A stretch of DNA of 64,000 nt, taken from the NCBI GenBank assembly GCA_029262315.1, contig JAJCZP010000108.1, forward strand, positions 21,449 to 85,448, read 5' to 3'. The translations under genes were made by a program, and so were the position numbers. This document shows positions 1-64,000 of the stretch, one piece after another. The DNA comes from Deltaproteobacteria bacterium (GTDB lineage: Bacteria > Desulfobacterota > Binatia > UTPRO1). Position 1 is the first letter of the stretch, and every line of letters starts with the position of its first letter. The notes under the pieces are model-generated. The model did no database searches, was not told the DNA's origin, and saw nothing but the letters and a program-made list of their open reading frames with translations.

Positions 1-1
1 C

Positions 2-382
2 ATCGACCGCGAGCACGTGGCGCAGTGGTTCGGGCCCACAGGAGTCACGTGCACGGACGTCGCGATCGATGCTCGCCCAGGCGGTCAGTACCGCATCGCG
101 ATGGCTAATGCGGCCGGAAACCCCGTCGTCGTCCTTGGCCGTTTTCTCGAGCTCGATCCGCCCCGGAAGATTTGCATGACCTGGGCGTGGGAGAGTCAAC
201 CGCAGGCCGAGACGCGCGTCACGGTACGCTTCGATCCAGTCGGAGACGGATCGCTTCTTACCCTGAGGCACGAACAATTCGAGACTGCCTCTGCGAGCCG
301 CGCACACACCGAGGGCTGGGAGAGTTCGTTCGATTGTCTCGCCGCGCACCTCGGCGCAGCGAGCGGGGCCGACGGCGCATGA
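2..382 (+). CDS. SRPBCC/AHSA1-domain protein (5' truncated by window edge)
   Basis: Frame is open from position 2. Motifs QWFGP, D.RPGG.Y, G.FLELDPP.KI.MTW.W, T.VTV.F and H.EGW are typical of AHSA1-like SRPBCC proteins. Confidence 0.85.
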   Translation: MDREHVAQWFGPTGVTCTDVAIDARPGGQYRIAMANAAGNPVVVLGRFLELDPPRKICMTWAWESQPQAETRVTVRFDPVGDGSLLTLRHEQFETASASRAHTEGWESSFDCLAAHLGAASGADGA

Positions 383-996
383 AGCTCTACGAGATCGGGG
401 CGCCGAATCCCCGGCGCGTGCGCATCTTTCTCTCGGAGAAGAACGCCGACATCGAGTGCAGCACGGTCGACGTCATGGCGGGCGAGAACAGGAGCGCGGA
501 TTTCCTCGCGAAGAATTCGCTCGGGCTGCTGCCCGTGCTCGAGTTGGATGATGGTACGTGTATCGCCGAGAGCGTCGCCATCTGTCGGTTCCTCGAAGCG
601 CAGTACCCGGAGCCGCCGTTGCTCGGTGTCGGGCCGCTCCAGCAAGCCATCGTCGAAATGTGGAATCGCCGCGTGGAACTCGGTTTGTTCCGCAGCACGG
701 CTGACTATTTCCAGCACACGATTCCCTTCTTCAAAGAGAGGATCGTGCAGATCCCAGCCTACGCCGAAACCGCGAAGGCGAGCGCGCGGAATCACCTCGA
801 CTGGCTGAACGGTGCCCTCGCCGACCGGAAGTTTCTCGCCGGCGACGACTACACGATCGCCGACATCACGGCCCAGGTCGCCCTCGATCTCGGTACACCC
901 TCGGTGTTCGCCGTGGAGCCACGGCACGAGCACCTGTCGCGCTGGTTCGCGGAGGTTTCAGCCCGCCCAAGCGCGAGCGTGCTCGGAAAGTCGTAG
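379..996 (+). CDS. glutathione S-transferase family protein
   Basis: ATGA overlap with upstream stop. MKLYE..APNPRRVRIFL, LPVLELDDG, ESVAICRFLE, FLAGD.YTIADI. Confidence 0.93.
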   Translation: MKLYEIGAPNPRRVRIFLSEKNADIECSTVDVMAGENRSADFLAKNSLGLLPVLELDDGTCIAESVAICRFLEAQYPEPPLLGVGPLQQAIVEMWNRRVELGLFRSTADYFQHTIPFFKERIVQIPAYAETAKASARNHLDWLNGALADRKFLAGDDYTIADITAQVALDLGTPSVFAVEPRHEHLSRWFAEVSARPSASVLGKS

Positions 997-1343
997 GGTC
1001 GCATCCAACTTGACTCGCCAGCAATACGATCACGGGAATGCTCGAGGTCGAGCTCTTCGATGCCGACGGAAGCGGCACCAGCACGCGCTCGTGCATGATC
1101 CCGCTGTCGTTCCAGCTTGGCGCGATCGACTGCGATCTGCTCGACGACGGCAACGCGAACGGGTCCTGCTCCGTCTGGTAGCCGGACTCGCGGGTTCAGC
1201 CGAGGAAGTCGATGTCACGACCTACGCTGCGTGCCCCCGCGGCGGTTTCCGGCGATCTCATTGGCTCGATCGGAATTCCGAACTCGCGCGCCATGCGTTC
1301 GGAGAAGGCAGCCGGATCCTTGGGGCCCGAACGCATACGGTGT

Positions 1344-2294
1344 TTACCGCGGTGATGGATCTTGCTTGGAATCGCTCGCCACGATGTAGAGCGGGCGACC
1401 TTTTACCTCGTCGAAGATGCGCGTGACGTAGGCACCGAGAATGCCGATAGCGACGAGTTGCACTCCCGCGAGAAACGCGACCGCGACGAAGACCGAGGTC
1501 CAGCCGGCTGGGGCTTGACCGCCCGCGAGTCGGCTGATGAGGGCGAAGCCTACGAGCCCCAGACTGAGCGCCGAGACGGCGAAGCCGAGATAGGTGACGA
1601 GTTGCAGCGGGACGGCGGAGAAGCTCGTCATGCCGTCGAGCGCGAGTTGGATGAGCTTCGTGTACGGATACTTCGTCTGGCCGGCAAAGCGCCCAGCACG
1701 TCGGTAGCGTACCTCGCTGTGTTTGAAGCCAACCCAGCGGACCAGTCCGCGGACGTAGCGGTTCCGCTCCGGGAGCCGGTTCAGGGCATCGGCCACGCGA
1801 CGATCGATCAATCGGAAGTCACCGACGTCTGGTGTGAGGTCGACCGACGACATGCGGCGAATCAGCTGGTAGAAGATCCGGATCAAGGCCAGGCGAATCG
1901 GGCTTTCGCCCTCGCGCACGCTACGGACCGCGGACACGACTTGAGAGCCGGCGCGCCACTCGGCCAGGAGATCGGGAATCACTTCCGGGGGGTCTTGCAG
2001 GTCGGCATCGATGATGACGATCGCGGCGCCCGCGGCATGCTCGATGCCGGCTGTCACCGCGGCCTGATGTCCGAAATTTCTACTGAAGCGGAGCACGCGG
2101 ATCTTGGGATCGGCGTCGGAGGCGGCTAGGAGGATGGCCGGCGACTCGTCGCTCGAGCCGTCATCGACGAAAACTATCTCATGCGCAGGCGCACACTCGG
2201 CCAGTACGGTCGACAGGCGTCGCTGCAGTTCCGGGAGGACAGCGGCCTCGTTGAAGACCGGTACGACGACTGACAGTTCCGGTGTCTCAGCCAT
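1344..2294 (-). CDS. GT2 glycosyltransferase, GtrB/polyprenol-phosphate glycosyltransferase-like
   Basis: LSVVVPVFNE, VDDGSSD, SRNFGHQAA, DADLQDPP, GDFRL and two C-terminal TM helices. Start placed at MAETPEL. Confidence 0.93.
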   Translation of the reverse strand: MAETPELSVVVPVFNEAAVLPELQRRLSTVLAECAPAHEIVFVDDGSSDESPAILLAASDADPKIRVLRFSRNFGHQAAVTAGIEHAAGAAIVIIDADLQDPPEVIPDLLAEWRAGSQVVSAVRSVREGESPIRLALIRIFYQLIRRMSSVDLTPDVGDFRLIDRRVADALNRLPERNRYVRGLVRWVGFKHSEVRYRRAGRFAGQTKYPYTKLIQLALDGMTSFSAVPLQLVTYLGFAVSALSLGLVGFALISRLAGGQAPAGWTSVFVAVAFLAGVQLVAIGILGAYVTRIFDEVKGRPLYIVASDSKQDPSPR

Positions 2295-2299
2295 GTTTC

Positions 2300-3046
2300 T
2301 CAAGTCCGCTCGGCGAGGCAGAGCAGTGAGACCCCGACGGGCAACCGCCAGCGGGTGAGCAGCCGTCCTTCGGCGCCGAACACATGGGTGAGCGTATCGT
2401 TGACGAGGCCGGGTTTGGTCATGGTGAAGTCCGACTTTGGCATCTCGCCGTCGTGCGATTCGCCGCGCAGACGCCGCGCGACACGCACGGCTGCGACGAT
2501 CGGAAACAGCAGCGAATTGAAGTAGCTGAGCGTGACGATGCGGAGCCCGACGCCCTCCACGCTGCGTTGCAGTTGGCCGAGGCGGTAGCGGCGCTTGTGG
2601 TGGCTGACGACGTCCTGATTCCCCCAGAGGAGTTGGAAGGCGGGCACCGTGAGGAGTACGTGACCCCCGGGTTTGCACACCCGGGCCAACTCGGCGAGCG
2701 CGCCCTGTTCGTCGTCCACATGCTCCACGATATCGAACGCGGTCACCAGGTCGAGGGTGCCGTCAGCGAGGGGCACTTTCGTGATGTCGCCGAGCAGCAT
2801 CGGGCGGTCGCAGCGTGTGCGCGCGAAGCGAATCGCCTCCGCCGACATGTCCATGCCGATGACCGCGCCATAGCGAGCGAGGAACGTCAGCATTGCCCCC
2901 GTGCCAAAGCCGATGTCGAGAATGCGCATCGGCTCGTCACGCGCCGCCATCGGGGCCAGCACCCGCTCGAAGATCTTCCGGCGCCCACGGAACCACCAAT
3001 GGGTGTCCTCGATGACGGCGTATTCAGCGAAGAAGTCCTGATCCAT
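2300..3046 (-). CDS. class I SAM-dependent methyltransferase
   Basis: EDTHWWF, ILDIGFGTG, DIVEHVDD, TVPA..LW..D..SHH.RRY. Confidence 0.9.
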   Translation of the reverse strand: MDQDFFAEYAVIEDTHWWFRGRRKIFERVLAPMAARDEPMRILDIGFGTGAMLTFLARYGAVIGMDMSAEAIRFARTRCDRPMLLGDITKVPLADGTLDLVTAFDIVEHVDDEQGALAELARVCKPGGHVLLTVPAFQLLWGNQDVVSHHKRRYRLGQLQRSVEGVGLRIVTLSYFNSLLFPIVAAVRVARRLRGESHDGEMPKSDFTMTKPGLVNDTLTHVFGAEGRLLTRWRLPVGVSLLCLAERT

Positions 3047-3060
3047 GGTGTCGTGTGGTG

Positions 3061-4299
3061 CTACTGCGTTGCGCGATCCATTACTGTATCGGATGCCGCG
3101 TCGACGAGTTCGATCGTGCGCTCCTCCGCGATTTCGAACTGCTCCTTGGCATCGTAGATGATTGTCTCGAGGCGCCCGCGGAAGAGATTGCGAACCGAAT
3201 CCGGCATCTTGTCCATCGGGAACTTCTCGACAAGGACGCGCACGCGGGTATCGTCCGGCCACTCGAAACGGGTGATCTTGAGCCCTAGGATGGGATGGGC
3301 GCGGAGCCCCTGCTCCACTGCGGCGCGGTAGTTCTCGGCTGCTGCGTTCGGTGCGCCGTCAGTCGCGGCGGCTGGCGCCCCACCCGGTCCTCCGCCGGGC
3401 GCTCCACCTGGCGTTCCGGCGGGCGGGCTCCCTGGTTGTGCGCCCGGGGCGCGGTTCTCCAACTCCTCGACCACGCGGTCGATGCGCACTCGGGTTTTGT
3501 CGTCCGTGGCGAGTTCTCGCGCTTTGCCGATTGCTGCGAGTGCCTGCTCGCGATCGCCCTTGGCCTCGTAGGCTAGGCCGAGGTTGAACTGTGCCTGCAA
3601 GAAATCGGGGCGGGCGGCGATGATGTCCTTGTACGCGGCAATCGCGCGGTCGATTTCCTGACGATAGAGATACGTCGTCGCGAGATCGGTGCGCACGTTC
3701 GTGTCGTCGGGTCGAAGCTCGAGGTAGCGCTCGTACTGGGCTGAGGCTTCCGCGTACAGCTTCTGATCGTAGAAGACGTTGGCCAGGGCACGAATCGTGT
3801 CGGCGTCGTCGGGCCTGAGATTCAGCACGTGGCGGAACGATTCCGCCGCGCGCACGCCGTACGAGGGATCGAGCGCCGCGGCACGTGCTTGCACTTGGGC
3901 GAGATTCGTCCACGCGGCTGGATCGGACGGCGCGGCTTCAGCCTTGGCCGTCAGTTGCTCGAGAAACTGTTTCGCCTCGTCGGTGAGGCCGACAGGCGGG
4001 TGGTCGGACGGCATACTCCCGTCGCCAGCGCCCGCAGGGGGTCCGGGTGGTCGGGGTGCTGTCGCCGACCTGGGTCCTGTATCTTGGAGCACGCCGATCC
4101 AGAGGACGAGTCCCGCAACCAGAAACGTCGTCAGCACGGCCAATCCGGGCAGCTGCTCGCGCCACGAACGCGGGACCGTGTCGCTCGGAGTGCTCGATGC
4201 GCCGACGGCCGTGCCGCAGGCGGAGCAAAAACGCGCTCCTGTGCCGAGGGCCGCGCCGCACTTGGAGCAGAACTTCGCGGTTGTGGGTTCGCTGGTCAT
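3061..4299 (-). CDS. zinc-ribbon / TM / TPR protein
   Basis: CSKC..CSAC ribbon, one TM helix, MPSDHPPV motif, several TPR repeats, Gly/Pro linker. ATGA overlap with upstream gene. Confidence 0.8.
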   Translation of the reverse strand: MTSEPTTAKFCSKCGAALGTGARFCSACGTAVGASSTPSDTVPRSWREQLPGLAVLTTFLVAGLVLWIGVLQDTGPRSATAPRPPGPPAGAGDGSMPSDHPPVGLTDEAKQFLEQLTAKAEAAPSDPAAWTNLAQVQARAAALDPSYGVRAAESFRHVLNLRPDDADTIRALANVFYDQKLYAEASAQYERYLELRPDDTNVRTDLATTYLYRQEIDRAIAAYKDIIAARPDFLQAQFNLGLAYEAKGDREQALAAIGKARELATDDKTRVRIDRVVEELENRAPGAQPGSPPAGTPGGAPGGGPGGAPAAATDGAPNAAAENYRAAVEQGLRAHPILGLKITRFEWPDDTRVRVLVEKFPMDKMPDSVRNLFRGRLETIIYDAKEQFEIAEERTIELVDAASDTVMDRATQ

Positions 4300-5282
4300 T
4301 TGTAGGCCACCACCAAACTGGACGCGAGCCCAGGCGGGAGCGCGTCGACTTCTACGCGTTCGAAGCCAGCCTCGACGAGCCAATCGCGAACTTCCGGGAA
4401 GCTGTAATCGCGTCCGCGCGTGAAGAGCAACATGGTGATGCTGAAGATCGCGGCCACGGCCGGACTGGTCCCGGACTCGTCGGTGATATGGTCCTTGATC
4501 AAGATGCGTCCCCCCGGGTTAAGTGCGTCGAAAACGCGCCGCATGAGGGCACGGTTGGTGGCGTCGTCCTCGCCATGGATCACGTTCGACAGCAAAGCGA
4601 CGTCGCAGTTCGATGGTAGCGGATCGCGCCGATAGTCGCACGGCACGAGGGTGATGCGATCTTCGAGCCCGCTGGCGGCCACGTACCGCTGCGTGACTGC
4701 GAGGGTGCCCGGTAGGTCCGCGATCGTCGCTTTCAGGTTGGGGTGGCGCCGGCAAAGCTCGATCGGGTACGTCCCCGGTCCCGAGCCGACGTCGAGGATG
4801 TGTGTGGCCCCAGCGAGGTCGAGATGTTCGGCCAGAATACTCGCATCGCCGCGCGCGCGTACGAGGCTGTCCATGGCGCCGATGAATCGAGCAGTGTCGT
4901 CCGTATTCGACTGAAATGCGTCAGGTTCGCGTGCCGGAGTGCCTCTGCGTATGGTGTCGGGCAAACGGTCCCACAACGGCCACAACGCGGAATCGAAGCG
5001 CACCATGTTGGCGTACGACGTCGGGGCCTCGCTCGTGAGCATCGTTCGCGAAACGTCGGTCTCGCGAAATGTGTCACGACTCTTACGGACCAGGCGCATC
5101 GCGACTAGCGCGTTCAGCAGTAGTTCGGTGGCGCCGGAGTCGGTGTCGAGTCGCGTGGCGAGCTCGGGAGCGGTATGGCCGGATGCGTCGAGCGCGTCGA
5201 AGATCCCGAGTTCCACGGCAGTGTGTAGAATTCGGGCCTCGGCGTAGCCGCCGTTGATGCGCGCAAGCTCGCGAAATTCCAT
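4296..5282 (-). CDS. O-methyltransferase (dimerisation + Methyltransf_2 domains)
   Basis: AVELGIFD.L, LDVGSGPG, DLP, SNVIH, LNPGG. Alternative start at 5315. Confidence 0.9.
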   Translation of the reverse strand: MEFRELARINGGYAEARILHTAVELGIFDALDASGHTAPELATRLDTDSGATELLLNALVAMRLVRKSRDTFRETDVSRTMLTSEAPTSYANMVRFDSALWPLWDRLPDTIRRGTPAREPDAFQSNTDDTARFIGAMDSLVRARGDASILAEHLDLAGATHILDVGSGPGTYPIELCRRHPNLKATIADLPGTLAVTQRYVAASGLEDRITLVPCDYRRDPLPSNCDVALLSNVIHGEDDATNRALMRRVFDALNPGGRILIKDHITDESGTSPAVAAIFSITMLLFTRGRDYSFPEVRDWLVEAGFERVEVDALPPGLASSLVVAYK

Positions 5283-5470
5283 CCAAAGGGTACTTATCAA
5301 CTCGTTTTGGGGCACGCCAGGCTGCTTCCCGCGGCGTGGTGTCGGATCCTTGACACACGACCGAGCTGGGCAGGGCGATTTCGTGGCTAGACGGTCCGCG
5401 ATGCCTGCCTGACAATTCGCGTACGTACCTGAGGCGCCGCAATCCGGTTCGCGGTAGGGGAGGAGAAGTC

Positions 5471-6751
5471 ATGGACCACATGCTCCGCATTGCGAGCATC
5501 GTGATGCTGTTTGGGCTCGCCCCCGGAGTCCACGCGGATGTCGTTCCAGGCGACACCGTCGATGCGCGCAACATCGAGAAGGTCGCTGATCTCGTGTCAC
5601 CGGCCATCAAGTGGTGCGTGCGCAACGGCATGACGATGAAGATCATCGAGCCGAAGCGCATCACCTGGCCGCAGGCCTACGTTGCCGCCACCGAGAAGTA
5701 CGCGGGGCAGGTCAGTCTTTCCGAGAACGGCCTGGCGCTCGAGAATCACGTCGCCGGCGCGCCGTTCCCGAACATCGATACCAAAGACCCCGCAGCGGCC
5801 GTCAAGATCATGTGGAACTATGAGTATCGTCCGTTCCCTGGCACGGACGATTTCGTCGAATACGACTTCCCGGCAGATACGGGTGCCGTCGGTCAGGGAA
5901 AGCCGATGGACGTCGAGCGTCGCTATTGGATCGGTGAGTCGCGGCGCCTGTACTACAACGCGCGTTTGCGCATCGATCCGAAGCCCGAGCTTCCCAACCC
6001 CGACGGCATTCGATTCAAAGAAGTGCTCGGCCCGTTGGTCGCACCCTTCGACCTCAAGGGCATCGGCGCGCTCTCGTATCGGTACATCGATGCGGAGAAA
6101 CAGGACGACACGTGGCTGTACGTGCCCACGCTCCGCCGGGTACGTCGGCTATCGACCGCGCAGCGTTCCGACGCGTTGTTCGGCCAGGACACCGATCCGG
6201 ATTCCTACTGGGGCTACAACGGGCACATCGCCTGGTCCGACTGGAAGTTTCTTGGTGAGAGGGAGATGCTCGGTGTGTTGCACGGCGAGCACTACCCGAT
6301 GCAGCGGTGTCCCGGCGCGGCGAACTTCCTCTTCTGTGACGCCTGGGAGAAACGCACGATGTATGTGATCGAGGGCGTGTCCAAGCTGCCGCAGTACGCG
6401 TATGGCAAGCGTGTGATCTTCATTGACAAAGAGTCGATGGTCGTGTCGTATTCGGACATCTACGATCGCAACCACGAGCTCTGGAAGGTGTGGATCGACA
6501 ACCACCAGTTCAAGCGCTCGGCGTTTCCCGGGGCGACCGTGTATGAGGAAGAGAAGGACTTCTACGCAGGATTGGCGATGGTAGACATGCAGCTCCTGCA
6601 CGCCACTTACGTGCCGCATCCCGGCCCCAAGCCCGCTCGACACGAGGGGTGGTACTTCGATTCTGGCGCGGGCTCTGCGACACAATACAAGCCGTCGGGT
6701 GGGATGCCCGCGTCGTTCAGCGTCGCCAAACTCATCGAGCAAGGGCGGTAA
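5471..6751 (+). CDS. DUF1329 domain exported protein
   Basis: GGAG SD, signal peptide, AGAPFP.ID, KIMWN, DDTWLYVPTLRRVRRL, Y.KRVIFIDKE, ELWK. Confidence 0.88.
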   Translation: MDHMLRIASIVMLFGLAPGVHADVVPGDTVDARNIEKVADLVSPAIKWCVRNGMTMKIIEPKRITWPQAYVAATEKYAGQVSLSENGLALENHVAGAPFPNIDTKDPAAAVKIMWNYEYRPFPGTDDFVEYDFPADTGAVGQGKPMDVERRYWIGESRRLYYNARLRIDPKPELPNPDGIRFKEVLGPLVAPFDLKGIGALSYRYIDAEKQDDTWLYVPTLRRVRRLSTAQRSDALFGQDTDPDSYWGYNGHIAWSDWKFLGEREMLGVLHGEHYPMQRCPGAANFLFCDAWEKRTMYVIEGVSKLPQYAYGKRVIFIDKESMVVSYSDIYDRNHELWKVWIDNHQFKRSAFPGATVYEEEKDFYAGLAMVDMQLLHATYVPHPGPKPARHEGWYFDSGAGSATQYKPSGGMPASFSVAKLIEQGR

Positions 6752-6753
6752 GC

Positions 6754-7515
6754 GTGGCCGAGCCCCTCGTTCTGTATGAGCGGCGGGGTGCCGCGGCGCT
6801 CATGACGATCAATCGTCCCGAGGTGCGAAACTGCGTCAACGGCGATACCGCGCGCGGACTGCTTGAAAGCTATCGACAGTTCGAGAGCGATGCGGATGCG
6901 AAGGTGCTCGTGCTCACGGGTGCGGGCGAGCAGGCATTTTGTGCGGGCGCCGACCTCAAAGCCGTCGAGACGTTGAAAGACCGCGCCGAGGGGCCGCTCG
7001 GCATTTCACGCCTCATTCCGTCGAAGCCGACGATCGCCGCCGTCTCGGGGTACTGCGTGGCAGGTGGGATCGAGCTCGCGCTCTGGTGTGATCTCCGGAT
7101 CGTCGCGCGTGGGGCGACTTTCGGCTGCTTCGAGCGTCGCTTCGGCGTCCCCCTCGTCGATGGTGGCACGCAGCGCTTGCCGCGCGTCGTCGGTCTCGGG
7201 CGTGCCCTCGAGATGATCCTCACCGGACGTCCCGTCGATGCCGAGGAAGCTCATCACATCGGTCTCGCCAACGAGGTTGTCGAGCCCGGCACGCACGTCA
7301 CACGTGCGCTCGAACTCGCGGAGACCCTGGCGCGCTTTCCATGGCCGACGCTTCTGTCCGATCGCGCCGCGGTTTACGAGGGTCTCGGCGCCTCGCTCGA
7401 GCATGGCCTCACCATCGAGGCCCGCCACGGTCGTGCGGTTTTCGACGAAGCGAGTCGTGGTGCGGCGCGCTTTACCGGCGGCGAAGGCCGCTCCGGCGCC
7501 GGCGTCAAGCGCTGA
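6754..7515 (+). CDS. enoyl-CoA hydratase/isomerase (crotonase) family
   Basis: INRPEVRN, AFCAGADL, KPTIAAV.G..VAGG.EL, ALEMILTGR. GTG start 2 nt after the upstream stop. Confidence 0.92.
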   Translation: MAEPLVLYERRGAAALMTINRPEVRNCVNGDTARGLLESYRQFESDADAKVLVLTGAGEQAFCAGADLKAVETLKDRAEGPLGISRLIPSKPTIAAVSGYCVAGGIELALWCDLRIVARGATFGCFERRFGVPLVDGGTQRLPRVVGLGRALEMILTGRPVDAEEAHHIGLANEVVEPGTHVTRALELAETLARFPWPTLLSDRAAVYEGLGASLEHGLTIEARHGRAVFDEASRGAARFTGGEGRSGAGVKR

Positions 7516-7564
7516 ATCCTCCCGTCGACGCCGGGTCCCGTGACCCGCGCCCATCTGTGACTGA

Positions 7565-7580
7565 TTCCGAGTCTTGAGAA
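7565..7580. promoter_or_regulatory. palindromic operator TTCCGA-N4-TGAGAA
   Basis: Member of the recurring TTCNCA-N4-TGNGAA motif, ~40 bp upstream of a sigma-54 match. Confidence 0.6.
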
Positions 7581-7620
7581 TACGAAGTCTCAATGGCCCC
7601 GAACGTGGGTTGCGACGAGT

Positions 7621-7636
7621 GGGCACGTCGTTTGCT
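7621..7636 (+). promoter_or_regulatory. sigma-54 -24/-12 promoter (GGGCACG-TCGT-TTGCT)
   Basis: Near-perfect match to TGGCACG-N4-TTGCW, 29 nt before the CBS gene ATG. Confidence 0.75.
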
Positions 7637-7664
7637 GTTGTCCTAGCAGGAACGGGAGACGCCA

Positions 7665-8162
7665 ATGGACGACGCAATCCGCACCGCACGCGACGTGATG
7701 CAAACCAACTTGCTGACAATCTCGGCCGACGCGTCGCTCGTCGAGCTAGAACGGTTTCTGCTCCAACATCAGGTGGGAGGTGCTCCCGTCGTTGACGACC
7801 AGCAGCTCGTTGGGGTCGTCTCGCGCTCGGACATCGTCCGCCAGCTCGATCTCGATCGGGGTCTCGCGGACATCCTGGTGGACTATCAACACGATGGCGC
7901 ACTGCACGCGCCGCGCGCCGCGCTCCGTGAGGACGAATGGATCACGAGCGCCGCAACCGACCACTTCCGTGGCCTGCGGGTGCGCGATGTCATGATCCGG
8001 GACGTGATCACGGCGAGCCCAGATGCGTCCGTGCAGCAGGTCACGCGCACGATGCTCGACAATGGCGTGCATCGTGTCCTCATCACCGAAGATGAATTCC
8101 TCGTTGGCATCGTGACCAGCACCGACCTGATGCGCCTCGTCGTCGAGTACACATCCCGATAG
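7665..8162 (+). CDS. CBS-domain pair protein
   Basis: ARDVMQ..., GAPVVD..LVGVVSRSD, VRDVM, HRVLI..LVGIVTSTD. Confidence 0.92.
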   Translation: MDDAIRTARDVMQTNLLTISADASLVELERFLLQHQVGGAPVVDDQQLVGVVSRSDIVRQLDLDRGLADILVDYQHDGALHAPRAALREDEWITSAATDHFRGLRVRDVMIRDVITASPDASVQQVTRTMLDNGVHRVLITEDEFLVGIVTSTDLMRLVVEYTSR

Positions 8163-8220
8163 CGGGTTGCTGCCCGCCGTCGGTCTCGTCGACGCGATCG
8201 GGGGACGTCGTGTGTACGCC

Positions 8221-10167
8221 TCAGCCGGCGGAGAATGCGAGCTGCACGGCAACCCACCCGAGATGGGCGTCGTAGTCGCGGCCATCGTACAGCCCCTGGT
8301 CGAAGCTGAGGTATGCGTAGCCGCCGGTAAAGCTCAGGCGGTCGTTGACCCGATAGCCGCCGTCGAGGAACAGCCGGTGCGTCAGGTTGTCGAGCGAGCC
8401 GCCCGCGTCGACCAGCGTATAGCGTCCGCCGAGCGTCGTCTGGTCGTTCACGCGATATCGTGCCGCCAGCGCCGTGCTCAACGACCGTCCGCGAAACTCG
8501 ATCGGTGCAAAGGCGCCCAGATCGCGCCGTGGCGTGCCGACCTCGTACTTCCGGTTCACGAACGAGAGCATGCTGGTCACGACCAGGCCCGGTGCGGGGA
8601 CGGTCACGGCACGCAACTGGCCAATCTGCACATTCACGGAGGTCGTGGAATCCCCACCAATGTCCGTCCGCTCGTAGTCCTCGTGCGCGAACTCGCCGCG
8701 CGCTTCGAAAGTCGTGATTCGGCCCCATCGATACCGTCCCCCGAGGAATCCGGTGTGGGTCTCGCGGTGTCGATCCCCCAACGTATACTCGTTCAGGAGT
8801 TCGTCACGGTCCTCGTCGATGTCCTCGCGGCGGTACCGGTACCCGGCCTTGACGAGCAGCGAGCGGTCGGCCCGGATACGCGCCTCGAGCAACAACCGGT
8901 GCACGTCGCGCTTCTGGTCCGTTTCCTGAATTCGATCGATCCCGCTCAGGGGATCGGTGGCAGCCCCGAGCATCGACACGTCGAGATCACGATGTGCGTG
9001 TTCGTACCGATACATCCCGCGAAGCCGGGTCCGCGTCAGGCCCGTATAGCTCACATCCAGACGTGCGCGCTGCCGAGTCAGTTGCTTGTCCGTATCGCTC
9101 TCGACCACGCTCGTTCCACGCCGCCTCGTTTCCGACCCGTCGCCATCGCGATGCTGATCGACGATGGTATAGGTCGTACGAACGCGCAGGTGGCGCGCTG
9201 GTGAGAACGCCAGGCCGCTGTGACCGGCGTGGCTCTGTTGCGTCACGGAGATGCCGTTTGCCGTCCGCTCGAGGACGGAATCTGACTGCTGCGACGCATC
9301 GGCGTCCGCGTCCACCCAATAGTACCGGTAGCCCGCATGTCCGAGCACGTTCCACGTCGTCGGGGTGGCGATGTCGGCCCCCGCGTGCACCGTGGTCGTG
9401 TCGATATCGTCCGTGAAGCGCACGGCCTCCTGCGTCAGGTCGGTACGTACGTTCGTTTGATGCGTGGTGCTGCGACTCGACGCGTCGGTCCAGCCGGCCA
9501 GCAATCGCACATCAAACGGACCGGCCGGAAACACCCCCTCGAAATCGAGGGTATCGGAGCGAGTGTCGATGGCCTGGAACGCCGGAAACCGGAAGGCATA
9601 CGGACTCAAGCTCTCGACGACCGAGGCCTTGAGCAGATTTTCGTCGCCGTCGCTCGCGCGATGCGCGTAGGTGAGGCGCAGGTTGCTACGGGGGCCGAGT
9701 CGCACATCCGCGGCCACATCGGCGTTCGTCCGCACCAGCTCGAACTCCCGCCCCAGCTGCCCGGGCGCCGCTCTGCCAGCACCCGGACGGCGCAGATGAT
9801 CGTCGAAGAAGCTTTGCGAACGGCTGAACGCGCCCGTCAGGGTGTAGAGGCCCCGGCGGCCCCCACGCACATGGATCGTGGCGCCGCCGACGCCGCGGGC
9901 ATCCTCGATACCTTGGATGCTCGCGGCACCCTCGAAGTAGTTGCCACGCTCGTCGTGCCCGTCGAAACGGGTTTCGGCGCCGCCCCCGCTGCCGAGGGTG
10001 TCGTAGTCCTCACGGAATGCGCCCTCGCTCCCATCGACGCCGGTACCGCGCCCGACGGCGCGCCCGGTCATACTCATCGTCCACGTCGACCCATCCGTCC
10101 CGTCGGGCTCCGCGACCACGGAAGCTGGAAGCCCGAGCACCAGGACGACGAGCAGGATCCACATCAT
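8221..10167 (-). CDS. outer-membrane beta-barrel, MtrB/PioB-like porin partner of decaheme cytochrome
   Basis: Signal peptide MMWILLVVLVLGLPASVVA, ~648 aa, alternating amphipathic strands (GYRY, YTIVD, GYAY), near-terminal Phe. ATGA-coupled to the decaheme gene. Confidence 0.78.
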   Translation of the reverse strand: MMWILLVVLVLGLPASVVAEPDGTDGSTWTMSMTGRAVGRGTGVDGSEGAFREDYDTLGSGGGAETRFDGHDERGNYFEGAASIQGIEDARGVGGATIHVRGGRRGLYTLTGAFSRSQSFFDDHLRRPGAGRAAPGQLGREFELVRTNADVAADVRLGPRSNLRLTYAHRASDGDENLLKASVVESLSPYAFRFPAFQAIDTRSDTLDFEGVFPAGPFDVRLLAGWTDASSRSTTHQTNVRTDLTQEAVRFTDDIDTTTVHAGADIATPTTWNVLGHAGYRYYWVDADADASQQSDSVLERTANGISVTQQSHAGHSGLAFSPARHLRVRTTYTIVDQHRDGDGSETRRRGTSVVESDTDKQLTRQRARLDVSYTGLTRTRLRGMYRYEHAHRDLDVSMLGAATDPLSGIDRIQETDQKRDVHRLLLEARIRADRSLLVKAGYRYRREDIDEDRDELLNEYTLGDRHRETHTGFLGGRYRWGRITTFEARGEFAHEDYERTDIGGDSTTSVNVQIGQLRAVTVPAPGLVVTSMLSFVNRKYEVGTPRRDLGAFAPIEFRGRSLSTALAARYRVNDQTTLGGRYTLVDAGGSLDNLTHRLFLDGGYRVNDRLSFTGGYAYLSFDQGLYDGRDYDAHLGWVAVQLAFSAG

Positions 10168-11189
10168 GGGTGCCGTCCCCCGCGGAGGAGCTCCTCGATC
10201 CCGAGCGGACTGAAGTTCTCGTTCGTGTTCGAGCCGTGCACCTCGAAGTGGCAGTCGAAACATCGGGCGCCTGCGGACAAGAAGCCGGTGTGATCGACAG
10301 CGCCGATCAGCGGGAAGTTCGCATCGAAATGGCACTGCTCGCACAGGCCGTTGTCGGCCTGGACCAGGAGCTTCTCGACGACCGAGCCGTGCGGATTGTG
10401 ACAGACCACGCACCCCTCCTCGAGCGCGAAATGCTCGAAGAGGAAGGGCCCGCGGACCTCCTGATGACACTCGAAGCAACGGGCATCATCACCCTCGAGC
10501 TGCCCCCAGCGCGCGGAGGCATGGATGTCGTGGCAATCCGTGCAGCGCATCGTCCCTTCGGCGACGGGATGGTGGTACTGCAAGGCGAAATCGGCGGCGA
10601 CCTCTCCGTGGCACTGCACGCAGAACTCCATCTCGCGTGGGCCCTCCCCCACCGTCACGTGCGGGTCCGCATCGCGATGCGCTGACATCGCCCGCCAGCT
10701 GTACTCGACCACGGGCACGAGTTCCGTCGCCGGGGGACGGGTGTGGAGGGCATCGGCGTGGCAGTCCCAGCACGAGACGCCGGCATCGCCGTGCGCACTG
10801 GCTTCGAACGACCCGGCCTGCCCGCGGTGACAGTCGAGACAGAGTGTCGAGCGCTGCATCGGATCGAGTCCTCGCAAGACGTCGTTCCCAAGAATGTCGG
10901 CGATCTCGAGCGTGTCGACGTGGCGACTTCCCGCCCCGTGACAGACTTCGCAGGAGTGCTCGCGCGTCTGCATGACATGGGCGTGCGGGGTGCCAGCGTA
11001 GGCCTCGAGCGTTTCCTCGTGACACTCGAGGCACGCCGCCGTCCCGGCCATGGTTGCGTTCTCGATGACGGGGATCGGCTGCGGCGCGTCGTCTCGCAGC
11101 AACGGGCACGCGCACAAGGTCGCGAGGCCGAACGCCACACCGACACGTCGGAGACGCCTCCCCATGACCAGCTGGATCAGCTGCCGCAT
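10164..11189 (-). CDS. decaheme c-type cytochrome, MtrA/DmsE family
   Basis: 10 CXXCH (CLECH, CEVCH, CLDCH, CWDCH, CVQCH, CTDCH, CFECH, CVVCH, CEQCH, CFDCH), HHPV.EG.M.C, GPFLFEH, terminal HGSN. Confidence 0.9.
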   Translation of the reverse strand: MRQLIQLVMGRRLRRVGVAFGLATLCACPLLRDDAPQPIPVIENATMAGTAACLECHEETLEAYAGTPHAHVMQTREHSCEVCHGAGSRHVDTLEIADILGNDVLRGLDPMQRSTLCLDCHRGQAGSFEASAHGDAGVSCWDCHADALHTRPPATELVPVVEYSWRAMSAHRDADPHVTVGEGPREMEFCVQCHGEVAADFALQYHHPVAEGTMRCTDCHDIHASARWGQLEGDDARCFECHQEVRGPFLFEHFALEEGCVVCHNPHGSVVEKLLVQADNGLCEQCHFDANFPLIGAVDHTGFLSAGARCFDCHFEVHGSNTNENFSPLGIEELLRGGRHP

Positions 11190-11204
11190 CCGCGCCCGTC
11201 GATC

Positions 11205-12491
11205 CTACAACTCGCTCAACTTCTCCAACGACGCCTCGAGCAGCCGACGCATCCGACTCGGGTTGTGCACGCCGTGACTCTTGTCATTCTCGAAGGTCTC
11301 GAGATTGAAGAGTGCGCCCTGGTACTCTTCGCTACCCCGTTTCGCTTCCGGCACGGCGTCGAGCGCGGTACCTAGTTCGGCCGCCAGCGGATCGATCTCC
11401 GCTCGAAAGGCCGTGAAGATCGTCGCAGTATCGGCGTGACAGTCCGCGCAGTTCGAGAAGTCGCGCTCCTCCGTCGCCTCGTCGATCACCGGAATCGGCT
11501 CGAAGGTGTGTCCGACCTGGGCCGGAATCGGGAACTCGCCTCCCTGAAACGGACGCGTCACGACGTGGCAGGTGACGCAGATATCGGGATTCAGCGTCAG
11601 GTCGCCGTGCGTCGAGGCGCCGGGGAATACCTCGCCCGGGAACTCGAAGCCGGCCTCGCCCAGCAGCACATCACGCTGGGGATGGTGTGGCGTCTCGCCG
11701 ATCATCGTCGGGCCCTGATTGTGGCACTGCCCGCACACGATGGGCTCGTCGCCGACGACGCGTACCTGGTGCTCGTTGCCGTTCCCGTGTGGGTCGTGAC
11801 AGGCGACGCAGTTGATCGGTTCGGGATTGGTGGTGATGATCTGCTCGTCGCCGTCAGTCTCGACGAATCGAATGAACGACTGCGTCACGTGGCAGTACGC
11901 ACACGCGGGGTCGCCGGCGACGTTCAAGCCGAACGCCTGGCCCGAAAGATGGGACTCGGAATGTGCCGACTCCATCCATTCTTCCACAAACGGATGATGC
12001 GCGGCTTGGTGACACTCGCCGCAGCCATCGTTGAGCGACACGGTAATGCTGGCGTCGGGATGATCCTTCACATCGGCGACATGCATCGCCCCCGGGCCAT
12101 GACAGTTCTCGCACTGCACGTTGTGGAGCTCGGCAACGGGAGTTCCGACGAAGCCCGCCATCGGGTCCATGAGTGTGTTCCCGTTCTCGCTGATGTTGTG
12201 ACACGGGGCGCAGGAAAGCTCGGAACTCTCGCGGCCGATCGCGGCCAGCGTGTCGAAAGCTACGGCGTGCCCGGTCAGCGCCCAGCGCCCCTGCTCGTTC
12301 GCATGACACTCCCCGCACTGGGTGACGTTTTGGCTGACGTTCACCAACCCGAGGAAGCCGTCCGGGAACGGACCCGTCTCGGGGCTGCCGTCGCCACTAC
12401 CACCCCCACACTGCCACATCGCCGACGTCATCGTTGCAACGCAGGCAACCACCAACACGCGTCGCCACCACCCAGTCGCTTGCTCGCTCAT
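11205..12491 (-). CDS. nonaheme c-type cytochrome, probable lipoprotein (c554-like N-terminus, GVHNP C-terminus)
   Basis: 9 CXXCH (CGECH, CAPCH, CENCH, CGECH, CAYCH, CVACH, CGQCH, CVTCH, CADCH), signal ending AMWQC-GGGSG, GGAGG SD. Confidence 0.87.
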   Translation of the reverse strand: MSEQATGWWRRVLVVACVATMTSAMWQCGGGSGDGSPETGPFPDGFLGLVNVSQNVTQCGECHANEQGRWALTGHAVAFDTLAAIGRESSELSCAPCHNISENGNTLMDPMAGFVGTPVAELHNVQCENCHGPGAMHVADVKDHPDASITVSLNDGCGECHQAAHHPFVEEWMESAHSESHLSGQAFGLNVAGDPACAYCHVTQSFIRFVETDGDEQIITTNPEPINCVACHDPHGNGNEHQVRVVGDEPIVCGQCHNQGPTMIGETPHHPQRDVLLGEAGFEFPGEVFPGASTHGDLTLNPDICVTCHVVTRPFQGGEFPIPAQVGHTFEPIPVIDEATEERDFSNCADCHADTATIFTAFRAEIDPLAAELGTALDAVPEAKRGSEEYQGALFNLETFENDKSHGVHNPSRMRRLLEASLEKLSEL

Positions 12492-12634
12492 CGTGCGCGT
12501 CCTCCACCTTGCATCCTGAGGGATGTTGCTGCCGACGCATCAGCGTCACTGGCAGTATTCTCTCACATAGATTGTGACACGGCTCGAGTGCAAGAAGAAC
12601 CTGCTCTGAAAAACGAAGTTCTTACTCTTTGGAA

Positions 12635-12650
12635 TTCTCGATCATGGGAA
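12635..12650. promoter_or_regulatory. palindromic operator TTCTCG-N4-TGGGAA
   Basis: Recurring motif, in the AT-richer gap upstream of the nonaheme-decaheme-porin genes. Confidence 0.55.
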
Positions 12651-12665
12651 TTCCGCGCGTCTCCG

Positions 12666-12860
12666 CTACGCTCGCGTGGCAACGGCGTACAGGTAGAGGG
12701 CGATTCCCGCACCCGCGAGCAACGCACCCGCGCCGCCGAACACGATGAACGACAAGGCACCATTCCAGTACAGCGAACCGAGCTCCACGATGAGACCCGC
12801 TCCAACGAGAGTAGCCGCTCCGCGCACACGCCCTGCCAGCATGCGCAACGTCGGACTCAC
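12666..12860 (-). CDS. small two-TM membrane protein coupled to NapC/NirT gene
   Basis: GTGA overlap with the NapC stop; two hydrophobic helices. Confidence 0.7.
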   Translation of the reverse strand: MSPTLRMLAGRVRGAATLVGAGLIVELGSLYWNGALSFIVFGGAGALLAGAGIALYLYAVATRA

Positions 12861-13450
12861 GCTCCTGCTCCATCCGAACTCGCCTCGCCGAGCAGGTGCC
12901 CGACGTCGTGGCAGTCGAGGCAGGACGTCTCATTGGCGGTCAACGCCTCGCGCTCATCGACATGCATGTCGTTCTCCTCGAACGACTTGGCCCCGGTATG
13001 ACAATGGAGACACTCCCGATTGTTGTACGGCCGGTAGAGTTCCAGCTCGTCCGGAATGGTACCGAGATAGTTCACGTACAGATGTAGGAGCCCGCCGAGC
13101 TTCGCCTGGAAATCGCCGAACATGGCGTATGTCGTATGGCACGAGTAGCAGGCCTCATCCGCGTCGATGCGGCGATTCTGGAAATGCTGGGCTGGGAGCG
13201 AGTCGGCATCGTCGACATGCAAACTCTCGCCGTACGGCGTCATCACGTGGCAGGACAGACAGAAGCTGGTCGTCTTCGACTCCTCCAAATGCAGCGAAAA
13301 GCCCCGCGAAAGGGCGATTCCGGGCAGGAGGAACAGGGCGACGAACGCCACTACGCGGCCCGCGACCCTGCCCAGATGGCTCGGCCGCGCAAGCACGAAC
13401 GCAATGAGTCCGAGGTTGAGCAGAATCAGCGCTGTGAGCGTATACTTCAC
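12857..13450 (-). CDS. NapC/NirT (CymA/NrfH-like) membrane tetraheme quinol dehydrogenase
   Basis: N-terminal TM helices, FCLSCHVM (CXXCHXM), CYSCH, CLHCH, CLDCH. Confidence 0.88.
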   Translation of the reverse strand: MKYTLTALILLNLGLIAFVLARPSHLGRVAGRVVAFVALFLLPGIALSRGFSLHLEESKTTSFCLSCHVMTPYGESLHVDDADSLPAQHFQNRRIDADEACYSCHTTYAMFGDFQAKLGGLLHLYVNYLGTIPDELELYRPYNNRECLHCHTGAKSFEENDMHVDEREALTANETSCLDCHDVGHLLGEASSDGAGA

Positions 13451-13469
13451 GGGTCGACCGCCTTCGCCG

Positions 13470-13796
13470 TCAGTTTCCCTTCAATCCGGCAACCCACTCG
13501 GCGATCGCCCCGAGCTCCTCGTCGCTGCCCTTGAAGCTCCCCTTGTGCTTCTTGCCATCGAGCAGCTCCTGCTTGGTCACGAGCCGAACGATCCAAGCGG
13601 CATCATGCTTCGGACTCGCCTCTGCGAGATCGGGTCCCCGCATCTTCTCGGATTTGGCCGTCGCTGTGATACCGTGCGTCGACACGGCATGACATTTGTC
13701 GCAGCCGTACGACACGAAGAGCGCCTGGCCGTCGGCAGCACGAGCGTACCCCGACGACAGGACGATGAAGAGCATGCTTGCAGCGAGGCGTCTCAT
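13470..13796 (-). CDS. monoheme cytochrome c
   Basis: Signal peptide, GQALF..YGCDKCH, GPDL. Confidence 0.85.
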   Translation of the reverse strand: MRRLAASMLFIVLSSGYARAADGQALFVSYGCDKCHAVSTHGITATAKSEKMRGPDLAEASPKHDAAWIVRLVTKQELLDGKKHKGSFKGSDEELGAIAEWVAGLKGN

Positions 13797-13879
13797 CCAT
13801 TGCTCCTTTGCCTGTCGTGCGACCCGATGTCGCCTTCGCCCAGATAGCGAGTCGTGACCATGCAGGCAACCGGCGCAGC

Positions 13880-14905
13880 TCAGCCCGCGCGATCACGGAC
13901 GACGTAGAAGAGGCAATCCTGGACCGCGATGCGAATATCGGTCGTCATCATGATTGGTACGAGCGCGGCGCGGGTCCTCAAACGATCATCGACGATCTCG
14001 AACAGATCGGAGGCGCGATCGTCGCCAGCAGCACCGCGCGCCTCGATTGGTAGCTGGATTGATGGTCGTACCCACCCGAGCACCGTTCCGGCCTCGAGGA
14101 GGGAGAAATTGTGCTGGTCGACACCTGACGTGAGCGTGAGGTCGGCATCGACAGCCGGCGCCTCGGCAAACGCGAGGCGCACGCCCGGTCGCACACCGAC
14201 GCGCATTGGCTCCTCGAACACCTGAAACCCCGAGGGAACCGCATCGAGCGGTAGCCGGACGGCCTCGACGAACCGCGTGAGTCCCGCGAGCGCAATCGCG
14301 TCCGACGCAGGATCACCGGCGCGTCCGCATTCAATGGTCACCGCAGGGAGTTCATCGGCCAAGACCTCGGTCAGGGCGCCAAGGGTCAGATCGCTCAGGA
14401 CCACGCGTTCAGCGAAGAGGGTGACGAGGCCCAACTCGGGGGCGCCAGCGCGCATCGCGACGCCATACGCTGGATTGTGCCCGGTGTTGTTGTGCAGATC
14501 GACCAGCGCCTCCGGGCGTGAACTCCGCACCATGCGGACGATGGCTTCGGCGAGGACGCCCCCGGTACCGACGAATGGCGGACGGAAGCAGCGGTTCAGG
14601 TCGCGCTCTTCTGGCAGCATGCGGTGCGAGAACGCGGGCGGCCGCCGCGCGGCGGCGACAGCTGCAACCACGCAGAGAACATCCACGGCGGGTGTGGGGC
14701 CAGAGCGGAGCCACGAGTGCAGGGCACGCAGACCCGACGGCTCGTTGCCGTGTAGCAGCGTTACGAGCGCGCGCGTGCGTGTTCTGTCACGGCCCGGAAT
14801 CCTGAACACTGTCGGGCCGTCGAGCATGGCGAGAAAGTCCTCGGCGGACGCTCCGACGTCCTCGCGCCTCGGGGCGTCCCTGTATCGAAGCGGCCCCCCA
14901 CTCAC
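13880..14905 (-). CDS. succinylglutamate desuccinylase/aspartoacylase (M14) family hydrolase
   Basis: LHGNEPSG, DLNR, DLHN, IECG. GTGA overlap with the ligase gene. Confidence 0.85.
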   Translation of the reverse strand: MSGGPLRYRDAPRREDVGASAEDFLAMLDGPTVFRIPGRDRTRTRALVTLLHGNEPSGLRALHSWLRSGPTPAVDVLCVVAAVAAARRPPAFSHRMLPEERDLNRCFRPPFVGTGGVLAEAIVRMVRSSRPEALVDLHNNTGHNPAYGVAMRAGAPELGLVTLFAERVVLSDLTLGALTEVLADELPAVTIECGRAGDPASDAIALAGLTRFVEAVRLPLDAVPSGFQVFEEPMRVGVRPGVRLAFAEAPAVDADLTLTSGVDQHNFSLLEAGTVLGWVRPSIQLPIEARGAAGDDRASDLFEIVDDRLRTRAALVPIMMTTDIRIAVQDCLFYVVRDRAG

Positions 14906-16398
14906 GTCGTATACTTTCCGGGCTCCCATAGATGGACGGGGACGTTCGAGGCCGCGTTCTGTCGGTACCGTGCAAGCATCGCTCTCGTCGCCTCGCGCCG
15001 ACTGGTCCCCGCCTCGAGCGCTGCCAGCGCGCGTTGCTGCCAGCGCGCACCGGTGACGCCCGCAGCGACGCGGCGGGCGATCGTATCGAGCAAGCCATCG
15101 GCTTCGTCGGCATCCACGCCGGCGGCGACGAGTCCGCGTCGTGCAACCGGCAACAGCTCCTCCACGACCGCGATGGCAGTCCGGGGGTGCGGTGAGTCCC
15201 CGGCCGCGGACGGCCAGAGCAGCTCCGCATCGAGGCCGTGGCGTGCGGCCGCGTAGAAGTTCCGCCGCGCGTGGCCGAAGGTCATGCCGCGTAGCCAGCG
15301 CTCGATGTCGGGCGCCATCCCGAGAGTCGCGCCGAGCAGAAACGCGGCGTTCGCCGTCATGTCAGCAACGGTCGGTCCGGCGGGCAACGCACGCAACTCG
15401 ATCCGGAGGTGGCCGCCGGCGGCGGCGTCGTAGACCGCGCGGTTCCAGTGCCACACCGTGCCATGGTGGAGGCGCAGCTCGTCCAGCGTTGGAATCTCGC
15501 CCCGACGGACGCAGGCCTCGGGATCCTCGGGGCCGATCGCCGGTAGGACCGGGGCATGAAACGCGACGCTCTCGGCGAACAGCTCGAGCGCACCCGCACG
15601 CACCCAGCCGTGTCCGAACGAGACACGCGCCGGCCGCCAATCGTCGTCTGTGGGCCCACGGCGATCGTCCACCGACTGGCGAAAAAGTGCGATGCGCGTC
15701 TCTTCCCACAGCCGTTGCCCCAGAAAGATCGGCGAGTTCGTCGCAACGGCCAAGGCCGGCGCGGTCGCGATCTGTGCCGCATTGAAGGTTGCCGCAAACT
15801 GCGCTGGTGCCACCCGCAAATGGAGCTGCAGCGAGGTGTTCGCCCCCTGCAGCGTGACGTCATCGTAGGCCACCGCCAATCGATCGAGACCCTCGATATG
15901 GACATCGAACGGCGCACGACGGAGCGCGCGCAGGCCCGCCGACAACGCACGGAAGCGCCGTGAATCGGTGAGCGCCGCCGACGTCAGGTCGCTCGCCGCC
16001 AACGTCGGGACGATCCCGATGGTGACGACACGGCCCCCATGGTCGGCCGCTGCGCGGCCGATGGCATTGATCCCACGAGTCAGTTCCTCGCCAAGGGCCG
16101 TGAACGGCTTGCCAGCAAGCGCCACCGGCTGCGTATTGATCTCGAGATTGAAACGGTCGACCTCGAGCGTCACGTTCGGATCGAGCGTCGCGGCGAGGAC
16201 CGTCCGATTGATGGGCAGTGGAGCACCCGCCTCATCCACCAGCGAGACCTCGAGCTCGGCGCCGATGGACGCCGGGCCGACTCCGAAGTCCGACCGGCGG
16301 AGTAGTGCCTCCAGGGCGCTCAACCCCTGCGCGAGCTTCGCTTGGAAGCGCGAGCGGTCGCTGGCGTCGAAGTGCTCGCGATCGATGTCGAGTCCCAT
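14902..16398 (-). CDS. glutamate--cysteine ligase (GCS2)-like carboxylate-amine ligase
   Basis: IGAELE, E.DRFNLEIN, SLQLHL, NSPIF.G.RLW.ETRI, WNR..YD, LRIELRALPAGPT. Confidence 0.85.
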   Translation of the reverse strand: MGLDIDREHFDASDRSRFQAKLAQGLSALEALLRRSDFGVGPASIGAELEVSLVDEAGAPLPINRTVLAATLDPNVTLEVDRFNLEINTQPVALAGKPFTALGEELTRGINAIGRAAADHGGRVVTIGIVPTLAASDLTSAALTDSRRFRALSAGLRALRRAPFDVHIEGLDRLAVAYDDVTLQGANTSLQLHLRVAPAQFAATFNAAQIATAPALAVATNSPIFLGQRLWEETRIALFRQSVDDRRGPTDDDWRPARVSFGHGWVRAGALELFAESVAFHAPVLPAIGPEDPEACVRRGEIPTLDELRLHHGTVWHWNRAVYDAAAGGHLRIELRALPAGPTVADMTANAAFLLGATLGMAPDIERWLRGMTFGHARRNFYAAARHGLDAELLWPSAAGDSPHPRTAIAVVEELLPVARRGLVAAGVDADEADGLLDTIARRVAAGVTGARWQQRALAALEAGTSRREATRAMLARYRQNAASNVPVHLWEPGKYTT

Positions 16399-16443
16399 AA
16401 GGCCGCTTCAACCTCAGCATGCGCCGTCGTGGCCCGCAAGCGG

Positions 16444-16490
16444 CTCTCAGCCCTGGGAACGGCACTCGAAGGCTTTCTCACCCGTGAGAA
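16444..16490. promoter_or_regulatory. tandem palindromic operators CTCTCA-N4-TGGGAA (16444-16459) and TTCTCA-N4-TGAGAA (16475-16490)
   Basis: The second copy is a perfect inverted repeat. Both lie in the divergent gap. Confidence 0.7.
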
Positions 16491-16519
16491 CCGACGGCCT
16501 GATTGTGAGCACGGAGGCC

Positions 16520-16535
16520 CGGCGCGGCTCTTGCT
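16520..16535 (+). promoter_or_regulatory. sigma-54 promoter (CGGCGCG-GCTC-TTGCT)
   Basis: GG-N10-GC with TTGC, just upstream of the CBS ATG at 16548. Confidence 0.7.
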
Positions 16536-16547
16536 CTGCCTGAAGGT

Positions 16548-16970
16548 ATGAATGCCAAGATCGACGATGTCATGATCGCGAACGCGATCGTCGCCACACC
16601 CGACGTCACCGTTGGAGAGATCCGCCGGCGAATGTTGGGCGAAGAGATTCACGCGCTCCCGGTCGTCAGTCCAGAGGGCGAGCCCATCGGCATCGTTACC
16701 TCCACCGACCTCGTCGCGGAGCCACCCGCCGATACGCCCGTTGCGCACATCATGAGCACGGGCGTGTTCACCGTGCCGCGCTACGCCGACGTGCACATCG
16801 CGGCCCGCATCATGCGGAACCACGGGTTGCACCATGTTGTCGTAACGCACGAGAAGCAGGTCGTCGGCATCGTGAGTTCGTTCGATCTCATCAAACTCGT
16901 CGAGGATCACCGCTTCGTCATGAAGAACGGGCCGACCGAGCCTCGTCGCCGTTCGCCGCAGCGATCCTAG
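16548..16970 (+). CDS. CBS-domain pair protein
   Basis: IHALPVV..GEPIGIVTSTD, HHVVV..VVGIVSSFD. Confidence 0.92.
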   Translation: MNAKIDDVMIANAIVATPDVTVGEIRRRMLGEEIHALPVVSPEGEPIGIVTSTDLVAEPPADTPVAHIMSTGVFTVPRYADVHIAARIMRNHGLHHVVVTHEKQVVGIVSSFDLIKLVEDHRFVMKNGPTEPRRRSPQRS

Positions 16971-16976
16971 ACGCGC

Positions 16977-19085
16977 GTGATTCCTACGGTCGAGGACCTG
17001 ACGAGTGCGCCGCTGACGCACCGGTTCGGGGACCTCTTCAATCCACCCGCGCTCACCAATTTTCGCGGCAGCGTGCAGGCTGCGATCGACATCACCGCCA
17101 TCCGGTGTCTGAACTTCCCGCCGTTCGCCACTTCCGACACGTTTCCACCCGTGACGTGGTCCGATTCGGTGACGGGCGCGCTCTTCGTCGACGGTCGGTA
17201 CTTCGCGTCCACCGGCCAGCCGGTCACTTTCGTCTGGCGTCCGGACCGCATCGTGCGCCGATCCACGTACGACGGCCTCCGGCTACGCTCCGACACGGTG
17301 CTTCCCATGGGGAGGACCGCGGCGATCGTTCGCTTACGGGTGAGAAACGTTAGCGGCGCGTCACGCCGCGTGCATCTGCGGTTCGGGTTCAAGGCGACGA
17401 TCACGATGAACACGTCGGACTGGGACCGCCCGATCGCACCCGCCGAGTTCGACAACGAGGTGAGTGCCGATGCGACGCGCAAGGCACTGCTGTTCGAGGC
17501 GCGCCATAGCACGGCGGTCAGTCTCCAAGGATGCGTGCCACTGGCGGACGCGGTGCGGGCGCACGGCGTCGAGGTCTCCCGCACCCTGCGATCGGGCGCC
17601 GTCTGGGAGCTGTACTACCTGAACGTCATCGCCGAAGACGGCGACGAGGCGCGTGCGACCTACGACGCACTGGCACAGGCGCCAGAGCACGCCTTCGCGC
17701 GCGCACGCGACGACTGGAATGCCGAACTCGCGGCGGCGTTCACGCCGGGCAACGATCGCTACTCTGGCGCCCTGCCTCGCCTCGAGACCGCCGACGAGGA
17801 CCTGCAGCACCTCTACCATCAAGGCATGCTCGGGGTCGTCTACTTCAAGCGTGAGACCCCGCGCGCCGTGACGTCACGTACGTATACGACGCTGATGCCG
17901 CGCTACTGGCAAACAATCAGCTGGCTCTGGGACCATCAGCTCTCGTCCATCGCCCACGTCATGCTCGACCCGTCCGTGACACGAGCAATGTGCGAGCAGT
18001 GGATGGCGCTCGACATCCACCAGATCATGGGAACCAACTGGATGACGGGACAGGGGCTCGGCTCGGCTTACGCGATCAACGACTACGCGATCATCAAGAT
18101 CGCCCACGACTACGTGCGATGGTCTGGCGACGAGGGCTGGCTCGGCCGCGACGTAACGACGGCCGCCGGCACCTCGCACGCCATCATCGACCGGTTGCAG
18201 AGCTACGCTGAGCACTGGCAGACACTCCGCACTCCTGCCGGGCTCGCCGACTACGGTGGTTTGAGCAACCTGCTCGAGTGCGTGGCCGCCTACACCCACG
18301 AGGTGGCGGGTCTGAACGCCGCAAACGTGTACGGACTCCGGGCCGTGGCGGCCATGCTCGCCGCGACGGGTCGCTCCGCCGACGCGCGTCGACTCGTGGA
18401 CGAGGCCGAGCGACTCCTCCCGCGAATCCAGACCCTGTACCGGGAGGGTGAGGGATTCTGGTGCGCACGCCACCGCGACGGCCGCCTCGAGCCGGTGCGA
18501 CACTGCTTCGATTTCCACACGATCCTGAACACCATCGGCGGTGATCTCAGCGCCCGCCAGCGAGACGAGATGGTCCGCTTCTTCCGCGAAGACCTGCAAA
18601 CCCCCACCTGGATGCACGCGCTCTCCCCGCGCGATGCCGACGCCATCTTCGACATCCGGCCTGACCATCAGTGGACCGGTGCCTACGTCGCATGGCCCGC
18701 CGAGGCGGCCACGGCACTGTTGGGCGCAGGCGAGGTCACCCTCGCACGAGACTGGATCCGTGGCCTCGCTCGTACTGCGCGACAGGGCCCGTTCGGCCAG
18801 GCGCACTTCGTCGAGGCCGCTGTCGCCCCTGAGGCGGACGGGGCTCGCAAGGCTCCATCCGAGTTCCCGTTTCTCACTGATTGGGCATGCGTCGCGGGAG
18901 GCTCCTGGGTACGTCTCATCGTCGAGGGCATCTTCGGCGTCGACGCCAGCCTGCGTGAGGGGCTCTCGGCACAGCCACGCATCAAAGCCTTCGATCCCGC
19001 GGCCCGCCTGCGAAACGTCCCCTATCAGGGGCGGCTCTACACGATCGATGCCTCGGGCGTGCACGCACAGGAGCGCGCCGTGTGA
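16977..19085 (+). CDS. six-hairpin (alpha/alpha)6 glycosidase-like protein
   Basis: 702 aa: beta-rich N-terminus then a helical catalytic-like region (WLWD, NLLEC, NAANV, FW, HQW.GAY.AWP). Operon with ROK kinase and PMI. Family not resolved. Confidence 0.6.
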   Translation: MIPTVEDLTSAPLTHRFGDLFNPPALTNFRGSVQAAIDITAIRCLNFPPFATSDTFPPVTWSDSVTGALFVDGRYFASTGQPVTFVWRPDRIVRRSTYDGLRLRSDTVLPMGRTAAIVRLRVRNVSGASRRVHLRFGFKATITMNTSDWDRPIAPAEFDNEVSADATRKALLFEARHSTAVSLQGCVPLADAVRAHGVEVSRTLRSGAVWELYYLNVIAEDGDEARATYDALAQAPEHAFARARDDWNAELAAAFTPGNDRYSGALPRLETADEDLQHLYHQGMLGVVYFKRETPRAVTSRTYTTLMPRYWQTISWLWDHQLSSIAHVMLDPSVTRAMCEQWMALDIHQIMGTNWMTGQGLGSAYAINDYAIIKIAHDYVRWSGDEGWLGRDVTTAAGTSHAIIDRLQSYAEHWQTLRTPAGLADYGGLSNLLECVAAYTHEVAGLNAANVYGLRAVAAMLAATGRSADARRLVDEAERLLPRIQTLYREGEGFWCARHRDGRLEPVRHCFDFHTILNTIGGDLSARQRDEMVRFFREDLQTPTWMHALSPRDADAIFDIRPDHQWTGAYVAWPAEAATALLGAGEVTLARDWIRGLARTARQGPFGQAHFVEAAVAPEADGARKAPSEFPFLTDWACVAGGSWVRLIVEGIFGVDASLREGLSAQPRIKAFDPAARLRNVPYQGRLYTIDASGVHAQERAV

Positions 19086-20032
19086 CCGAGTCAGCAGCCT
19101 CACGTGTCCTCACCTTCGATCTCGGGGGCACACGTCTCAAGAGCGGTATCGTCGAAGGCGGAACGGGAGTCGTGACTGGCTTCGAAGTGACGGAATCGGC
19201 ACCCGACGTCGAGTCGGCGCTGGCCGCGGTCGGCACCGTGGGCGACCGCCTACGCACGGCGACGACGGTCGACGCCGTCGGCCTCTGCCTCCCGGGCCTG
19301 CTGGCCGACGACGGCCGCGTCCTCGCTCTGCCCGGCAAGCTCGCTGGTATCGAGGGACGGAACATCTCCGACTGGCTCCGCCAGCGTTTCGGTCTGACAC
19401 CGACGGTGCGCAATGACGCGATCGCGTTCGGGGTTGGCGAGGCACGCTACGGCGCCGCCTGCGGACACGAGCGTGCCGTGGTGGTGACGATCGGAACCGG
19501 TATCGGCTGCTGCGTGCTTCAGCACGGCACGCCGATTGGTTCAGGGGCACTCGGTGGCGGCCTTCTCGGGGGACAGATTCCAATCGCGCCGGCCACGGGC
19601 GGGCCAGCAGATACGAGCGGGAGGCATGGTACGATCGAGGCGTTGTGTGCCGCGGCGCGCATCGTCGACCATGTACGCGCAGCGGGGGGATCCGCAACGT
19701 CCGTACCCGCCGTGTACACTGCCTGGCAAGCCGGGGAAGAGGCGGCGCGTCGTGGCATCGCCGCGTATCAGCGTGATCTCGCACGCGCGCTCGTGGCGCT
19801 CGCACACGCGCACACACCGTCGGTAGTCGTGCTCGGTGGTGGTCCAGCCCTCCCAGAGGCACCGCTTCTGGTCGGTCTCGAGGCGCAGGTGAACGCCGCA
19901 CTCTGGCCCGGGTACTCCGTCGCAGTCGTGCCGGCGATCCTCGGTGATCGCGCCGCGTTGGTGGGTCTCGCCGCGCTGGCCTGTTTGCCCGACGCACGCG
20001 ATCGGCCAGGCGCGACCGCACCCATCCAATGA
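19082..20032 (+). CDS. ROK family sugar kinase
   Basis: FDLGGT, G...PG, NDA.AF.VGE..YGA, TIGTGIG, GTIEA. Confidence 0.9.
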   Translation: MTESAASRVLTFDLGGTRLKSGIVEGGTGVVTGFEVTESAPDVESALAAVGTVGDRLRTATTVDAVGLCLPGLLADDGRVLALPGKLAGIEGRNISDWLRQRFGLTPTVRNDAIAFGVGEARYGAACGHERAVVVTIGTGIGCCVLQHGTPIGSGALGGGLLGGQIPIAPATGGPADTSGRHGTIEALCAAARIVDHVRAAGGSATSVPAVYTAWQAGEEAARRGIAAYQRDLARALVALAHAHTPSVVVLGGGPALPEAPLLVGLEAQVNAALWPGYSVAVVPAILGDRAALVGLAALACLPDARDRPGATAPIQ

Positions 20033-21786
20033 CGGCGCCAGCACATCGGACAGGACGGGCATCGAACTACGACAAGCACCCCGTTCTTCCCGGCGGCCCC
20101 GCCAGTGCGTGCACGGTTGGGTGGCCGGCGATTGCGGCGCGCCTCCTGGCCACCCAAGCTCGGGTCATCACGATCGAGGCGTACGACGGAATACGAGACG
20201 CCGACCTGCGGCAACTCGCGGGCATGTTGCAGGCTGCTCTCGTCGTTCGCGCCAGCGACGCCTTTCGTTCGGAAGACGCCATCGACAAGATGCTCCAAAA
20301 TACTCTCACCGACGATCCGGTCTTTGGGCGCATGACCGATCGCACGCTCGACGACCTGTTCGACCCCGCTTCCTTGGCCGTGATGCGAACGCGCGTGGCA
20401 GCAAGCTCTGGGCGAGTGGTTGTCTACGGCGTGGGCGCCACCTTGATCACTCCCGGCGACGTGTTGGTATACGCCGACCTTGCACGGTGGGAGATCCAAC
20501 AGCGCCAGCGGCGCGGTGAGGCAGCCAGCCTTGGAAGCACCCGCGTCGACGCGCGACCGGCCACCAAGTACAAGCGCGGCTACTTCGTCGACTGGCGCCT
20601 CTGCGACCGCCAGAAGCAGGCGCTGTTCGATCGCATCGACTTCCTGCTCGATACGACCTTGGACGGAGAACCACACCTCGTCGGCTGGAGCACGATCCGT
20701 CGCGCTCTACGAGTGGCGGCTCGTCGACCCCTACGCGTCGTCCCGTTCTTCGATCCCGCGCCGTGGGGTGGTCAGTGGATGAAGGAAGTGTGCGACCTCC
20801 CTCGCGCGACCGCGAACTATGGCTGGTGTTTCGACTGCGTCCCGGAGGAGAATGCCCTTCTGCTCGCGTTCGGCCGTCACCGCGTTGAGATTCCCGCCAT
20901 CGACCTGGTCTTCGCCGAGCCGGAAGCGCTCTTGGGGGCGCGAACGCGCGCGCGCTTTGGTGACGAGTTCCCCATTCGCTTCGACCTTCTCGACACCATG
21001 GGCGGTGGCAATCTGTCGCTACAGGTCCATCCAGAAGCGTCCTACATGCATACGCACTTCGGCGTGCCCTATACCCAGGACGAGTCGTACTATCTTCTCG
21101 ACGCGGAAAAGGACGCGAGCGTGTTCCTCGGCCTGCGTCCGCAGGTCGACCCCGCGGCGATGCTCTCCGATCTCCGCGCCGCTCAGGATGGCGGGCCAGC
21201 CTTCCCCGTGGAGCGATACGCCAACCGATTTCCAGCCGCCCGCCACGACCACTTCCTGATTCCCGCGGGCACTGTTCATGGCTCCGGTGCCGGCAGTCTG
21301 GTCCTCGAGATCAGCGCGACCCCGTTCATCTTTACGTTCAAGCTCTGGGATTGGAATCGGCTCGGCCTCGACGGTCGACCGCGGCCCGTCCATCTGGACC
21401 ACGGAGCGCGCAACATTCGGTTCGAACGTGACACTGCCTACGCTCGTCTCCAACTCATCAACAGGATCGTGCCCTTGGACGCGGGCGACGGTTGGACAGC
21501 GGAACGAACCGGCCTGCACGAAGCGGAGTTCATCGAGACGCACCGCCACTGGTTCCGGAAACGCGTCACACACGACACGCACGGTGAGGTGCAGGTACTG
21601 AATCTCGTCGCAGGCGATGAGGCCACTGTCGAATCGCCCGACGGAGCGTTCGCCCCTTTCGTCGTGCACTACGCCGAGACCTTCATCATCCCGGGCGCGG
21701 TGGGACCCTACACGCTGCGCCCCTCCGGCCCGCGATCCGGGACGCGTCACGGAACGATCAAAGCATTCGTTCGGTTCCCGTCCTGA
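20029..21786 (+). CDS. long-form class I mannose-6-phosphate isomerase-like protein
   Basis: PWGGQW, FPIRFDLLD, LSLQVHP, QDESYY, IPAGTVH, EIS, with a ~230-aa N-terminal extension. Confidence 0.85.
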   Translation: MTAPAHRTGRASNYDKHPVLPGGPASACTVGWPAIAARLLATQARVITIEAYDGIRDADLRQLAGMLQAALVVRASDAFRSEDAIDKMLQNTLTDDPVFGRMTDRTLDDLFDPASLAVMRTRVAASSGRVVVYGVGATLITPGDVLVYADLARWEIQQRQRRGEAASLGSTRVDARPATKYKRGYFVDWRLCDRQKQALFDRIDFLLDTTLDGEPHLVGWSTIRRALRVAARRPLRVVPFFDPAPWGGQWMKEVCDLPRATANYGWCFDCVPEENALLLAFGRHRVEIPAIDLVFAEPEALLGARTRARFGDEFPIRFDLLDTMGGGNLSLQVHPEASYMHTHFGVPYTQDESYYLLDAEKDASVFLGLRPQVDPAAMLSDLRAAQDGGPAFPVERYANRFPAARHDHFLIPAGTVHGSGAGSLVLEISATPFIFTFKLWDWNRLGLDGRPRPVHLDHGARNIRFERDTAYARLQLINRIVPLDAGDGWTAERTGLHEAEFIETHRHWFRKRVTHDTHGEVQVLNLVAGDEATVESPDGAFAPFVVHYAETFIIPGAVGPYTLRPSGPRSGTRHGTIKAFVRFPS

Positions 21787-21848
21787 GATCCCGCGCGGCA
21801 CCCCGCCGGAACATGCTCGCAGGTTCGGAATGTCAGCCCTACGGGGAT

Positions 21849-21864
21849 CTCGCAGTTCTGCGAA
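21849..21864. promoter_or_regulatory. palindromic operator CTCGCA-N4-TGCGAA
   Basis: Recurring motif ~40 bp upstream of a sigma-54 match. Confidence 0.6.
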
Positions 21865-21902
21865 AATCGGCGATCTTTCCCATGGCGGTCCGGCTTTCAA
21901 CG

Positions 21903-21918
21903 TGGCGCGCCTCTTGCA
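21903..21918 (+). promoter_or_regulatory. sigma-54 promoter (TGGCGCG-CCTC-TTGCA)
   Basis: One mismatch to consensus; followed by GGAGG SD and ATG 21944. Confidence 0.8.
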
Positions 21919-21943
21919 GCTTACCGTACAGGGAGGCCGTACG

Positions 21944-22948
21944 ATGATTGCAGTCGCTCGCAATGTAGACGTGGATTTCCAATCGACACCGGCCGCACCC
22001 CTCCCAGAGAACGAGTTGGTTGCCCGAGTGCTCGACGAGGTTGCGGATCTCCTCGCGACCCAGGAGGCGAAGCCCTACCGTTCCCAAGCCTTTCGCCGCG
22101 GCGCCGCCACGGTGCGTTCGCTCGACATGCCCGTCGCCGACGTGCTCGAGGCGCGTGGTAGCGAGGGGTTGGCGCGCCTCCCACACATCGGTGCGGGTTT
22201 GGCCCGCGCCATTGCCGAGTTCGTTTCGACCGGACGTCTACGCCGGCTCGAGTGGCTTCGGGGACACGTCGACACCGAGGCCCTGCTTACGACCATTCCT
22301 GGCGTCGGCCCGGCGCTGGCTCATCGCATCCACGAACACCTCGGAGTGCATAGTCTCGAGGAACTCGAGAGCGCGGCCCACGATGGCAGGCTCGCTCACC
22401 TCGCCGGCCTCGGCCCGCGACGGGTGCAGAGCCTCAAAGATTCGCTCGCACAACGCCTGCGGCGAGCACGCCTGCACGGACTCCGCCCCAGCGCGGCGCT
22501 GCCGATCGCGGAACTGCTCGACGTCGACCGCGAGTATCGCAGTCGTGCCGCAGCGGGCAACCTACACCTCGTCACACCTCGGCGATTCAATCCTCAGCAT
22601 CGGGCATGGCTACCGATACTCCACACCGAGCGCGGTGACCGTCGCTATACCGCCTTGTTCTCGAACACCGCGCGTGCGCACACGCTCAACAAGACGCACG
22701 ACTGGGTCATCATCTACGCCGAGGACGAGGGTGCGGACCGCCAGGCGACTGTGGTCACGGAGCGTAGCGGCCCACTCGAGGGTTCGCGTGTCGTCCGTGG
22801 CCGGGAGCGCGAATCGTTGCAGTACTATCGCACGGACGCAGCCGTGGCGGCCGAAACCGCACGCGCGCGGAAGGCCGCGGAGGCCATGCGGGCACAGCTC
22901 GAGCCAATGTTCCGCGCACACGCCGAGCGGGAGTCAGGTCTGCACTGA
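21944..22948 (+). CDS. helix-hairpin-helix protein with PolX-like N-terminus, no polymerase domain
   Basis: NE.VA..L.EVADLL..Q.A.PYR..AFR, HhH motifs LPHIG, IPGVGP, LAGLGP; C-terminal PRRFNP/ALFSNTARAH/VVRGRE domain. Confidence 0.82.
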   Translation: MIAVARNVDVDFQSTPAAPLPENELVARVLDEVADLLATQEAKPYRSQAFRRGAATVRSLDMPVADVLEARGSEGLARLPHIGAGLARAIAEFVSTGRLRRLEWLRGHVDTEALLTTIPGVGPALAHRIHEHLGVHSLEELESAAHDGRLAHLAGLGPRRVQSLKDSLAQRLRRARLHGLRPSAALPIAELLDVDREYRSRAAAGNLHLVTPRRFNPQHRAWLPILHTERGDRRYTALFSNTARAHTLNKTHDWVIIYAEDEGADRQATVVTERSGPLEGSRVVRGRERESLQYYRTDAAVAAETARARKAAEAMRAQLEPMFRAHAERESGLH

Positions 22949-23012
22949 GCAGCGCGCGTTGAACCTGCGCACGCCTTTCTCGTTGGCGGGATCGGCGTGA
23001 TAGCCTCGGGCC

Positions 23013-23636
23013 ATGTTCTCTATCTGGGGAGTAGGGACAGCCGCCAGCCCCTACCTGCCAAAGAGTCCCGAGCGCCGACTGCGCGTCGCCCCGGCCAGCC
23101 GAAGCCTTCCTGCCAGACAACACGTCGCCGGAGATGCGACCTCGGAGACGTCACAGCGTGGGGCCTCCGCCGGTGCGCCGCGTCACTCCAAGCACGCCGC
23201 AGCCTATGAAGCAGCAAGCGAGACGCATCCGAAGCGGCGTCCAGCAGCGACCGCCGCCGATTTGATGTCGGCTCCGGTCATCACCTTGGCATCCGAAGCG
23301 TCTCTCCGAACCGCCGTAGCGCTGTTCCGCGAGCATCGTTTCCGCCACGTGCCGGTATGCGAACCCTCCGGCATGCTCGTCGGTATCCTCTCGGATCGTG
23401 ACCTTCTGCGCGACGGCGTGCTAGCCGATTCCGCGCTGATTGCCGAGGTCATGACGACGCCGGTTCTTACTGCTCATCCCGAGACGGTGGTGCGGGAGAT
23501 CGCACGGGTGATGTTCGAAGAGCATCTCGGTGCGATTCCGATCGTTGACGTTGCTGGAGCCTTGGTGGGGATCATCACGCGAAGCGACATCCTCCGCGCG
23601 TTGATCAACCGCGCTCCGCTCGAACTCTGGGTGTAG
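23013..23636 (+). CDS. CBS-domain pair protein with N-terminal extension
   Basis: AADLMS.PV, FRHVPV..LVGILSDRD, GAIPIVD..LVGIITRSD. Confidence 0.88.
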   Translation: MFSIWGVGTAASPYLPKSPERRLRVAPASRSLPARQHVAGDATSETSQRGASAGAPRHSKHAAAYEAASETHPKRRPAATAADLMSAPVITLASEASLRTAVALFREHRFRHVPVCEPSGMLVGILSDRDLLRDGVLADSALIAEVMTTPVLTAHPETVVREIARVMFEEHLGAIPIVDVAGALVGIITRSDILRALINRAPLELWV

Positions 23637-23683
23637 CGATTCGAAAACGGAGGAATGAGCGATCACGACCCCGCGCGAGCACG

Positions 23684-25147
23684 CTAGCGACGGCCTGACC
23701 CAGTTCCGCCGCCCCCGGGGGTAGGCACTGGCGACGGTGACACGTTTTGCAACTGCGCGAACTCCTCCTCGACGGCGCCGACGAGATCGTGCAAGTCCGG
23801 CATCGCCTCCCAGTCGGCGTTCAGGCCCCAGTGCAATCCGCCATCGTAGCTGAACAGCGCGATACCGAGCGCCTGGCCGCCAAACAGCGGTACCAGAGGA
23901 TAGATTTCGACCATACGCGCCCCGAGCAGATACAGCGGGCACGGGGGGCCGGGAACGTTGGTCACGACCAGGTTGTAGGCGCGCTGATTGGCCGCGAACC
24001 GGACGAGCTGCACAATGAGTCCGGTGGCGACGCGATCGCCGATTTCCTCGATCAGTTCCGCTCCGTGCGCGACCCGCGAATGCTTCAAGCGCGCCGTCAC
24101 TTCGATCGTACGTTGCAATCGTCTCACAGGGGACGACTCCCCGATGGGAATTGGCGCCAGAAAGTTTACGACGCGATTGCCGGGCATGCCGCGTTCCTCG
24201 GACCCTCGAATGCTGACCGGCACCATGACGCGAAAGACGCTCTCGGGAGTCGCCCGGTGTCCCCGCCAGCCAAGAAAGCGGCGCACCGCCCCAGCGACGG
24301 TCGCCAGCACGACATCGTTCAAGGTTCCTCCAGCCGCCTTGCCGAGCGCGCGCGCTTCCGCGATGTCGAACCGTGTCCAGTCGTAGCGCCGATAGGGACC
24401 GATGTCCGCGTTGAGCGGCGTATCGGTCGTACCCGAGAAGCCGGCGGCCATGGTTTCGCCCACGCTGAGGACGGATTCCCGAACCGAGTTCGCGACTTCG
24501 ATCGGCCGACTGAGTGCTCGGGGCACCGCGCAGGCCACGTCGAACGGTAGCGACGCGCGACGCCAGATCTCGTCGCCAAGTAGACGACTCCGACTGGGTT
24601 GCGGCTGCGGAATCCAGGGATGCTTCGGCGGCATTGCGGTCCCGGGTTCCAGTCGGAGGATGGCGGCCAGGATGTCGATGCCCGCGATGCCGTCGACCAT
24701 GCAGTGGTGCGCCTTCAAGACGAGCGCGAAGCGTCCGTTTCGCAGTCCTTCGACGACCCACATCTCCCAGAGGGGCTTGCCGCGATCGAGTTTCTGCGAG
24801 AAGAGTCGCGCCGCCATGCGCTTCAACTGACGGACGTCTCCAGGCGGCGGCAGTGCGGTATGGCGCACGTGGTAGCGCAGGTTGAACCGGGGATCGTCGA
24901 CCCAGACCGGGTGTTCGAAGCGCGGAATCCACGCGAGCTTCTGACGGAACCGCGGGGCATCATGCAGCGCGAGATCGATGAACGTCCGAATGCGTTCGGT
25001 GTCGATTGCGCCCGCCTCGGTCCGCAACGACTCGCCTTCGAAGATCGCCACGGCACCGACATGCATGTGCACGCTCGCGTCCTCGATCGCTAGGAACGCC
25101 GCATCGGTTGCCGATAGTCGGTCGTATCTCCGGTAGGCCATTGCCAT
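23684..25147 (-). CDS. wax ester synthase/diacylglycerol acyltransferase (WS/DGAT)
   Basis: LS.TDAAFL, MHVG, LDR.KPLWE, catalytic HHCMVDG, TLNDVVLA, TNVPGP. Confidence 0.93.
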   Translation of the reverse strand: MAMAYRRYDRLSATDAAFLAIEDASVHMHVGAVAIFEGESLRTEAGAIDTERIRTFIDLALHDAPRFRQKLAWIPRFEHPVWVDDPRFNLRYHVRHTALPPPGDVRQLKRMAARLFSQKLDRGKPLWEMWVVEGLRNGRFALVLKAHHCMVDGIAGIDILAAILRLEPGTAMPPKHPWIPQPQPSRSRLLGDEIWRRASLPFDVACAVPRALSRPIEVANSVRESVLSVGETMAAGFSGTTDTPLNADIGPYRRYDWTRFDIAEARALGKAAGGTLNDVVLATVAGAVRRFLGWRGHRATPESVFRVMVPVSIRGSEERGMPGNRVVNFLAPIPIGESSPVRRLQRTIEVTARLKHSRVAHGAELIEEIGDRVATGLIVQLVRFAANQRAYNLVVTNVPGPPCPLYLLGARMVEIYPLVPLFGGQALGIALFSYDGGLHWGLNADWEAMPDLHDLVGAVEEEFAQLQNVSPSPVPTPGGGGTGSGRR

Positions 25148-25227
25148 CCGCTCGATCGCGCGTGTTCAGCGCGTGATGTGCGACTTCCTTCCGGAACGCG
25201 AGCGACGCCTCCCCGAAGGTCGGGCGA

Positions 25228-26085
25228 TCATCGACGGGGTTCCGTGGGCGAGTCCGACTCGCGACTTCCCGACAGCCAACGGGAGAACGACATGCCCCAG
25301 TGCAGGACCGAGTCTGTGAGGCCGGGCGTCAGGGCCGCTAGCTTTTCGAGCGTGGCCGCGCCGGGCGGCACGGCTAGCTCGACGAGACGGAAGCGCACCG
25401 CGGCGAAAATCGCCCAGACTACCCAGGCCGGCGACATGTCGAACATCGCAGGCCAAAGGGAGCGCACGACCTCGCTCTGGGTTGCCTGTTCGGCCATCGG
25501 GGTATCGACGACTCCCGGCATGATGAGCGCGACGTGCACGCGGCTATCGTGCAACTCGGTGCGCAGCGCCTCGGTCAAGCCCACGAGTGCGAACTTCGTC
25601 GCCGCGTAGCCGCCGAGGGGGCTGACCCCACGGCGCCCCGCGAGTGAGTCGACGTTTACGACGACACCGCCGTCGGGCTGCGTTTGCATGATGGCGACCG
25701 CGTCCTGCATGACCGCCAGCGCGCCGAAGACGTTTACCGCCAACATCGCGTGCAGGTCTCCGGCCTCGAGATCGAGCACGGTCGCGGGAATCAGGACGCC
25801 AGCGTTGTTGACGACGATGTCGATACGCCCATAGTGGCGTTGCACTTCGTGAAGCGCGGCCCGTACCTCGGCACGGTCGGTTACATCGACGGGAACGACC
25901 AACGCATCGCCGCCGCGTTCTCTGATCGTCGTCGCAACGTCATCGAGTACTTCACGTCGGCGTGCGAGCAGGGCCACCCGTGCACCGGCGGCACCGAACG
26001 CCTGTGCCGTCTCACGCCCGATTCCACTGGAGGCGCCTGTGACAGCAACCACCTTTCCGGCGAAGAATCCATCGAGCCATGCCAT
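25228..26085 (-). CDS. short-chain dehydrogenase/reductase
   Basis: TGASSGIG, NNAG, YAATK. Alternative start at 26121. Confidence 0.9.
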   Translation of the reverse strand: MAWLDGFFAGKVVAVTGASSGIGRETAQAFGAAGARVALLARRREVLDDVATTIRERGGDALVVPVDVTDRAEVRAALHEVQRHYGRIDIVVNNAGVLIPATVLDLEAGDLHAMLAVNVFGALAVMQDAVAIMQTQPDGGVVVNVDSLAGRRGVSPLGGYAATKFALVGLTEALRTELHDSRVHVALIMPGVVDTPMAEQATQSEVVRSLWPAMFDMSPAWVVWAIFAAVRFRLVELAVPPGAATLEKLAALTPGLTDSVLHWGMSFSRWLSGSRESDSPTEPRR

Positions 26086-26159
26086 CGTAGGATCGGTCCC
26101 TTCAGCCGTTGTCGATCTCATTCGGTGGTGGTCGGACGCGCGTGTCGAGAGTCGCCAGT

Positions 26160-26179
26160 ATGATCGCCGCGGCGATCAT
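26160..26179. repeat. perfect 20-bp palindrome ATGATCGCCG-CGGCGATCAT overlapping CBS stop
   Basis: Read directly; possible hairpin or terminator, but no U-tract. Confidence 0.35.
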
Positions 26180-26649
26180 TCCGGGCTCGTGTCGTCGCCC
26201 GGTGTCCGCTCGACGAGCGCTAGCGCGATAAAGTCACTTTCGGTCACGATGCCCACGAGTTTTCCCGCGTCGACCACCGGGAGGCAGCCGATCTGGTGCT
26301 GCAACATGAGGGCGGCCGCCGTTGCAACAGGAGCGTCGGGGCGGATCGTGGTCACGTCGGTCGTCATGACCTCCTTGATCGCGAGGCTCGCCATCATCTT
26401 GTCCTGCGCAACCGTTCCGTAGCCGAGAGCCTTGGCGAGCGCCCCCCGAAACATGTCGCGTTGACTGAGGATGCCGACGACCGCACCGTCCTCGTCCAAG
26501 ACGGGCAGGTGCCGAAAACGCTTCTGTGTCATAACCTGGTCGGCAAGCGAGAGTTCGTCGTTTCGTCCGAGCGTCTGGACCGCAGGAGCCATGAGGTCAC
26601 GCACACGCATCCCGATCTTCTGTTCGTTCATCGCCGCATGGGCAGTCAT
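26176..26649 (-). CDS. CBS-domain pair protein
   Basis: VRDLM, FRHLPVLD..VVGILSQRD, IGCLPVVD..LVGIVTESD. ATGA overlap with the hemerythrin gene. Confidence 0.92.
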   Translation of the reverse strand: MTAHAAMNEQKIGMRVRDLMAPAVQTLGRNDELSLADQVMTQKRFRHLPVLDEDGAVVGILSQRDMFRGALAKALGYGTVAQDKMMASLAIKEVMTTDVTTIRPDAPVATAAALMLQHQIGCLPVVDAGKLVGIVTESDFIALALVERTPGDDTSPE

Positions 26650-27227
26650 GCTTCCCTCCTGAGGTGGCTCGCGAGCGCGAGCAAGCGGTCGTACCCGTCT
26701 TCGCCGTCCGCGGCGTGTCGATGCAGCAAGAAGCGATGCACGACATCGCGTTCGTCTTCCTCCGAAAGCTCCCTTTCGACCATCGGAAACAAGTAGCGAG
26801 CCTCCTGCTCCATGTGCGCGTTGAGATGCGCACAATAGGCCCGGGCAGCTTGCCGAAAGCGGGCGGCAACGTCCGGATCGTCTGAGGCGAGTTCGGGCAG
26901 AAGGTTGGCAATCGCGTCGAGCAACGCTGCCTCCTCCCGATGTTCCTCGATAGTGTTCTGGAGCGACGGCTCCGACGATGCTAGTCCCTGGCGCTCGAGG
27001 GCCGCGAGCAGGACGATGTTCTCCTTGGCATGGTGCTGAGCTGCGAACGACCGCAAAAACACGAGGGCGTCTCGCCAGACGTCTCGATCGACCTGGGCGG
27101 TCTTGTCGAGTCCATGCTCGAGGGTCTTGACGACATCCAGGATCAAGTCGTGCTCTGCGCTGAGGATCTCTGTAGGGGTCGCGCTCGCGCGACGGGGGCG
27201 TCGTCCCAGCGACTTTCCGGTCTCCAT
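26646..27227 (-). CDS. hemerythrin HHE-domain protein
   Basis: LSAEH, HHAKEN, EEH, HLNAHMEQE..LFP. Confidence 0.85.
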   Translation of the reverse strand: METGKSLGRRPRRASATPTEILSAEHDLILDVVKTLEHGLDKTAQVDRDVWRDALVFLRSFAAQHHAKENIVLLAALERQGLASSEPSLQNTIEEHREEAALLDAIANLLPELASDDPDVAARFRQAARAYCAHLNAHMEQEARYLFPMVERELSEEDERDVVHRFLLHRHAADGEDGYDRLLALASHLRREA

Positions 27228-27241
27228 AGCCGTCTAGCCAG

Positions 27242-27257
27242 TGCAGGAACCGTTCCA
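27242..27257 (-). promoter_or_regulatory. sigma-54 promoter (TGGAACG-GTTC-CTGCA)
   Basis: GG-N10-GC on the minus strand, 15 nt from the hemerythrin ATG. Confidence 0.68.
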
Positions 27258-27310
27258 CCGGCCGCTAACTACGGGTTGTCGCGGAAATGCGGAGGCGTCG
27301 ACACTCCACT

Positions 27311-27326
27311 CTCCCATTTCTGGGAA
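27311..27326. promoter_or_regulatory. palindromic operator CTCCCA-N4-TGGGAA
   Basis: Recurring motif ~54 bp upstream of a sigma-54 match. Confidence 0.65.
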
Positions 27327-27361
27327 TCGTGACTTCGGGGCGCGCTCGCGACTATGCGACG

Positions 27362-27718
27362 CTAGCGCACCAGCCGGTGGATTTGCTGGTGCAGGTGATC
27401 GTAGTCGATGGGCTTGCTGAGCGTGTGCACGAAGTCGCGCCCTCGGTCGTCCGGCTCGGCGAAGCGCCCCCCGAGGTAGACACTCACCAGCAGAACGGGG
27501 AGCCGTGGATGTACGCGGTGGAAGCGATTGGCGAGTGCGATGCCGTGCTCCCCCGGCAGCAGATACTCGACAATGACCATTTCGACGTGGCGCAGATCTT
27601 CGAGCGGCGGTACATCTGCAGGCCTTGCGAAATCGAGAACCTGGTGCCCGTCGTCGCGCAGCATCTGAGCTAGACCAGTTCGGAACGGATCGTCGAAGTC
27701 GACGAGGACAATCGGCAT
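27362..27718 (-). CDS. single-domain response regulator, atypical (Asp acceptor replaced by Glu)
   Basis: IVLVDFDD, MVIVEYLLPGEHG, PVLLVS, LSKPID. Confidence 0.8.
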   Translation of the reverse strand: MPIVLVDFDDPFRTGLAQMLRDDGHQVLDFARPADVPPLEDLRHVEMVIVEYLLPGEHGIALANRFHRVHPRLPVLLVSVYLGGRFAEPDDRGRDFVHTLSKPIDYDHLHQQIHRLVR

Positions 27719-27722
27719 CTTG

Positions 27723-29444
27723 CTACAGGGTCGGACCATTCCGTGGCAACTCAACAGTGAAGACTGCTCCATTCGGCCTTACCGCAGCAAATTCGATGCC
27801 TCCGCCGTGTGCCACCGCGATTTCTTTGGCAATCGCAAGGCCGAGGCCGGTTCCGTCTGGCTTCGTCGTCTCGAACAGGTCGAAGACGTTCGCACCTTCG
27901 GGAATACCGGGCCCCGTGTCTTCCACAGAAATGCGAACGCGGTCCGGCGTCGATACCGCGGCAGCCACCCCGATCCGTCCCGGCCCCTCGCCGATCGCTT
28001 CGAGGGCGTTCTTTGCCAGGTTGTCGAGCAGCCTCCGGAGCTGCGCGCGGTCGGCTTGGATGATCTGACCGTCGCCGGCCTGTCCAAGATCGAGTTCGAT
28101 GCCGTGCGCCCGGGCTTCTGGCTGCCAGACCGACACCAGTTCTCGCAGGAGGTCGCCAAGATCCAAGTCCCGGATGTCGAGTCGCTGGTCGCGGACGAAT
28201 GTCTTGAAATCTTCAATCAGCGTATCCAGTCGGCGCACCGTCGCGACCAGATGCTCTGCCGGCGGCCGCACCGTTTCGAGAGGATCGTTCGGCGCTCGCG
28301 CCAGCCGACGTGCGATCTGCTGTGCGGACATGGAAAGGCCCGCCAACGGGTTTCCGAGATCGTGGACGATCTTGGACGTAAGAGCGCCCACGTCGGCCAA
28401 GCGCTCTTGCTGGTGCGCGGTGCGTTGCGCCTCCCTGAGCGCGCCTTCCGTCCGTTTTCGCTCCGAGATATCGCTCACGAAGGCAAGACCCAGCGGTCCA
28501 TCGTCCGCCTCGATCGTGCTCAAGCTGACCTCGATCGGAAACTCCGTCCCGTCCTTCTTCTGGGCGACGAGATCGAGGCCCTGCCCCATCGGACGCACGC
28601 GAGGTGCGGCGAAGTAGCCGCTCCGATGGCGCTTGTGATTGCCGCGAAGGCGCTCGGGCAACAGCATTTCGAGTGGCTGGCCGAGGACCTCCTCGCGGTG
28701 GTAGCCGAACATCTCCTCCAGCCGCTGATTCACCTGGACGATGCGCCCGTCGCGAGCGATGGCCACTACCGTCTCGCCGACGCTCTCGAGAAACGCGCGC
28801 GCCTGCGCCTCGCTCTTGCGGAGCCCCTCCTCCGCACGCCGTCGCGCGGTCACGTCGAGCATCGAGCCGACCGCCTTCGCCACCCGGCCGCTCCGATCCC
28901 GAACCGGCTGCCCAACGCTTTGCACGTAACGGACGCTCCCGTCCGGGCGTCGGATTCGGAAGGAGAAATCGAACGCGGTTCCGTCGCGTAGGCCGGCGCC
29001 GACATGCTCTTCGAAATGAGCGCGATCACCGGCATGGACGAGTTCCTGCGCGAACGCCTCGAGCGATAGTGGCGGCCGCGACGGATCCACTCCGACGATG
29101 CGATACATCTCGTCGGACCAGTAGTCGTCGGATGATGGTGGAATGCTGATCTCGAAGCCTCCGAGATGCGCAAGCTCTTGCGCGGTCTTGAGATTCGCCT
29201 CGCTCCGCTCGAGGGTTCTGTCGACGAAGCGCCGATTGAGCGTTCGCTGGTAGCGCAGGACGAAGTAGCCGGCGACAGTCACGAACGCAGACGTGAAGCA
29301 GATCGTCATCGCGTGCGAGCCCCATGCGCTCATCCCGGGAAACAGGCTTTCTTTGGTCATCTCGAACGCCACCATGACCCCGACCGTGGCGTAGGCCACG
29401 AGCGCCACAGGGCCGAGCAGGCGTTCGATCGAGGATCGAGGCAC
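27723..29444 (-). CDS. membrane PAS-PAS sensor histidine kinase (NtrB-like)
   Basis: 2 TM, two PAS/PAC domains (WSDEMYRI; NQRLEEMFGY..KDGTEFPIEVSL), HDLGNPL, NALEA, DTGPG, GTGLGL. Start uncertain (29444 or 29558). Confidence 0.9.
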   Translation of the reverse strand: MPRSSIERLLGPVALVAYATVGVMVAFEMTKESLFPGMSAWGSHAMTICFTSAFVTVAGYFVLRYQRTLNRRFVDRTLERSEANLKTAQELAHLGGFEISIPPSSDDYWSDEMYRIVGVDPSRPPLSLEAFAQELVHAGDRAHFEEHVGAGLRDGTAFDFSFRIRRPDGSVRYVQSVGQPVRDRSGRVAKAVGSMLDVTARRRAEEGLRKSEAQARAFLESVGETVVAIARDGRIVQVNQRLEEMFGYHREEVLGQPLEMLLPERLRGNHKRHRSGYFAAPRVRPMGQGLDLVAQKKDGTEFPIEVSLSTIEADDGPLGLAFVSDISERKRTEGALREAQRTAHQQERLADVGALTSKIVHDLGNPLAGLSMSAQQIARRLARAPNDPLETVRPPAEHLVATVRRLDTLIEDFKTFVRDQRLDIRDLDLGDLLRELVSVWQPEARAHGIELDLGQAGDGQIIQADRAQLRRLLDNLAKNALEAIGEGPGRIGVAAAVSTPDRVRISVEDTGPGIPEGANVFDLFETTKPDGTGLGLAIAKEIAVAHGGGIEFAAVRPNGAVFTVELPRNGPTL

Positions 29445-29502
29445 GCGCAAGAGTGTGCGGATAGGGTCCCCGACGTCAAGCACACGTACGGGAGCGCGAC
29501 TC

Positions 29503-29518
29503 TTCCCAAGATCGCGAA
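29503..29518. promoter_or_regulatory. palindromic operator TTCCCA-N4-CGCGAA
   Basis: Recurring motif in the divergent HK / WS-DGAT region. Confidence 0.5.
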
Positions 29519-29590
29519 TCGCCTCCTGCGAGCTTCTCGAATCTCGGAGGAAGCCCACCGAACAATAAGGGATCTTACCATCCGCCGCGG

Positions 29591-29606
29591 CGGCATTCTC
29601 CGTGCT
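29591..29606 (+). promoter_or_regulatory. sigma-54-like promoter (CGGCATT-CTCC-GTGCT)
   Basis: GG-N10-GC spacing; weaker match. Confidence 0.5.
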
Positions 29607-29616
29607 TAAGGTTTAC

Positions 29617-31524
29617 GTGCTCGGCAATCTTCAGGCTCTGGATCCGCGTAAGGAGCGCTTGTCCCCGCTCGACGCGGCCTTTCTCTATCTCGAGCAGCAG
29701 CGACAGCCGATGCACGTCGGGTGTCTGGCGGTCCTCGACGGTTGCGTGCCGTTCGAGTCGTTCAGAGAGACGCAGGGGCAGCGCCTCGGCCGACTACGTC
29801 GCTACCGTCAGCGACCGATTCGACCACCGTTCGATCTGATCTTGCCTATCTGGGAAGCCGATCCAGCGTTCGATCCCAGCTACCACATTCGGCACGTGAG
29901 GCTACCGACGCCCGGGGGCGAGACCGAACTCCATCGGGTTGTCGACGAACTATTCGCCGCTCCGTTCGATGCGCGGCGTCCCCTTTGGGAGATCTACTTG
30001 ATCGACGGCTACGAGGGCGGTCGATCCGCGATGCTGATGAAGGTGCATCACTGCATGATCGACGGCGTCAGCGGCGCGCAGGTCTTGGAAGTGATGACCG
30101 ACGCCACGCCGGACGCGTCTACGGCTCCGTCGCCGGTTCGAGGCAACGGTCGGGGGCATAGCAGCGGATTGGTGTCGTCGAGTGTCTCGACGTTGTCGCG
30201 GTGGCAGAGCGCTGCGGCCGCTGCCCCGGCAGACGTTCTCCACTTCGCACGCAGCGCCCTGGGGGCCGTCGGCGTCGTAGGGGAATTTGCGCGCCAGCCC
30301 ATCTCGCGTCTTCCGATCAACGGTCCGCTTTCGCACGGCCGGCGAGTCGTCTGGGCGACCTTTCCCCTCGACGACTTCCTGGCCATGCGCGGGGCCGCCA
30401 CCTGCAAGGTGAACGACATCGTGCTGACGGTGATCGCCGGCGCCCTGCGGAGCTACCTGGGGCGCCACGGCGCAACGATCGACGAGCGCGGCGTACGTGC
30501 GCTCGTGCCGGTCAGCGTTCGCAGCGCGGGCGAGCACCTCACGCTCGGCAACCGGGTGAGCGCGATGATCACCACCCTGCCTCTCGATATCGCGGATCCC
30601 CTCGAACGCTTGCAGGCGATCGCCCGTGAAACGCGCGCACTGAAGGACCGCGGACAGCGGGAAGCGTTCGACTTTTTACTCGCCGCGGCCGGGGTGTTCC
30701 CAGCTCCCGTCGGGGCATCGCTGGCGCGCCTCGCCGAATCCTGGCCGGTCGTGCACACCGTGTGCACGAATGTGCCAGGGTCTCCGCACGTTCGCTACGT
30801 CCTGGGGTGCCCCGTGCGCGAGATGCACCCCATCGTCCCCCTGGGCGTCGGCGTCGGCCTCGGTTTCGCGATCTTGAGCTACGGCGGCACGCTCTCGATC
30901 TGCGCGACCGCGGATGCCGGACTCGTCCCTGACGCCGACGCGATTGCAGATGCCCTCGCGTACTCCGCGGCCGAACTGCGCGCACGTCTCGACGTCGAGC
31001 CCGCGAACGCTCCGGCTCCCACGCTTGCTGACCTGACTCCAACGATCGCCGCTCTGATGACGCGGGATACGGTTACGCTCGAACCCGAAGATCCGGTGTC
31101 CTGGGCCTGGGAGACGATGAACCGTCATCGGATCCGTCACCTCCCGGTGATCGACCACACGAGACGCCTCGTCGGCGTCGTCACGCATCGAGACTTGCTG
31201 GCGGCGGCCGACAGCACGCTCTCTTCTCCCGAGGGCTCGGCACGTCCGAGGCTGCGGCCCTGGGTGCGCGTGGAGGACGTCATGGAGGCCCACGTGAGTA
31301 CCGTCACGGCTGACGACTCGGCGGCCGAGGCCGGGCGTCGCATGGTCCGCCACAAAATTGGTTGTCTCCCCGTCGTCGGAGCTGGCGGGGAACTGAAGGG
31401 CATCATCACCGAGGAAGACTTCATGCGCTGGGCGACTGAACACATGGGCGGCCCTCTCCCGGCGGCGAACGCGCGCAATGCCCATGGCGAAGGAGTGAGC
31501 ACATGTCGATCGAAACCTACATGA
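29617..31524 (+). CDS. WS/DGAT acyltransferase fused to C-terminal CBS pair
   Basis: LSPLDAAFL, PMHVG, HHCMIDG, TNVPG, then in frame LMTRDTVTL..IRHLPVID..VGVVTHRD..IGCLPVV..GIITEED. Start 29617 or 29602. Confidence 0.9.
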   Translation: MLGNLQALDPRKERLSPLDAAFLYLEQQRQPMHVGCLAVLDGCVPFESFRETQGQRLGRLRRYRQRPIRPPFDLILPIWEADPAFDPSYHIRHVRLPTPGGETELHRVVDELFAAPFDARRPLWEIYLIDGYEGGRSAMLMKVHHCMIDGVSGAQVLEVMTDATPDASTAPSPVRGNGRGHSSGLVSSSVSTLSRWQSAAAAAPADVLHFARSALGAVGVVGEFARQPISRLPINGPLSHGRRVVWATFPLDDFLAMRGAATCKVNDIVLTVIAGALRSYLGRHGATIDERGVRALVPVSVRSAGEHLTLGNRVSAMITTLPLDIADPLERLQAIARETRALKDRGQREAFDFLLAAAGVFPAPVGASLARLAESWPVVHTVCTNVPGSPHVRYVLGCPVREMHPIVPLGVGVGLGFAILSYGGTLSICATADAGLVPDADAIADALAYSAAELRARLDVEPANAPAPTLADLTPTIAALMTRDTVTLEPEDPVSWAWETMNRHRIRHLPVIDHTRRLVGVVTHRDLLAAADSTLSSPEGSARPRLRPWVRVEDVMEAHVSTVTADDSAAEAGRRMVRHKIGCLPVVGAGGELKGIITEEDFMRWATEHMGGPLPAANARNAHGEGVSTCRSKPT

Positions 31525-31940
31525 CGCACCCAGTACATGGCGTAAAGCCGCTGGATACGATCCAGCATGCACGTGAGTTGATGGTGCAGCACCGGGTCAA
31601 CCAACTACCCGTGCTCGTCGATCAGCGACTCGTCGGTATCGTGACCGATCGTGATCTGCGGGATGCCTTTCCGTCAGTATTCCGGGATGGGAAGCCACCG
31701 GGAGCCGATGCCGACCCGAGTCGGATCAGCGTCGAGACCGTGATGACGGCGAACGTCCTCACCCTGACGCTCGAAGACTCGATGGCGGATGCCGCACGTC
31801 TCATGCGCAGGGAGCGCGTCGGCGCTATTCCCATCGTTGCCGACGGGCGGCTCGTGGGCATGGTGGCGCGCAGCGACGTCCTGGACGCATACGTAGGATT
31901 GGCGCAATTGGCCGCGAGCACGCAGGCCGCCGCCTCGTAG
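31503..31940 (+). CDS. CBS-domain pair protein (AcuB-like)
   Basis: AGGAG SD; VNQLPVL..LVGIVTDRDLR, GAIPIV..LVGMV.RSD. Confidence 0.92.
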   Translation: MSIETYMTHPVHGVKPLDTIQHARELMVQHRVNQLPVLVDQRLVGIVTDRDLRDAFPSVFRDGKPPGADADPSRISVETVMTANVLTLTLEDSMADAARLMRRERVGAIPIVADGRLVGMVARSDVLDAYVGLAQLAASTQAAAS

Positions 31941-31962
31941 ATAGCCGGCGTCGTGACCTGTC

Positions 31963-32475
31963 GTGCGCGCGACCTCGGATCCGCATATTCGTTCGCTCGC
32001 TCGACTCTTCCGTGAGCATCCCGCCTGGCGTGCGGCCGCGCAGCACATCGCGGAAGGCGCGTCGAGCAAGGTGTTCTTCAGTCATCGGCCCGACGACCAC
32101 TGGCATCTCGTGCGTCGAGACGGCCAGAGCCTGATCCTGCCCGGCGCGGCGCATGATCCCGATCTCGCTTTTCGCTTCACGCCGATCGCGATTCAGCGCC
32201 TGGCCGAGGCGCAGGGAGACCTGGCCGACATCGCCGTCGTGCTGTTTGATCTGATCGCCAACGATGATGAGGACGTACGTATCGGTTTTCGCGTGGTGGC
32301 TCCGTTCTGGCGTCTGGCCCGACACGGCTACCTAGGCCTACTCGTGATCGCCGGACCGAAGCTCGTCGCCTACGGGGTCCGGCACGGCCTACGCACGCTT
32401 GCCGACTTGCAACGGCTGATCGCAGCCTCCCAGGCCTCCGCGCCCGCGGAGTGGGAGCGCGAGGCACCGTCCTAG
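31963..32475 (+). CDS. hypothetical protein, possible SCP2-like lipid-binding fold
   Basis: Coding-like composition. W.L....G....PG.A.DPD..F pattern resembles SCP2 (weak). Confidence 0.6.
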   Translation: MRATSDPHIRSLARLFREHPAWRAAAQHIAEGASSKVFFSHRPDDHWHLVRRDGQSLILPGAAHDPDLAFRFTPIAIQRLAEAQGDLADIAVVLFDLIANDDEDVRIGFRVVAPFWRLARHGYLGLLVIAGPKLVAYGVRHGLRTLADLQRLIAASQASAPAEWEREAPS

Positions 32476-32554
32476 TTTGGCGCTTGGCGTTCCGTGCTTG
32501 CAGTCGTTCGTTCATACGGGGACACTCAGGTGGGATGCGAACGGGGATTGGCCG

Positions 32555-32989
32555 GTGAATTCAGGGAAGCAGCGAATGCTAGTGATTGCAGTGGCCTTGC
32601 TCGCGCTCGGCGCCGGCGCCAACCCCGAGACCGTGACGCTCAAGTATCTCGAGGGCAAACGCGCGCCGGTCGTATTGCCGCACCAGGCCCACGTGGTCGA
32701 CTACAAGGGTCCCGGTGGAGCCACCATCGCGTGCCGGGATTGTCACCACACGCTCACCGCCGACGATGCCGAGGTCAAACCGTGCGTTAGCTGCCATGCC
32801 CTACCGAATCAGCCGATGGCGACGCACGGGGGCGTCGAGCCGCCACGATACGCCGTCGAGAAGAAGCCCGGCGTCTTCGACATCAAGACACTGGTTGCGC
32901 ACACCCAATGTTTCGAAGGATGCCACAAGCAGCTCCCCGCTCGCCAAGCCAAAGCGTTGAAGAAGTGCGCGGCGTGCCATCCCAAGTAG
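32555..32989 (+). CDS. class III (c3-type) tetraheme cytochrome c
   Basis: Signal peptide, PV.LPH.AH, CRDCHH, CVSCH, H..CFEGCH (CX3CH), CAACH. Alternative ATG at 32576. Confidence 0.85.
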   Translation: MNSGKQRMLVIAVALLALGAGANPETVTLKYLEGKRAPVVLPHQAHVVDYKGPGGATIACRDCHHTLTADDAEVKPCVSCHALPNQPMATHGGVEPPRYAVEKKPGVFDIKTLVAHTQCFEGCHKQLPARQAKALKKCAACHPK

Positions 32990-33016
32990 CCACGTAGCAC
33001 CGACCCGATGTCGTGC

Positions 33017-34036
33017 TCACCGTGCACGCGGATCCGTCGTTCTCACGCGCTCCAACAATGTCGCGGCGCCCCGCACCTCGAAGGTGCCATCTAGGGTGAT
33101 CATCGCCGCCAGGTCCTCGCGCGCCTGCGCGAGCGCCAGTCCCTTTCGTGGGCCGGCCACAAACACCGCGGTCGCGTAGGCGTCGGCAAGCATACAGCTC
33201 GAGGCGCGCACCGTGACCGATGCCAGACCACGAGCAGGGAGGCCGGTCCCGGGGTCCAACAGATGATGGTAGCGCTTGCCGTCCCTGATGAAGAAGCGCT
33301 CGTAGTTGCCGCTCGTGGCCAGGGCCTCGTCTTCGATCTCGATACTCCCGTACAGGTTGTCGCCGCGTGGATCCCTAATGCCCACGCGCCACCGCTCTTT
33401 CCCGTTGCGTCCCGAGGCGTACACGTCACCACCGGCTTCGATGAGGTGGTCTCGATAGCCCGACCCACGCAGGCTCGCACTCGCGCGGTCGATCGCGTAC
33501 CCCTTGGCGATCCCCCCCAGCGCAAGCTTCATCCCCTCGCGAGCCAGGCGCACGGTTCGCGCCTGGGCATCCAGTTCCACCCATCGGTAGTTGATCAGCG
33601 CGACGCGCTCCGCGAGCTCGGCGGCGGTGGGGATCCGCGCATCCTGCCACCGGAAATCCCAGGCGCCCCACAGCGCGCCGATCGTCACGTCGAAGGAGCC
33701 ACCAGAATCCACAGACACACGCTGGGCGACTCGGAGGACGTCGAAGACGTCGGGCCCCACGCTGACGGCCTGTCCCCCAGCCTGCGCGTTGATCCTGGCG
33801 ACGTCCGTGCCGGGTTTCCACTCCGACAGCGCCGCCTCCACACGCGCGATCTCGCCAAAGGCACCGTCGATCGCGCGCAGTACCTCTGACGTCCGAGGCG
33901 CGGTTACAGTGATGGTGACCCATGTCGCCATGTGCTCCTGGCGACGTACGACACTGGCAAAGTCGCCCCACGCCGGCGCATCGGCGAGCGTAAGGGCGAC
34001 CAGCAGCATCAACGACGCTTGTGCTCGGGTACCCAT
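33017..34036 (-). CDS. apbE: FAD:protein FMN transferase
   Basis: MATW..I, FDVTIG, LGGIAKGY..D, AGGD, ATSGNYERF, YHHLLDP.TG, ADAYATA. Alternative start at 34009. Confidence 0.93.
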   Translation of the reverse strand: MGTRAQASLMLLVALTLADAPAWGDFASVVRRQEHMATWVTITVTAPRTSEVLRAIDGAFGEIARVEAALSEWKPGTDVARINAQAGGQAVSVGPDVFDVLRVAQRVSVDSGGSFDVTIGALWGAWDFRWQDARIPTAAELAERVALINYRWVELDAQARTVRLAREGMKLALGGIAKGYAIDRASASLRGSGYRDHLIEAGGDVYASGRNGKERWRVGIRDPRGDNLYGSIEIEDEALATSGNYERFFIRDGKRYHHLLDPGTGLPARGLASVTVRASSCMLADAYATAVFVAGPRKGLALAQAREDLAAMITLDGTFEVRGAATLLERVRTTDPRAR

Positions 34037-34422
34037 TGATCGACGAGGGCTTGCAGCACGTCGGTACGGCAGATCAGCCCCACGAGCTGCCCATCGCGCA
34101 GGACTGGAAAACGTCGGTACGGGCCGGCCAGGAATTTCTCGATCGCTTCGATCAGGGTGGCATCGGGATGCAGGGTCTCCACATCTTTCGTCATGTACTC
34201 GGCGACCGTGCCGCCCCAGTCGCGATGATAGCTCGCGTTGAAGGCGACCCGCAGACAATCCTTCTTGGAGAGCACGCCCACCAGCCGCGCCCGATCGTCT
34301 ACGACAGGCGCACCCGAGATGTGCTCGGCGAGCAACACCCCCATGGCCTTGTTGATCTCCATGTCCGCCGTCAGTGTGACGAGATCGGTCGCCATGCAAT
34401 CGGCGACGGTCGGTGTCTCCAT
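34009..34422 (-). CDS. CBS-domain pair protein inside nqr operon
   Basis: ISGAPVVD..LVGVLSKKD, RRFPV..LVGLICRTD. Confidence 0.9.
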   Translation of the reverse strand: METPTVADCMATDLVTLTADMEINKAMGVLLAEHISGAPVVDDRARLVGVLSKKDCLRVAFNASYHRDWGGTVAEYMTKDVETLHPDATLIEAIEKFLAGPYRRFPVLRDGQLVGLICRTDVLQALVDQWVPEHKRR

Positions 34423-34584
34423 CTATCCGTGCTCCTTGCAGGGCTTGGGGCAGGCCTCACAGGCCCCCAAGACCGCCAGCCCGCCGCACGTACCCCGAAG
34501 GGGGGCACGCCCGAACAACACCCCGATGCTCAGGCCGCCCACGGAGAGCAGCACGATGATGAGCGCGAAAAAAACCGTCGTCAT
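34423..34584 (-). CDS. nqrM: NQR maturation factor NqrM (DUF539), 53 aa, missed by ORF track
   Basis: Hand translation MTTVFFALIIVLLSVGGLSIGVLFGRAPLRGTCGGLAVLGACEACPKPCKEHG: TM helix, GxCGG and further Cys, AGGAGG SD, directly after nqrF. Confidence 0.85.
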   Translation of the reverse strand: MTTVFFALIIVLLSVGGLSIGVLFGRAPLRGTCGGLAVLGACEACPKPCKEHG

Positions 34585-34602
34585 GTCCTTCCTCCTGATC
34601 TT

Positions 34603-35820
34603 CTAGTTGCCAAAGTCATCGAAGTAGATCTGCTCGCGCTCCACACCAAGATCATCCAACATGGCCAGCACGGCCTTGGCCATCAACGGGGGCCCGCAGA
34701 GGTAGTACTCGCAGTCTTCCGGAGCAGGGTGATCGTCGAGGTGCTGTGCCAGCACGACTTCGTGGATGAACCCCGTGGCCCCCTCCCATCCGTCCTCGGG
34801 CTTTGGCTCGGACAGGGCGACCGTCCAGCTGAAGTTCTCGTGCCGGCGCTGCAGCGCGTCGAACTCCTCGATGTAGAAGAGCTCTACTCGGCTACGGGCA
34901 CCGTACCAGTACGTCATTTTTCGTCGTGTGCCGACGCTTTCGAGTTGCTCGTGAACGATCGCCCGCAGCGGCGCCATGCCGGCCCCGCCTCCGATCAGCA
35001 CCATCTCGCGCTCCGTCGGCTGCACGTGAAACGTCCCGAACGGTCCCGATGCCGTTACTGCGTCGCCAACATGCAGGCTGAACAAGAAGGATGAAACGAC
35101 GCCGGGGGGTGCACTGCTTCCGGGCGGCGGCAGGGCCAGGCGAACGTCGAGCACAAGGGCTCCTTCGTCCGCGGGGCGGTTGGCCAAAGAGTAGGCGCGG
35201 GTCGTCGGCGTTGGATTGTCGATCGCCAACTCCCGCAATCCGTAGCGCTGCCAGACGGCTTCGTGCTCGGGGGACACCTCAAAGCTCGCGAATGACGCGG
35301 CGTACGGTGGCGCCGCGATTTCCACGAAGGCCCCGGCGCGAAAGGTCATCTCGGCGTCTGGTGGAAGCTCGAGCACGAGCTCTCGAATGAACGGCGCGAC
35401 AGTATACGCCGAACGAATCACGCATTCCCAGGACGCCACTCCGAACAACTCTTCGGGCACGCGCACCGCCAGCGCACTGTGGACGGACACCTGGCACGCC
35501 AGCCGACAGCCCGCTCTGGCTTCCGCGTGCGTGATACGCGAGCGCTCGATGGGCGCCAGCTCGCCACCGCCGCCGGGGATCGTCACGCGACAGAGCCCGC
35601 ACGTGCCCGCGCCACCACAGGCCGAAGGCACGCGTATCCCGCCGTCGTTCAGTACCGCCAGCAGCTTCTGACCGACCTCGGCTGGTAGCGCAGTGTCATC
35701 GTTGACCGTCACCGTGACGGACCCCTGCGGCCGCAACACGCGGCGCGCACCTCGCACGAGCAACACCAGCACGATGACGATGCTGGTAAACAGCACGCTC
35801 CCCGACACGATAGCGGTCAC
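34603..35820 (-). CDS. nqrF: Na+-NQR subunit F
   Basis: [62 protein letters not shown] overlap. Confidence 0.95.
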
Positions 35821-36419
35821 GGCAATGCGATCCCTGCGAACGCCGCGAATCCCAATGACATGAGCCCTGCCAGGATGAACGACATGCCCAGCCCTTGCAG
35901 GCCCCCTGGGATGTCGGCGTAGCGAATGCGCTCGCGGATTGCGGCCAGGGCGATCACCGCCAGGGCCCAGCCCGCACCGGTCCCCGCGCCGTACACCACG
36001 CTCTGTCCGAACGTGTAGTTGCGCTCCACCATGAACAGGCTGCCGCCTAGCACGGCGCAGTTGACGGTGATCAGCGGCAGGAAGATTCCCAGTGCGCGAT
36101 GCAGGCGCGGCACGTACGACTCGAGGAGCATCTCGAGGATCTGCACCATAGCCGCGATTACACCGATGAAGCTGATGAGCTTGAGGAACCGAAGATCGAG
36201 GTCTGGAAGCCCGGCCCACGCCCACGCCCCCTGGTCGAGCAGATGCGTGTAGATCAGATTGTTCACGGGCACGGTCAGCGCTTGCACGACGATGACGGCT
36301 GCTCCAAGCCCCAAGGCCGTATCGACGCGATTGGACACCGCGAGGAACGTGCACATACCCAGGAAGAGCGACAGCGCGAGGTTCTCCGCGAACGCGGCCT
36401 GCAGGAAGAGTTCGATCAT
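35817..36419 (-). CDS. nqrE: Na+-NQR subunit E
   Basis: [38 protein letters not shown]. Confidence 0.95.
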
Positions 36420-37075
36420 CGCTCTTCCCGACGTCCGCCGGTCCGCAGGACGAATTCGGTCGCCTCGATCTGCTCGGGTCGCCGGCTCCGCACCGCCCAC
36501 ACGATCAAGCCCAGCAGGAAGAACGCGCTCGAGGGCAGGAGCATCAGATCGAGAGGCCGATACCACCCGCCGTTTCCCGCGGCCGGTAGCACCGTCAACC
36601 CGAGTAGGGTTCCCGCACCGAGCAGCTCGCGGGTCGCCGCCACGGCGGCCAGGATGGCGCTGTACCCCAGGCCGTTGCCGAGGCCGTCGAGAAAGCTGGG
36701 CCAGGGTGGATTCTGCATCGCGAACGCCTCGGCCCGTCCCAAGACGATGCAGTTGGTGATGATCAGGCCCACGAACACCGACAGGCGCTTGCTCATGCCG
36801 AATGCGTAGGCCTGCAGCACCTGGTCGACGACGATCACGAGGGAGGCGATGATCGTGATCTGCAGAATCAAGCGGATGGAGCGGGGAAGGTGGTGACGGA
36901 TCGCACTGATGAGTGCGTTGGACGTGGCCAGCACCACCGTGAGCGCGACGCACATCACGAGGGCGGTCGAGAGCGACGTGGTTACCGCCAAGGCCGAGCA
37001 GATGCCGAGGATCTGCATCGTGATGGGGTTGTTGCCGACGATCGGCTCGGTGAGGTGGCGCAGGTTGCCCGACAT
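36416..37075 (-). CDS. nqrD: Na+-NQR subunit D
   Basis: [42 protein letters not shown]. Confidence 0.95.
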
Positions 37076-37878
37076 CACGACACGCCCCTCAGTCGCACCA
37101 GGAGCGGACCGAACCCGTGCGGCCCCAGCCAGTAGCGCAGCAGATGCGTCACCCCCAGGCTGGTCCGGGTCGCTCCCGTGATTCCATCCACTCGATGCGG
37201 TCCCTGTCCCGCCCCCTCGGCAACCGCGATCGCCACGTCCCCCTCCGCGTCGAAGACGCGTTTTCCAGACCACAGGGCCTGCCACTTCGGTTCGGTAACG
37301 CGGGTGCCGACTCCAGGGGTTTCCTTCTGCTCGTAGAAGGTGAGGGCAGCAATCGTATTCAGATCCCCTTCGAGGGCGAGGTAGCCGCGGAGCACCGATT
37401 GATAGCCCTTGCCGTAGACCGGGAGCACCACGGAGGCGAGCCTCTCGTCGTCGCGAATCAGATAGACGGTCGCGAACTTGGCGCGCCGGCCCAGTCTGGC
37501 CACGTCGAGTTCGGGGGGGATGGCGATGCTCGTCTGCTCATTTTCCGCGGCCCGGCGGGCGTCATAGGCGGTCGGATCCTGATCGGGGGCTAAGGCACCC
37601 GAAGCAAGGTCGACGACGCTCACCTCCAGCGCCTCGGCGCCGACTCCTTGCAACAACTGTCCGATGCCGGGAGCCCCGCGCAGCATCTGCATCATGCGTG
37701 CACTGTTCTCCGCTTGCAGGTTCGCGTCCTGCCTGGGCTTCAGTAGTACCGCGCTCGCCGACACGACCACCGCACAGATCGCGGACACGAGGAGCGCCAT
37801 ACCGAACGTCTTCTCGGGGCTCTCGTTCGGCAGGGACAGGAACCGTCGCCACCATGACGGTACGGGAATGCTAGGCAT
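37075..37878 (-). CDS. nqrC: Na+-NQR subunit C
   Basis: [26 protein letters not shown], flavinylation motif [11 protein letters not shown]. Confidence 0.93.
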
Positions 37879-39949
37879 GGCGTTGGCGCCTCCACGCGCC
37901 GTGGCCTAGCACCACGAGGTGGTCGATGAGGGGCGCGAAGATTCCGCCCAACAGCAACGCGGACACGACCGGAATGTCTCCCTGGGAGACCCCCAATCCC
38001 CACAAGACGCCGACCAGAAGGCCGTAGAGTACGCGCCCGATCCGCGTGACCGGAGAGGCGACGGGGTCGGTGCCCACGAAGACCGCGGCAAAGGTCAGCA
38101 TATTGATGTCGAAGATGTCAGGAAGAAGTTCGATGGTTCCATAGGAGACGGCCACGGTCGCGGCGGCCATCGCGCCGAGCGTTCGCCAGGAGATGATCCC
38201 CGCCGCCACCAGCAGCACGGCTCCGGGTAGTGTCGCCGCCCACACCACATCGCCTCCGGCGCCATAGCCCAGATCCGGAAAGGAGAACGCCAAGAAGGCG
38301 AGGGCCACGACGGTGGGATGCAGGAAGTTGTACCCCCGGCCGCCGAAGATCTGTTCCCCCATCACGACGCCGAAGCTCGTTCCCAACGCCACCTGCCAGA
38401 GGGGCGCTTCGGGTGGCAGCATGAGCGCGATCGTCGCGGCGGTCGTGATCTGCGGCGCGACCGCGCCCACCGAGAACGGTCGGCGGCGTGCCCAGGTGAA
38501 CAACAGCTGCCAACTTATGCTCGTGATGGCACTGACACCGAGGGCCGCCGCCAACGGGATGCCGGCTTGGCCGAATGCCCAGCCCAGCGGGGGCAGGAGG
38601 GCCAGCAGATAGAGCAACGTGACCCGCGCGTCGCTGTGGGCGGAGCGCACGTGGGGCGCCGCCGTCGTAGCGGGAAGCTTCTCGACGGTTGGCCTGGAAA
38701 CGTCACGACCTGTACGGCTTTGCTCGAGCACTCCGCGCAGGAGTTGGCCGTAGTCGGTCTTGCTCGGACACAGATAGCTGAGCAGAGCGACGTCCTCTTC
38801 GACCATCTCCGACGAGCCCAAGCGCGCGGCCGACTCGGCATCGCCCACACTCAACGCCCGCAGCAGCGGAACCCCCGGAGCACGTAGACTCGGAGCGCGG
38901 TCGTGCGCCCGCAGGGGAACGATAGGACCGGGTGTCCCCCCAAGGGCTGTAGAGCTGGCCCGCCGACGGAACGACACCGCGACCGCCCGTTCCTCTTCGG
39001 GTAGGACGGTGACCTGTCGGTGGTAGCGACCGAGATGGGTCTGACGGCGCCCGTCCAGAACGGATCCCGACAGGATGCGGCTGGGCCCCGCCAGCAACTC
39101 GCCATCGACCAAGGCGTCGATGCTCGCGCCAAGACAGGTGCGCACGAGGCGGGGTGCGCGCACCGAAGGCCCCGCCAGGGACACCACGCGTTCGTTCCAC
39201 ACCGTGCCAGTCGAGATCAAATATCCGATCGCGATCGTGTCCTGGTAACCGAGATGCCACACCACCTGGCCCCCGCCCACGGGATGGAGATAGTGGATGT
39301 GGGTGCCGGGCAAGCCGGCGGGATGCGGCCCGGCGAATGCGACCGCGTTGTCACCGAGGGCAGGGCCCGGTGCCTGGCAGATGTAGACGATACCATCGGT
39401 GAGGTGTTGGAGTGCGCGTGCGCCCGCACGAAACGCCTCGGCGTGCTCGGCAATCACCACGGTTGGGTCTGCCGCGAGCGGCTGGGTGTCGAGGGCGGTG
39501 ATGAAGATCGCGTCGGGGACGGCGTCCGGGTCGGGGATGTAGCCGAAGGGTCGGGCCTGGAAGGCCGGCCACAGGCCGTTCGCACAGAGAAGCTCTCGTA
39601 GTCCGCCCCGGGTCAGTGTACGTGGCGGTCTCGTGCCGCTCCGACCGTTGTTTCCCTCGACAGCGATCGTCACGCATTCAAGCGCGCGCCTCGGTCCGCG
39701 CTTGATCTCGTGAATTCGTCCGGACGCGGGAGCGGCGAACACGATCGCCGGACGGCGACGATCGACGAAGATCGCCGTGCCGGTCTCGACCCAATCCCCC
39801 TGCCGCACGCGCAGGGCCGCGCGAATCCCAGGATAGTCCGCCCCCGTCAACCCGACGGTACCCACCTCCGGTCCACGATGGATTTGCTGACGAGGCGCGC
39901 CGTCGATCGGGACGTCGAAACCTCGGACTTTGATGGTGGTGCGTCTCAC
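37871..39949 (-). CDS. fused NqrA + shortened NqrB/RnfD-like protein (692 aa)
   Basis: NqrA motifs G.D.PI.GAP, APASG, GPHPAGL.GTHIH, SGSVLDG, LGRYH.QV, CPSK.DYG run in frame into APHVRS and NqrB motifs EQIFGG.G.NF, SWR, TDPV.S, FAPLIDH. GTGA overlap with the ATPase stop. Confidence 0.85.
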   Translation of the reverse strand: MRRTTIKVRGFDVPIDGAPRQQIHRGPEVGTVGLTGADYPGIRAALRVRQGDWVETGTAIFVDRRRPAIVFAAPASGRIHEIKRGPRRALECVTIAVEGNNGRSGTRPPRTLTRGGLRELLCANGLWPAFQARPFGYIPDPDAVPDAIFITALDTQPLAADPTVVIAEHAEAFRAGARALQHLTDGIVYICQAPGPALGDNAVAFAGPHPAGLPGTHIHYLHPVGGGQVVWHLGYQDTIAIGYLISTGTVWNERVVSLAGPSVRAPRLVRTCLGASIDALVDGELLAGPSRILSGSVLDGRRQTHLGRYHRQVTVLPEEERAVAVSFRRRASSTALGGTPGPIVPLRAHDRAPSLRAPGVPLLRALSVGDAESAARLGSSEMVEEDVALLSYLCPSKTDYGQLLRGVLEQSRTGRDVSRPTVEKLPATTAAPHVRSAHSDARVTLLYLLALLPPLGWAFGQAGIPLAAALGVSAITSISWQLLFTWARRRPFSVGAVAPQITTAATIALMLPPEAPLWQVALGTSFGVVMGEQIFGGRGYNFLHPTVVALAFLAFSFPDLGYGAGGDVVWAATLPGAVLLVAAGIISWRTLGAMAAATVAVSYGTIELLPDIFDINMLTFAAVFVGTDPVASPVTRIGRVLYGLLVGVLWGLGVSQGDIPVVSALLLGGIFAPLIDHLVVLGHGAWRRQRHA

Positions 39950-42792
39950 GGCTCGGATGGTGTCACAGATCTGCTCGCACCCTCTCCTCTCGTGTCGGAA
40001 CCCGCATTCTGTGCTGGTGTCGGCACTAGTCTTACCAGCTGCCCGATCAAGAGCGGCGTCCAGCTGAGACCTGCGATCACCGCCCACCCAGCGGCATCGG
40101 GGGGCTCGATGTCGAGCACGGCGGCGACGGGCGGGATGTACACCGCCGCGACGAGCAGTGCGGTGCACAACGCCAGCGCTCCCCACACGTACGGGTTCCG
40201 TACGACATCATTCCGAAGGACACCGGATCGTCGTCCCCGCATGTTGAACACGTGCCAGAGTTGCGCGAAGGCCAGGGTGAGAAACGAGACGGTGACGGCG
40301 CCGCTGGGGCCGAGGTCGAGCACCCAGAGCGCGATCAGCATTGCCCCGAGCGTACAGAGTGTCAGGACGAGCGCGTAGCTGGCGATCGTGAGCCAGTGCC
40401 GACGGGCGAGAATCGGCTCTCTGGGATCACGCGGCGGCCGGCGGGCGATCGCAGGATCGCCCTCGCCGGCACCGAGCGCGAGCGCCGGAAACACGTCGGT
40501 GACGAGATTGAGGAACAGTATCTGCAACGGCGTAATGGGGAGCGGCATCTGTGCAACCGACGCGACGGCTATCACCATGACCTCGCTGACGTTACAGGAG
40601 AGAAGATAGAGCACGAACTTGCGGATGTTGTCGAAGATCACGCGCCCCTGCTCGATGGCCATGACGATCGTCGAGAAGGCGTCGTCAAGCAGCACGACGT
40701 CGGCCGCTTCGGCCGCGACCTGGGTCCCGCGCTTGCCCATGGCCACGCCCACGTCCGCCTTCTTGAGTGCTGGAGCATCGTTCACTCCGTCGCCCGTCAT
40801 CGCCACGATCGCCCCCTGCTCTTGGTGGGCGGCGATCAGATTCAGCTTCTGCTCGGGACTGACGCGGGCGAAGATGGCCGCGCCGAGAATGCGCCTCACC
40901 CCCTCGGGCGAGTGCCGGCTCAGCGTCTCGAGTTCGTCCCCGTGGACGACCGGAGCGCCGCCCTCGGCGACGAGGCCCAGAGCCCGCCCGATGGCCCGTG
41001 CCGTTCCCGCCTGATCGCCGGTGACCATGACGATGCGAATGCCCGCCGTCCGGCATGCGTCGATGGCGCCTCGCACGTCGTGGCGCGGGGGATCGAGCAA
41101 ACCGACCAAGCCCACGAACACGAGATCCTCGTACGGCGCCTCGTCCGGCGACGCGACCGTCTTGGTTGCCAGCGCGAGCACGCGGAGCCCGTCGTCGGCT
41201 AAGCGCGCATTGTGCTCGAGCCACTGCGCGCGTGCCCTCTGGTCGAGCGGGCGTTCCCCGTCGCCCGTCAGCACGCGCGACGACGATGAGAGGACGGCTT
41301 CGGGAGCGCCCTTGACCGCTACCCGGAAGGCACCGTCCTCGGCGTGAAAGGTCGCCATCTTTTTCGACTCGGGAAGGAAGGCCTCCTCGCGGACCTCCGG
41401 AGTGCGCTCGAGAAGCGTCGGCCGACGCACCCCTGCGCGGAGGCCCGCGACGAGGAGCGCCACTTCCATCGGGTCACCGGTGCCGCGGCTGTCGGCCGCG
41501 TCATCGGCTGCATCATCGGCCGCGTCGGGCACCTCGGCGTTGTTGCAGAGCACTGCGATTTCCAACGTCCGCCGCAACAACGCTGACGCCCCGGCGTCGA
41601 GCGCCGCCCCAGCGCTCTCGAAGCGACCCCCCACAGCGGCGGTGTCATCGCGAACATCGATCTGGTGTTCGTCGACAATCACACGCGTTACCGTCATCCG
41701 ATTCTCGGTGAGCGTCCCCGTCTTGTCTGTGCAGATGACCGTCGTCGCGCCGAGTGCCTCGACTGCTGATAGGCGATTGACGAGGGCGTTTCGCCGAGCC
41801 ATGCGCCACATGCCACGCGCCAGAGCCAGCGTCGCCACGATCGGCAATCCTTCGGGAACCGTCGCCACGGCCAGCGCGATTCCCGTCTCGATCATCAACA
41901 GGATGTCCTTGCCGGCGAGGACGCCACTGCCGGCGACGATGACGGTCACTGCGAGAGTTACCCAGACGAGGCGCGCCCCCAGATGATCGAGGCGTCGCTC
42001 GAGCGGCGTCCGTTCGGTCTCTGCCTCCTCGACCAACGCCGCGATGCGTCCGATTTCGGCCTGCATGCCGGTCGCGACGACGATTCCCTCTGCTGATCCG
42101 CGCGTGAGCGCCGTTCCCCGGTAGAGCATGTTGCTGCGCTCGGCGAGCGGGGTTTTCGAATCGAGCGCCTCCATCGCTTTGCTCACCGGCGCCGACTCGC
42201 CGGTGAGCATGGACTCATCCGCCTGGAGCTTCGACGCCGTGGCGAGTCGTACGTCGGCCGGCACGAGATCGCCGGCCTCGAGGACTACGATATCGCCCGG
42301 AACCAGTTCCCAAGCGGCACGCTGAACAACCACACCCGCACGGCGCGTCCGCGCTTGCACCTCGCCAAGCCCCCGCAAGGCCTCCATCGACCGCACGGCT
42401 CTCAATTCTGTGACGAACCCGATCGCCGTATTGATCACGACGACGGCGGCGATGGCTACGGCCTCGCGCGCCTCTCCGAACGCCAACGCCAACCCACCGG
42501 CGGCGAGCAATAACAGCACGATGAGGCTTTCGAGCTGGCGCACGAAGACCCGCCAGGCCCGTTCCGGTCGGGCGGTGCGCAGGCGGTTCTCACCGTAGCG
42601 GGTGCGCCGCGACGATACCTCCTCGTCGTCCAGCCCTCTCTCGAGGCCGACGCCGAACGACGCGGCGATCTCCTTCCACCCCAGCGCCCATGGTGCCAAC
42701 GGGTTTCCAGGAGGCTGTGGGGCCGTCGCTGCTATGTCCTGGCCGCGCGCGCACTCGTGCGACGCGTCGAGGGCGGACCCGCGATGATTCAA
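39946..42792 (-). CDS. cation-transporting P-type ATPase, type II (Ca2+/Na+, CtpF/PacL-like)
   Basis: LTGES, PEGL, DKTGTLT, KGAPE, DPPR, TGD, GDGVNDAPAL, NLVTD. TTG start chosen from AGGAG SD. Confidence 0.93.
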   Translation of the reverse strand: MNHRGSALDASHECARGQDIAATAPQPPGNPLAPWALGWKEIAASFGVGLERGLDDEEVSSRRTRYGENRLRTARPERAWRVFVRQLESLIVLLLLAAGGLALAFGEAREAVAIAAVVVINTAIGFVTELRAVRSMEALRGLGEVQARTRRAGVVVQRAAWELVPGDIVVLEAGDLVPADVRLATASKLQADESMLTGESAPVSKAMEALDSKTPLAERSNMLYRGTALTRGSAEGIVVATGMQAEIGRIAALVEEAETERTPLERRLDHLGARLVWVTLAVTVIVAGSGVLAGKDILLMIETGIALAVATVPEGLPIVATLALARGMWRMARRNALVNRLSAVEALGATTVICTDKTGTLTENRMTVTRVIVDEHQIDVRDDTAAVGGRFESAGAALDAGASALLRRTLEIAVLCNNAEVPDAADDAADDAADSRGTGDPMEVALLVAGLRAGVRRPTLLERTPEVREEAFLPESKKMATFHAEDGAFRVAVKGAPEAVLSSSSRVLTGDGERPLDQRARAQWLEHNARLADDGLRVLALATKTVASPDEAPYEDLVFVGLVGLLDPPRHDVRGAIDACRTAGIRIVMVTGDQAGTARAIGRALGLVAEGGAPVVHGDELETLSRHSPEGVRRILGAAIFARVSPEQKLNLIAAHQEQGAIVAMTGDGVNDAPALKKADVGVAMGKRGTQVAAEAADVVLLDDAFSTIVMAIEQGRVIFDNIRKFVLYLLSCNVSEVMVIAVASVAQMPLPITPLQILFLNLVTDVFPALALGAGEGDPAIARRPPRDPREPILARRHWLTIASYALVLTLCTLGAMLIALWVLDLGPSGAVTVSFLTLAFAQLWHVFNMRGRRSGVLRNDVVRNPYVWGALALCTALLVAAVYIPPVAAVLDIEPPDAAGWAVIAGLSWTPLLIGQLVRLVPTPAQNAGSDTRGEGASRSVTPSEP

Positions 42793-42823
42793 GCCAGGTC
42801 TCTCCTGACCGGCAAGCGTCCTG

Positions 42824-43087
42824 TTACAACAGCTTCCGAATGCGTGCGTATCCGGCCGTGAGCTCCTCGCCAACGAGCTTCAGGGCCTCGGCGACCTCGT
42901 GTGCAACCTGGCCAGCCTCCTTCCCCACGACTTTCATTCGTCCCTCCAGGTGCTCCCACTGTTGCTCGAGTTCGCCCCACTCGTCCCGCACGTCCGATTT
43001 GAGTAGGTGCAGCTTGAGTTTGAGCTCGTCTCGCTGTTGGCGCACATCATCGGTCAACCCTTGAAGCTGCTGGCGCGTATCCGTCAT
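42824..43087 (-). CDS. small coiled-coil hypothetical protein (87 aa)
   Basis: GGAGG SD; QQRDELKLKLHL...DEW.ELE..W pattern. First gene of the ATPase-nqr unit. Confidence 0.8.
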   Translation of the reverse strand: MTDTRQQLQGLTDDVRQQRDELKLKLHLLKSDVRDEWGELEQQWEHLEGRMKVVGKEAGQVAHEVAEALKLVGEELTAGYARIRKLL

Positions 43088-43149
43088 TGTTTCCTCCGTC
43101 TCGTGCTCCGGGATTACAGCCCATGCTGGCTGAACATCCTCCAGACCAT

Positions 43150-43165
43150 CGCAACTCTCGTACCA
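43150..43165 (-). promoter_or_regulatory. sigma-54 promoter (TGGTACG-AGAG-TTGCG) of the ATPase-nqr operon
   Basis: Strong consensus match. Confidence 0.8.
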
Positions 43166-43286
43166 ACAACCAGGGGCGATCCGCGAGCCCCGGACGCCGG
43201 CCAACAATCTCGCCGAAACCCAAGGGACAACCGGCGATGAGCGACCCGCCTCCTCCTCGATCGGCGAGCCGCCCATCCTTTGCGCA

Positions 43287-43302
43287 TTCTCAGGAATAGG
43301 AA
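43287..43302. promoter_or_regulatory. palindromic operator variant TTCTCA-N4-TAGGAA
   Basis: Recurring motif ~120 bp upstream of a sigma-54 match. Confidence 0.5.
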
Positions 43303-43356
43303 ATCCGAGCTGCGAGTCGCAAGAACGACAGCGCCCCGATCGCTGGCGCATTCGCG

Positions 43357-44361
43357 CTACGATGTCCGTCTACGATGTACTTCGTTCTCGAGGATTCCTT
43401 GCTCGAATGCGGTGATGTTTCTCAGCGTTGTCGTAGCGATGTTGTGGAGGGCCTCGTGGGTCAAGAACGCCTGGTGGGACGTGATGAGGACGTTGGGGAA
43501 GGTCAGGAGCCGCGCCAGTACATCGTCCTGGAGGACCTCGCTGGACAGGTCCTCGAAGAAGATGCCCTCCTCTTCCTCGTATACGTCGAGTCCCGCAGCG
43601 CCGAGATGGCCGGCTTTGAGCGCCGAGACGAGGGCGCGGCTGTCGATGAGTGCGCCGCGCCCGGTGTTGATGATCATGGCACCGCGCTTCATGACGGCCA
43701 GCGCTTCCCGGTTGACCATGTGTCTGGTTTTGGGCGTGAGCGGTACGTGGAGGGAGATGATGTCGGACTCGCGATAAAGGTCACGGAGCGACGTGTAGGC
43801 GCCCCCGAGCTCCGACACGATAGATGGATTCTCCAGCACATCATGTGCGAGCACCCGGCAGCCGAATCCCCGGAAGATGCGGGCCGCGACATAGCCGATG
43901 CGCCCGGTGCCGATGATACCGACGGTCTTTCCGAACAGGTCGAAGCCCACGAGACCCTCGAGAGAAAAATTCCAGTCGCGCACCCGTGCGTAGGCGCGGT
44001 GGACCTTTCGATTTAGCGCGAGCACCAGGGCCACCGCGTGTTCCGCGACCGCATGCGGGGAATACTCGGGGACGCGCAGCACCGAGATGCCGAGCCGCTC
44101 TGCAGCCGCTAGGTCGACATGGTTGTAACCGGCCGAGCGAAGGGCGACGACGCGGACCCCGCTCTCTTTGAGAATCCGGAGTGTGGCATCATCGAGCTGG
44201 CCGTTGACGAACGGGCAGACAGCTTCATGCCCGAGCGCGAGCGCCGCGGTTTTCTCGGTCAAGCGCGGCTCGAGAAACGAGAGCTCGTGATGGAACTCCT
44301 CGTTCGCCTCGGCTAGAGCCGCCTGGTCGTAGTTGTGCGTATCAAAAACAGCGACTTTCAC
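43357..44361 (-). CDS. ldhA: D-lactate dehydrogenase (D-2-hydroxyacid dehydrogenase)
   Basis: LRSAGYNHVD, VPEYSPHAVAEH, GTGRIG, NTGRG, LDVYEEE, TSHQAFLT. Confidence 0.88.
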   Translation of the reverse strand: MKVAVFDTHNYDQAALAEANEEFHHELSFLEPRLTEKTAALALGHEAVCPFVNGQLDDATLRILKESGVRVVALRSAGYNHVDLAAAERLGISVLRVPEYSPHAVAEHAVALVLALNRKVHRAYARVRDWNFSLEGLVGFDLFGKTVGIIGTGRIGYVAARIFRGFGCRVLAHDVLENPSIVSELGGAYTSLRDLYRESDIISLHVPLTPKTRHMVNREALAVMKRGAMIINTGRGALIDSRALVSALKAGHLGAAGLDVYEEEEGIFFEDLSSEVLQDDVLARLLTFPNVLITSHQAFLTHEALHNIATTTLRNITAFEQGILENEVHRRRTS

Positions 44362-44424
44362 GCGGACTCCTGGCTGAGGGTGAGGTCAGACGTGAATCTT
44401 CATTCGAGGCGAGTCGCGCCAACG

Positions 44425-45768
44425 TCAGGGCCAGACGCCACGCTCGAGGGTCACGTTGGCGACGCGCGAGATGGCGAGGACGTACGCTGCCGTCCGGAGG
44501 TCGGCAGGCTCGAGCGGGGTGGCGTCGACAGGCTGCTCGGTGGGCGTTGCATCGAGCGCCCCTTCGATTTTCGGCATGACCGAGTTCAACTCCTGCTGTT
44601 TCGCGATCACCGCGTCCGTGGCGCGCTCCATCCGCCGCCGGAGCCTGCGATTGACGTCGTCTAGATCCCACTGCTCGTTCTCGAAGTTCTGCACCCACTC
44701 GAAGTAGCTCACGGTCACTCCTCCCGCGTTCGCCAGGATGTCCGGAAGAACCGGGATGCCGCGCGCGAAAAGGATGCGGTCCGCCGCCGGTGTGGTGGGC
44801 CCGTTGGCCGCCTCCACGACCAATTGGGTCGCGATCCGGGGTGCGTTCGAGGCGCGGATCTGACACTCGAGCGCCGCCGGGATCAAAATGTCGCACGGGA
44901 CCTCGAGAAGCTCGTCGTTGCTGATCGTCGTCGTATCGGTCACGCCGACTACGGAGCCGGTCTCCCTTTTATGTCGCTCGACAGCGGCAAGGTCCAATCC
45001 GTCGGGCGCCATGATGCCACCGCTGCTATCGCTGACGGCCACGACATGTGCTCCGGCTTCAACGAACAGCCTCGCGGCGATCCCGCCGACGTTGCCGAAC
45101 CCCTGGATCGCGATGCGCGACCCCCGGATGCCGGAGAGCCCTGGCGCCACTCCCTGGGCCAGGGCGTGGCGGGTCACCGTCAGAACGCCCCGTGCGGTCG
45201 CCTCGCGCCGCCCCCACGAGCCACCCATGTCGAGCGGCTTCCCGGTGACGACCGGGAGGTTATTCTGGCCGGGATGAAGCATCGCGTAGGTGTCGTAGAT
45301 CCACGCCATGGTGCGCTCGTCGGTGTTGACATCGGGCGCCGGCACATCGGTGGCCGGACCGATCGCATCGCCGAGTTCCGTCACGTAGCGTCGTGTAATC
45401 CGACGACGCACGCCCTCGCTCATCGCTTTCGGATCACAGATTACGCCACCCTTCGCCCCGCCGAAGGGCACGTCGAGGACCGCGCACTTCCAGGTCATCC
45501 AACTCGCAAGCGCACGTACTTCGTCCTCGGTGACCTCGGGATGAAAGCGGATGCCCCCCTTCCCCGGACCCCGTGCTTGGTTGTGCAGCACGCGATAACC
45601 GATGAATGTCCGAACAGTGCCGTCGTCCATCTCGATGGGAAACTCAACCGTGACCACGCGCCGCGGATGCTTGAGGGAATCCATCATCCCACCGGGAAGC
45701 CCGAGAATGTAGCGGCTGGCATGATCGAACTGCTCCTGCGCGATCGCAAAGGGATTCAGCGTTTCCAT
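44425..45768 (-). CDS. gdhA: Glu/Leu/Phe/Val dehydrogenase (glutamate dehydrogenase)
   Basis: GPGKGGIRF, MTWKC, GGAKGG, DVPAPD, QGFGNVG, NAGGVTVSYFEWVQN. Confidence 0.9.
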   Translation of the reverse strand: METLNPFAIAQEQFDHASRYILGLPGGMMDSLKHPRRVVTVEFPIEMDDGTVRTFIGYRVLHNQARGPGKGGIRFHPEVTEDEVRALASWMTWKCAVLDVPFGGAKGGVICDPKAMSEGVRRRITRRYVTELGDAIGPATDVPAPDVNTDERTMAWIYDTYAMLHPGQNNLPVVTGKPLDMGGSWGRREATARGVLTVTRHALAQGVAPGLSGIRGSRIAIQGFGNVGGIAARLFVEAGAHVVAVSDSSGGIMAPDGLDLAAVERHKRETGSVVGVTDTTTISNDELLEVPCDILIPAALECQIRASNAPRIATQLVVEAANGPTTPAADRILFARGIPVLPDILANAGGVTVSYFEWVQNFENEQWDLDDVNRRLRRRMERATDAVIAKQQELNSVMPKIEGALDATPTEQPVDATPLEPADLRTAAYVLAISRVANVTLERGVWP

Positions 45769-45796
45769 TCCGTCACCTCGGTTCGTAACTTACCCG

Positions 45797-46975
45797 TCAA
45801 TGCGCCTTCGCCTCTCCCTCACGCACTAGTGCCCAGCGCGTGAGGATCGGCCCGGCGATCTCGAATACTATCGTGCCGGCAACGGTCGCCGTGAGAATCG
45901 TACCTCCCACTTCGGGCAAGCGTTGAGACACGACGAGAGCCAGCCCGATCGCAACGCCCGCCTGCGGGAGCAGCGCCGCGCCGATCGCGGGCGCTGACGA
46001 CACGCGCTCGGAGAGAACAGCACCGAGCCATCCACCTGCGACACGGCCAACTACGCGCAGAAGAACGTACCCGCATACAAGCGTGGCGGTCGCGCCAAGG
46101 TCCGTGACCCGGAACGTTGCGCCGGAGAGCACAAAGAAGAGCACCATGAAGGGCCACTCGATGCCCTCGATCGCCCGGAACGGCCGGAGGTGGTGGCGTG
46201 CAACGTTCGCGACGACCATACCCATGGTCATCGCGGCCAAGAGGAATGAGACCTCGAGGAGCAGCGCGACGCCAGCGCACAAGAAGACACACCCGAGCGC
46301 CTCGGCTTGGGTCGGCTCGCCGGCCCGCACACGACCGGTGAGAAACGCCATCGGGACACCCAGCGCACCGCCAACCAGGATCGCCCCTCCAATCTCGATG
46401 GCGCCGTCCATCACGGCGTGACTCGCTGCATCCGGACTCTGGGTCCCAAGGACCCAGGCCAACACGATGCTCACCATCACGATGCCCCACGCGTCATCGA
46501 TCGCGACGATTCCGAGCAACATCTTCGTGAAGGGTCCCCGCGCGCCGGTTTCGTGCACGACGTCGCTCACGGCGGCCGGAGCAGTCGACGTCCCAATGGC
46601 ACCGAGCAGGAGCGCAACGGGTGCCGGCCACCCGAGCGCAAGCAGTCCGGCGGCGACGACGACGGTCGTCACGATCACGACCACGAGGGAGATCACGAGG
46701 ATCGCGCGGCCCTGCTTCCGCAGCAGCGTCCACGTGAGCTCACCTCCAAGCAGAAAGGCGACCATGACGAGCGCCAGGTCGGTGATGAAGGGGTACCATT
46801 CCGCACTCGATGCCGGAATTGCGCCCAAGCCCAGCGGCCCGACACACACACCCAGCAGCAGCAGCAGAGTCACCCGAGGCAAGCGCGTACGCCGGCCGAG
46901 GACATCCGCGGTGAGGCCCGCGAGGAAGATGAGTCCTAGCGTGAGGAGAATGGTGGCGGTCGAATCGGCGCTCAT
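45797..46975 (-). CDS. cation:proton antiporter (CPA family)
   Basis: ~12 TM, TAPAA, AIDDA, FFVLSGA, PQAGVAIG. Confidence 0.9.
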   Translation of the reverse strand: MSADSTATILLTLGLIFLAGLTADVLGRRTRLPRVTLLLLLGVCVGPLGLGAIPASSAEWYPFITDLALVMVAFLLGGELTWTLLRKQGRAILVISLVVVIVTTVVVAAGLLALGWPAPVALLLGAIGTSTAPAAVSDVVHETGARGPFTKMLLGIVAIDDAWGIVMVSIVLAWVLGTQSPDAASHAVMDGAIEIGGAILVGGALGVPMAFLTGRVRAGEPTQAEALGCVFLCAGVALLLEVSFLLAAMTMGMVVANVARHHLRPFRAIEGIEWPFMVLFFVLSGATFRVTDLGATATLVCGYVLLRVVGRVAGGWLGAVLSERVSSAPAIGAALLPQAGVAIGLALVVSQRLPEVGGTILTATVAGTIVFEIAGPILTRWALVREGEAKAH

Positions 46976-47112
46976 GCGCGAATAGTCGTACGGGTTGGCA
47001 CTACGTGTGTCCTCCGCGCCCAGATGGCGGGTTGGCGCGATCTACTCGCAGCCAGGTTGGCAATGCAAGGAATCACAGCAATGCTCGTGCTCAGCGTATC
47101 CGTAGCCCTCGA

Positions 47113-47574
47113 TCAGGACCGCGGTGTCGGAATCGCAAGCACGGACCGGCCCGCGTGTCGCACCACGCGCTCGGCCACACTACCGATCAGGACGTGGCGC
47201 AGGCCCGTGCGCCCGTGCGTCCCGACAATGACCAGATCCGCCTCGAGCTTCGCAGCGACCTTGCAGATCTGCGCATGCGCCGAGCCCAAGGGAACGAGCA
47301 TCTGCACCTTAGCCGTGGGCGCGAAGTGCTTGGCTATTTGCCGCGCCAGACGCTCGAGTGCGACGCGAGCCTCGTGCGTTCGCTGCTCTTCATAGCCGGC
47401 CAAGTACGACGCCGGCACCGGCGTCGTGGCGACGATGATCGGCTCGATCACGTGCACCAGGTGAATGCGCACACGTGCGCCCTTCGGCCACAATGCCTCG
47501 AACCCTCGCAGTGCCGCGTCGCTTCCAGGTGAGAAGTCCGTTGCGATCAGCACGACCGGTGTCATCTTGCTCAC
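47113..47574 (-). CDS. universal stress protein
   Basis: ATDFS..S, DLVIVGTHGRTGL.HVLIGSVAERVVRHA. Confidence 0.93.
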   Translation of the reverse strand: MSKMTPVVLIATDFSPGSDAALRGFEALWPKGARVRIHLVHVIEPIIVATTPVPASYLAGYEEQRTHEARVALERLARQIAKHFAPTAKVQMLVPLGSAHAQICKVAAKLEADLVIVGTHGRTGLRHVLIGSVAERVVRHAGRSVLAIPTPRS

Positions 47575-47587
47575 GTTGCACTCTCCT

Positions 47588-48508
47588 CTATTTCGCGTGT
47601 TGCCTGCGCGCGTCGGTGTCGTCCAAACTCACTGTGATGGGCTCACGATCGTACTGCTCCCAGAAGAGGCTTCCAGGAACGCTCTCGGCAAAGCCGAGCG
47701 CGCTCCGGAGGCGCCGGTCGCCTGGAATGAAGCCCCGTGTCAGGAGTCGGCGTAGGACCTGCTCGACTGTCCCGCGCAACCCGCATACGTAGACGACCGC
47801 CTCGCGGGGCCCGAGCGCGCCGTCCCGCAGTCCCAACAGGTGTTCGGTAGCGCCGATGCGCTGCGGTCGAAAGAAGTCATCGACCCGCCCTGTGTCGCCG
47901 TGCCATTGGTCATCTGGCCGACTCACCGTCGGGAGGTAGCGCAGGCCGCGAGATCTCGAGAGCTCCTCGAGTTCTTCTCGATAGCCGAGTTCGTGCGCGA
48001 AGCTGGCGCCGTGCAGGACAGCGTAGCGCTCGAGGGTCTGCTCCGCCGAATAGGCCGCACTCCTCACCATGCTCATGAACGGCGCGAGACCGGTTCCGGC
48101 CGCCACCAGCACACGCATGCGTCGATCGTCGCGATCGACCGTATCGTCGATCGTGAAGCGTCCCTTGGGGCGAAGCCGGACGAAGAGGCGGTTTCCGACC
48201 GGACACCCCCAGAGCAGGCGGGTCAGCGGATTCGCCGAGACGGGATCCGTGATGCGCCGGATGTAGAACTCGAGGAAGCGGTGCTCGTGAGGCGCCGAGG
48301 CTATGGACATCGGACGCTCGACTCCACCAAGCTCGGGTCGGGCATCGTTGTTGATCCCGACCGTCACGTACTGCCCAGGCGTGAACCAGGCGTCTCCGAC
48401 TGGAACGCCGTCGTCCGGGCGAACACGAAAGATCGCAAGGGTCGGACTCAGATCGACACGCGCGCTCAGTACGGCGTTGTCGTCCAGGCGGGTGGGCGCC
48501 ACCATCAC
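47588..48508 (-). CDS. ferredoxin--NAD(P)+ reductase-like FAD oxidoreductase
   Basis: F.PGQY, RPMSIAS, AGTGLAPF, YLPTVSR, YVCG, WEQY. GTGA overlap. Confidence 0.85.
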   Translation of the reverse strand: MMVAPTRLDDNAVLSARVDLSPTLAIFRVRPDDGVPVGDAWFTPGQYVTVGINNDARPELGGVERPMSIASAPHEHRFLEFYIRRITDPVSANPLTRLLWGCPVGNRLFVRLRPKGRFTIDDTVDRDDRRMRVLVAAGTGLAPFMSMVRSAAYSAEQTLERYAVLHGASFAHELGYREELEELSRSRGLRYLPTVSRPDDQWHGDTGRVDDFFRPQRIGATEHLLGLRDGALGPREAVVYVCGLRGTVEQVLRRLLTRGFIPGDRRLRSALGFAESVPGSLFWEQYDREPITVSLDDTDARRQHAK

Positions 48509-50181
48509 AGGCACTCACTTCGATGCGGCAACGTCCGCCTGCCGTCCTTCCCGCGTGTCGCCACCTTCTCCGGTCGGCGTCCTCGCCGCCACGGCCAGAG
48601 CGCCCGGAGCGCGGCCGCGCGGGCTCGTGCCAACTCACCGCCGGTATCGACTTCGATCGTCGGCTCGTCCGTGGCCAGCGGCTGGACCACCGCACGCTGA
48701 CCGACGTAGGTCTCCCACCGCGCATCCGAGACGGACGCGGCGGTCCGCGCGTCGAGGCGACGACGGGTCGTGACCTCATCCGCTTGGCAGTGCAGGAAGA
48801 GATGACGACGTCGAGATTGCCGTGCCACGCGTGCGAGGCCATCGCGGTGCGCCCGTTCCGCGAATGTAGCGTCGGCTATCACGCTGCGGCCCGCGGCGAG
48901 TGTGCGGGCGATTTCGTCCAGCAATTGCGCGTAGGTCGCATCACGGGCCCCCCTCGAGTAGCCACCGGTGTCGTACGCGCCGGGCGCTGGGGTGGCGGAC
49001 GCTCGCCGGCGAATGTCGTCCGTACTCACGAGCGCGAAGCCGGATGCCGCGGCCACGGCTTCGGCAAGCGCCGTCTTCCCCGAGCCACTGAGCCCGCAAC
49101 ACGCGATGACGACCGGCTCGCCATCCTGCCATGCATAGCGCCCCGCCAAGCCGAAATAGTCGCGGGCACGTGCCGCGGCTGCGGTGCGCTGGTCGGCGGT
49201 AACCTCTGCCTCCGCGCTCTTCAGCGATGCGACCTTGCCGCGGACGCAGGCACGGTACCAGGCATAGAACGGTACGAGGAGTTCGAGGTCTTGATCGCCG
49301 GACGCGGCGACGTAGGAGGCGGTGAAATGCTCCGCCAGGTCGTGGTGGCCAAGCCGCTCGAGATCCATCGCCAGGAAGGCCACCTCGGACGCAACGTCGT
49401 TGGCTCTGAGAGCCGGAGAGAACTCGATACAGTCGAACACGTAGAGTCCGGGCTCGAGTGGCGGCAAGCCGTCGATCGCCGGCAGTGCCACCTCGAGATC
49501 GCACACGTGCTCGGCGTGCAGGTCGCCGTGCCCCTCACGGATGTGCCCGCCCGCCTGACGGGTACGCAGAAGAGTTTCGTGTCGGGCGATGAAGCTCGGC
49601 CCGAAGTCGGCGAAGATCTCGTAATCCTCAGCGGACAGGGTTCGACCTACGAACGGAGCCTCGACGAGGGCGTTCTCCTCGCACAGCGCGCGCAAGGCTT
49701 CTGGATCCGCATACGCGGCGATGGTGGAATCGCGTGTCGTCTCGGCATGAAAGGCCGCCAGGCGTTCGGCCAAACGCGCGAGGAGTGCTGGCCCGACCGC
49801 TCCCCGCTCCAGCAGCGACTCGAGCATGCGTTCGGCTGGCAGGCGGCGCATCCACACGACGTGGGCGACCGGCGTCCCCGCGCCTCCTAGTACTACCTGC
49901 CCAGCGGAATTCTCAGTGATTGGTACAACGCCCAGATACACGCCCGGTGCGAGCCTCGAGTTCAGGCGGACTTCCTCCTCGCAGAAGTAGCGCCGCCGCT
50001 CTGCCGTTCCAAAGTCGAGAAACGAGAAGCACACCGCCTTTTTGAGTTTGTACACGTATTGGCCGGCCAAGAAGACGTGCGAGATATGCGTTTGCACGTG
50101 CTCCACCCGCTCCGGGCGGTGCGGATAAAAGCTCGGATCCGCCAAGGCGGCGACGATCCTCTCCTGTGCTAGGGAGTCCAC
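48505..50181 (-). CDS. bifunctional aminoglycoside-phosphotransferase-like / AAA_33 kinase (COG2187-COG0645, Rv2004c-like)
   Basis: QTHIS.VFL, KLKK, EEVRLN.RLAP, EGHGDLH, DCIEF, AFLAMDL, GLSGSGKT, DATF. Confidence 0.9.
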   Translation of the reverse strand: MDSLAQERIVAALADPSFYPHRPERVEHVQTHISHVFLAGQYVYKLKKAVCFSFLDFGTAERRRYFCEEEVRLNSRLAPGVYLGVVPITENSAGQVVLGGAGTPVAHVVWMRRLPAERMLESLLERGAVGPALLARLAERLAAFHAETTRDSTIAAYADPEALRALCEENALVEAPFVGRTLSAEDYEIFADFGPSFIARHETLLRTRQAGGHIREGHGDLHAEHVCDLEVALPAIDGLPPLEPGLYVFDCIEFSPALRANDVASEVAFLAMDLERLGHHDLAEHFTASYVAASGDQDLELLVPFYAWYRACVRGKVASLKSAEAEVTADQRTAAAARARDYFGLAGRYAWQDGEPVVIACCGLSGSGKTALAEAVAAASGFALVSTDDIRRRASATPAPGAYDTGGYSRGARDATYAQLLDEIARTLAAGRSVIADATFAERAHRDGLARVARQSRRRHLFLHCQADEVTTRRRLDARTAASVSDARWETYVGQRAVVQPLATDEPTIEVDTGGELARARAAALRALWPWRRGRRPEKVATRGKDGRRTLPHRSECL

Positions 50182-50184
50182 TGC

Positions 50185-50541
50185 TCAGGAGGCCTTGACC
50201 TCGTGTGTTTTGACCTCACCACGCCGGCGTCTGGCGTAGTCTTCCAACTGGCGTCGTGCCGCGTGGAAGGCGTCGCGAATCGCGATGAAGACATCCCGGT
50301 GCGACTGCTGGTCTGCCGGATCGCGACTGACGACGAGCTCTGCGTCCGGGACGGCCAGGTCGATGCGTACATGGTACAGCTTGCCACGCTGCTGGTGACG
50401 ATGTGGGGTCTCGATGACGACCCGACAGCTCGTTATCCCCGCATAGCACGCTTCGAGTCTCTCGACCTTTTCATGAATCTTCGCCTCGACGGCGGCCGAC
50501 GGCTCCACGCCGCGAAAGGTAATCTGGACGGGTACTTTCAT
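50185..50541 (-). CDS. ribosome hibernation factor HPF/RaiA family
   Basis: VQITFR.V..S.A, ITSCRVVIE.PH, VRIDL.VP, AIRDAF..ARRQL. Confidence 0.88.
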   Translation of the reverse strand: MKVPVQITFRGVEPSAAVEAKIHEKVERLEACYAGITSCRVVIETPHRHQQRGKLYHVRIDLAVPDAELVVSRDPADQQSHRDVFIAIRDAFHAARRQLEDYARRRRGEVKTHEVKAS

Positions 50542-50601
50542 GGTGCCTCCTCCACTCCAGGACATTCGGTTCGCATGCCACGGCTGCCGTGCCGACCCGG
50601 A

Positions 50602-51300
50602 CTACCCGGTCTCGCGCACGGAGGAGGCAGTACCATATTGGTCGATGACGAGCGCGTCATGGACCTCGCGCACTCCAGCAGCATGGCGTACGACACCCAG
50701 AACGGCCTGCTTCTCGGACCAGGAGTCGATCCTTCCCGACAGGGTCACGTCCGTGTCATCGACCCGGATCACGAGGCCCGCGGCTTCCTGCTGCGCGTGG
50801 AGCTCGAGTGCATCGACGATCTCCTGACGGATGGCATCCGGATCAACGCGCTGCATGCCGATCTCGATGTTGTTGAGCACCCCTCGCACGCCCTCCAGAC
50901 TGCACACGGCGCGCTCGGCATCGTCGCTCTCCCGCAGCAGCGCAACGCGGCCGCCGAGGGTGACCCAGCCGTCAGCCACAGTGCACTGGATACGTTCGTC
51001 CGGAACACGTGTATTCCACTCGAGCGTGGCGCGTACTGCGTTCGCGATCTCGGCGTCGGGATGCCGACGGCCCCCGGGAACGACGACCTCGACCTGATCG
51101 GCCACATCGAGAACTCCCGGTACTCGGTGTGCCGCCTCTTCGGCGGCGAGCTTCTTGGCGTAGCTGCTCGTCGCCCCGAATAGGGTCACGATACCGTCGC
51201 GCACACGAACGCCGAGGGCGTCCTCTTCGACGCGCGAGTCCCAGCTCAGCGCTTGCCATACCAGATCCTCAAGGCCTCGATCACTTTTCTCTTGCGACAT
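50602..51300 (-). CDS. triple BON-domain protein (OsmY-like)
   Basis: V.DG.VTL.G ...A..V.GV..V repeats x3; AAGGAG SD. Confidence 0.9.
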   Translation of the reverse strand: MSQEKSDRGLEDLVWQALSWDSRVEEDALGVRVRDGIVTLFGATSSYAKKLAAEEAAHRVPGVLDVADQVEVVVPGGRRHPDAEIANAVRATLEWNTRVPDERIQCTVADGWVTLGGRVALLRESDDAERAVCSLEGVRGVLNNIEIGMQRVDPDAIRQEIVDALELHAQQEAAGLVIRVDDTDVTLSGRIDSWSEKQAVLGVVRHAAGVREVHDALVIDQYGTASSVRETG

Positions 51301-51345
51301 CCCACCACGCTCCTTTGCTAGTCCACGCAACTCAACCAATAGATC

Positions 51346-51361
51346 AGCAAGGGTCCTGCCA
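51346..51361 (-). promoter_or_regulatory. sigma-54 promoter (TGGCAGG-ACCC-TTGCT)
   Basis: Strong match; heads the BON-HPF-kinase-Fpr-USP unit. Confidence 0.8.
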
Positions 51362-51442
51362 TCGCGAGACCGCGGCGAATGACACGAATCAGGCAGGCCG
51401 AAGGGCGACGTTGCCACAACTGCAAATCGAGACGCTCGGGGT

Positions 51443-51458
51443 TTCCCAAAAACGGGAA
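51443..51458. promoter_or_regulatory. palindromic operator TTCCCA-N4-CGGGAA between divergent sigma-54 promoters
   Basis: TTTCCC..GGGAAA inverted repeat. Confidence 0.68.
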
Positions 51459-51487
51459 ACACTCACCGTCGTGCGTACCCGCAAGCA

Positions 51488-51503
51488 TGGTGCGACCTTT
51501 GCT
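51488..51503 (+). promoter_or_regulatory. sigma-54 promoter (TGGTGCG-ACCT-TTGCT)
   Basis: Strong match; heads the USP-PFOR unit. Confidence 0.78.
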
Positions 51504-51516
51504 TCTCAAGAATGAC

Positions 51517-51993
51517 ATGAGCCAAACGAGTCCAGTCATCGTCGTTGCAACCGACTTCTCCCCGGGGAGCGAGGCCGCGCTTCGTGCGGCGGCACGCTTG
51601 TGGTCGAAGGACACCCGCCTGACGATTCACTTGGTGCATGCCCTCGAGCCCCTGACCTTCGTCGCGCCTCCGGGTGCGTACTGGTCCGCCTACGATAAGG
51701 ACCGGACTCGCGAAGTGCGTCAGACGTTGAGTACGGCCGCGACGCGTCTGCGGAAGCGCCTTGGTCCGCGGGTCAAGATTGCGCAGCACCTGCTAGCTGG
51801 ACCCGTCGACGTGGAGATCTGCCGGCTCGCCAAACGAGAACGCGCCGATCTGATCGTCGTCGGCACACACGGCCGCACCGGCCTGGCTCATGTGCTCATT
51901 GGAAGCGTCGCCGAGCGGGTCGTACGACACGCCGGCCGGCCCGTTCTGACGGTCCCGCTGCCGAAGCGTCGCGCGAGTACCGCTCGCAGATGA
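51517..51993 (+). CDS. universal stress protein
   Basis: ATDFSPGS, DLIVVGTHGRTGL.HVLIGSVAERVVRHA. Confidence 0.93.
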   Translation: MSQTSPVIVVATDFSPGSEAALRAAARLWSKDTRLTIHLVHALEPLTFVAPPGAYWSAYDKDRTREVRQTLSTAATRLRKRLGPRVKIAQHLLAGPVDVEICRLAKRERADLIVVGTHGRTGLAHVLIGSVAERVVRHAGRPVLTVPLPKRRASTARR

Positions 51994-54900
51994 TCGCGCG
52001 ACGTGTCGTCGCGCTCGACGGCAACGAGGCGACGGCCTTGGTGGCTCATCGAGCGAGCGAGGTCATCGCCATCTATCCCATCACGCCATCGTCACCCATG
52101 GGTGAGTTGGCGGACGAATGGTCGACGCAGGGGCGGACGAATCTCTGGGGCACGATCCCGCAGGTCGTCGAGATGCAATCCGAAGGAGGCGCCGCTGGAG
52201 CCGTCCACGGCTCACTTCAGGCCGGCGCCATGACCACGACGTTTACGGCCTCGCAGGGCCTGCTGCTCATGATCCCCAACATGTACAAGATTGCGGGTGA
52301 GCTGACTGCCTACTGCATGCACGTAGCGGCGCGCACCATCGCGACGCATGCCCTGTCGATCTTCGGCGACCATTCGGACGTCATGGCGTGTCGTCAGACC
52401 GGCTTCGCGATGTTGGCATCGTGCTCCGTCCAGGAGGCGCACGACAGCGCCGCGATCGCACACGCCGCGACGCTCCGCGCCCGCGTGCCGTTTCTGCACT
52501 TCTTCGACGGGTTCCGCACTTCCCACGAAGTCGCGCCGATCGAGGCCCTGAGCGAGGACGACCTCTCCAGCCTCATCGACGAGCCGTCCGTTCGCGCCCA
52601 TCGCGAGCGCGCGCTCACGCCCGACAAACCCGTCTTGCGAGGGACGGCCCAGAATCCGGATGTCTTCTTTCAGGCACGCGAGGCTGCCAACTGCTTCTAC
52701 GACGCCTGCCCCGCCATCGTACAAGAAATGATGGACCGTTTCGCAGAGCTCACCGGCCGCCGCTATCAGCTCTTCGACTACGCGGGTCACCCCGACGCCG
52801 ACCGGATCGTCGTCGTCATGGGATCCGGCGCCGACACAGTCCGAGAAACCGTGGAGTGGTTGGTCGCGGCGGGCGAACGAGTGGGCGTCGTTACCGTACG
52901 CCTCTACCGCCCCTTCTCGGTGGCGGCCTTCACGGAAGCGCTCCCCTGCTCGGCGCGTAGCATCGCGGTCCTCGACCGCACTAAAGAGCCTGGTGCTGTT
53001 GGCGAGCCATTGTATCAGGACGTTGTTGCCGCGCTGGTGGCAAGCGGACGGTTTCGCGACACGGCAGACCTGCGCGTCGTTGGCGGGCGCTACGGCCTGT
53101 CCTCGAAGGAGTTCACGCCGGCGATGGCCAAGGCGGTCTTCGACGAGTTGGCGTCCAGCGCACCACGCACCGGGTTCACCGTCGGCATCGTCGACGACGT
53201 CACCCACACCTCGCTTCCGGTCGACGCTGACTTCGCCATCGAGTCGGACGACACCGTGCGCGCCGTATTCTTTGGCCTTGGCTCCGACGGGACGGTCGGT
53301 GCGAACAAGAACTCGATCAAGATCATTGCCGAAGAGACCGATCACTACGCGCAAGGGTACTTCGTGTACGATTCCAAGAAGGCGGGGGCGATGACGATTT
53401 CGCATCTCCGCTTCGGTCCGCGCCCGATCGGATGCCATTACCTGATTCGTGAGGCGAGTTTCGTCGCCTGCCATCAGTTCGGCTTCTTGGAGCGCTACGA
53501 TGTGCTGGCGTACGCCGCGCCAGGCGCAACACTGCTGTTGAACGCGCCACACCCGCCCGATCAGCTTTGGGATCACCTTCCACGTGAGGTCCAGGAACAG
53601 ATTCTCGAGAAGAAGCTCGACGTCTATACGATCGACGCGTATCGCGTGGCCGGCGAGGCGGGCATGGGACGTCGCATCAATACCGTCATGCAAACATGCT
53701 TCTTCGCGATCTCGGGTGTACTTCCACCTGACGACGCAATCGCCAAGATCAAACAGACCATCGCGAAGACCTACGGCAAGAAGGGCGAGGCGGTCGTCGC
53801 ACGTAACTTCGCGGTCGTTGACACCACGCTCGCTCATCTGCATCGCCTCGCCCCCGGCACAGAGATTACCGCCTCACATGACCGCCCTCCGATGGTAGCC
53901 GAGGAGGCGCCGGACTTCGTGCAACGCGTGACGGCCGTGATGCTGGCCAATCAGGGCGATCTCCTTCCGGTCAGCGCCTTCCCGGTGGACGGTACGTGGC
54001 CGACGGGAACGAGCAAGTGGGAGAAGCGCAATATCGCGCTCGAGATCCCCGTGTGGGACGACGCGGTCTGCATCCAATGCAACAAGTGTGTCCTGGCCTG
54101 CCCGCACGCGGCCATCCGGGCGAAAGTCTATGACGTTCCCGCGCTCGAGGGTGCTCCCTCGACCTTCGCAACGACCGACTATCGAGCCTCCGACTTCAAG
54201 GGAGCCCAGTATACCTTGCAGGTCGCGCCCGAGGACTGCACCGGCTGCGAGCTTTGTGTCGCCGTCTGCCCGGCCAAGGACAAGGCGAACCCGAGGCACA
54301 AGGCCATCAACATGGCGCCCCAGGGGCCTCTGCGGGAGCAAGAGCGCGAGAACTACGCATTCTTCCTGTCCATCCCCGAGGTCGACCGTAGCGTGGTGAA
54401 GCTCGACAACAAGGGCACGCAGTTCCTGGAGCCTCTCTTCGAGTACTCGGGTGCATGCGCGGGGTGTGGTGAAACCCCCTACCTCAAACTCCTCAGCCAA
54501 TTGTTCGGCGATCGACTGCTGATCGCCAACGCGACCGGCTGCTCTTCGATCTACGGTGGGAATCTTCCCACGACACCATATACGACCAATCGCGATGGGC
54601 GCGGCCCGGCCTGGTCCAACTCGCTCTTCGAGGACAACGCCGAGTTCGGCCTCGGCATGCGGCTCGCGCTCGATGCCCACATTGATCACGACACGATCCT
54701 GCTTCGTACGCTGGCGGGCCAGGTCGGTGAGACCCTCGCCGAGGCCTTGCTCACCGCCGATCAATCGAGCGAGGCCGGGATCGCCGCACAGCGGGAGCGG
54801 GTGGCAGCCCTCCGTGTGAAGCTCCGCGACCTCGAAGGCGTCGACGCACGTCGCCTCGAACACCTCGCCGACTACCTCGTTCGCAAGAGCGTGTGGCTCG

Positions 54901-55580
54901 TCGGTGGCGATGGATGGGCCTACGACATCGGCTTCGGCGGGCTCGACCACGTCCTCAGTCTGCGCCGCGACGTGAACGTTCTGGTCCTCGACACCGAGGC
55001 CTACTCGAACACGGGAGGCCAACAATCGAAGGCGACCCCGCTCGGCGCCGCGGCGAAATTTGCCGCGGCCGGCAAGAGCATCGCCAAGAAGGATCTCGGA
55101 CTCGAAGCCATGAGCTACGGCCACGTCTATGTCGCTCGCATTGCCTTTGGCGCCCGCGACATCCAGACGGTCAACGCGCTCCGTGAAGCGGAGGCCTTTC
55201 CAGGACCGTCGCTCGTGATCGCGTACAGCCACTGCATCGCTCACGGCTACGATATGGCGCATGGCGCTGAGCAACAGAAGCTCGCGGTCGACTCCGGAAT
55301 CTGGCCGCTCTACCGCTTTGATCCACGGCGCGTCGAAGATGGAGAGCCGCCACTCCATCTCGACTCAGGCGCACCCAAGGTCTCCGTCGAACGCTACATG
55401 CGCAACGAGGCACGCTTTCGGATGGTCGAGAAGCAGGACCCTGCACGTTTCAAGTTGCTTCAGGCGCTGGCCTCACGTGACGCGGAGAGACGGATCGCCA
55501 TCTACCAGCAGCTGGCGGGCTTGAAAGTACCGCGGAGCGACGACCGGACGAAGGAGGATGCGGATCAGTCAGCCGCGTAG
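51990..55580 (+). CDS. nifJ: pyruvate:ferredoxin (flavodoxin) oxidoreductase
   Basis: YPITPS, MQSEGGAAG, two 4Fe-4S motifs, ACAGCGE, ATGCSSI, GGDGWAYDIG, YSNTGGQ; 1196 aa. Confidence 0.96.
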   Translation: MIARRVVALDGNEATALVAHRASEVIAIYPITPSSPMGELADEWSTQGRTNLWGTIPQVVEMQSEGGAAGAVHGSLQAGAMTTTFTASQGLLLMIPNMYKIAGELTAYCMHVAARTIATHALSIFGDHSDVMACRQTGFAMLASCSVQEAHDSAAIAHAATLRARVPFLHFFDGFRTSHEVAPIEALSEDDLSSLIDEPSVRAHRERALTPDKPVLRGTAQNPDVFFQAREAANCFYDACPAIVQEMMDRFAELTGRRYQLFDYAGHPDADRIVVVMGSGADTVRETVEWLVAAGERVGVVTVRLYRPFSVAAFTEALPCSARSIAVLDRTKEPGAVGEPLYQDVVAALVASGRFRDTADLRVVGGRYGLSSKEFTPAMAKAVFDELASSAPRTGFTVGIVDDVTHTSLPVDADFAIESDDTVRAVFFGLGSDGTVGANKNSIKIIAEETDHYAQGYFVYDSKKAGAMTISHLRFGPRPIGCHYLIREASFVACHQFGFLERYDVLAYAAPGATLLLNAPHPPDQLWDHLPREVQEQILEKKLDVYTIDAYRVAGEAGMGRRINTVMQTCFFAISGVLPPDDAIAKIKQTIAKTYGKKGEAVVARNFAVVDTTLAHLHRLAPGTEITASHDRPPMVAEEAPDFVQRVTAVMLANQGDLLPVSAFPVDGTWPTGTSKWEKRNIALEIPVWDDAVCIQCNKCVLACPHAAIRAKVYDVPALEGAPSTFATTDYRASDFKGAQYTLQVAPEDCTGCELCVAVCPAKDKANPRHKAINMAPQGPLREQERENYAFFLSIPEVDRSVVKLDNKGTQFLEPLFEYSGACAGCGETPYLKLLSQLFGDRLLIANATGCSSIYGGNLPTTPYTTNRDGRGPAWSNSLFEDNAEFGLGMRLALDAHIDHDTILLRTLAGQVGETLAEALLTADQSSEAGIAAQRERVAALRVKLRDLEGVDARRLEHLADYLVRKSVWLVGGDGWAYDIGFGGLDHVLSLRRDVNVLVLDTEAYSNTGGQQSKATPLGAAAKFAAAGKSIAKKDLGLEAMSYGHVYVARIAFGARDIQTVNALREAEAFPGPSLVIAYSHCIAHGYDMAHGAEQQKLAVDSGIWPLYRFDPRRVEDGEPPLHLDSGAPKVSVERYMRNEARFRMVEKQDPARFKLLQALASRDAERRIAIYQQLAGLKVPRSDDRTKEDADQSAA

Positions 55581-55586
55581 AACCCT

Positions 55587-56576
55587 ATGGATCTTGCGAC
55601 GACCTATCTCGGCTTCCAGCTCCCGCATCCACTGATGCCCGGGGCATCGCCGCTGATCGAGAATCTCGACACGGTCCGAGAACTCGAGGACGCCGGCGCG
55701 GCGGCGATTGTGATGCGTTCGCTGTTCGAGGAGCAGATCACGGCCGAGCAACTCGGGGCCTTCCACAGCATGGAGTTGCATGCGGGCTCCCATCCCGAGG
55801 CACAGTCGTATTTCCCCGACACCGACGTTTTCGCGCTCGGCCCCGATGAGTACCTCGAGAAGATTCGCCGTATCAAAGAGGCGGTCGCGGTGCCGGTCAT
55901 CGCCTCGCTGAACGGTACGAGCATGGGGGGGTGGTTGGATTTCTCCCGGCGCATGGTCGAGGCGGGGGCCGACGCGCTCGAGCTGAACGTCTACTACCTG
56001 GCGACGGACCCCGACGAGAACGCCGCCATGGTGGAGGGGCGCATCGTCGAGATGCTCCGCGCCGTCAAGGCGCAGGTGCCAGTTCCCGTCGCGGTCAAAC
56101 TCTCGCCCTTCTACTCCGCGCTCGCGCATCTGGCGCGCGAGCTCGATCGTGCCGGTGCCGACGGCCTCGTGCTCTTCAATCGATTTTATCAGCCCGATAT
56201 CGACGTCGAGGCTCTCGAGGTCGATCGTCGGCTGCATCTCTCGGACTCGAGCGAGCTACCACTGCGATTGCGCTGGCTCGCGATCCTCGACGGCCACGTG
56301 CGTGCGTCCCTCGCGTGCTCGGGCGGAGTGCATTCCAGCCTTGACGCCATCAAGGCCGTCATGTGCGGCGCCCATGCCGTGCAGATGGTGTCCGGCCTCC
56401 TCCGGCGCGGGCCGGATCAACTGCGCACGATACGCCAGGAGATCGCGGAGTGGTTGGAGACCCACGAATACGATTCCTTGCAGCAGATGCAGGGCAGCAT
56501 GAGCCTCATTCATTGCCCCGATCCGAGCGCGTACGAACGCACCAATTACACCGAGATCCTTCATACTTGGCGCTAA
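55587..56576 (+). CDS. dihydroorotate dehydrogenase-like FMN protein (nifJ-associated type)
   Basis: MDL.TTYLG, SLFEEQ, IASLNG, VKLSP, FNRFYQPD. Lacks the class-1 catalytic SCP. Confidence 0.88.
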   Translation: MDLATTYLGFQLPHPLMPGASPLIENLDTVRELEDAGAAAIVMRSLFEEQITAEQLGAFHSMELHAGSHPEAQSYFPDTDVFALGPDEYLEKIRRIKEAVAVPVIASLNGTSMGGWLDFSRRMVEAGADALELNVYYLATDPDENAAMVEGRIVEMLRAVKAQVPVPVAVKLSPFYSALAHLARELDRAGADGLVLFNRFYQPDIDVEALEVDRRLHLSDSSELPLRLRWLAILDGHVRASLACSGGVHSSLDAIKAVMCGAHAVQMVSGLLRRGPDQLRTIRQEIAEWLETHEYDSLQQMQGSMSLIHCPDPSAYERTNYTEILHTWR

Positions 56577-56598
56577 GCCGCCCCGCGGAGAGCCTTCC

Positions 56599-58077
56599 AT
56601 GACCGAAGTCGATATCCGATCCGACCAACTGTCCCGGTTCCGCCCGATCGTCGGCCGGCACCGCCACTATCGCGCCGCCAAAATCGCCGAGCTGATTCGG
56701 ACGCGCCTCGAGGGCCGCGCCCTCTGGAACGTCAATACGACTGCCGCCGGTGGCGGTGTCGCCGAGATGCTCCATGTGCTCCTGCCCTACGTTCGCGGCG
56801 CCGGTGCCGATGCCCGTTGGCTCGTGATGGACGGCGATCCGGACTTCTTTCGAGTCACGAAGCGCCTGCACCACGCATTGCATGGCTCGCTCGGTGACGG
56901 CTCGCCTCTGGACGACGACGCGCACGCGATCTACGACGCGTGCGCCCGCGCCAACCTTCCCTACCTCGACCGGGTGCGCCCGCGAGACATCGTCCTGCTC
57001 CACGACCCGCAGACGGCGGGCCTCGCCGCGCCGCTCATGGAGGCCGGTGCGCAGGTGATCTGGCGATGTCATATCGGCCACGACGGGAGGGACGCCGAGG
57101 TGGAGGCGGGATGGCATTTCCTCGACCGCTACCTCCGTGACGTTCCGGCCTTCGTGTTCTCGCGCCGTGCCTACGTGCCGCGACAGTACCAGTCGCGAAC
57201 GACGATCATCACGCCGAGTATCGACGCGTTCTGTCCGAAGAACCAAGAGCTCGACGACGATACCGCGCGCGCGATTCTCGTGCACACCGGGCTCGTCGAG
57301 GGGCCCATGGGTCCCGGATCGCCAACCTTCACACGCAACGACGGCACGTCCGCCGACGTCAATCGCCGTGCCGAGGTCGTCCGGTCCGGGCGAGCCCCGA
57401 GCTGGGACACCCCGCTCGTCGTACAGGTGTCGCGGTGGGACCCCTTGAAGGACATGGCCGGCGTCATGCACGGCTTCGCGCGACTGGCGGAGACCGATGC
57501 TTCGCTCGGGGCGCATCTCGTGCTCGCCGGCCCGAACGTGAGCGCGGTCACCGATGATCCCGAGGGTGCTGTGACCTTCAAAGAGGTCGTCGCCGCCTGG
57601 GGGGCATTGCCCGCCGAGATCAGGGAGCGCGTACACTTGGCGTCGCTTCCCATGGCAGACATCCAGGAAAACGCCGCCATGGTGAACGCACTGCAACGAC
57701 ATGCGGCCATCATCGTGCAGAAGAGCTTGCACGAGGGATTCGGTCTGACCGTGACGGAGGCGATGTGGAAGAGACGCCCGGTCGTCGCCAGCGCCGTTGG
57801 GGGCATTCAGGACCAGATCGTCGACGGGGTGCACGGCGTGCTCCTGCGCGATCCGACCGACCTCCAGGCCTTCTCGGACGCCATGGCCGGTATCCTAGAC
57901 AACGACGAGCTCGCCGCCCACCTCGGCAAGAACGCCGAGGAACGTGTGCGTGAGCGCTTCCTCGGACTCGGGCACCTGGTCAAGTACGCTCGCTTGATCG
58001 ATCGGCTCGACCGCGAACGTGGCGCCAAGCGCCGCGCGCCCGCCCGTCAGACCGACCCGAGCCGTGCCCGTCGGTAG
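56599..58077 (+). CDS. GT4 glycosyltransferase, TreT-like trehalose synthase
   Basis: NTTA.GGGVAEML, HDPQ, WRCH, VSRWDPLKD, QKS..EGFGLTVTEAMWK. Confidence 0.87.
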   Translation: MTEVDIRSDQLSRFRPIVGRHRHYRAAKIAELIRTRLEGRALWNVNTTAAGGGVAEMLHVLLPYVRGAGADARWLVMDGDPDFFRVTKRLHHALHGSLGDGSPLDDDAHAIYDACARANLPYLDRVRPRDIVLLHDPQTAGLAAPLMEAGAQVIWRCHIGHDGRDAEVEAGWHFLDRYLRDVPAFVFSRRAYVPRQYQSRTTIITPSIDAFCPKNQELDDDTARAILVHTGLVEGPMGPGSPTFTRNDGTSADVNRRAEVVRSGRAPSWDTPLVVQVSRWDPLKDMAGVMHGFARLAETDASLGAHLVLAGPNVSAVTDDPEGAVTFKEVVAAWGALPAEIRERVHLASLPMADIQENAAMVNALQRHAAIIVQKSLHEGFGLTVTEAMWKRRPVVASAVGGIQDQIVDGVHGVLLRDPTDLQAFSDAMAGILDNDELAAHLGKNAEERVRERFLGLGHLVKYARLIDRLDRERGAKRRAPARQTDPSRARR

Positions 58078-58092
58078 GGAGCCCGAGGATTC

Positions 58093-58141
58093 TTCGCGGA
58101 ACTGGGAGGCGTGCGTTCGCGGCAGTTCCTGGAATTGAGAT
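58093..58141. promoter_or_regulatory. palindromic operator variants TTCGCG-N4-TGGGAG (58093) and TTCCTG-N4-TGAGAT (58126)
   Basis: Degenerate copies of the recurring motif upstream of a sigma-54 match. Confidence 0.45.
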
Positions 58142-58200
58142 TCCGGGAGTTCCCACGCCCGCATCTCGCGCAACCACGAGCGTCGAGCAGCGGACGATAC

Positions 58201-58216
58201 GGGTACGCTAGTTGCA
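58201..58216 (+). promoter_or_regulatory. sigma-54 promoter (GGGTACG-CTAG-TTGCA)
   Basis: Strong match, 15 nt before ATG 58231. Confidence 0.75.
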
Positions 58217-58230
58217 GTCTCATAGAAGCC

Positions 58231-59127
58231 ATGAGCGATCTTGCGTACACCCCGAGTCCCCGCGTGGCACAGATCGGCTCGATCATCCGTGAGTCGGCAA
58301 GCACCCACACGCTTGTGTTGGTGCTGCAGTCGCCCGCCCCCGAGCTTGACGCAGCGCGTCCTGGTCAGTTCATCGTGGTGTCCGTCTTTGGACACGGCGA
58401 GGCGGCGTTCGTGCTCTCGAGCCTGCCGGGTCCGGGGAGTCTCCCCGGAACGGTGGGATGCGTGCCTGGAAGCGTCGTCGTGACAGTTCGCCGCGCCGGT
58501 GACCTCAGCGCGGCGCTGCTCGACCTCCCCGTGGGAGCGACGGTCGGCGTCCGGGGCCCGTACGGGTGCGGCTTTCCGCGCAGCGATCTCGCGCAGCCGA
58601 CGATCTACGTCGCGGGGGGCTGCGGATTGGCGGCGCTCAAGGCCGCGATCGACCTTCACATCGCGACGCGACCGTTCGCGACCGACATCGCCGTGGTGTA
58701 CGGCGCACGCACCCCGGATGCCCGCGTGCTCCGATCGGCCCTCGAGGCGTGGAGCTACGCCGAGAACGTACTCGTGCTCGAATGCGTGGAGGAGGCTGAT
58801 GACGCGTGGCAAGGCCGACGCGGCACGGTCGTCGACCACCTACCCGACGCGCTCGCCCGGGCCCGGCCGACCCGCGCGGCGATTAGTGGCCCTGCCGCGA
58901 TGCTACGGCCGATTGCGGAGACGCTGATCCGCGCCGGGATCGACGCCTCCCAGGTGCATCTCGCCGTCGAGCACTCCATGGAGTGCGCCACCGGAGCGGG
59001 TGGGCACGACGATCTGAACCACCGCCGCCTGTGTACTGACGGCCCGGTGTTCTCGTATGCCGAGCTACGCGGGCGGCCGGATGCTTTCGGGCCGCCGCCC
59101 GGTCCCAGCACCGCTCTCGCGCGCTGA
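58231..59127 (+). CDS. AsrB/PyrK/hydrogenase-gamma-like FAD/NAD-binding protein with degenerate 2Fe-2S motif
   Basis: PGQF..VSV.G.GE, RGPYG.GF, AGGCGLA, YGARTP, C-terminal MECATGAGGHD..LCTDGPVF. Confidence 0.8.
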   Translation: MSDLAYTPSPRVAQIGSIIRESASTHTLVLVLQSPAPELDAARPGQFIVVSVFGHGEAAFVLSSLPGPGSLPGTVGCVPGSVVVTVRRAGDLSAALLDLPVGATVGVRGPYGCGFPRSDLAQPTIYVAGGCGLAALKAAIDLHIATRPFATDIAVVYGARTPDARVLRSALEAWSYAENVLVLECVEEADDAWQGRRGTVVDHLPDALARARPTRAAISGPAAMLRPIAETLIRAGIDASQVHLAVEHSMECATGAGGHDDLNHRRLCTDGPVFSYAELRGRPDAFGPPPGPSTALAR

Positions 59128-59179
59128 GGGCTCTCGCATCAAGCAGAAATCCGCTACATAGTGCGACGGGGGCTCAGTC

Positions 59180-60475
59180 ATGGCGAATCGTAAAAAGCTC
59201 GCGATCCTCGTGGGTGGCGGGCCGGCGCCCGGCATCAACGCAGTCATTAGTGCCGCGACAATTCGCGCCGTGCTCGGGGGCGTCGACGTTCTCGGCATAC
59301 GCGATGGGTTCGAGTGGATTATGCACGGTGACATCGATCACGTGCGCCCGCTCACCATTCGTGACGTGAGTCGCATCCATGTTCGCGGTGGATCGTACAT
59401 CGGCATCTCGCGCGCGAACCCGACGCGAGACCCGGAGCATCTCGAGAACGTCGTGACGTCCCTGCTCCGACTGAACGTGTCACAGCTGATCACGATCGGT
59501 GGCGACGACACGGCCTTCTCGGCGATGAAGCTCGCGGAGCGCTCCGCCGGGCGCATTCGGGTCGTGCACGTTCCCAAGACGATCGACAACGATCTGGATC
59601 TCCCGCCGGACATCGACACGTTCGGGTATCGGACCGCCCGCCACTTCGGTTCCGAGATCGTGAAGAACATCATGGTCGACGCCCAGACGACGTCGCGCTG
59701 GTATTTCATCATCGCGATGGGGCGCAAAACCGGCCACCTCGCCCTCGGCATTGGCAAAGCAGCCGGAGCGACCGTCACCCTGATTCCAGAAGAGTTCGGG
59801 CCGGATGGCATTCGCCTGAAAGCGATCGTGGACACTCTGGTGGGCGCGATCATCAAGCGTCTCAGCTATGGCCGGCGCGACGGCGTAGCGGTCGTCGCCG
59901 AGGGTGTCGTCCTCGGGATGCACCCCGAGGACATGGCCTACCTCCCCGACGTCGAACGCGATGCGCACGGCAACCTGCGCATCGCCGAGGTCGATATCGG
60001 CGAAACGCTCAAGAAGGCCGTGCAGGTCCGGCTCCGTGAGCTGGAAGTCAAAAGCACCATCGTAGCCAAGAACATCGGCTACGAGCTGCGCTGCGCCGAC
60101 CCCATTCCGGACGATCTCGAGTACACCCGCGACCTCGGGTACTGCGCCGCCAAGCATCTCCTCGACGGCGGCAATGCGTCGATGGTGTCTCTGCAAGGAG
60201 GTCGCTTCGTCGCCGTGTCGTTCGCTTCCATGCTCGATGCAGAGACCGGCCGTGCGCGGATCCGCGCAGTGGATGTCTCGTCCGTCCGCTACGCGATCGG
60301 TCGGCGCTTCATGATCCGACTTCGGCGTGATGACTTCGAGGATCCACACGAGCTTGCGAAGTTCGCCGCAACCGCACGGATGTCCCTCGAGAAGTTTCGC
60401 GAGGAGTTCGAATACCTGATGTCGCTGGAGCCCCCGCAGCTCCAGCTCGAGCCCCCGGAGGCCGCTACCACCTGA
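59180..60475 (+). CDS. pfp: pyrophosphate-dependent 6-phosphofructokinase
   Basis: GGGPAPGIN, GGDDT and PKTIDND (PPi signature), MGR, GYELRC. Confidence 0.88.
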   Translation: MANRKKLAILVGGGPAPGINAVISAATIRAVLGGVDVLGIRDGFEWIMHGDIDHVRPLTIRDVSRIHVRGGSYIGISRANPTRDPEHLENVVTSLLRLNVSQLITIGGDDTAFSAMKLAERSAGRIRVVHVPKTIDNDLDLPPDIDTFGYRTARHFGSEIVKNIMVDAQTTSRWYFIIAMGRKTGHLALGIGKAAGATVTLIPEEFGPDGIRLKAIVDTLVGAIIKRLSYGRRDGVAVVAEGVVLGMHPEDMAYLPDVERDAHGNLRIAEVDIGETLKKAVQVRLRELEVKSTIVAKNIGYELRCADPIPDDLEYTRDLGYCAAKHLLDGGNASMVSLQGGRFVAVSFASMLDAETGRARIRAVDVSSVRYAIGRRFMIRLRRDDFEDPHELAKFAATARMSLEKFREEFEYLMSLEPPQLQLEPPEAATT

Positions 60476-60484
60476 CGGCGAGCG

Positions 60485-60859
60485 TCAGCCTATGGCCGCC
60501 GCCTTGTCCATGATGCAGATGTAGACGCAATCCTGGCGCACCTCGTTGATGTCAACGCCGAAATTTATGATGTTGTGGTTCTGGAGATCTACGAGAATCG
60601 CATGGTTCGGGCAGTGGTAGGTAAACCTAAAGAAAAACTTGTCACCTATCCGATCCAAGATCTGCTCCATGATCTCCATGTCGGTATGCGCGATCTCGCT
60701 CCGACGTTCCTCGAACTCGAGGAAGGGCATTTGAAAGAGGTGCTCGAATGCGGCCGGTAGCGCCTCGGACCCACGGAAGAATGCGGCGATGCTGTCGACC
60801 TCCCAGATTTCGAAGTTCGAATACTGCGAGCATGTCTCTCGGAAGTCCTGAACCAACAT
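60485..60859 (-). CDS. hypothetical protein (lower GC)
   Basis: 124-aa ORF 3 nt after the hemerythrin-like stop; natural amino-acid composition. Confidence 0.65.
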   Translation of the reverse strand: MLVQDFRETCSQYSNFEIWEVDSIAAFFRGSEALPAAFEHLFQMPFLEFEERRSEIAHTDMEIMEQILDRIGDKFFFRFTYHCPNHAILVDLQNHNIINFGVDINEVRQDCVYICIMDKAAAIG

Positions 60860-60862
60860 CCG

Positions 60863-61570
60863 CTACGACCCCTGCGTCGGCGAGACGGCCCGTGTGGGGT
60901 TGGATGCGTCCGACTCGCGCGCAAGACTCTCGAGCTCATCCTCGCTCAAGAACTCCTGCGCCAACGCAAAGGCAATCCGGTCTTCACGGAACATATGCAG
61001 ACGTAGCATCTTGATAAGCGCTTCGCATCGTTCAACCGCGATCGAGAGGACGATCCCTTTCGAAGCGGGATCCTGTAGTCGGTACGCCAGCGCGGAGAAT
61101 CCCATCGCCAGCGCGCTGATTCGTACCGCTTCGATATGCTCCCCCTCGAGGACAGACACCGGGGTCACCGGGTTGGGGCCGCAGCTGTGCTCGCCGCGTT
61201 CCAGCATCTTGCGTCGCAGTATCGGGAATAGCTCCCGCTCTTCACGTCGATTGTGGCCAACCACGTCGGAGTCGAAGTAGTCGAAGAAGACCTTGATCTC
61301 GGCGAATCGTTGTTCCGAGATCTCGCCTTCACGGCGAATCTCGGCGACGAGGGATTCGAGCCGTGCCAGATGCTCGGAATACTGCGCGTGTTCCTCCACA
61401 AACGTCCGGAGGTACGGATGCATGTTCTCCGGAGTCACACCGTTGTTCACTGGCTGCGCGTACTCATCGGGTGGATCGAAGGGCGAGGACCCCTTCTGGG
61501 CATCGAAATCCACGGTGCCCTGCGGGTGCAGGGGGTCGATCTGCTTCAGGCGCTTTTGATCGAGGTCCAT
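60863..61570 (-). CDS. hemerythrin HHE-domain protein
   Basis: EEH, HNRREE..LFP, EGEH, HMFRED; AAGGA SD. Confidence 0.82.
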   Translation of the reverse strand: MDLDQKRLKQIDPLHPQGTVDFDAQKGSSPFDPPDEYAQPVNNGVTPENMHPYLRTFVEEHAQYSEHLARLESLVAEIRREGEISEQRFAEIKVFFDYFDSDVVGHNRREERELFPILRRKMLERGEHSCGPNPVTPVSVLEGEHIEAVRISALAMGFSALAYRLQDPASKGIVLSIAVERCEALIKMLRLHMFREDRIAFALAQEFLSEDELESLARESDASNPTRAVSPTQGS

Positions 61571-61680
61571 CAGGCCATCCTTCTCAAGTCTCCCGAAGAA
61601 AACGGAGGTTGTCGGCTCACGGTTCCCGTTGCGTGGCCTGACACCTATCTATGAGACACCTCAGGGTCTGGCAACACGCC

Positions 61681-61696
61681 TGCAACGGTCCCACCG
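61681..61696 (-). promoter_or_regulatory. possible sigma-54 promoter (CGGTGGG-ACCG-TTGCA)
   Basis: GG-N10-GC with TTGCA; weak -24 half. Confidence 0.4.
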
Positions 61697-61783
61697 ACGC
61701 GTTCCTGCGCCTGCGGTCGCCGGACGAGGTAGCGACAGAGGCGCTCGAGTCGCTACCTGAAAGGATCCGGTGCAGGCTTCCCA

Positions 61784-62140
61784 TCAGGCATCGCCACCGG
61801 GGCGCAGCCGCACGCGCATGGCGCCGTCCTCGCCGCGCGCGTCGGGATCGGGGCTCGCGCTCTCGACCCAACGGTGCCCTTCCTTCGCGAGCCAACGCGG
61901 TACGACTTCGCGGAGAATCCCGTGCCCGCCCGGACTGCCCCGACCCTTTCCATAGATGATGCGCACGTCGCGATGCCCGTCGGTGGCCGCGTCGCGGACG
62001 AAGCGCTCGGTAGCGGCGAGCGCGTCTTTGACACCGAGACCGTGGAGGTCGAGGACCGGGCTCCCTCGTCCGAGCGCCGGGCTCGCGCGCCGAAGGAGCG
62101 CGGTCAGCAGGCGATCGAGTAGATTTCCGAGAGCCGACAT
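61784..62140 (-). CDS. stand-alone Smr/MutS2-domain protein
   Basis: LDLHG, IIYGKG.GS, GILR..V..WL, G.DGA. Confidence 0.87.
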   Translation of the reverse strand: MSALGNLLDRLLTALLRRASPALGRGSPVLDLHGLGVKDALAATERFVRDAATDGHRDVRIIYGKGRGSPGGHGILREVVPRWLAKEGHRWVESASPDPDARGEDGAMRVRLRPGGDA

Positions 62141-62355
62141 ATCCTTCCTGCGCTTTCTCATGCCTGAGCGATCCGAGGCTGTCGACGACCGCACGCTCGT
62201 ATTGTGGGGGTGTGCCAGGGGTGTGTCGCCGTTGGCATCGTGGTGTGCCATCGCGTTTGCGAGTGGCACACTGTCTCAAAACGGACGCATGGGCATGTGC
62301 CGTGGCGGGAGCGCTATGCTCGGCGATACGGGGGCTTTGGCGGTGTTCCGTCGCC

Positions 62356-62371
62356 TGGCAGCGGATTTGCT
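62356..62371 (+). promoter_or_regulatory. sigma-54 promoter (TGGCAGC-GGAT-TTGCT)
   Basis: Good match upstream of the GAF histidine kinase. Confidence 0.65.
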
Positions 62372-62421
62372 TTTCTAGCGGCAGACGCTGGTTGTTCGAG
62401 ACAATGCCGAACTCATTTCCC

Positions 62422-63936
62422 ATGACAGATGACATTGCCGCGGTTGCGCGCCGCGTCGTGCGCCGCACACGGTATCAGTTGCCGAGTGCACTTCGCGTTG
62501 CGTGTATCCAGGTGCTGGTGGTCGGGACGCTTCTGGCGCCGAGCCTTGTGGTGTACATCGCCGCCGACGGGATGCTCCCCGCCGAGATGGTGGCGGGGCG
62601 CGCCCTGGTCGTGGCGGCACTTCTGGTGCTGGCCGCGTTCGTGTTTCCCGGTGTGCGACAGGCGGCCTACGAGCGCTTGGACCGGGCGATCTTTCCGGAG
62701 CGGAGCGGTCGTCGCCGCGCGCTTGGAACCGCCATCCGTGACGTGGCCGCTCTCCTCGATGTGCAGATTTTGGCGCAGACGCTTCGGCAGCGCTTGCACG
62801 AAGCGCTCGACGTCGACGCGGTCGGCTTGTGGCTTCGCGACGACGCGAGTGGCTCCTATCGTCTGGCCGATGGATCCGGGTCGGAGACGCACGGAGCGAT
62901 CATCGCCATGCCCGACGTTTCCGTCATCGATGCGTGGGTGGCAGACGCGGGTGGCAGCCCCCGCTTCGTCCGGTGCGCGGGGGATGGTGGGGATCGTCTT
63001 GACCAGGCCTTCCGTCGCCTCGGTGGACGGATCTGTTTTCCGCTACAGACCGAGACGGGCCCGCTCGGTGTGCTCGTGATCGGTCCACGTCGGGCCGACA
63101 AGCCGTACGCACGCGATCACATCGAGCTCCTGTCGGTGCTCGCCAACCAGGTGGCGATGGCGATCGACAACACGCGATTGCATCAAGAACTCGACGCGTC
63201 GAATCTCAAGCTCTCCGAGTCGCGCCAGATGCTCCAGCGGGCGAGCCAACTGACGACGGTCGGGACGCTCGCGGCGGGTCTGGTCCACGAGATCCGCAAT
63301 CCCCTTGCTGCCGTGCAGACGTTCCTGCAGGTGCTGCCCGATCGATTGACCGATCCCGAGATCACGGTCGACTTCCGGAAGGTTGCCCTCGGCGAGGTCC
63401 AGCGTGTTTCGAAGCTTCTCACTGAGCTGTTGCACGTGGCTAGGAAGCAAACGGTGACGTTCCAGCCGACGCCGCTCGACGATGTCGTTGAGCAGGTGGT
63501 GCGGCTCCTCCGCGTTGCTGCCGAGCGTCGTCACGTCGAGCTGCGGCGCGTCGGCGACGCTCTTCCCCGCGCGCAGGCGGATCCGGCTCGATTGAAGCAA
63601 GCGCTGCTCAATCTCGTCTTGAACGCCATCGAGGCGTCGACACCGGGCACGACCGTGACGATCGGGACGCGAACCGACGTCGATGCGACCGGTGCGAAGC
63701 TCGCCGAGTTCGCGGTGCGGGATTCCGGGCCCGGCGTGCCCGCCGACCGCCATGAGGTGATCTTCGAGCCGTTCTCCACGACCAAGGAATCCGGCACTGG
63801 GCTCGGGCTCTCCGTGACCCGTCAGATCGTCAACGAACACGGGGGGCGCATTCACGTCCAGAGCGAAGAAGGGCTCGGCGCGACGTTCACCGTGCGGGTG
63901 CCACTCGAACAGCCCGCGGCGCCCAGTGTACACTGA
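62422..63936 (+). CDS. membrane GAF-domain sensor histidine kinase
   Basis: 2 TM, GAF (LLSVLANQVAMAIDN), HEIRNPL, NLVLNAIEA, DSGPG, GTGLGL. Start 62422 or 62404. Confidence 0.9.
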   Translation: MTDDIAAVARRVVRRTRYQLPSALRVACIQVLVVGTLLAPSLVVYIAADGMLPAEMVAGRALVVAALLVLAAFVFPGVRQAAYERLDRAIFPERSGRRRALGTAIRDVAALLDVQILAQTLRQRLHEALDVDAVGLWLRDDASGSYRLADGSGSETHGAIIAMPDVSVIDAWVADAGGSPRFVRCAGDGGDRLDQAFRRLGGRICFPLQTETGPLGVLVIGPRRADKPYARDHIELLSVLANQVAMAIDNTRLHQELDASNLKLSESRQMLQRASQLTTVGTLAAGLVHEIRNPLAAVQTFLQVLPDRLTDPEITVDFRKVALGEVQRVSKLLTELLHVARKQTVTFQPTPLDDVVEQVVRLLRVAAERRHVELRRVGDALPRAQADPARLKQALLNLVLNAIEASTPGTTVTIGTRTDVDATGAKLAEFAVRDSGPGVPADRHEVIFEPFSTTKESGTGLGLSVTRQIVNEHGGRIHVQSEEGLGATFTVRVPLEQPAAPSVH

Positions 63937-64000
63937 GCGCCGCTCGGGAGTTTCCCGGCGTACCGCACGACTGAATGTTGGGTCCCCAGCGTGTCTATCT

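What the first reader, a model, noticed from the sequence alone, without database searches (positions are those of the whole stretch)
37871..39949. NqrA-NqrB fusion in which NqrB has lost its FMN-attachment loop
Seen: one uninterrupted 692-aa ORF. The NqrA C-terminus (CPSKTDYGQLLRGVLEQ) is joined by a ~20-aa linker to a ~265-aa NqrB-like part. At 38222-38260 it reads GGDVVWAAT-LPGAVLL, with no DxxSGAT motif. Established: canonical NqrB is ~400 aa, is encoded separately and carries covalent FMN on the Thr of SGAT. NqrC (DGITGAT), the NqrD/E Cys pairs, the NqrF Fe-S Cys, nqrM and apbE are all intact, so the operon is not simply decaying. Inference: electrons reach FMN-NqrC on the outer face but cannot follow the normal NqrB-FMN-riboflavin-quinone route.
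Basis: partly seen in the sequence, partly recalled or inferred. Interest (0 to 1): 0.85.

Follow-up and report, generated by a model that had tools for sequence, protein, structure and literature searches.

The report
NqrA-NqrB fusion lacking covalent FMN site
A respiratory NADH dehydrogenase operon in which two subunits are fused into one protein belongs to a wider, apparently undescribed branch of these enzymes that has naturally lost a flavin cofactor thought to be indispensable.

Summary
Window 37871-39949 (-) is one 692-aa ORF: three NqrA Pfam domains, a ~17-aa linker, then a 260-aa NqrB/RnfD-type core with 10 predicted helices. It is not an artefact. Six distinct fused proteins exist at 45-76% identity and form one clade (SH-aLRT 95). 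dN/dS against the 76% relative is 0.15 for both halves. Two independent contigs cross the junction without change.

The FMN loop is absent. GDVVWAA aligns to V. cholerae NqrB GDLVWTAA, just before DGYSGAT, and about 45 residues including T236 are missing.

37 of 37 standalone 261-286-aa NqrB relatives lack the loop too. The 55 unfused metagenome loci also have short nqrB frames, and those long enough carry nqrA-F. The short NqrB also lacks the N-terminal quinone-pocket region and the acidic channel residue E157. It keeps most riboflavin-pocket residues and D397.

Likely function: an NADH-oxidising NQR variant in which NqrC's FMN feeds the NqrB core directly. This is inferred, not shown.

Six full-text searches found no description. 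I rate it a new variant of a known kind, interest about 0.65.

The parts
38705..39949 (-). NqrA part of the fusion (residues 1-415): NQRA_N, NQRA_2nd and NQRA_SLBB domains plus a C-terminal helical region ending ...LLRGVLEQSRTG
   Evidence: Pfam. TIGR01936 nqrA scores 358.8 bits against a cut-off of 321. Foldseek TM-score on target is 0.83-0.91 to V. cholerae NqrA chains. Standalone NqrA relatives end at residue ~415 of the fusion.
38654..38704 (-). Linker (residues ~416-432) joining the NqrA C-terminus to the NqrB N-terminus
   Evidence: It lies between the end of standalone NqrA relatives (415) and the start of standalone short NqrB relatives (427-434). pLDDT is below 50 at 428-432. dN/dS is 0.42 over 20 codons, more relaxed than the flanks.
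37874..38653 (-). NqrB-type membrane core (residues 433-692) with ten predicted helices, no covalent-FMN loop and no N-terminal quinone-pocket helices
   Evidence: Pfam PF03116. AF2 helices at 440-462, 464-487, 494-510, 517-534, 545-556, 570-582, 588-604, 616-626, 636-656 and 661-691. It matches NqrB and RnfD chains by sequence and fold. It groups with NqrB rather than the RnfD-like rows in the tree.
38222..38278 (-). Site of the missing loop (residues 558-576, PDLGYGAGGDVVWAATLPG): a short turn between helices V and VI where canonical NqrB carries ~45 more residues including DGYSGAT (T236)
   Evidence: phmmer alignment to 9lrr_B/7xk3_B. The FSFP-to-SWR distance is 36-38 residues in all 6 fusions and all 37 short relatives. 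It is 74-115 residues in the long NqrB and RnfD-like rows, apart from five short RnfD-like/outlier rows of 38-60.
37871..37873 (-). Stop codon of nqrAB, lying inside the start of nqrC (8-nt overlap)
37075..37878 (-). nqrC (267 aa), FMN_bind domain with flavinylation motif VDGITGATR
   Evidence: Pfam PF04205. TIGR01938 scores 183 bits against a cut-off of 144. Motif alignment.
36416..37072 (-). nqrD (218 aa)
   Evidence: NF006777 scores 318 bits against a cut-off of 235. Cys residues occur in GICSALA and ITNCIVLG.
35817..36425 (-). nqrE (202 aa)
   Evidence: TIGR01940 scores 297.9 bits against a cut-off of 247.6. Cys residues occur in LGMCTFLA and ITVNCAVLG.
34603..35850 (-). nqrF (~415 aa; start approximate): TM helix, 2Fe-2S ferredoxin domain, FAD/NAD-binding domain
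   Evidence: TIGR01941 scores 493.7 bits against a cut-off of 295. Pfam Fer2, FAD_binding_6 and NAD_binding_1.
34423..34584 (-). nqrM (53 aa)
   Evidence: PF04400 scores 31 bits against a cut-off of 22
34009..34422 (-). CBS-pair protein (137 aa), an accessory gene typical of the short-NqrB clade
   Evidence: Pfam CBS. A homologue follows nqrF in 16 of 17 non-canonical loci with at least 2.5 kb of room, and in 0 of 3 canonical loci.
33017..34060 (-). apbE flavin transferase (start approximate)
   Evidence: PF02424 scores 289.8 bits
39946..42873 (-). P2-type cation P-type ATPase whose stop overlaps the nqrAB start (GTGA)

Best explanation
This is a genuine, selectively maintained fusion of nqrA and nqrB. 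It lies inside a distinct NQR subfamily, here called short-NqrB NQR. SHOWN: in this subfamily NqrB is reduced to the ten-helix RnfD-like core. It has lost (i) the periplasmic helix V-VI loop with the flavinylated Thr, (ii) the N-terminal region that forms the quinone/inhibitor pocket and grips NqrA in V. cholerae, and (iii) the conserved acidic residue E157, and in the fusions D52, of the proposed Na+ path. The rest of the machinery is intact: NqrF, NqrD/E with their Cys pairs, NqrC with its flavinylation site, NqrM and ApbE. SHOWN: the fusion arose once within this clade. It simply joins the NqrA C-terminus to the NqrB N-terminus, the two ends that interact in the canonical enzyme. INFERRED mechanism: NADH -> FAD/2Fe-2S (NqrF) -> 2Fe-2S (NqrD/E) -> FMN (NqrC), as in canonical NQR. 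With no FMN-B and no loop in the way, the mobile NqrC domain would then bring its own covalent FMN into the vacated periplasmic mouth of NqrB. There it would reduce a flavin, probably riboflavin, still held in the largely conserved pocket. Electrons would leave to quinone at a remodelled NqrA/NqrB cytoplasmic interface, which the covalent link stabilises in place of the lost N-terminal clamp. If ion pumping is retained, it more likely runs through NqrD/E than through NqrB.
For: The fusion is real. Six distinct fused proteins were seen (P0001, P0003, P0004, P0005, P0006, P0200) at 45-76% identity. They form one clade with SH-aLRT 95. dN/dS against L016 is 0.152 for the A part and 0.152 for the B part, with dS about 1.1. 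Contigs of two runs cross the junction with no differences. The AF2 model is confident: pLDDT 85.9, pTM 0.81.

The loop loss is clade-wide. 37 of 37 standalone short relatives, L012 and all 6 fusions lack the loop. The short clade has 97-98 support. It is sister or near to long Thr-less forms (L009 reads GGYNGSH; also P0165, P0169) and lies on the NqrB side of a 100-supported NqrB/RnfD split. Among 58 metagenome loci, 1 is fused, 54 are split and 3 are cut off. Those long enough carry nqrA-F.

The pocket is largely retained. The G198 equivalent is present in 6/6 fused and 38/38 short. D346 is D or E in 6/6 and 38/38. F342 is kept in 5/6 and 33/38, and F338 in 5/6 and 32/38. D397 is present in all. 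This protein itself has N200=N, T345=T and D346=D.

The lost parts are as follows. The alignment to V. cholerae NqrB starts at residue 41, and residues 84-137 have no counterpart. E157 is kept in 0/6 and 0/38, and D52 in 0/6 and 11/38.

There is a precedent for the inferred step. In two-subunit Nqr/Rnf-like complexes the NqrB/RnfD-like flavinylation Thr is not conserved, and an AlphaFold model brings the NqrC-like FMN next to the non-covalent flavin site (bioRxiv 10.1101/2024.03.13.584918, passages read).

NqrC co-changes with the clade. The residue after the flavinylated Thr is Arg in 34 of 38 non-canonical loci and Leu in 5 of 5 canonical loci. That residue corresponds to V. cholerae L226, which cross-links to NqrB P376 (Hau 2023, legend read). 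A 5-residue deletion lies just upstream.
Against: No cofactor, activity or structure of the complex was measured or modelled here. The one complex prediction returned no verdict (see Tried and rejected).

Riboflavin-pocket Asn residues called 'absolutely conserved' (PMC9293633) are relaxed in the clade. N200 is Asn in only 3/6 fused and 19/38 short. N203 is Asn in 2/6 and 12/38, and is His in this protein. The flavin may therefore be lost or changed in many members.

The canonical quinone-pocket helices are gone, so quinone as the acceptor is an assumption.

In V. cholerae the loss of FMN-B disrupts electron flow (PMC12901251), and nothing here shows that the natural variant bypasses this.

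The genome also has two NuoD (complex I) loci, so it does not depend on this enzyme for NADH oxidation.

The clade-level residue correlations rest on one or two evolutionary events. The metagenome loci were partly selected by a pattern containing the Glu at the K191 position.

The tree is a quick search with SH-aLRT only, and the nodes ordering long Thr-less forms before the short clade have only 82 support.
Confidence: 0.55

Rival explanations
1. One-way electron exporter. Electrons stop at FMN-NqrC on the outer face and are passed to a periplasmic acceptor, for example the neighbouring tetrahaem cytochrome c. The flavin-less NqrAB serves only as scaffold or ion channel. The complex would then be an NAD(P)H-driven transmembrane electron conduit like the proposed Nqr/Rnf-like systems.
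For: FMN-B, the N-terminal quinone-pocket region and E157 (in the fusions also D52) are all gone. N200 and N203 are relaxed across the clade. A class III tetrahaem cytochrome c gene (32477-32989, +) converges on apbE, and it is kept in the 76% relative L016. Unidirectional flow was proposed for partial NQR/RNF-like systems (PMC8238504, passages read).
Against: NqrA and the NqrB core are under the same strong purifying selection as each other (dN/dS 0.15). D346, G198, F342 and D397 equivalents are nearly invariant. That is hard to explain for a mere scaffold. Among the 67 loci tested, the cytochrome was found only in L016, the closest relative. NqrA has no known role except at the NqrB/quinone side.
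Confidence: 0.2
2. A non-covalent FMN, or another cofactor, still sits at the old FMN-B position, so the canonical four-flavin path is kept without the Thr link.
For: Flavins can bind non-covalently. The helices around the site are retained. The clade-specific change from conserved Lys (K191 equivalent) to Glu, in 5/6 fused and 34/38 short, shows the site was remodelled rather than left to drift.
Against: The whole ~45-residue loop that wraps FMN-B is deleted, not just the Thr. In V. cholerae T236Y the FMN is simply lost (PMC12901251). Swapping a Lys for a Glu would disfavour a phosphate-bearing FMN (inference).
Confidence: 0.1
3. Artefact or decay. The fusion is an assembly or frameshift error, or the operon is an inactive remnant.
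For: The genome is a 298-contig assembly. No run on record as RNA was available. In unfused relatives nqrA and nqrB abut or overlap, so a 1-nt error could mimic a fusion.
Against: Six distinct fused sequences come from ENA, Logan and JGI sources. The 76% relative L016 on a 255-kb contig has the same fused frame and gene order. dN/dS is 0.15 in both halves. Contigs from two samples cross the junction unchanged, though they may include the source sample. All other subunits pass at least one curated family threshold.
Confidence: 0.03

Closest known systems
Na+-translocating NADH:quinone oxidoreductase (Na+-NQR, NqrABCDEF) of Vibrio cholerae (PDB 7XK3, 8A1T etc.)
   Same: Same gene order, nqrA-B-C-D-E-F with nqrM and apbE. 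NqrA, C, D, E and F each pass at least one NCBIfam equivalog cut-off. The NqrA fold matches at TM 0.83-0.91. The ten-helix NqrB core, the gate Phe residues F338/F342, the D346 and D397 equivalents, and the NqrC flavinylation motif are all present.
   Different: A and B form one polypeptide. NqrB lacks the T236 loop, the first ~40 residues (quinone/inhibitor pocket and NqrA clamp), the residue 84-137 insert, and the acidic residues D52 and E157. The aligned PGSIGE stretch containing E274 is also absent, by my reading. The K191 equivalent is Glu. NqrB scores 104-114 bits against equivalog cut-offs of 350-414. A CBS-pair gene is added to the operon.
RnfD of Rnf complexes (PDB 9ERI, 7ZC6, 8AHX)
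   Same: The B part is collinear with RnfD 8-138 without the NqrB-specific insert. It covers RnfD better by fold, with TM on target 0.61-0.71. NCBI names some standalone relatives 'RnfABCDGE ... subunit D'.
   Different: In the tree it falls on the NqrB side of a 100-supported split. Its partners are NqrA (no Fe-S, no FMN) and NqrF, not RnfC and RnfB. The own genome has only this one PF03116 locus. RnfD keeps the flavinylated Thr.
Two-subunit 'NQR/RNF-like' systems (Meheust et al. 2021, PMC8238504; bioRxiv 10.1101/2024.03.13.584918)
   Same: The NqrB/RnfD-like subunit has no conserved flavinylation Thr while the NqrC-like partner keeps its own. A modelled hand-over from the NqrC FMN to the non-covalent flavin site gives the mechanistic precedent used here.
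   Different: Those systems have only two genes, and the B-like domain is fused at its C-terminus to an NqrF-type NAD-binding domain. They lack NqrA, D and E, and occur mainly in Actinobacteria and the candidate phyla radiation. Here all six NQR modules are present and the fusion is N-terminal to NqrA.

Membership tests
Na+-NQR (NqrABCDEF) | Operon encoding NqrA, B, C, D, E and F modules | tested here: met
   All six modules lie in order on the minus strand, 34603-39949, with A and B in one ORF.
Na+-NQR (NqrABCDEF) | NqrF with 2Fe-2S ferredoxin domain and FAD/NADH domain | tested here: met
   TIGR01941 scores 493.7 bits against a cut-off of 295. Pfam finds Fer2, FAD_binding_6 and NAD_binding_1.
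Na+-NQR (NqrABCDEF) | NqrD/NqrE pair with the Cys ligands of the intramembrane 2Fe-2S | tested here: met
   NF006777 scores 318 against 235, and TIGR01940 scores 297.9 against 247.6. Two Cys are visible in each protein. That these are the cluster ligands rests on recalled V. cholerae positions.
Na+-NQR (NqrABCDEF) | NqrC with ApbE flavinylation motif (D-x-x-S/T-G-A-T) | tested here: met
   The motif is [12 protein letters not shown]01938 scores 183 against 144.
Na+-NQR (NqrABCDEF) | NqrB with covalently bound FMN on Thr of SGAT (T236 in V. cholerae) | tested here: not met
   The loop and motif are absent. NqrB equivalogs score 104-114 bits against cut-offs of 350-414.
Na+-NQR (NqrABCDEF) | Riboflavin pocket residues N200, N203 and D346 ('absolutely conserved', PMC9293633) | tested here: inconclusive
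   This protein reads N, H and D at those positions. Across the clade N200 is Asn in 22/44, N203 is Asn in 14/44, and D346 is D or E in 44/44.
Na+-NQR (NqrABCDEF) | [quoted passage not shown] | tested here: not met
   The alignment to V. cholerae NqrB begins at residue 41. Upstream is only the NqrA C-terminus and the linker. Standalone relatives start 0-17 residues before the APH motif.
Na+-NQR (NqrABCDEF) | Na+-stimulated NADH:quinone reductase and Na+ pumping | not testable with these tools
   This needs biochemistry. The acidic path residue E157 is absent in 44/44. D52 is absent in the 6 fusions and in 27/38 short relatives.
Na+-NQR (NqrABCDEF) | Accessory ApbE and NqrM | tested here: met
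   PF02424 scores 289.8 bits and PF04400 scores 31 bits.
Rnf complex (RnfABCDGE) | RnfC with FMN and two 4Fe-4S clusters, and RnfB poly-ferredoxin | tested here: not met
   The soluble partner matches NqrA models, with RsxC at only E 0.005. NqrF replaces RnfB. The genome has a single PF03116 locus.
Two-subunit NQR/RNF-like system | NqrB/RnfD-like domain fused C-terminally to a PF00175 NAD-binding domain, with only an NqrC-like partner | tested here: not met
   PF00175 lies on the separate NqrF. The B part is fused N-terminally to NqrA. NqrD and NqrE are present.

The most novel reading that the evidence does not exclude
Short-NqrB NQR is a distinct, widespread class of respiratory redox machine, mainly in Alphaproteobacteria and other Pseudomonadota. 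It works with three flavins instead of four. The mobile NqrC FMN plugs directly into the NqrB core, or alternatively the complex exports electrons to the periplasm. Ion translocation is uncoupled from NqrB, and a CBS-pair protein acts as a nucleotide-sensing seventh component. If so, FMN-B and the NqrB Na+ channel are dispensable modules. That would provide a natural minimal system to settle where NQR/RNF complexes actually pump ions.
Probability: 0.3. Interest if true: 0.8.

Novelty: new variant of a known kind. Interest (0 to 1): 0.65.

Why it matters
Current reviews state that the cofactors of the membrane core of NQR and RNF are strictly conserved. They build the pumping mechanism on the steps FMN(NqrC) -> FMN(NqrB) -> riboflavin inside NqrB (PMC12174285, PMC10643135, passages read). 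A natural clade under purifying selection lacks FMN-B, its loop, the quinone-pocket helices and the acidic residue E157 (in the fusions also D52) of the proposed Na+ path. Yet it keeps everything else. That makes it a ready-made 'deletion mutant' made by evolution.

The clade can test three questions:
- Is Na+ translocated through NqrB or through NqrD/E? This is an open dispute between the NQR and RNF fields.
- How far can the NqrC flavin reach?
- What is NqrA for? The fusion shows that its attachment to the NqrB N-terminus is the part that selection preserves.

There is also an annotation issue. These proteins are currently named either NqrB or RnfD, and the complexes are counted as Na+-NQR in metabolic reconstructions. 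That may be wrong.

Tried and rejected

Complex prediction of the B part (A4) with NqrC (A5) gave no verdict, with score 0.00 in both runs and controls not run. It is not used as evidence either way.

The look-up of sequencing runs listed no holder on record as RNA, so expression is untested. The four runs laid are contigs only. X3 and X4 cover only part of the B region, and X4 pieces differ at many sites, so they probably come from a relative.

The 'longer' protein search with the B part found only P0002 and P0003. This is weak evidence because long proteins crowd the word filter. The exhaustive representative search is the better count.

My first regex grouping in the tree call mislabelled a few short proteins as 'mid_T' because of chance S/T-x-A-T strings outside the loop. 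The loop slices are what I rely on.

My first mapping of V. cholerae T162 was off by one. The column I tabulated (T502) corresponds to V161, so I make no claim for T162 beyond T503 being invariant among the five fusions of A2. MAFFT placed the short 'LPG' against canonical 'F[LI]G', not 'IPG'. The exact deletion boundaries are therefore uncertain by about 5 residues.

I considered linkage to the P-type ATPase as a functional clue. An ATPase homologue lies directly upstream of nqrA in two other loci, L023 and L032. L043 and L047 carry opposite-strand hits. Of the 27 loci with at least 1.5 kb upstream, only L023 and L043 have a hit. It is not a general feature.

I considered recent horizontal transfer. 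0 of 18 same-family genomes and 1 of 22 other same-order or same-class genomes sampled have any match, which suggests acquisition. The GC content of the operon (0.62-0.69) does not differ from the flanks.

One literature search was badly designed and uninformative. Supplementary files of papers could not be opened. Supplementary file 1 of PMC8238504 (gene-cluster tables) might list some of these operons under 'NQR'.


Full report
**1. The observation**

On the minus strand a single open frame runs from GTG at 39949 to the stop at 37871-37873 and encodes 692 aa (P0001). The longer 771-aa frame from an upstream GTG would overlap the preceding gene by 240 nt. The GTG at 39949 overlaps that gene's TGA as GTGA. 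It also matches the N-termini of relatives.

Pfam finds the three NqrA domains at residues 9-98, 113-249 and 255-302. It finds NQR2_RnfD_RnfE in two stretches. These match profile positions 2-132 and 168-290, so the 35 profile positions around the flavinylation loop are unmatched. NCBIfam gives nqrA TIGR01936 at 358.8 bits, above its cut-off of 321. For the B part it gives nqrB and rnfD models far below their cut-offs: 104-114 bits against 350-414, and 95 against 207.

The own genome is 99.96% complete in 298 contigs. It has only this one PF03116 locus and one NqrA locus. No separate NqrB or RnfD can therefore substitute.

**2. Is the fusion real?**

A word-indexed search of 5.8 billion proteins listed 120 best hits. 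Five of them carry both NqrA and PF03116 domains at 682-693 aa: P0002 (the window's own protein), P0003 at 75% identity, and P0004, P0005 and P0006 at 45-47%. The other 115 are standalone NqrA proteins of 383-477 aa.

An exhaustive phmmer search over 1.84 billion 50%-cluster representatives gave 4896 hits at E<=1e-3 and 613 at E<=1e-30. Of the best 150, four are matched in one stretch across both halves: P0002, P0005, P0006 and a new one, P0200, of 671 aa. Six distinct fused sequences are therefore known.

- In a tree of B parts (86 rows, quick IQ-TREE, SH-aLRT only; P0172 was left out as a probable chimera) the six form one clade with support 95.
- The 76% relative was recovered with its DNA (L016, from a 255-kb contig). 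It has the same fused frame and the same gene order.
- Against L016, dN/dS is 0.152 for the NqrA part (411 codons), 0.152 for the B part (260 codons) and 0.42 for the 20-codon linker. dS is about 1.1.
- Logan contigs of two runs of one study cross the junction with no difference or gap. X1 is a 3053-nt contig covering 38232-39200, and X2 is a 407-nt contig covering 38646-39052. They may include the sample the window was assembled from.

I regard assembly error and decay as excluded for practical purposes.

**3. What is missing from the B part?**

phmmer against PDB sequences aligns residues 475-574 with V. cholerae NqrB 138-230. That is the stretch immediately before D230-G-Y-S-G-A-T236.

After it, the canonical ~45 residues are replaced by 'TLPG' running straight into the next helix (...AVLLVAAGIISWR). 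The lost stretch includes the motif, a periplasmic excursion and the PGSIGE stretch. The distance from FSFP to SWR is 36-38 residues in all 6 fusions. It is 74-115 residues in the long NqrB and RnfD-like rows, apart from five short RnfD-like/outlier rows of 38-60. The Thr in WAAT is not conserved among the fusions.

Two further canonical parts are absent:
- The alignment begins only at V. cholerae residue 41. The first ~40 residues therefore have no counterpart. In V. cholerae these form the quinone/HQNO/korormicin pocket, and their protruding part holds NqrA (PMC12174285, PMC10643135 and PMC12901251, passages read).
- V. cholerae residues ~84-137 are also missing, which makes the N-terminal half collinear with RnfD 8-138.

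The AF2 model was built on an 88-row alignment (A3) and has pLDDT 85.9 and pTM 0.81. It predicts ten helices in the B part, so only loops and termini were trimmed, not the core. Foldseek matches V. cholerae NqrA with TM on target 0.83-0.91. It matches NqrB at 0.53-0.59 and RnfD at 0.61-0.71.

**4. The wider family**

A search with the B part alone gave 78 hits. The best 37 (P0122-P0158) are standalone proteins of 261-286 aa at 38-50% identity. Their source names are either 'NqrB' or 'RnfABCDGE ... subunit D'. They come from a Planctomycetota MAG, a Rhizobiaceae MAG and the isolate Pseudogemmobacter sonorensis. All 37 lack the loop and any Thr motif at that place.

The genome-contig scan gave 9 loci:
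- A Devosiaceae MAG (L012) has nqrA of 407 aa and an overlapping nqrB of 276 aa, followed by C, D, E, F and apbE.
- A Gammaproteobacteria MAG (L013) has an nqrB ORF of 263 aa with a shortened loop.
- An Arenicellales MAG (L009) has an nqrB of 365 aa that keeps a long loop but reads GGYNGSH where DGYSGAT should be.
- Five loci are canonical (L007, L008, L010, L011, L014).
- One locus is an nqrA fragment (L015).

The metagenome scan with a short-B alignment gave 58 loci. One is fused (L016), 54 have nqrA and nqrB in different frames, and in 3 no nqrA was seen. Wherever the contig is long enough, the order is nqrA-B-C-D-E-F.

In the tree the NqrB-type and RnfD-type rows split with support 100, and the short clade has 97-98. 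Between it and the canonical NqrB rows lie the long Thr-less forms (P0165/P0169, L009/L013), but with only 82 support. The likely order of events is loss of the Thr, then loss of the loop, then (once) fusion to NqrA. That order is an inference.

ESM Atlas lists clusters of 51-80 short 'RnfD family' proteins, mostly Pseudomonadota. This is a lead only.

Among relatives of the window's genome, 0 of 18 same-family genomes have any match. Of the 22 other same-order or same-class genomes sampled, 1 has a match, and it is a canonical split nqrA/nqrB.

**5. What is kept?**

I used the V. cholerae numbering counted and the alignment. One search then gives the following counts for 6 fused, 38 short (37 plus L012) and 10 canonical rows.

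| V. cholerae position | Fused | Short | Canonical | RnfD-like |
|---|---|---|---|---|
| G198 | 6/6 | 38/38 | 10/10 | – |
| D346 (D or E) | 6/6 | 38/38 | 10/10 | – |
| F342 | 5/6 | 33/38 | – | – |
| F338 | 5/6 | 32/38 | – | – |
| D397 | 6/6 | 38/38 | 10/10 | – |
| N200 as Asn | 3/6 | 19/38 | 10/10 | – |
| N203 as Asn | 2/6 | 12/38 (His in 16) | 10/10 | – |
| E157 as Glu | 0/6 | 0/38 | 9 of 9 filled | – |
| D52 as Asp | 0/6 | 11/38 | 9 of 9 filled | – |
| K191 | Glu 5/6 | Glu 34/38 | Lys 10/10 | Lys 27/27 |

For K191, the word- and pattern-based searches may favour rows sharing the query's GEQIF.

In the window protein the riboflavin contacts listed by Hau et al. (legend of Extended Data Fig. 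6) and by PMC9293633 read G, N, H (for N203), F, T (for T345) and D. PMC9293633 calls N200, N203 and D346 absolutely conserved. It shows that single Ala mutants keep 30-70% of quinone reductase activity and that double mutants lose riboflavin.

My reading is that the pocket is largely intact here but under weaker constraint across the clade. The Na+-path acidic residues that Hau et al. call strictly conserved are gone.

**6. The partners**

NqrC, D, E and F each score above at least one equivalog cut-off. nqrM and apbE are present.

In NqrC the flavinylation motif is kept in every locus. The residue after the flavinylated Thr is Arg in 34 of 38 non-canonical loci and Val in the other 4. It is Leu in 5 of 5 canonical loci. 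A 5-residue deletion lies just before the motif in the short clade. That position is V. cholerae L226, which Hau et al. cross-linked to NqrB P376 (legend read), so it lies at the NqrC/NqrB contact. L009 (long loop, no Thr, Lys kept) already has the Arg, so the Arg tracks the loss of FMN-B. These are few evolutionary events, not statistics.

A CBS-pair gene follows nqrF, with nqrM or apbE between, in 16 of 17 non-canonical loci with at least 2.5 kb of room. It does so in 0 of 3 canonical loci.

**7. Mechanism**

Shown: the electron-input half (NqrF, NqrD/E, NqrC) is canonical. NqrB cannot carry covalent FMN. The canonical quinone pocket is absent.

Established from the literature: NqrC swings between NqrD/E and NqrB. 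FMN-B lies about 8 A from riboflavin. T236Y loses FMN-B and disrupts electron flow (PMC12174285, PMC12901251).

Inferred: with the loop gone, the NqrC flavin can enter the vacated mouth of NqrB and reduce the pocket flavin directly. A preprint proposes exactly this from an AlphaFold model of the two-subunit Nqr/Rnf-like complex, whose B-like subunit also lacks the Thr (10.1101/2024.03.13.584918, passages read). Electrons would then leave to quinone at a remodelled NqrA/NqrB interface. The covalent A-B link would replace the lost N-terminal clamp.

I give this 0.55. The one-way exporter rival gets 0.2, non-covalent FMN 0.1, and artefact or decay 0.03. The rest is left open.

**8. Novelty**

I found no description of an NqrA-NqrB fusion, or of a six-module NQR whose NqrB lacks the flavinylation site. 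This rests on six full-text searches (the last was uninformative) and on the passages read. Reyes-Prieto et al. 2014 state that they discarded 'fused or chimeric sequences' before analysis (PMC4014512). The 2025 review calls the membrane-core cofactors strictly conserved. Supplementary tables could not be opened.

I class it as a new variant of a known kind. The fusion itself is a rare sub-lineage: 6 sequences, and 4 of the 50%-identity clusters. The more important finding is the FMN-B-less clade it belongs to.

Noticed in passing
window 39946-42873 (-) and junction 39946-39951; L023, L032: A P2-type cation P-type ATPase of 975 aa ends in a TGA that overlaps the nqrAB GTG start (GTGA), which suggests co-translation. 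Its best NCBIfam matches are the PMR1 and SERCA Ca2+ types, both below cut-off. A homologous ATPase also lies directly upstream of nqrA in two unfused loci (L023, L032). Of the 27 loci with at least 1.5 kb upstream, only L023 and L043 have a hit.
   Followed up: partly
window 34009-34422 (-); 16 related loci: A 137-aa CBS-pair protein is a near-constant extra gene of the short or Thr-less NqrB operons. It is present in 16 of 17 loci with room and in 0 of 3 canonical loci. It is a possible nucleotide-sensing regulator or seventh subunit.
   Followed up: partly
window 32477-32989 (+); L016: A 170-aa class III (tetrahaem, four CxxCH) cytochrome c gene converges on apbE. It is conserved at the same place in the 76% relative L016 but was not found in the other loci.
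   Followed up: partly
window 37075-37878 (-), NqrC residue after the flavinylated Thr; loci L009-L073: NqrC reads GAT-R in 34 of 38 non-canonical loci and GAS-V in the other 4. It reads GAT-L in 5 of 5 canonical loci. A 5-residue deletion lies upstream of the motif. The position corresponds to V. cholerae L226 at the NqrB contact.
   Followed up: partly
P0001 residue E532 (window ~38354-38356): The Lys conserved in canonical NqrB (10/10) and RnfD-like proteins (27/27) at the V. cholerae K191 position is Glu in the short clade (5/6 fused, 34/38 standalone). This is a charge reversal next to the riboflavin loop. Its role is unknown.
   Followed up: no
L009:2818-3915 (Arenicellales MAG); P0165, P0169: These full-length-type NqrB proteins keep the long periplasmic loop but lack the flavinylated Thr (GGYNGSH in L009). 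They are candidate intermediates between canonical and short NqrB.
   Followed up: partly
P0172 (314 aa, named from Defluviimonas sp. 20V17): This protein carries both PF03116 (short-B-like N-terminal part) and PF04205 (FMN_bind with GISGAT). It is either a B-C fusion or a frameshifted or chimeric call. It was left out of the tree.
   Followed up: no
window 26176-34422: There are four CBS-domain proteins within about 8 kb: 26176-27258, a WS/DGAT acyltransferase with C-terminal CBS at 29602-31524, 31503-31940, and 34009-34422.
   Followed up: no
G000 C109:47111-47920 and C88:12590-13342: The genome has two NuoD (complex I 49-kDa) loci, so this NQR variant is not its only NADH dehydrogenase. It also has two further FMN_bind loci, on C21 in an 1135-aa open frame and on C260.
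   Followed up: no
window 45797-46975 (-), 51990-55580 (+): A Na+/H+ exchanger family gene lies 3 kb upstream of the ATPase-nqr unit. A pyruvate:ferredoxin oxidoreductase of 1196 aa lies further on.
   Followed up: no
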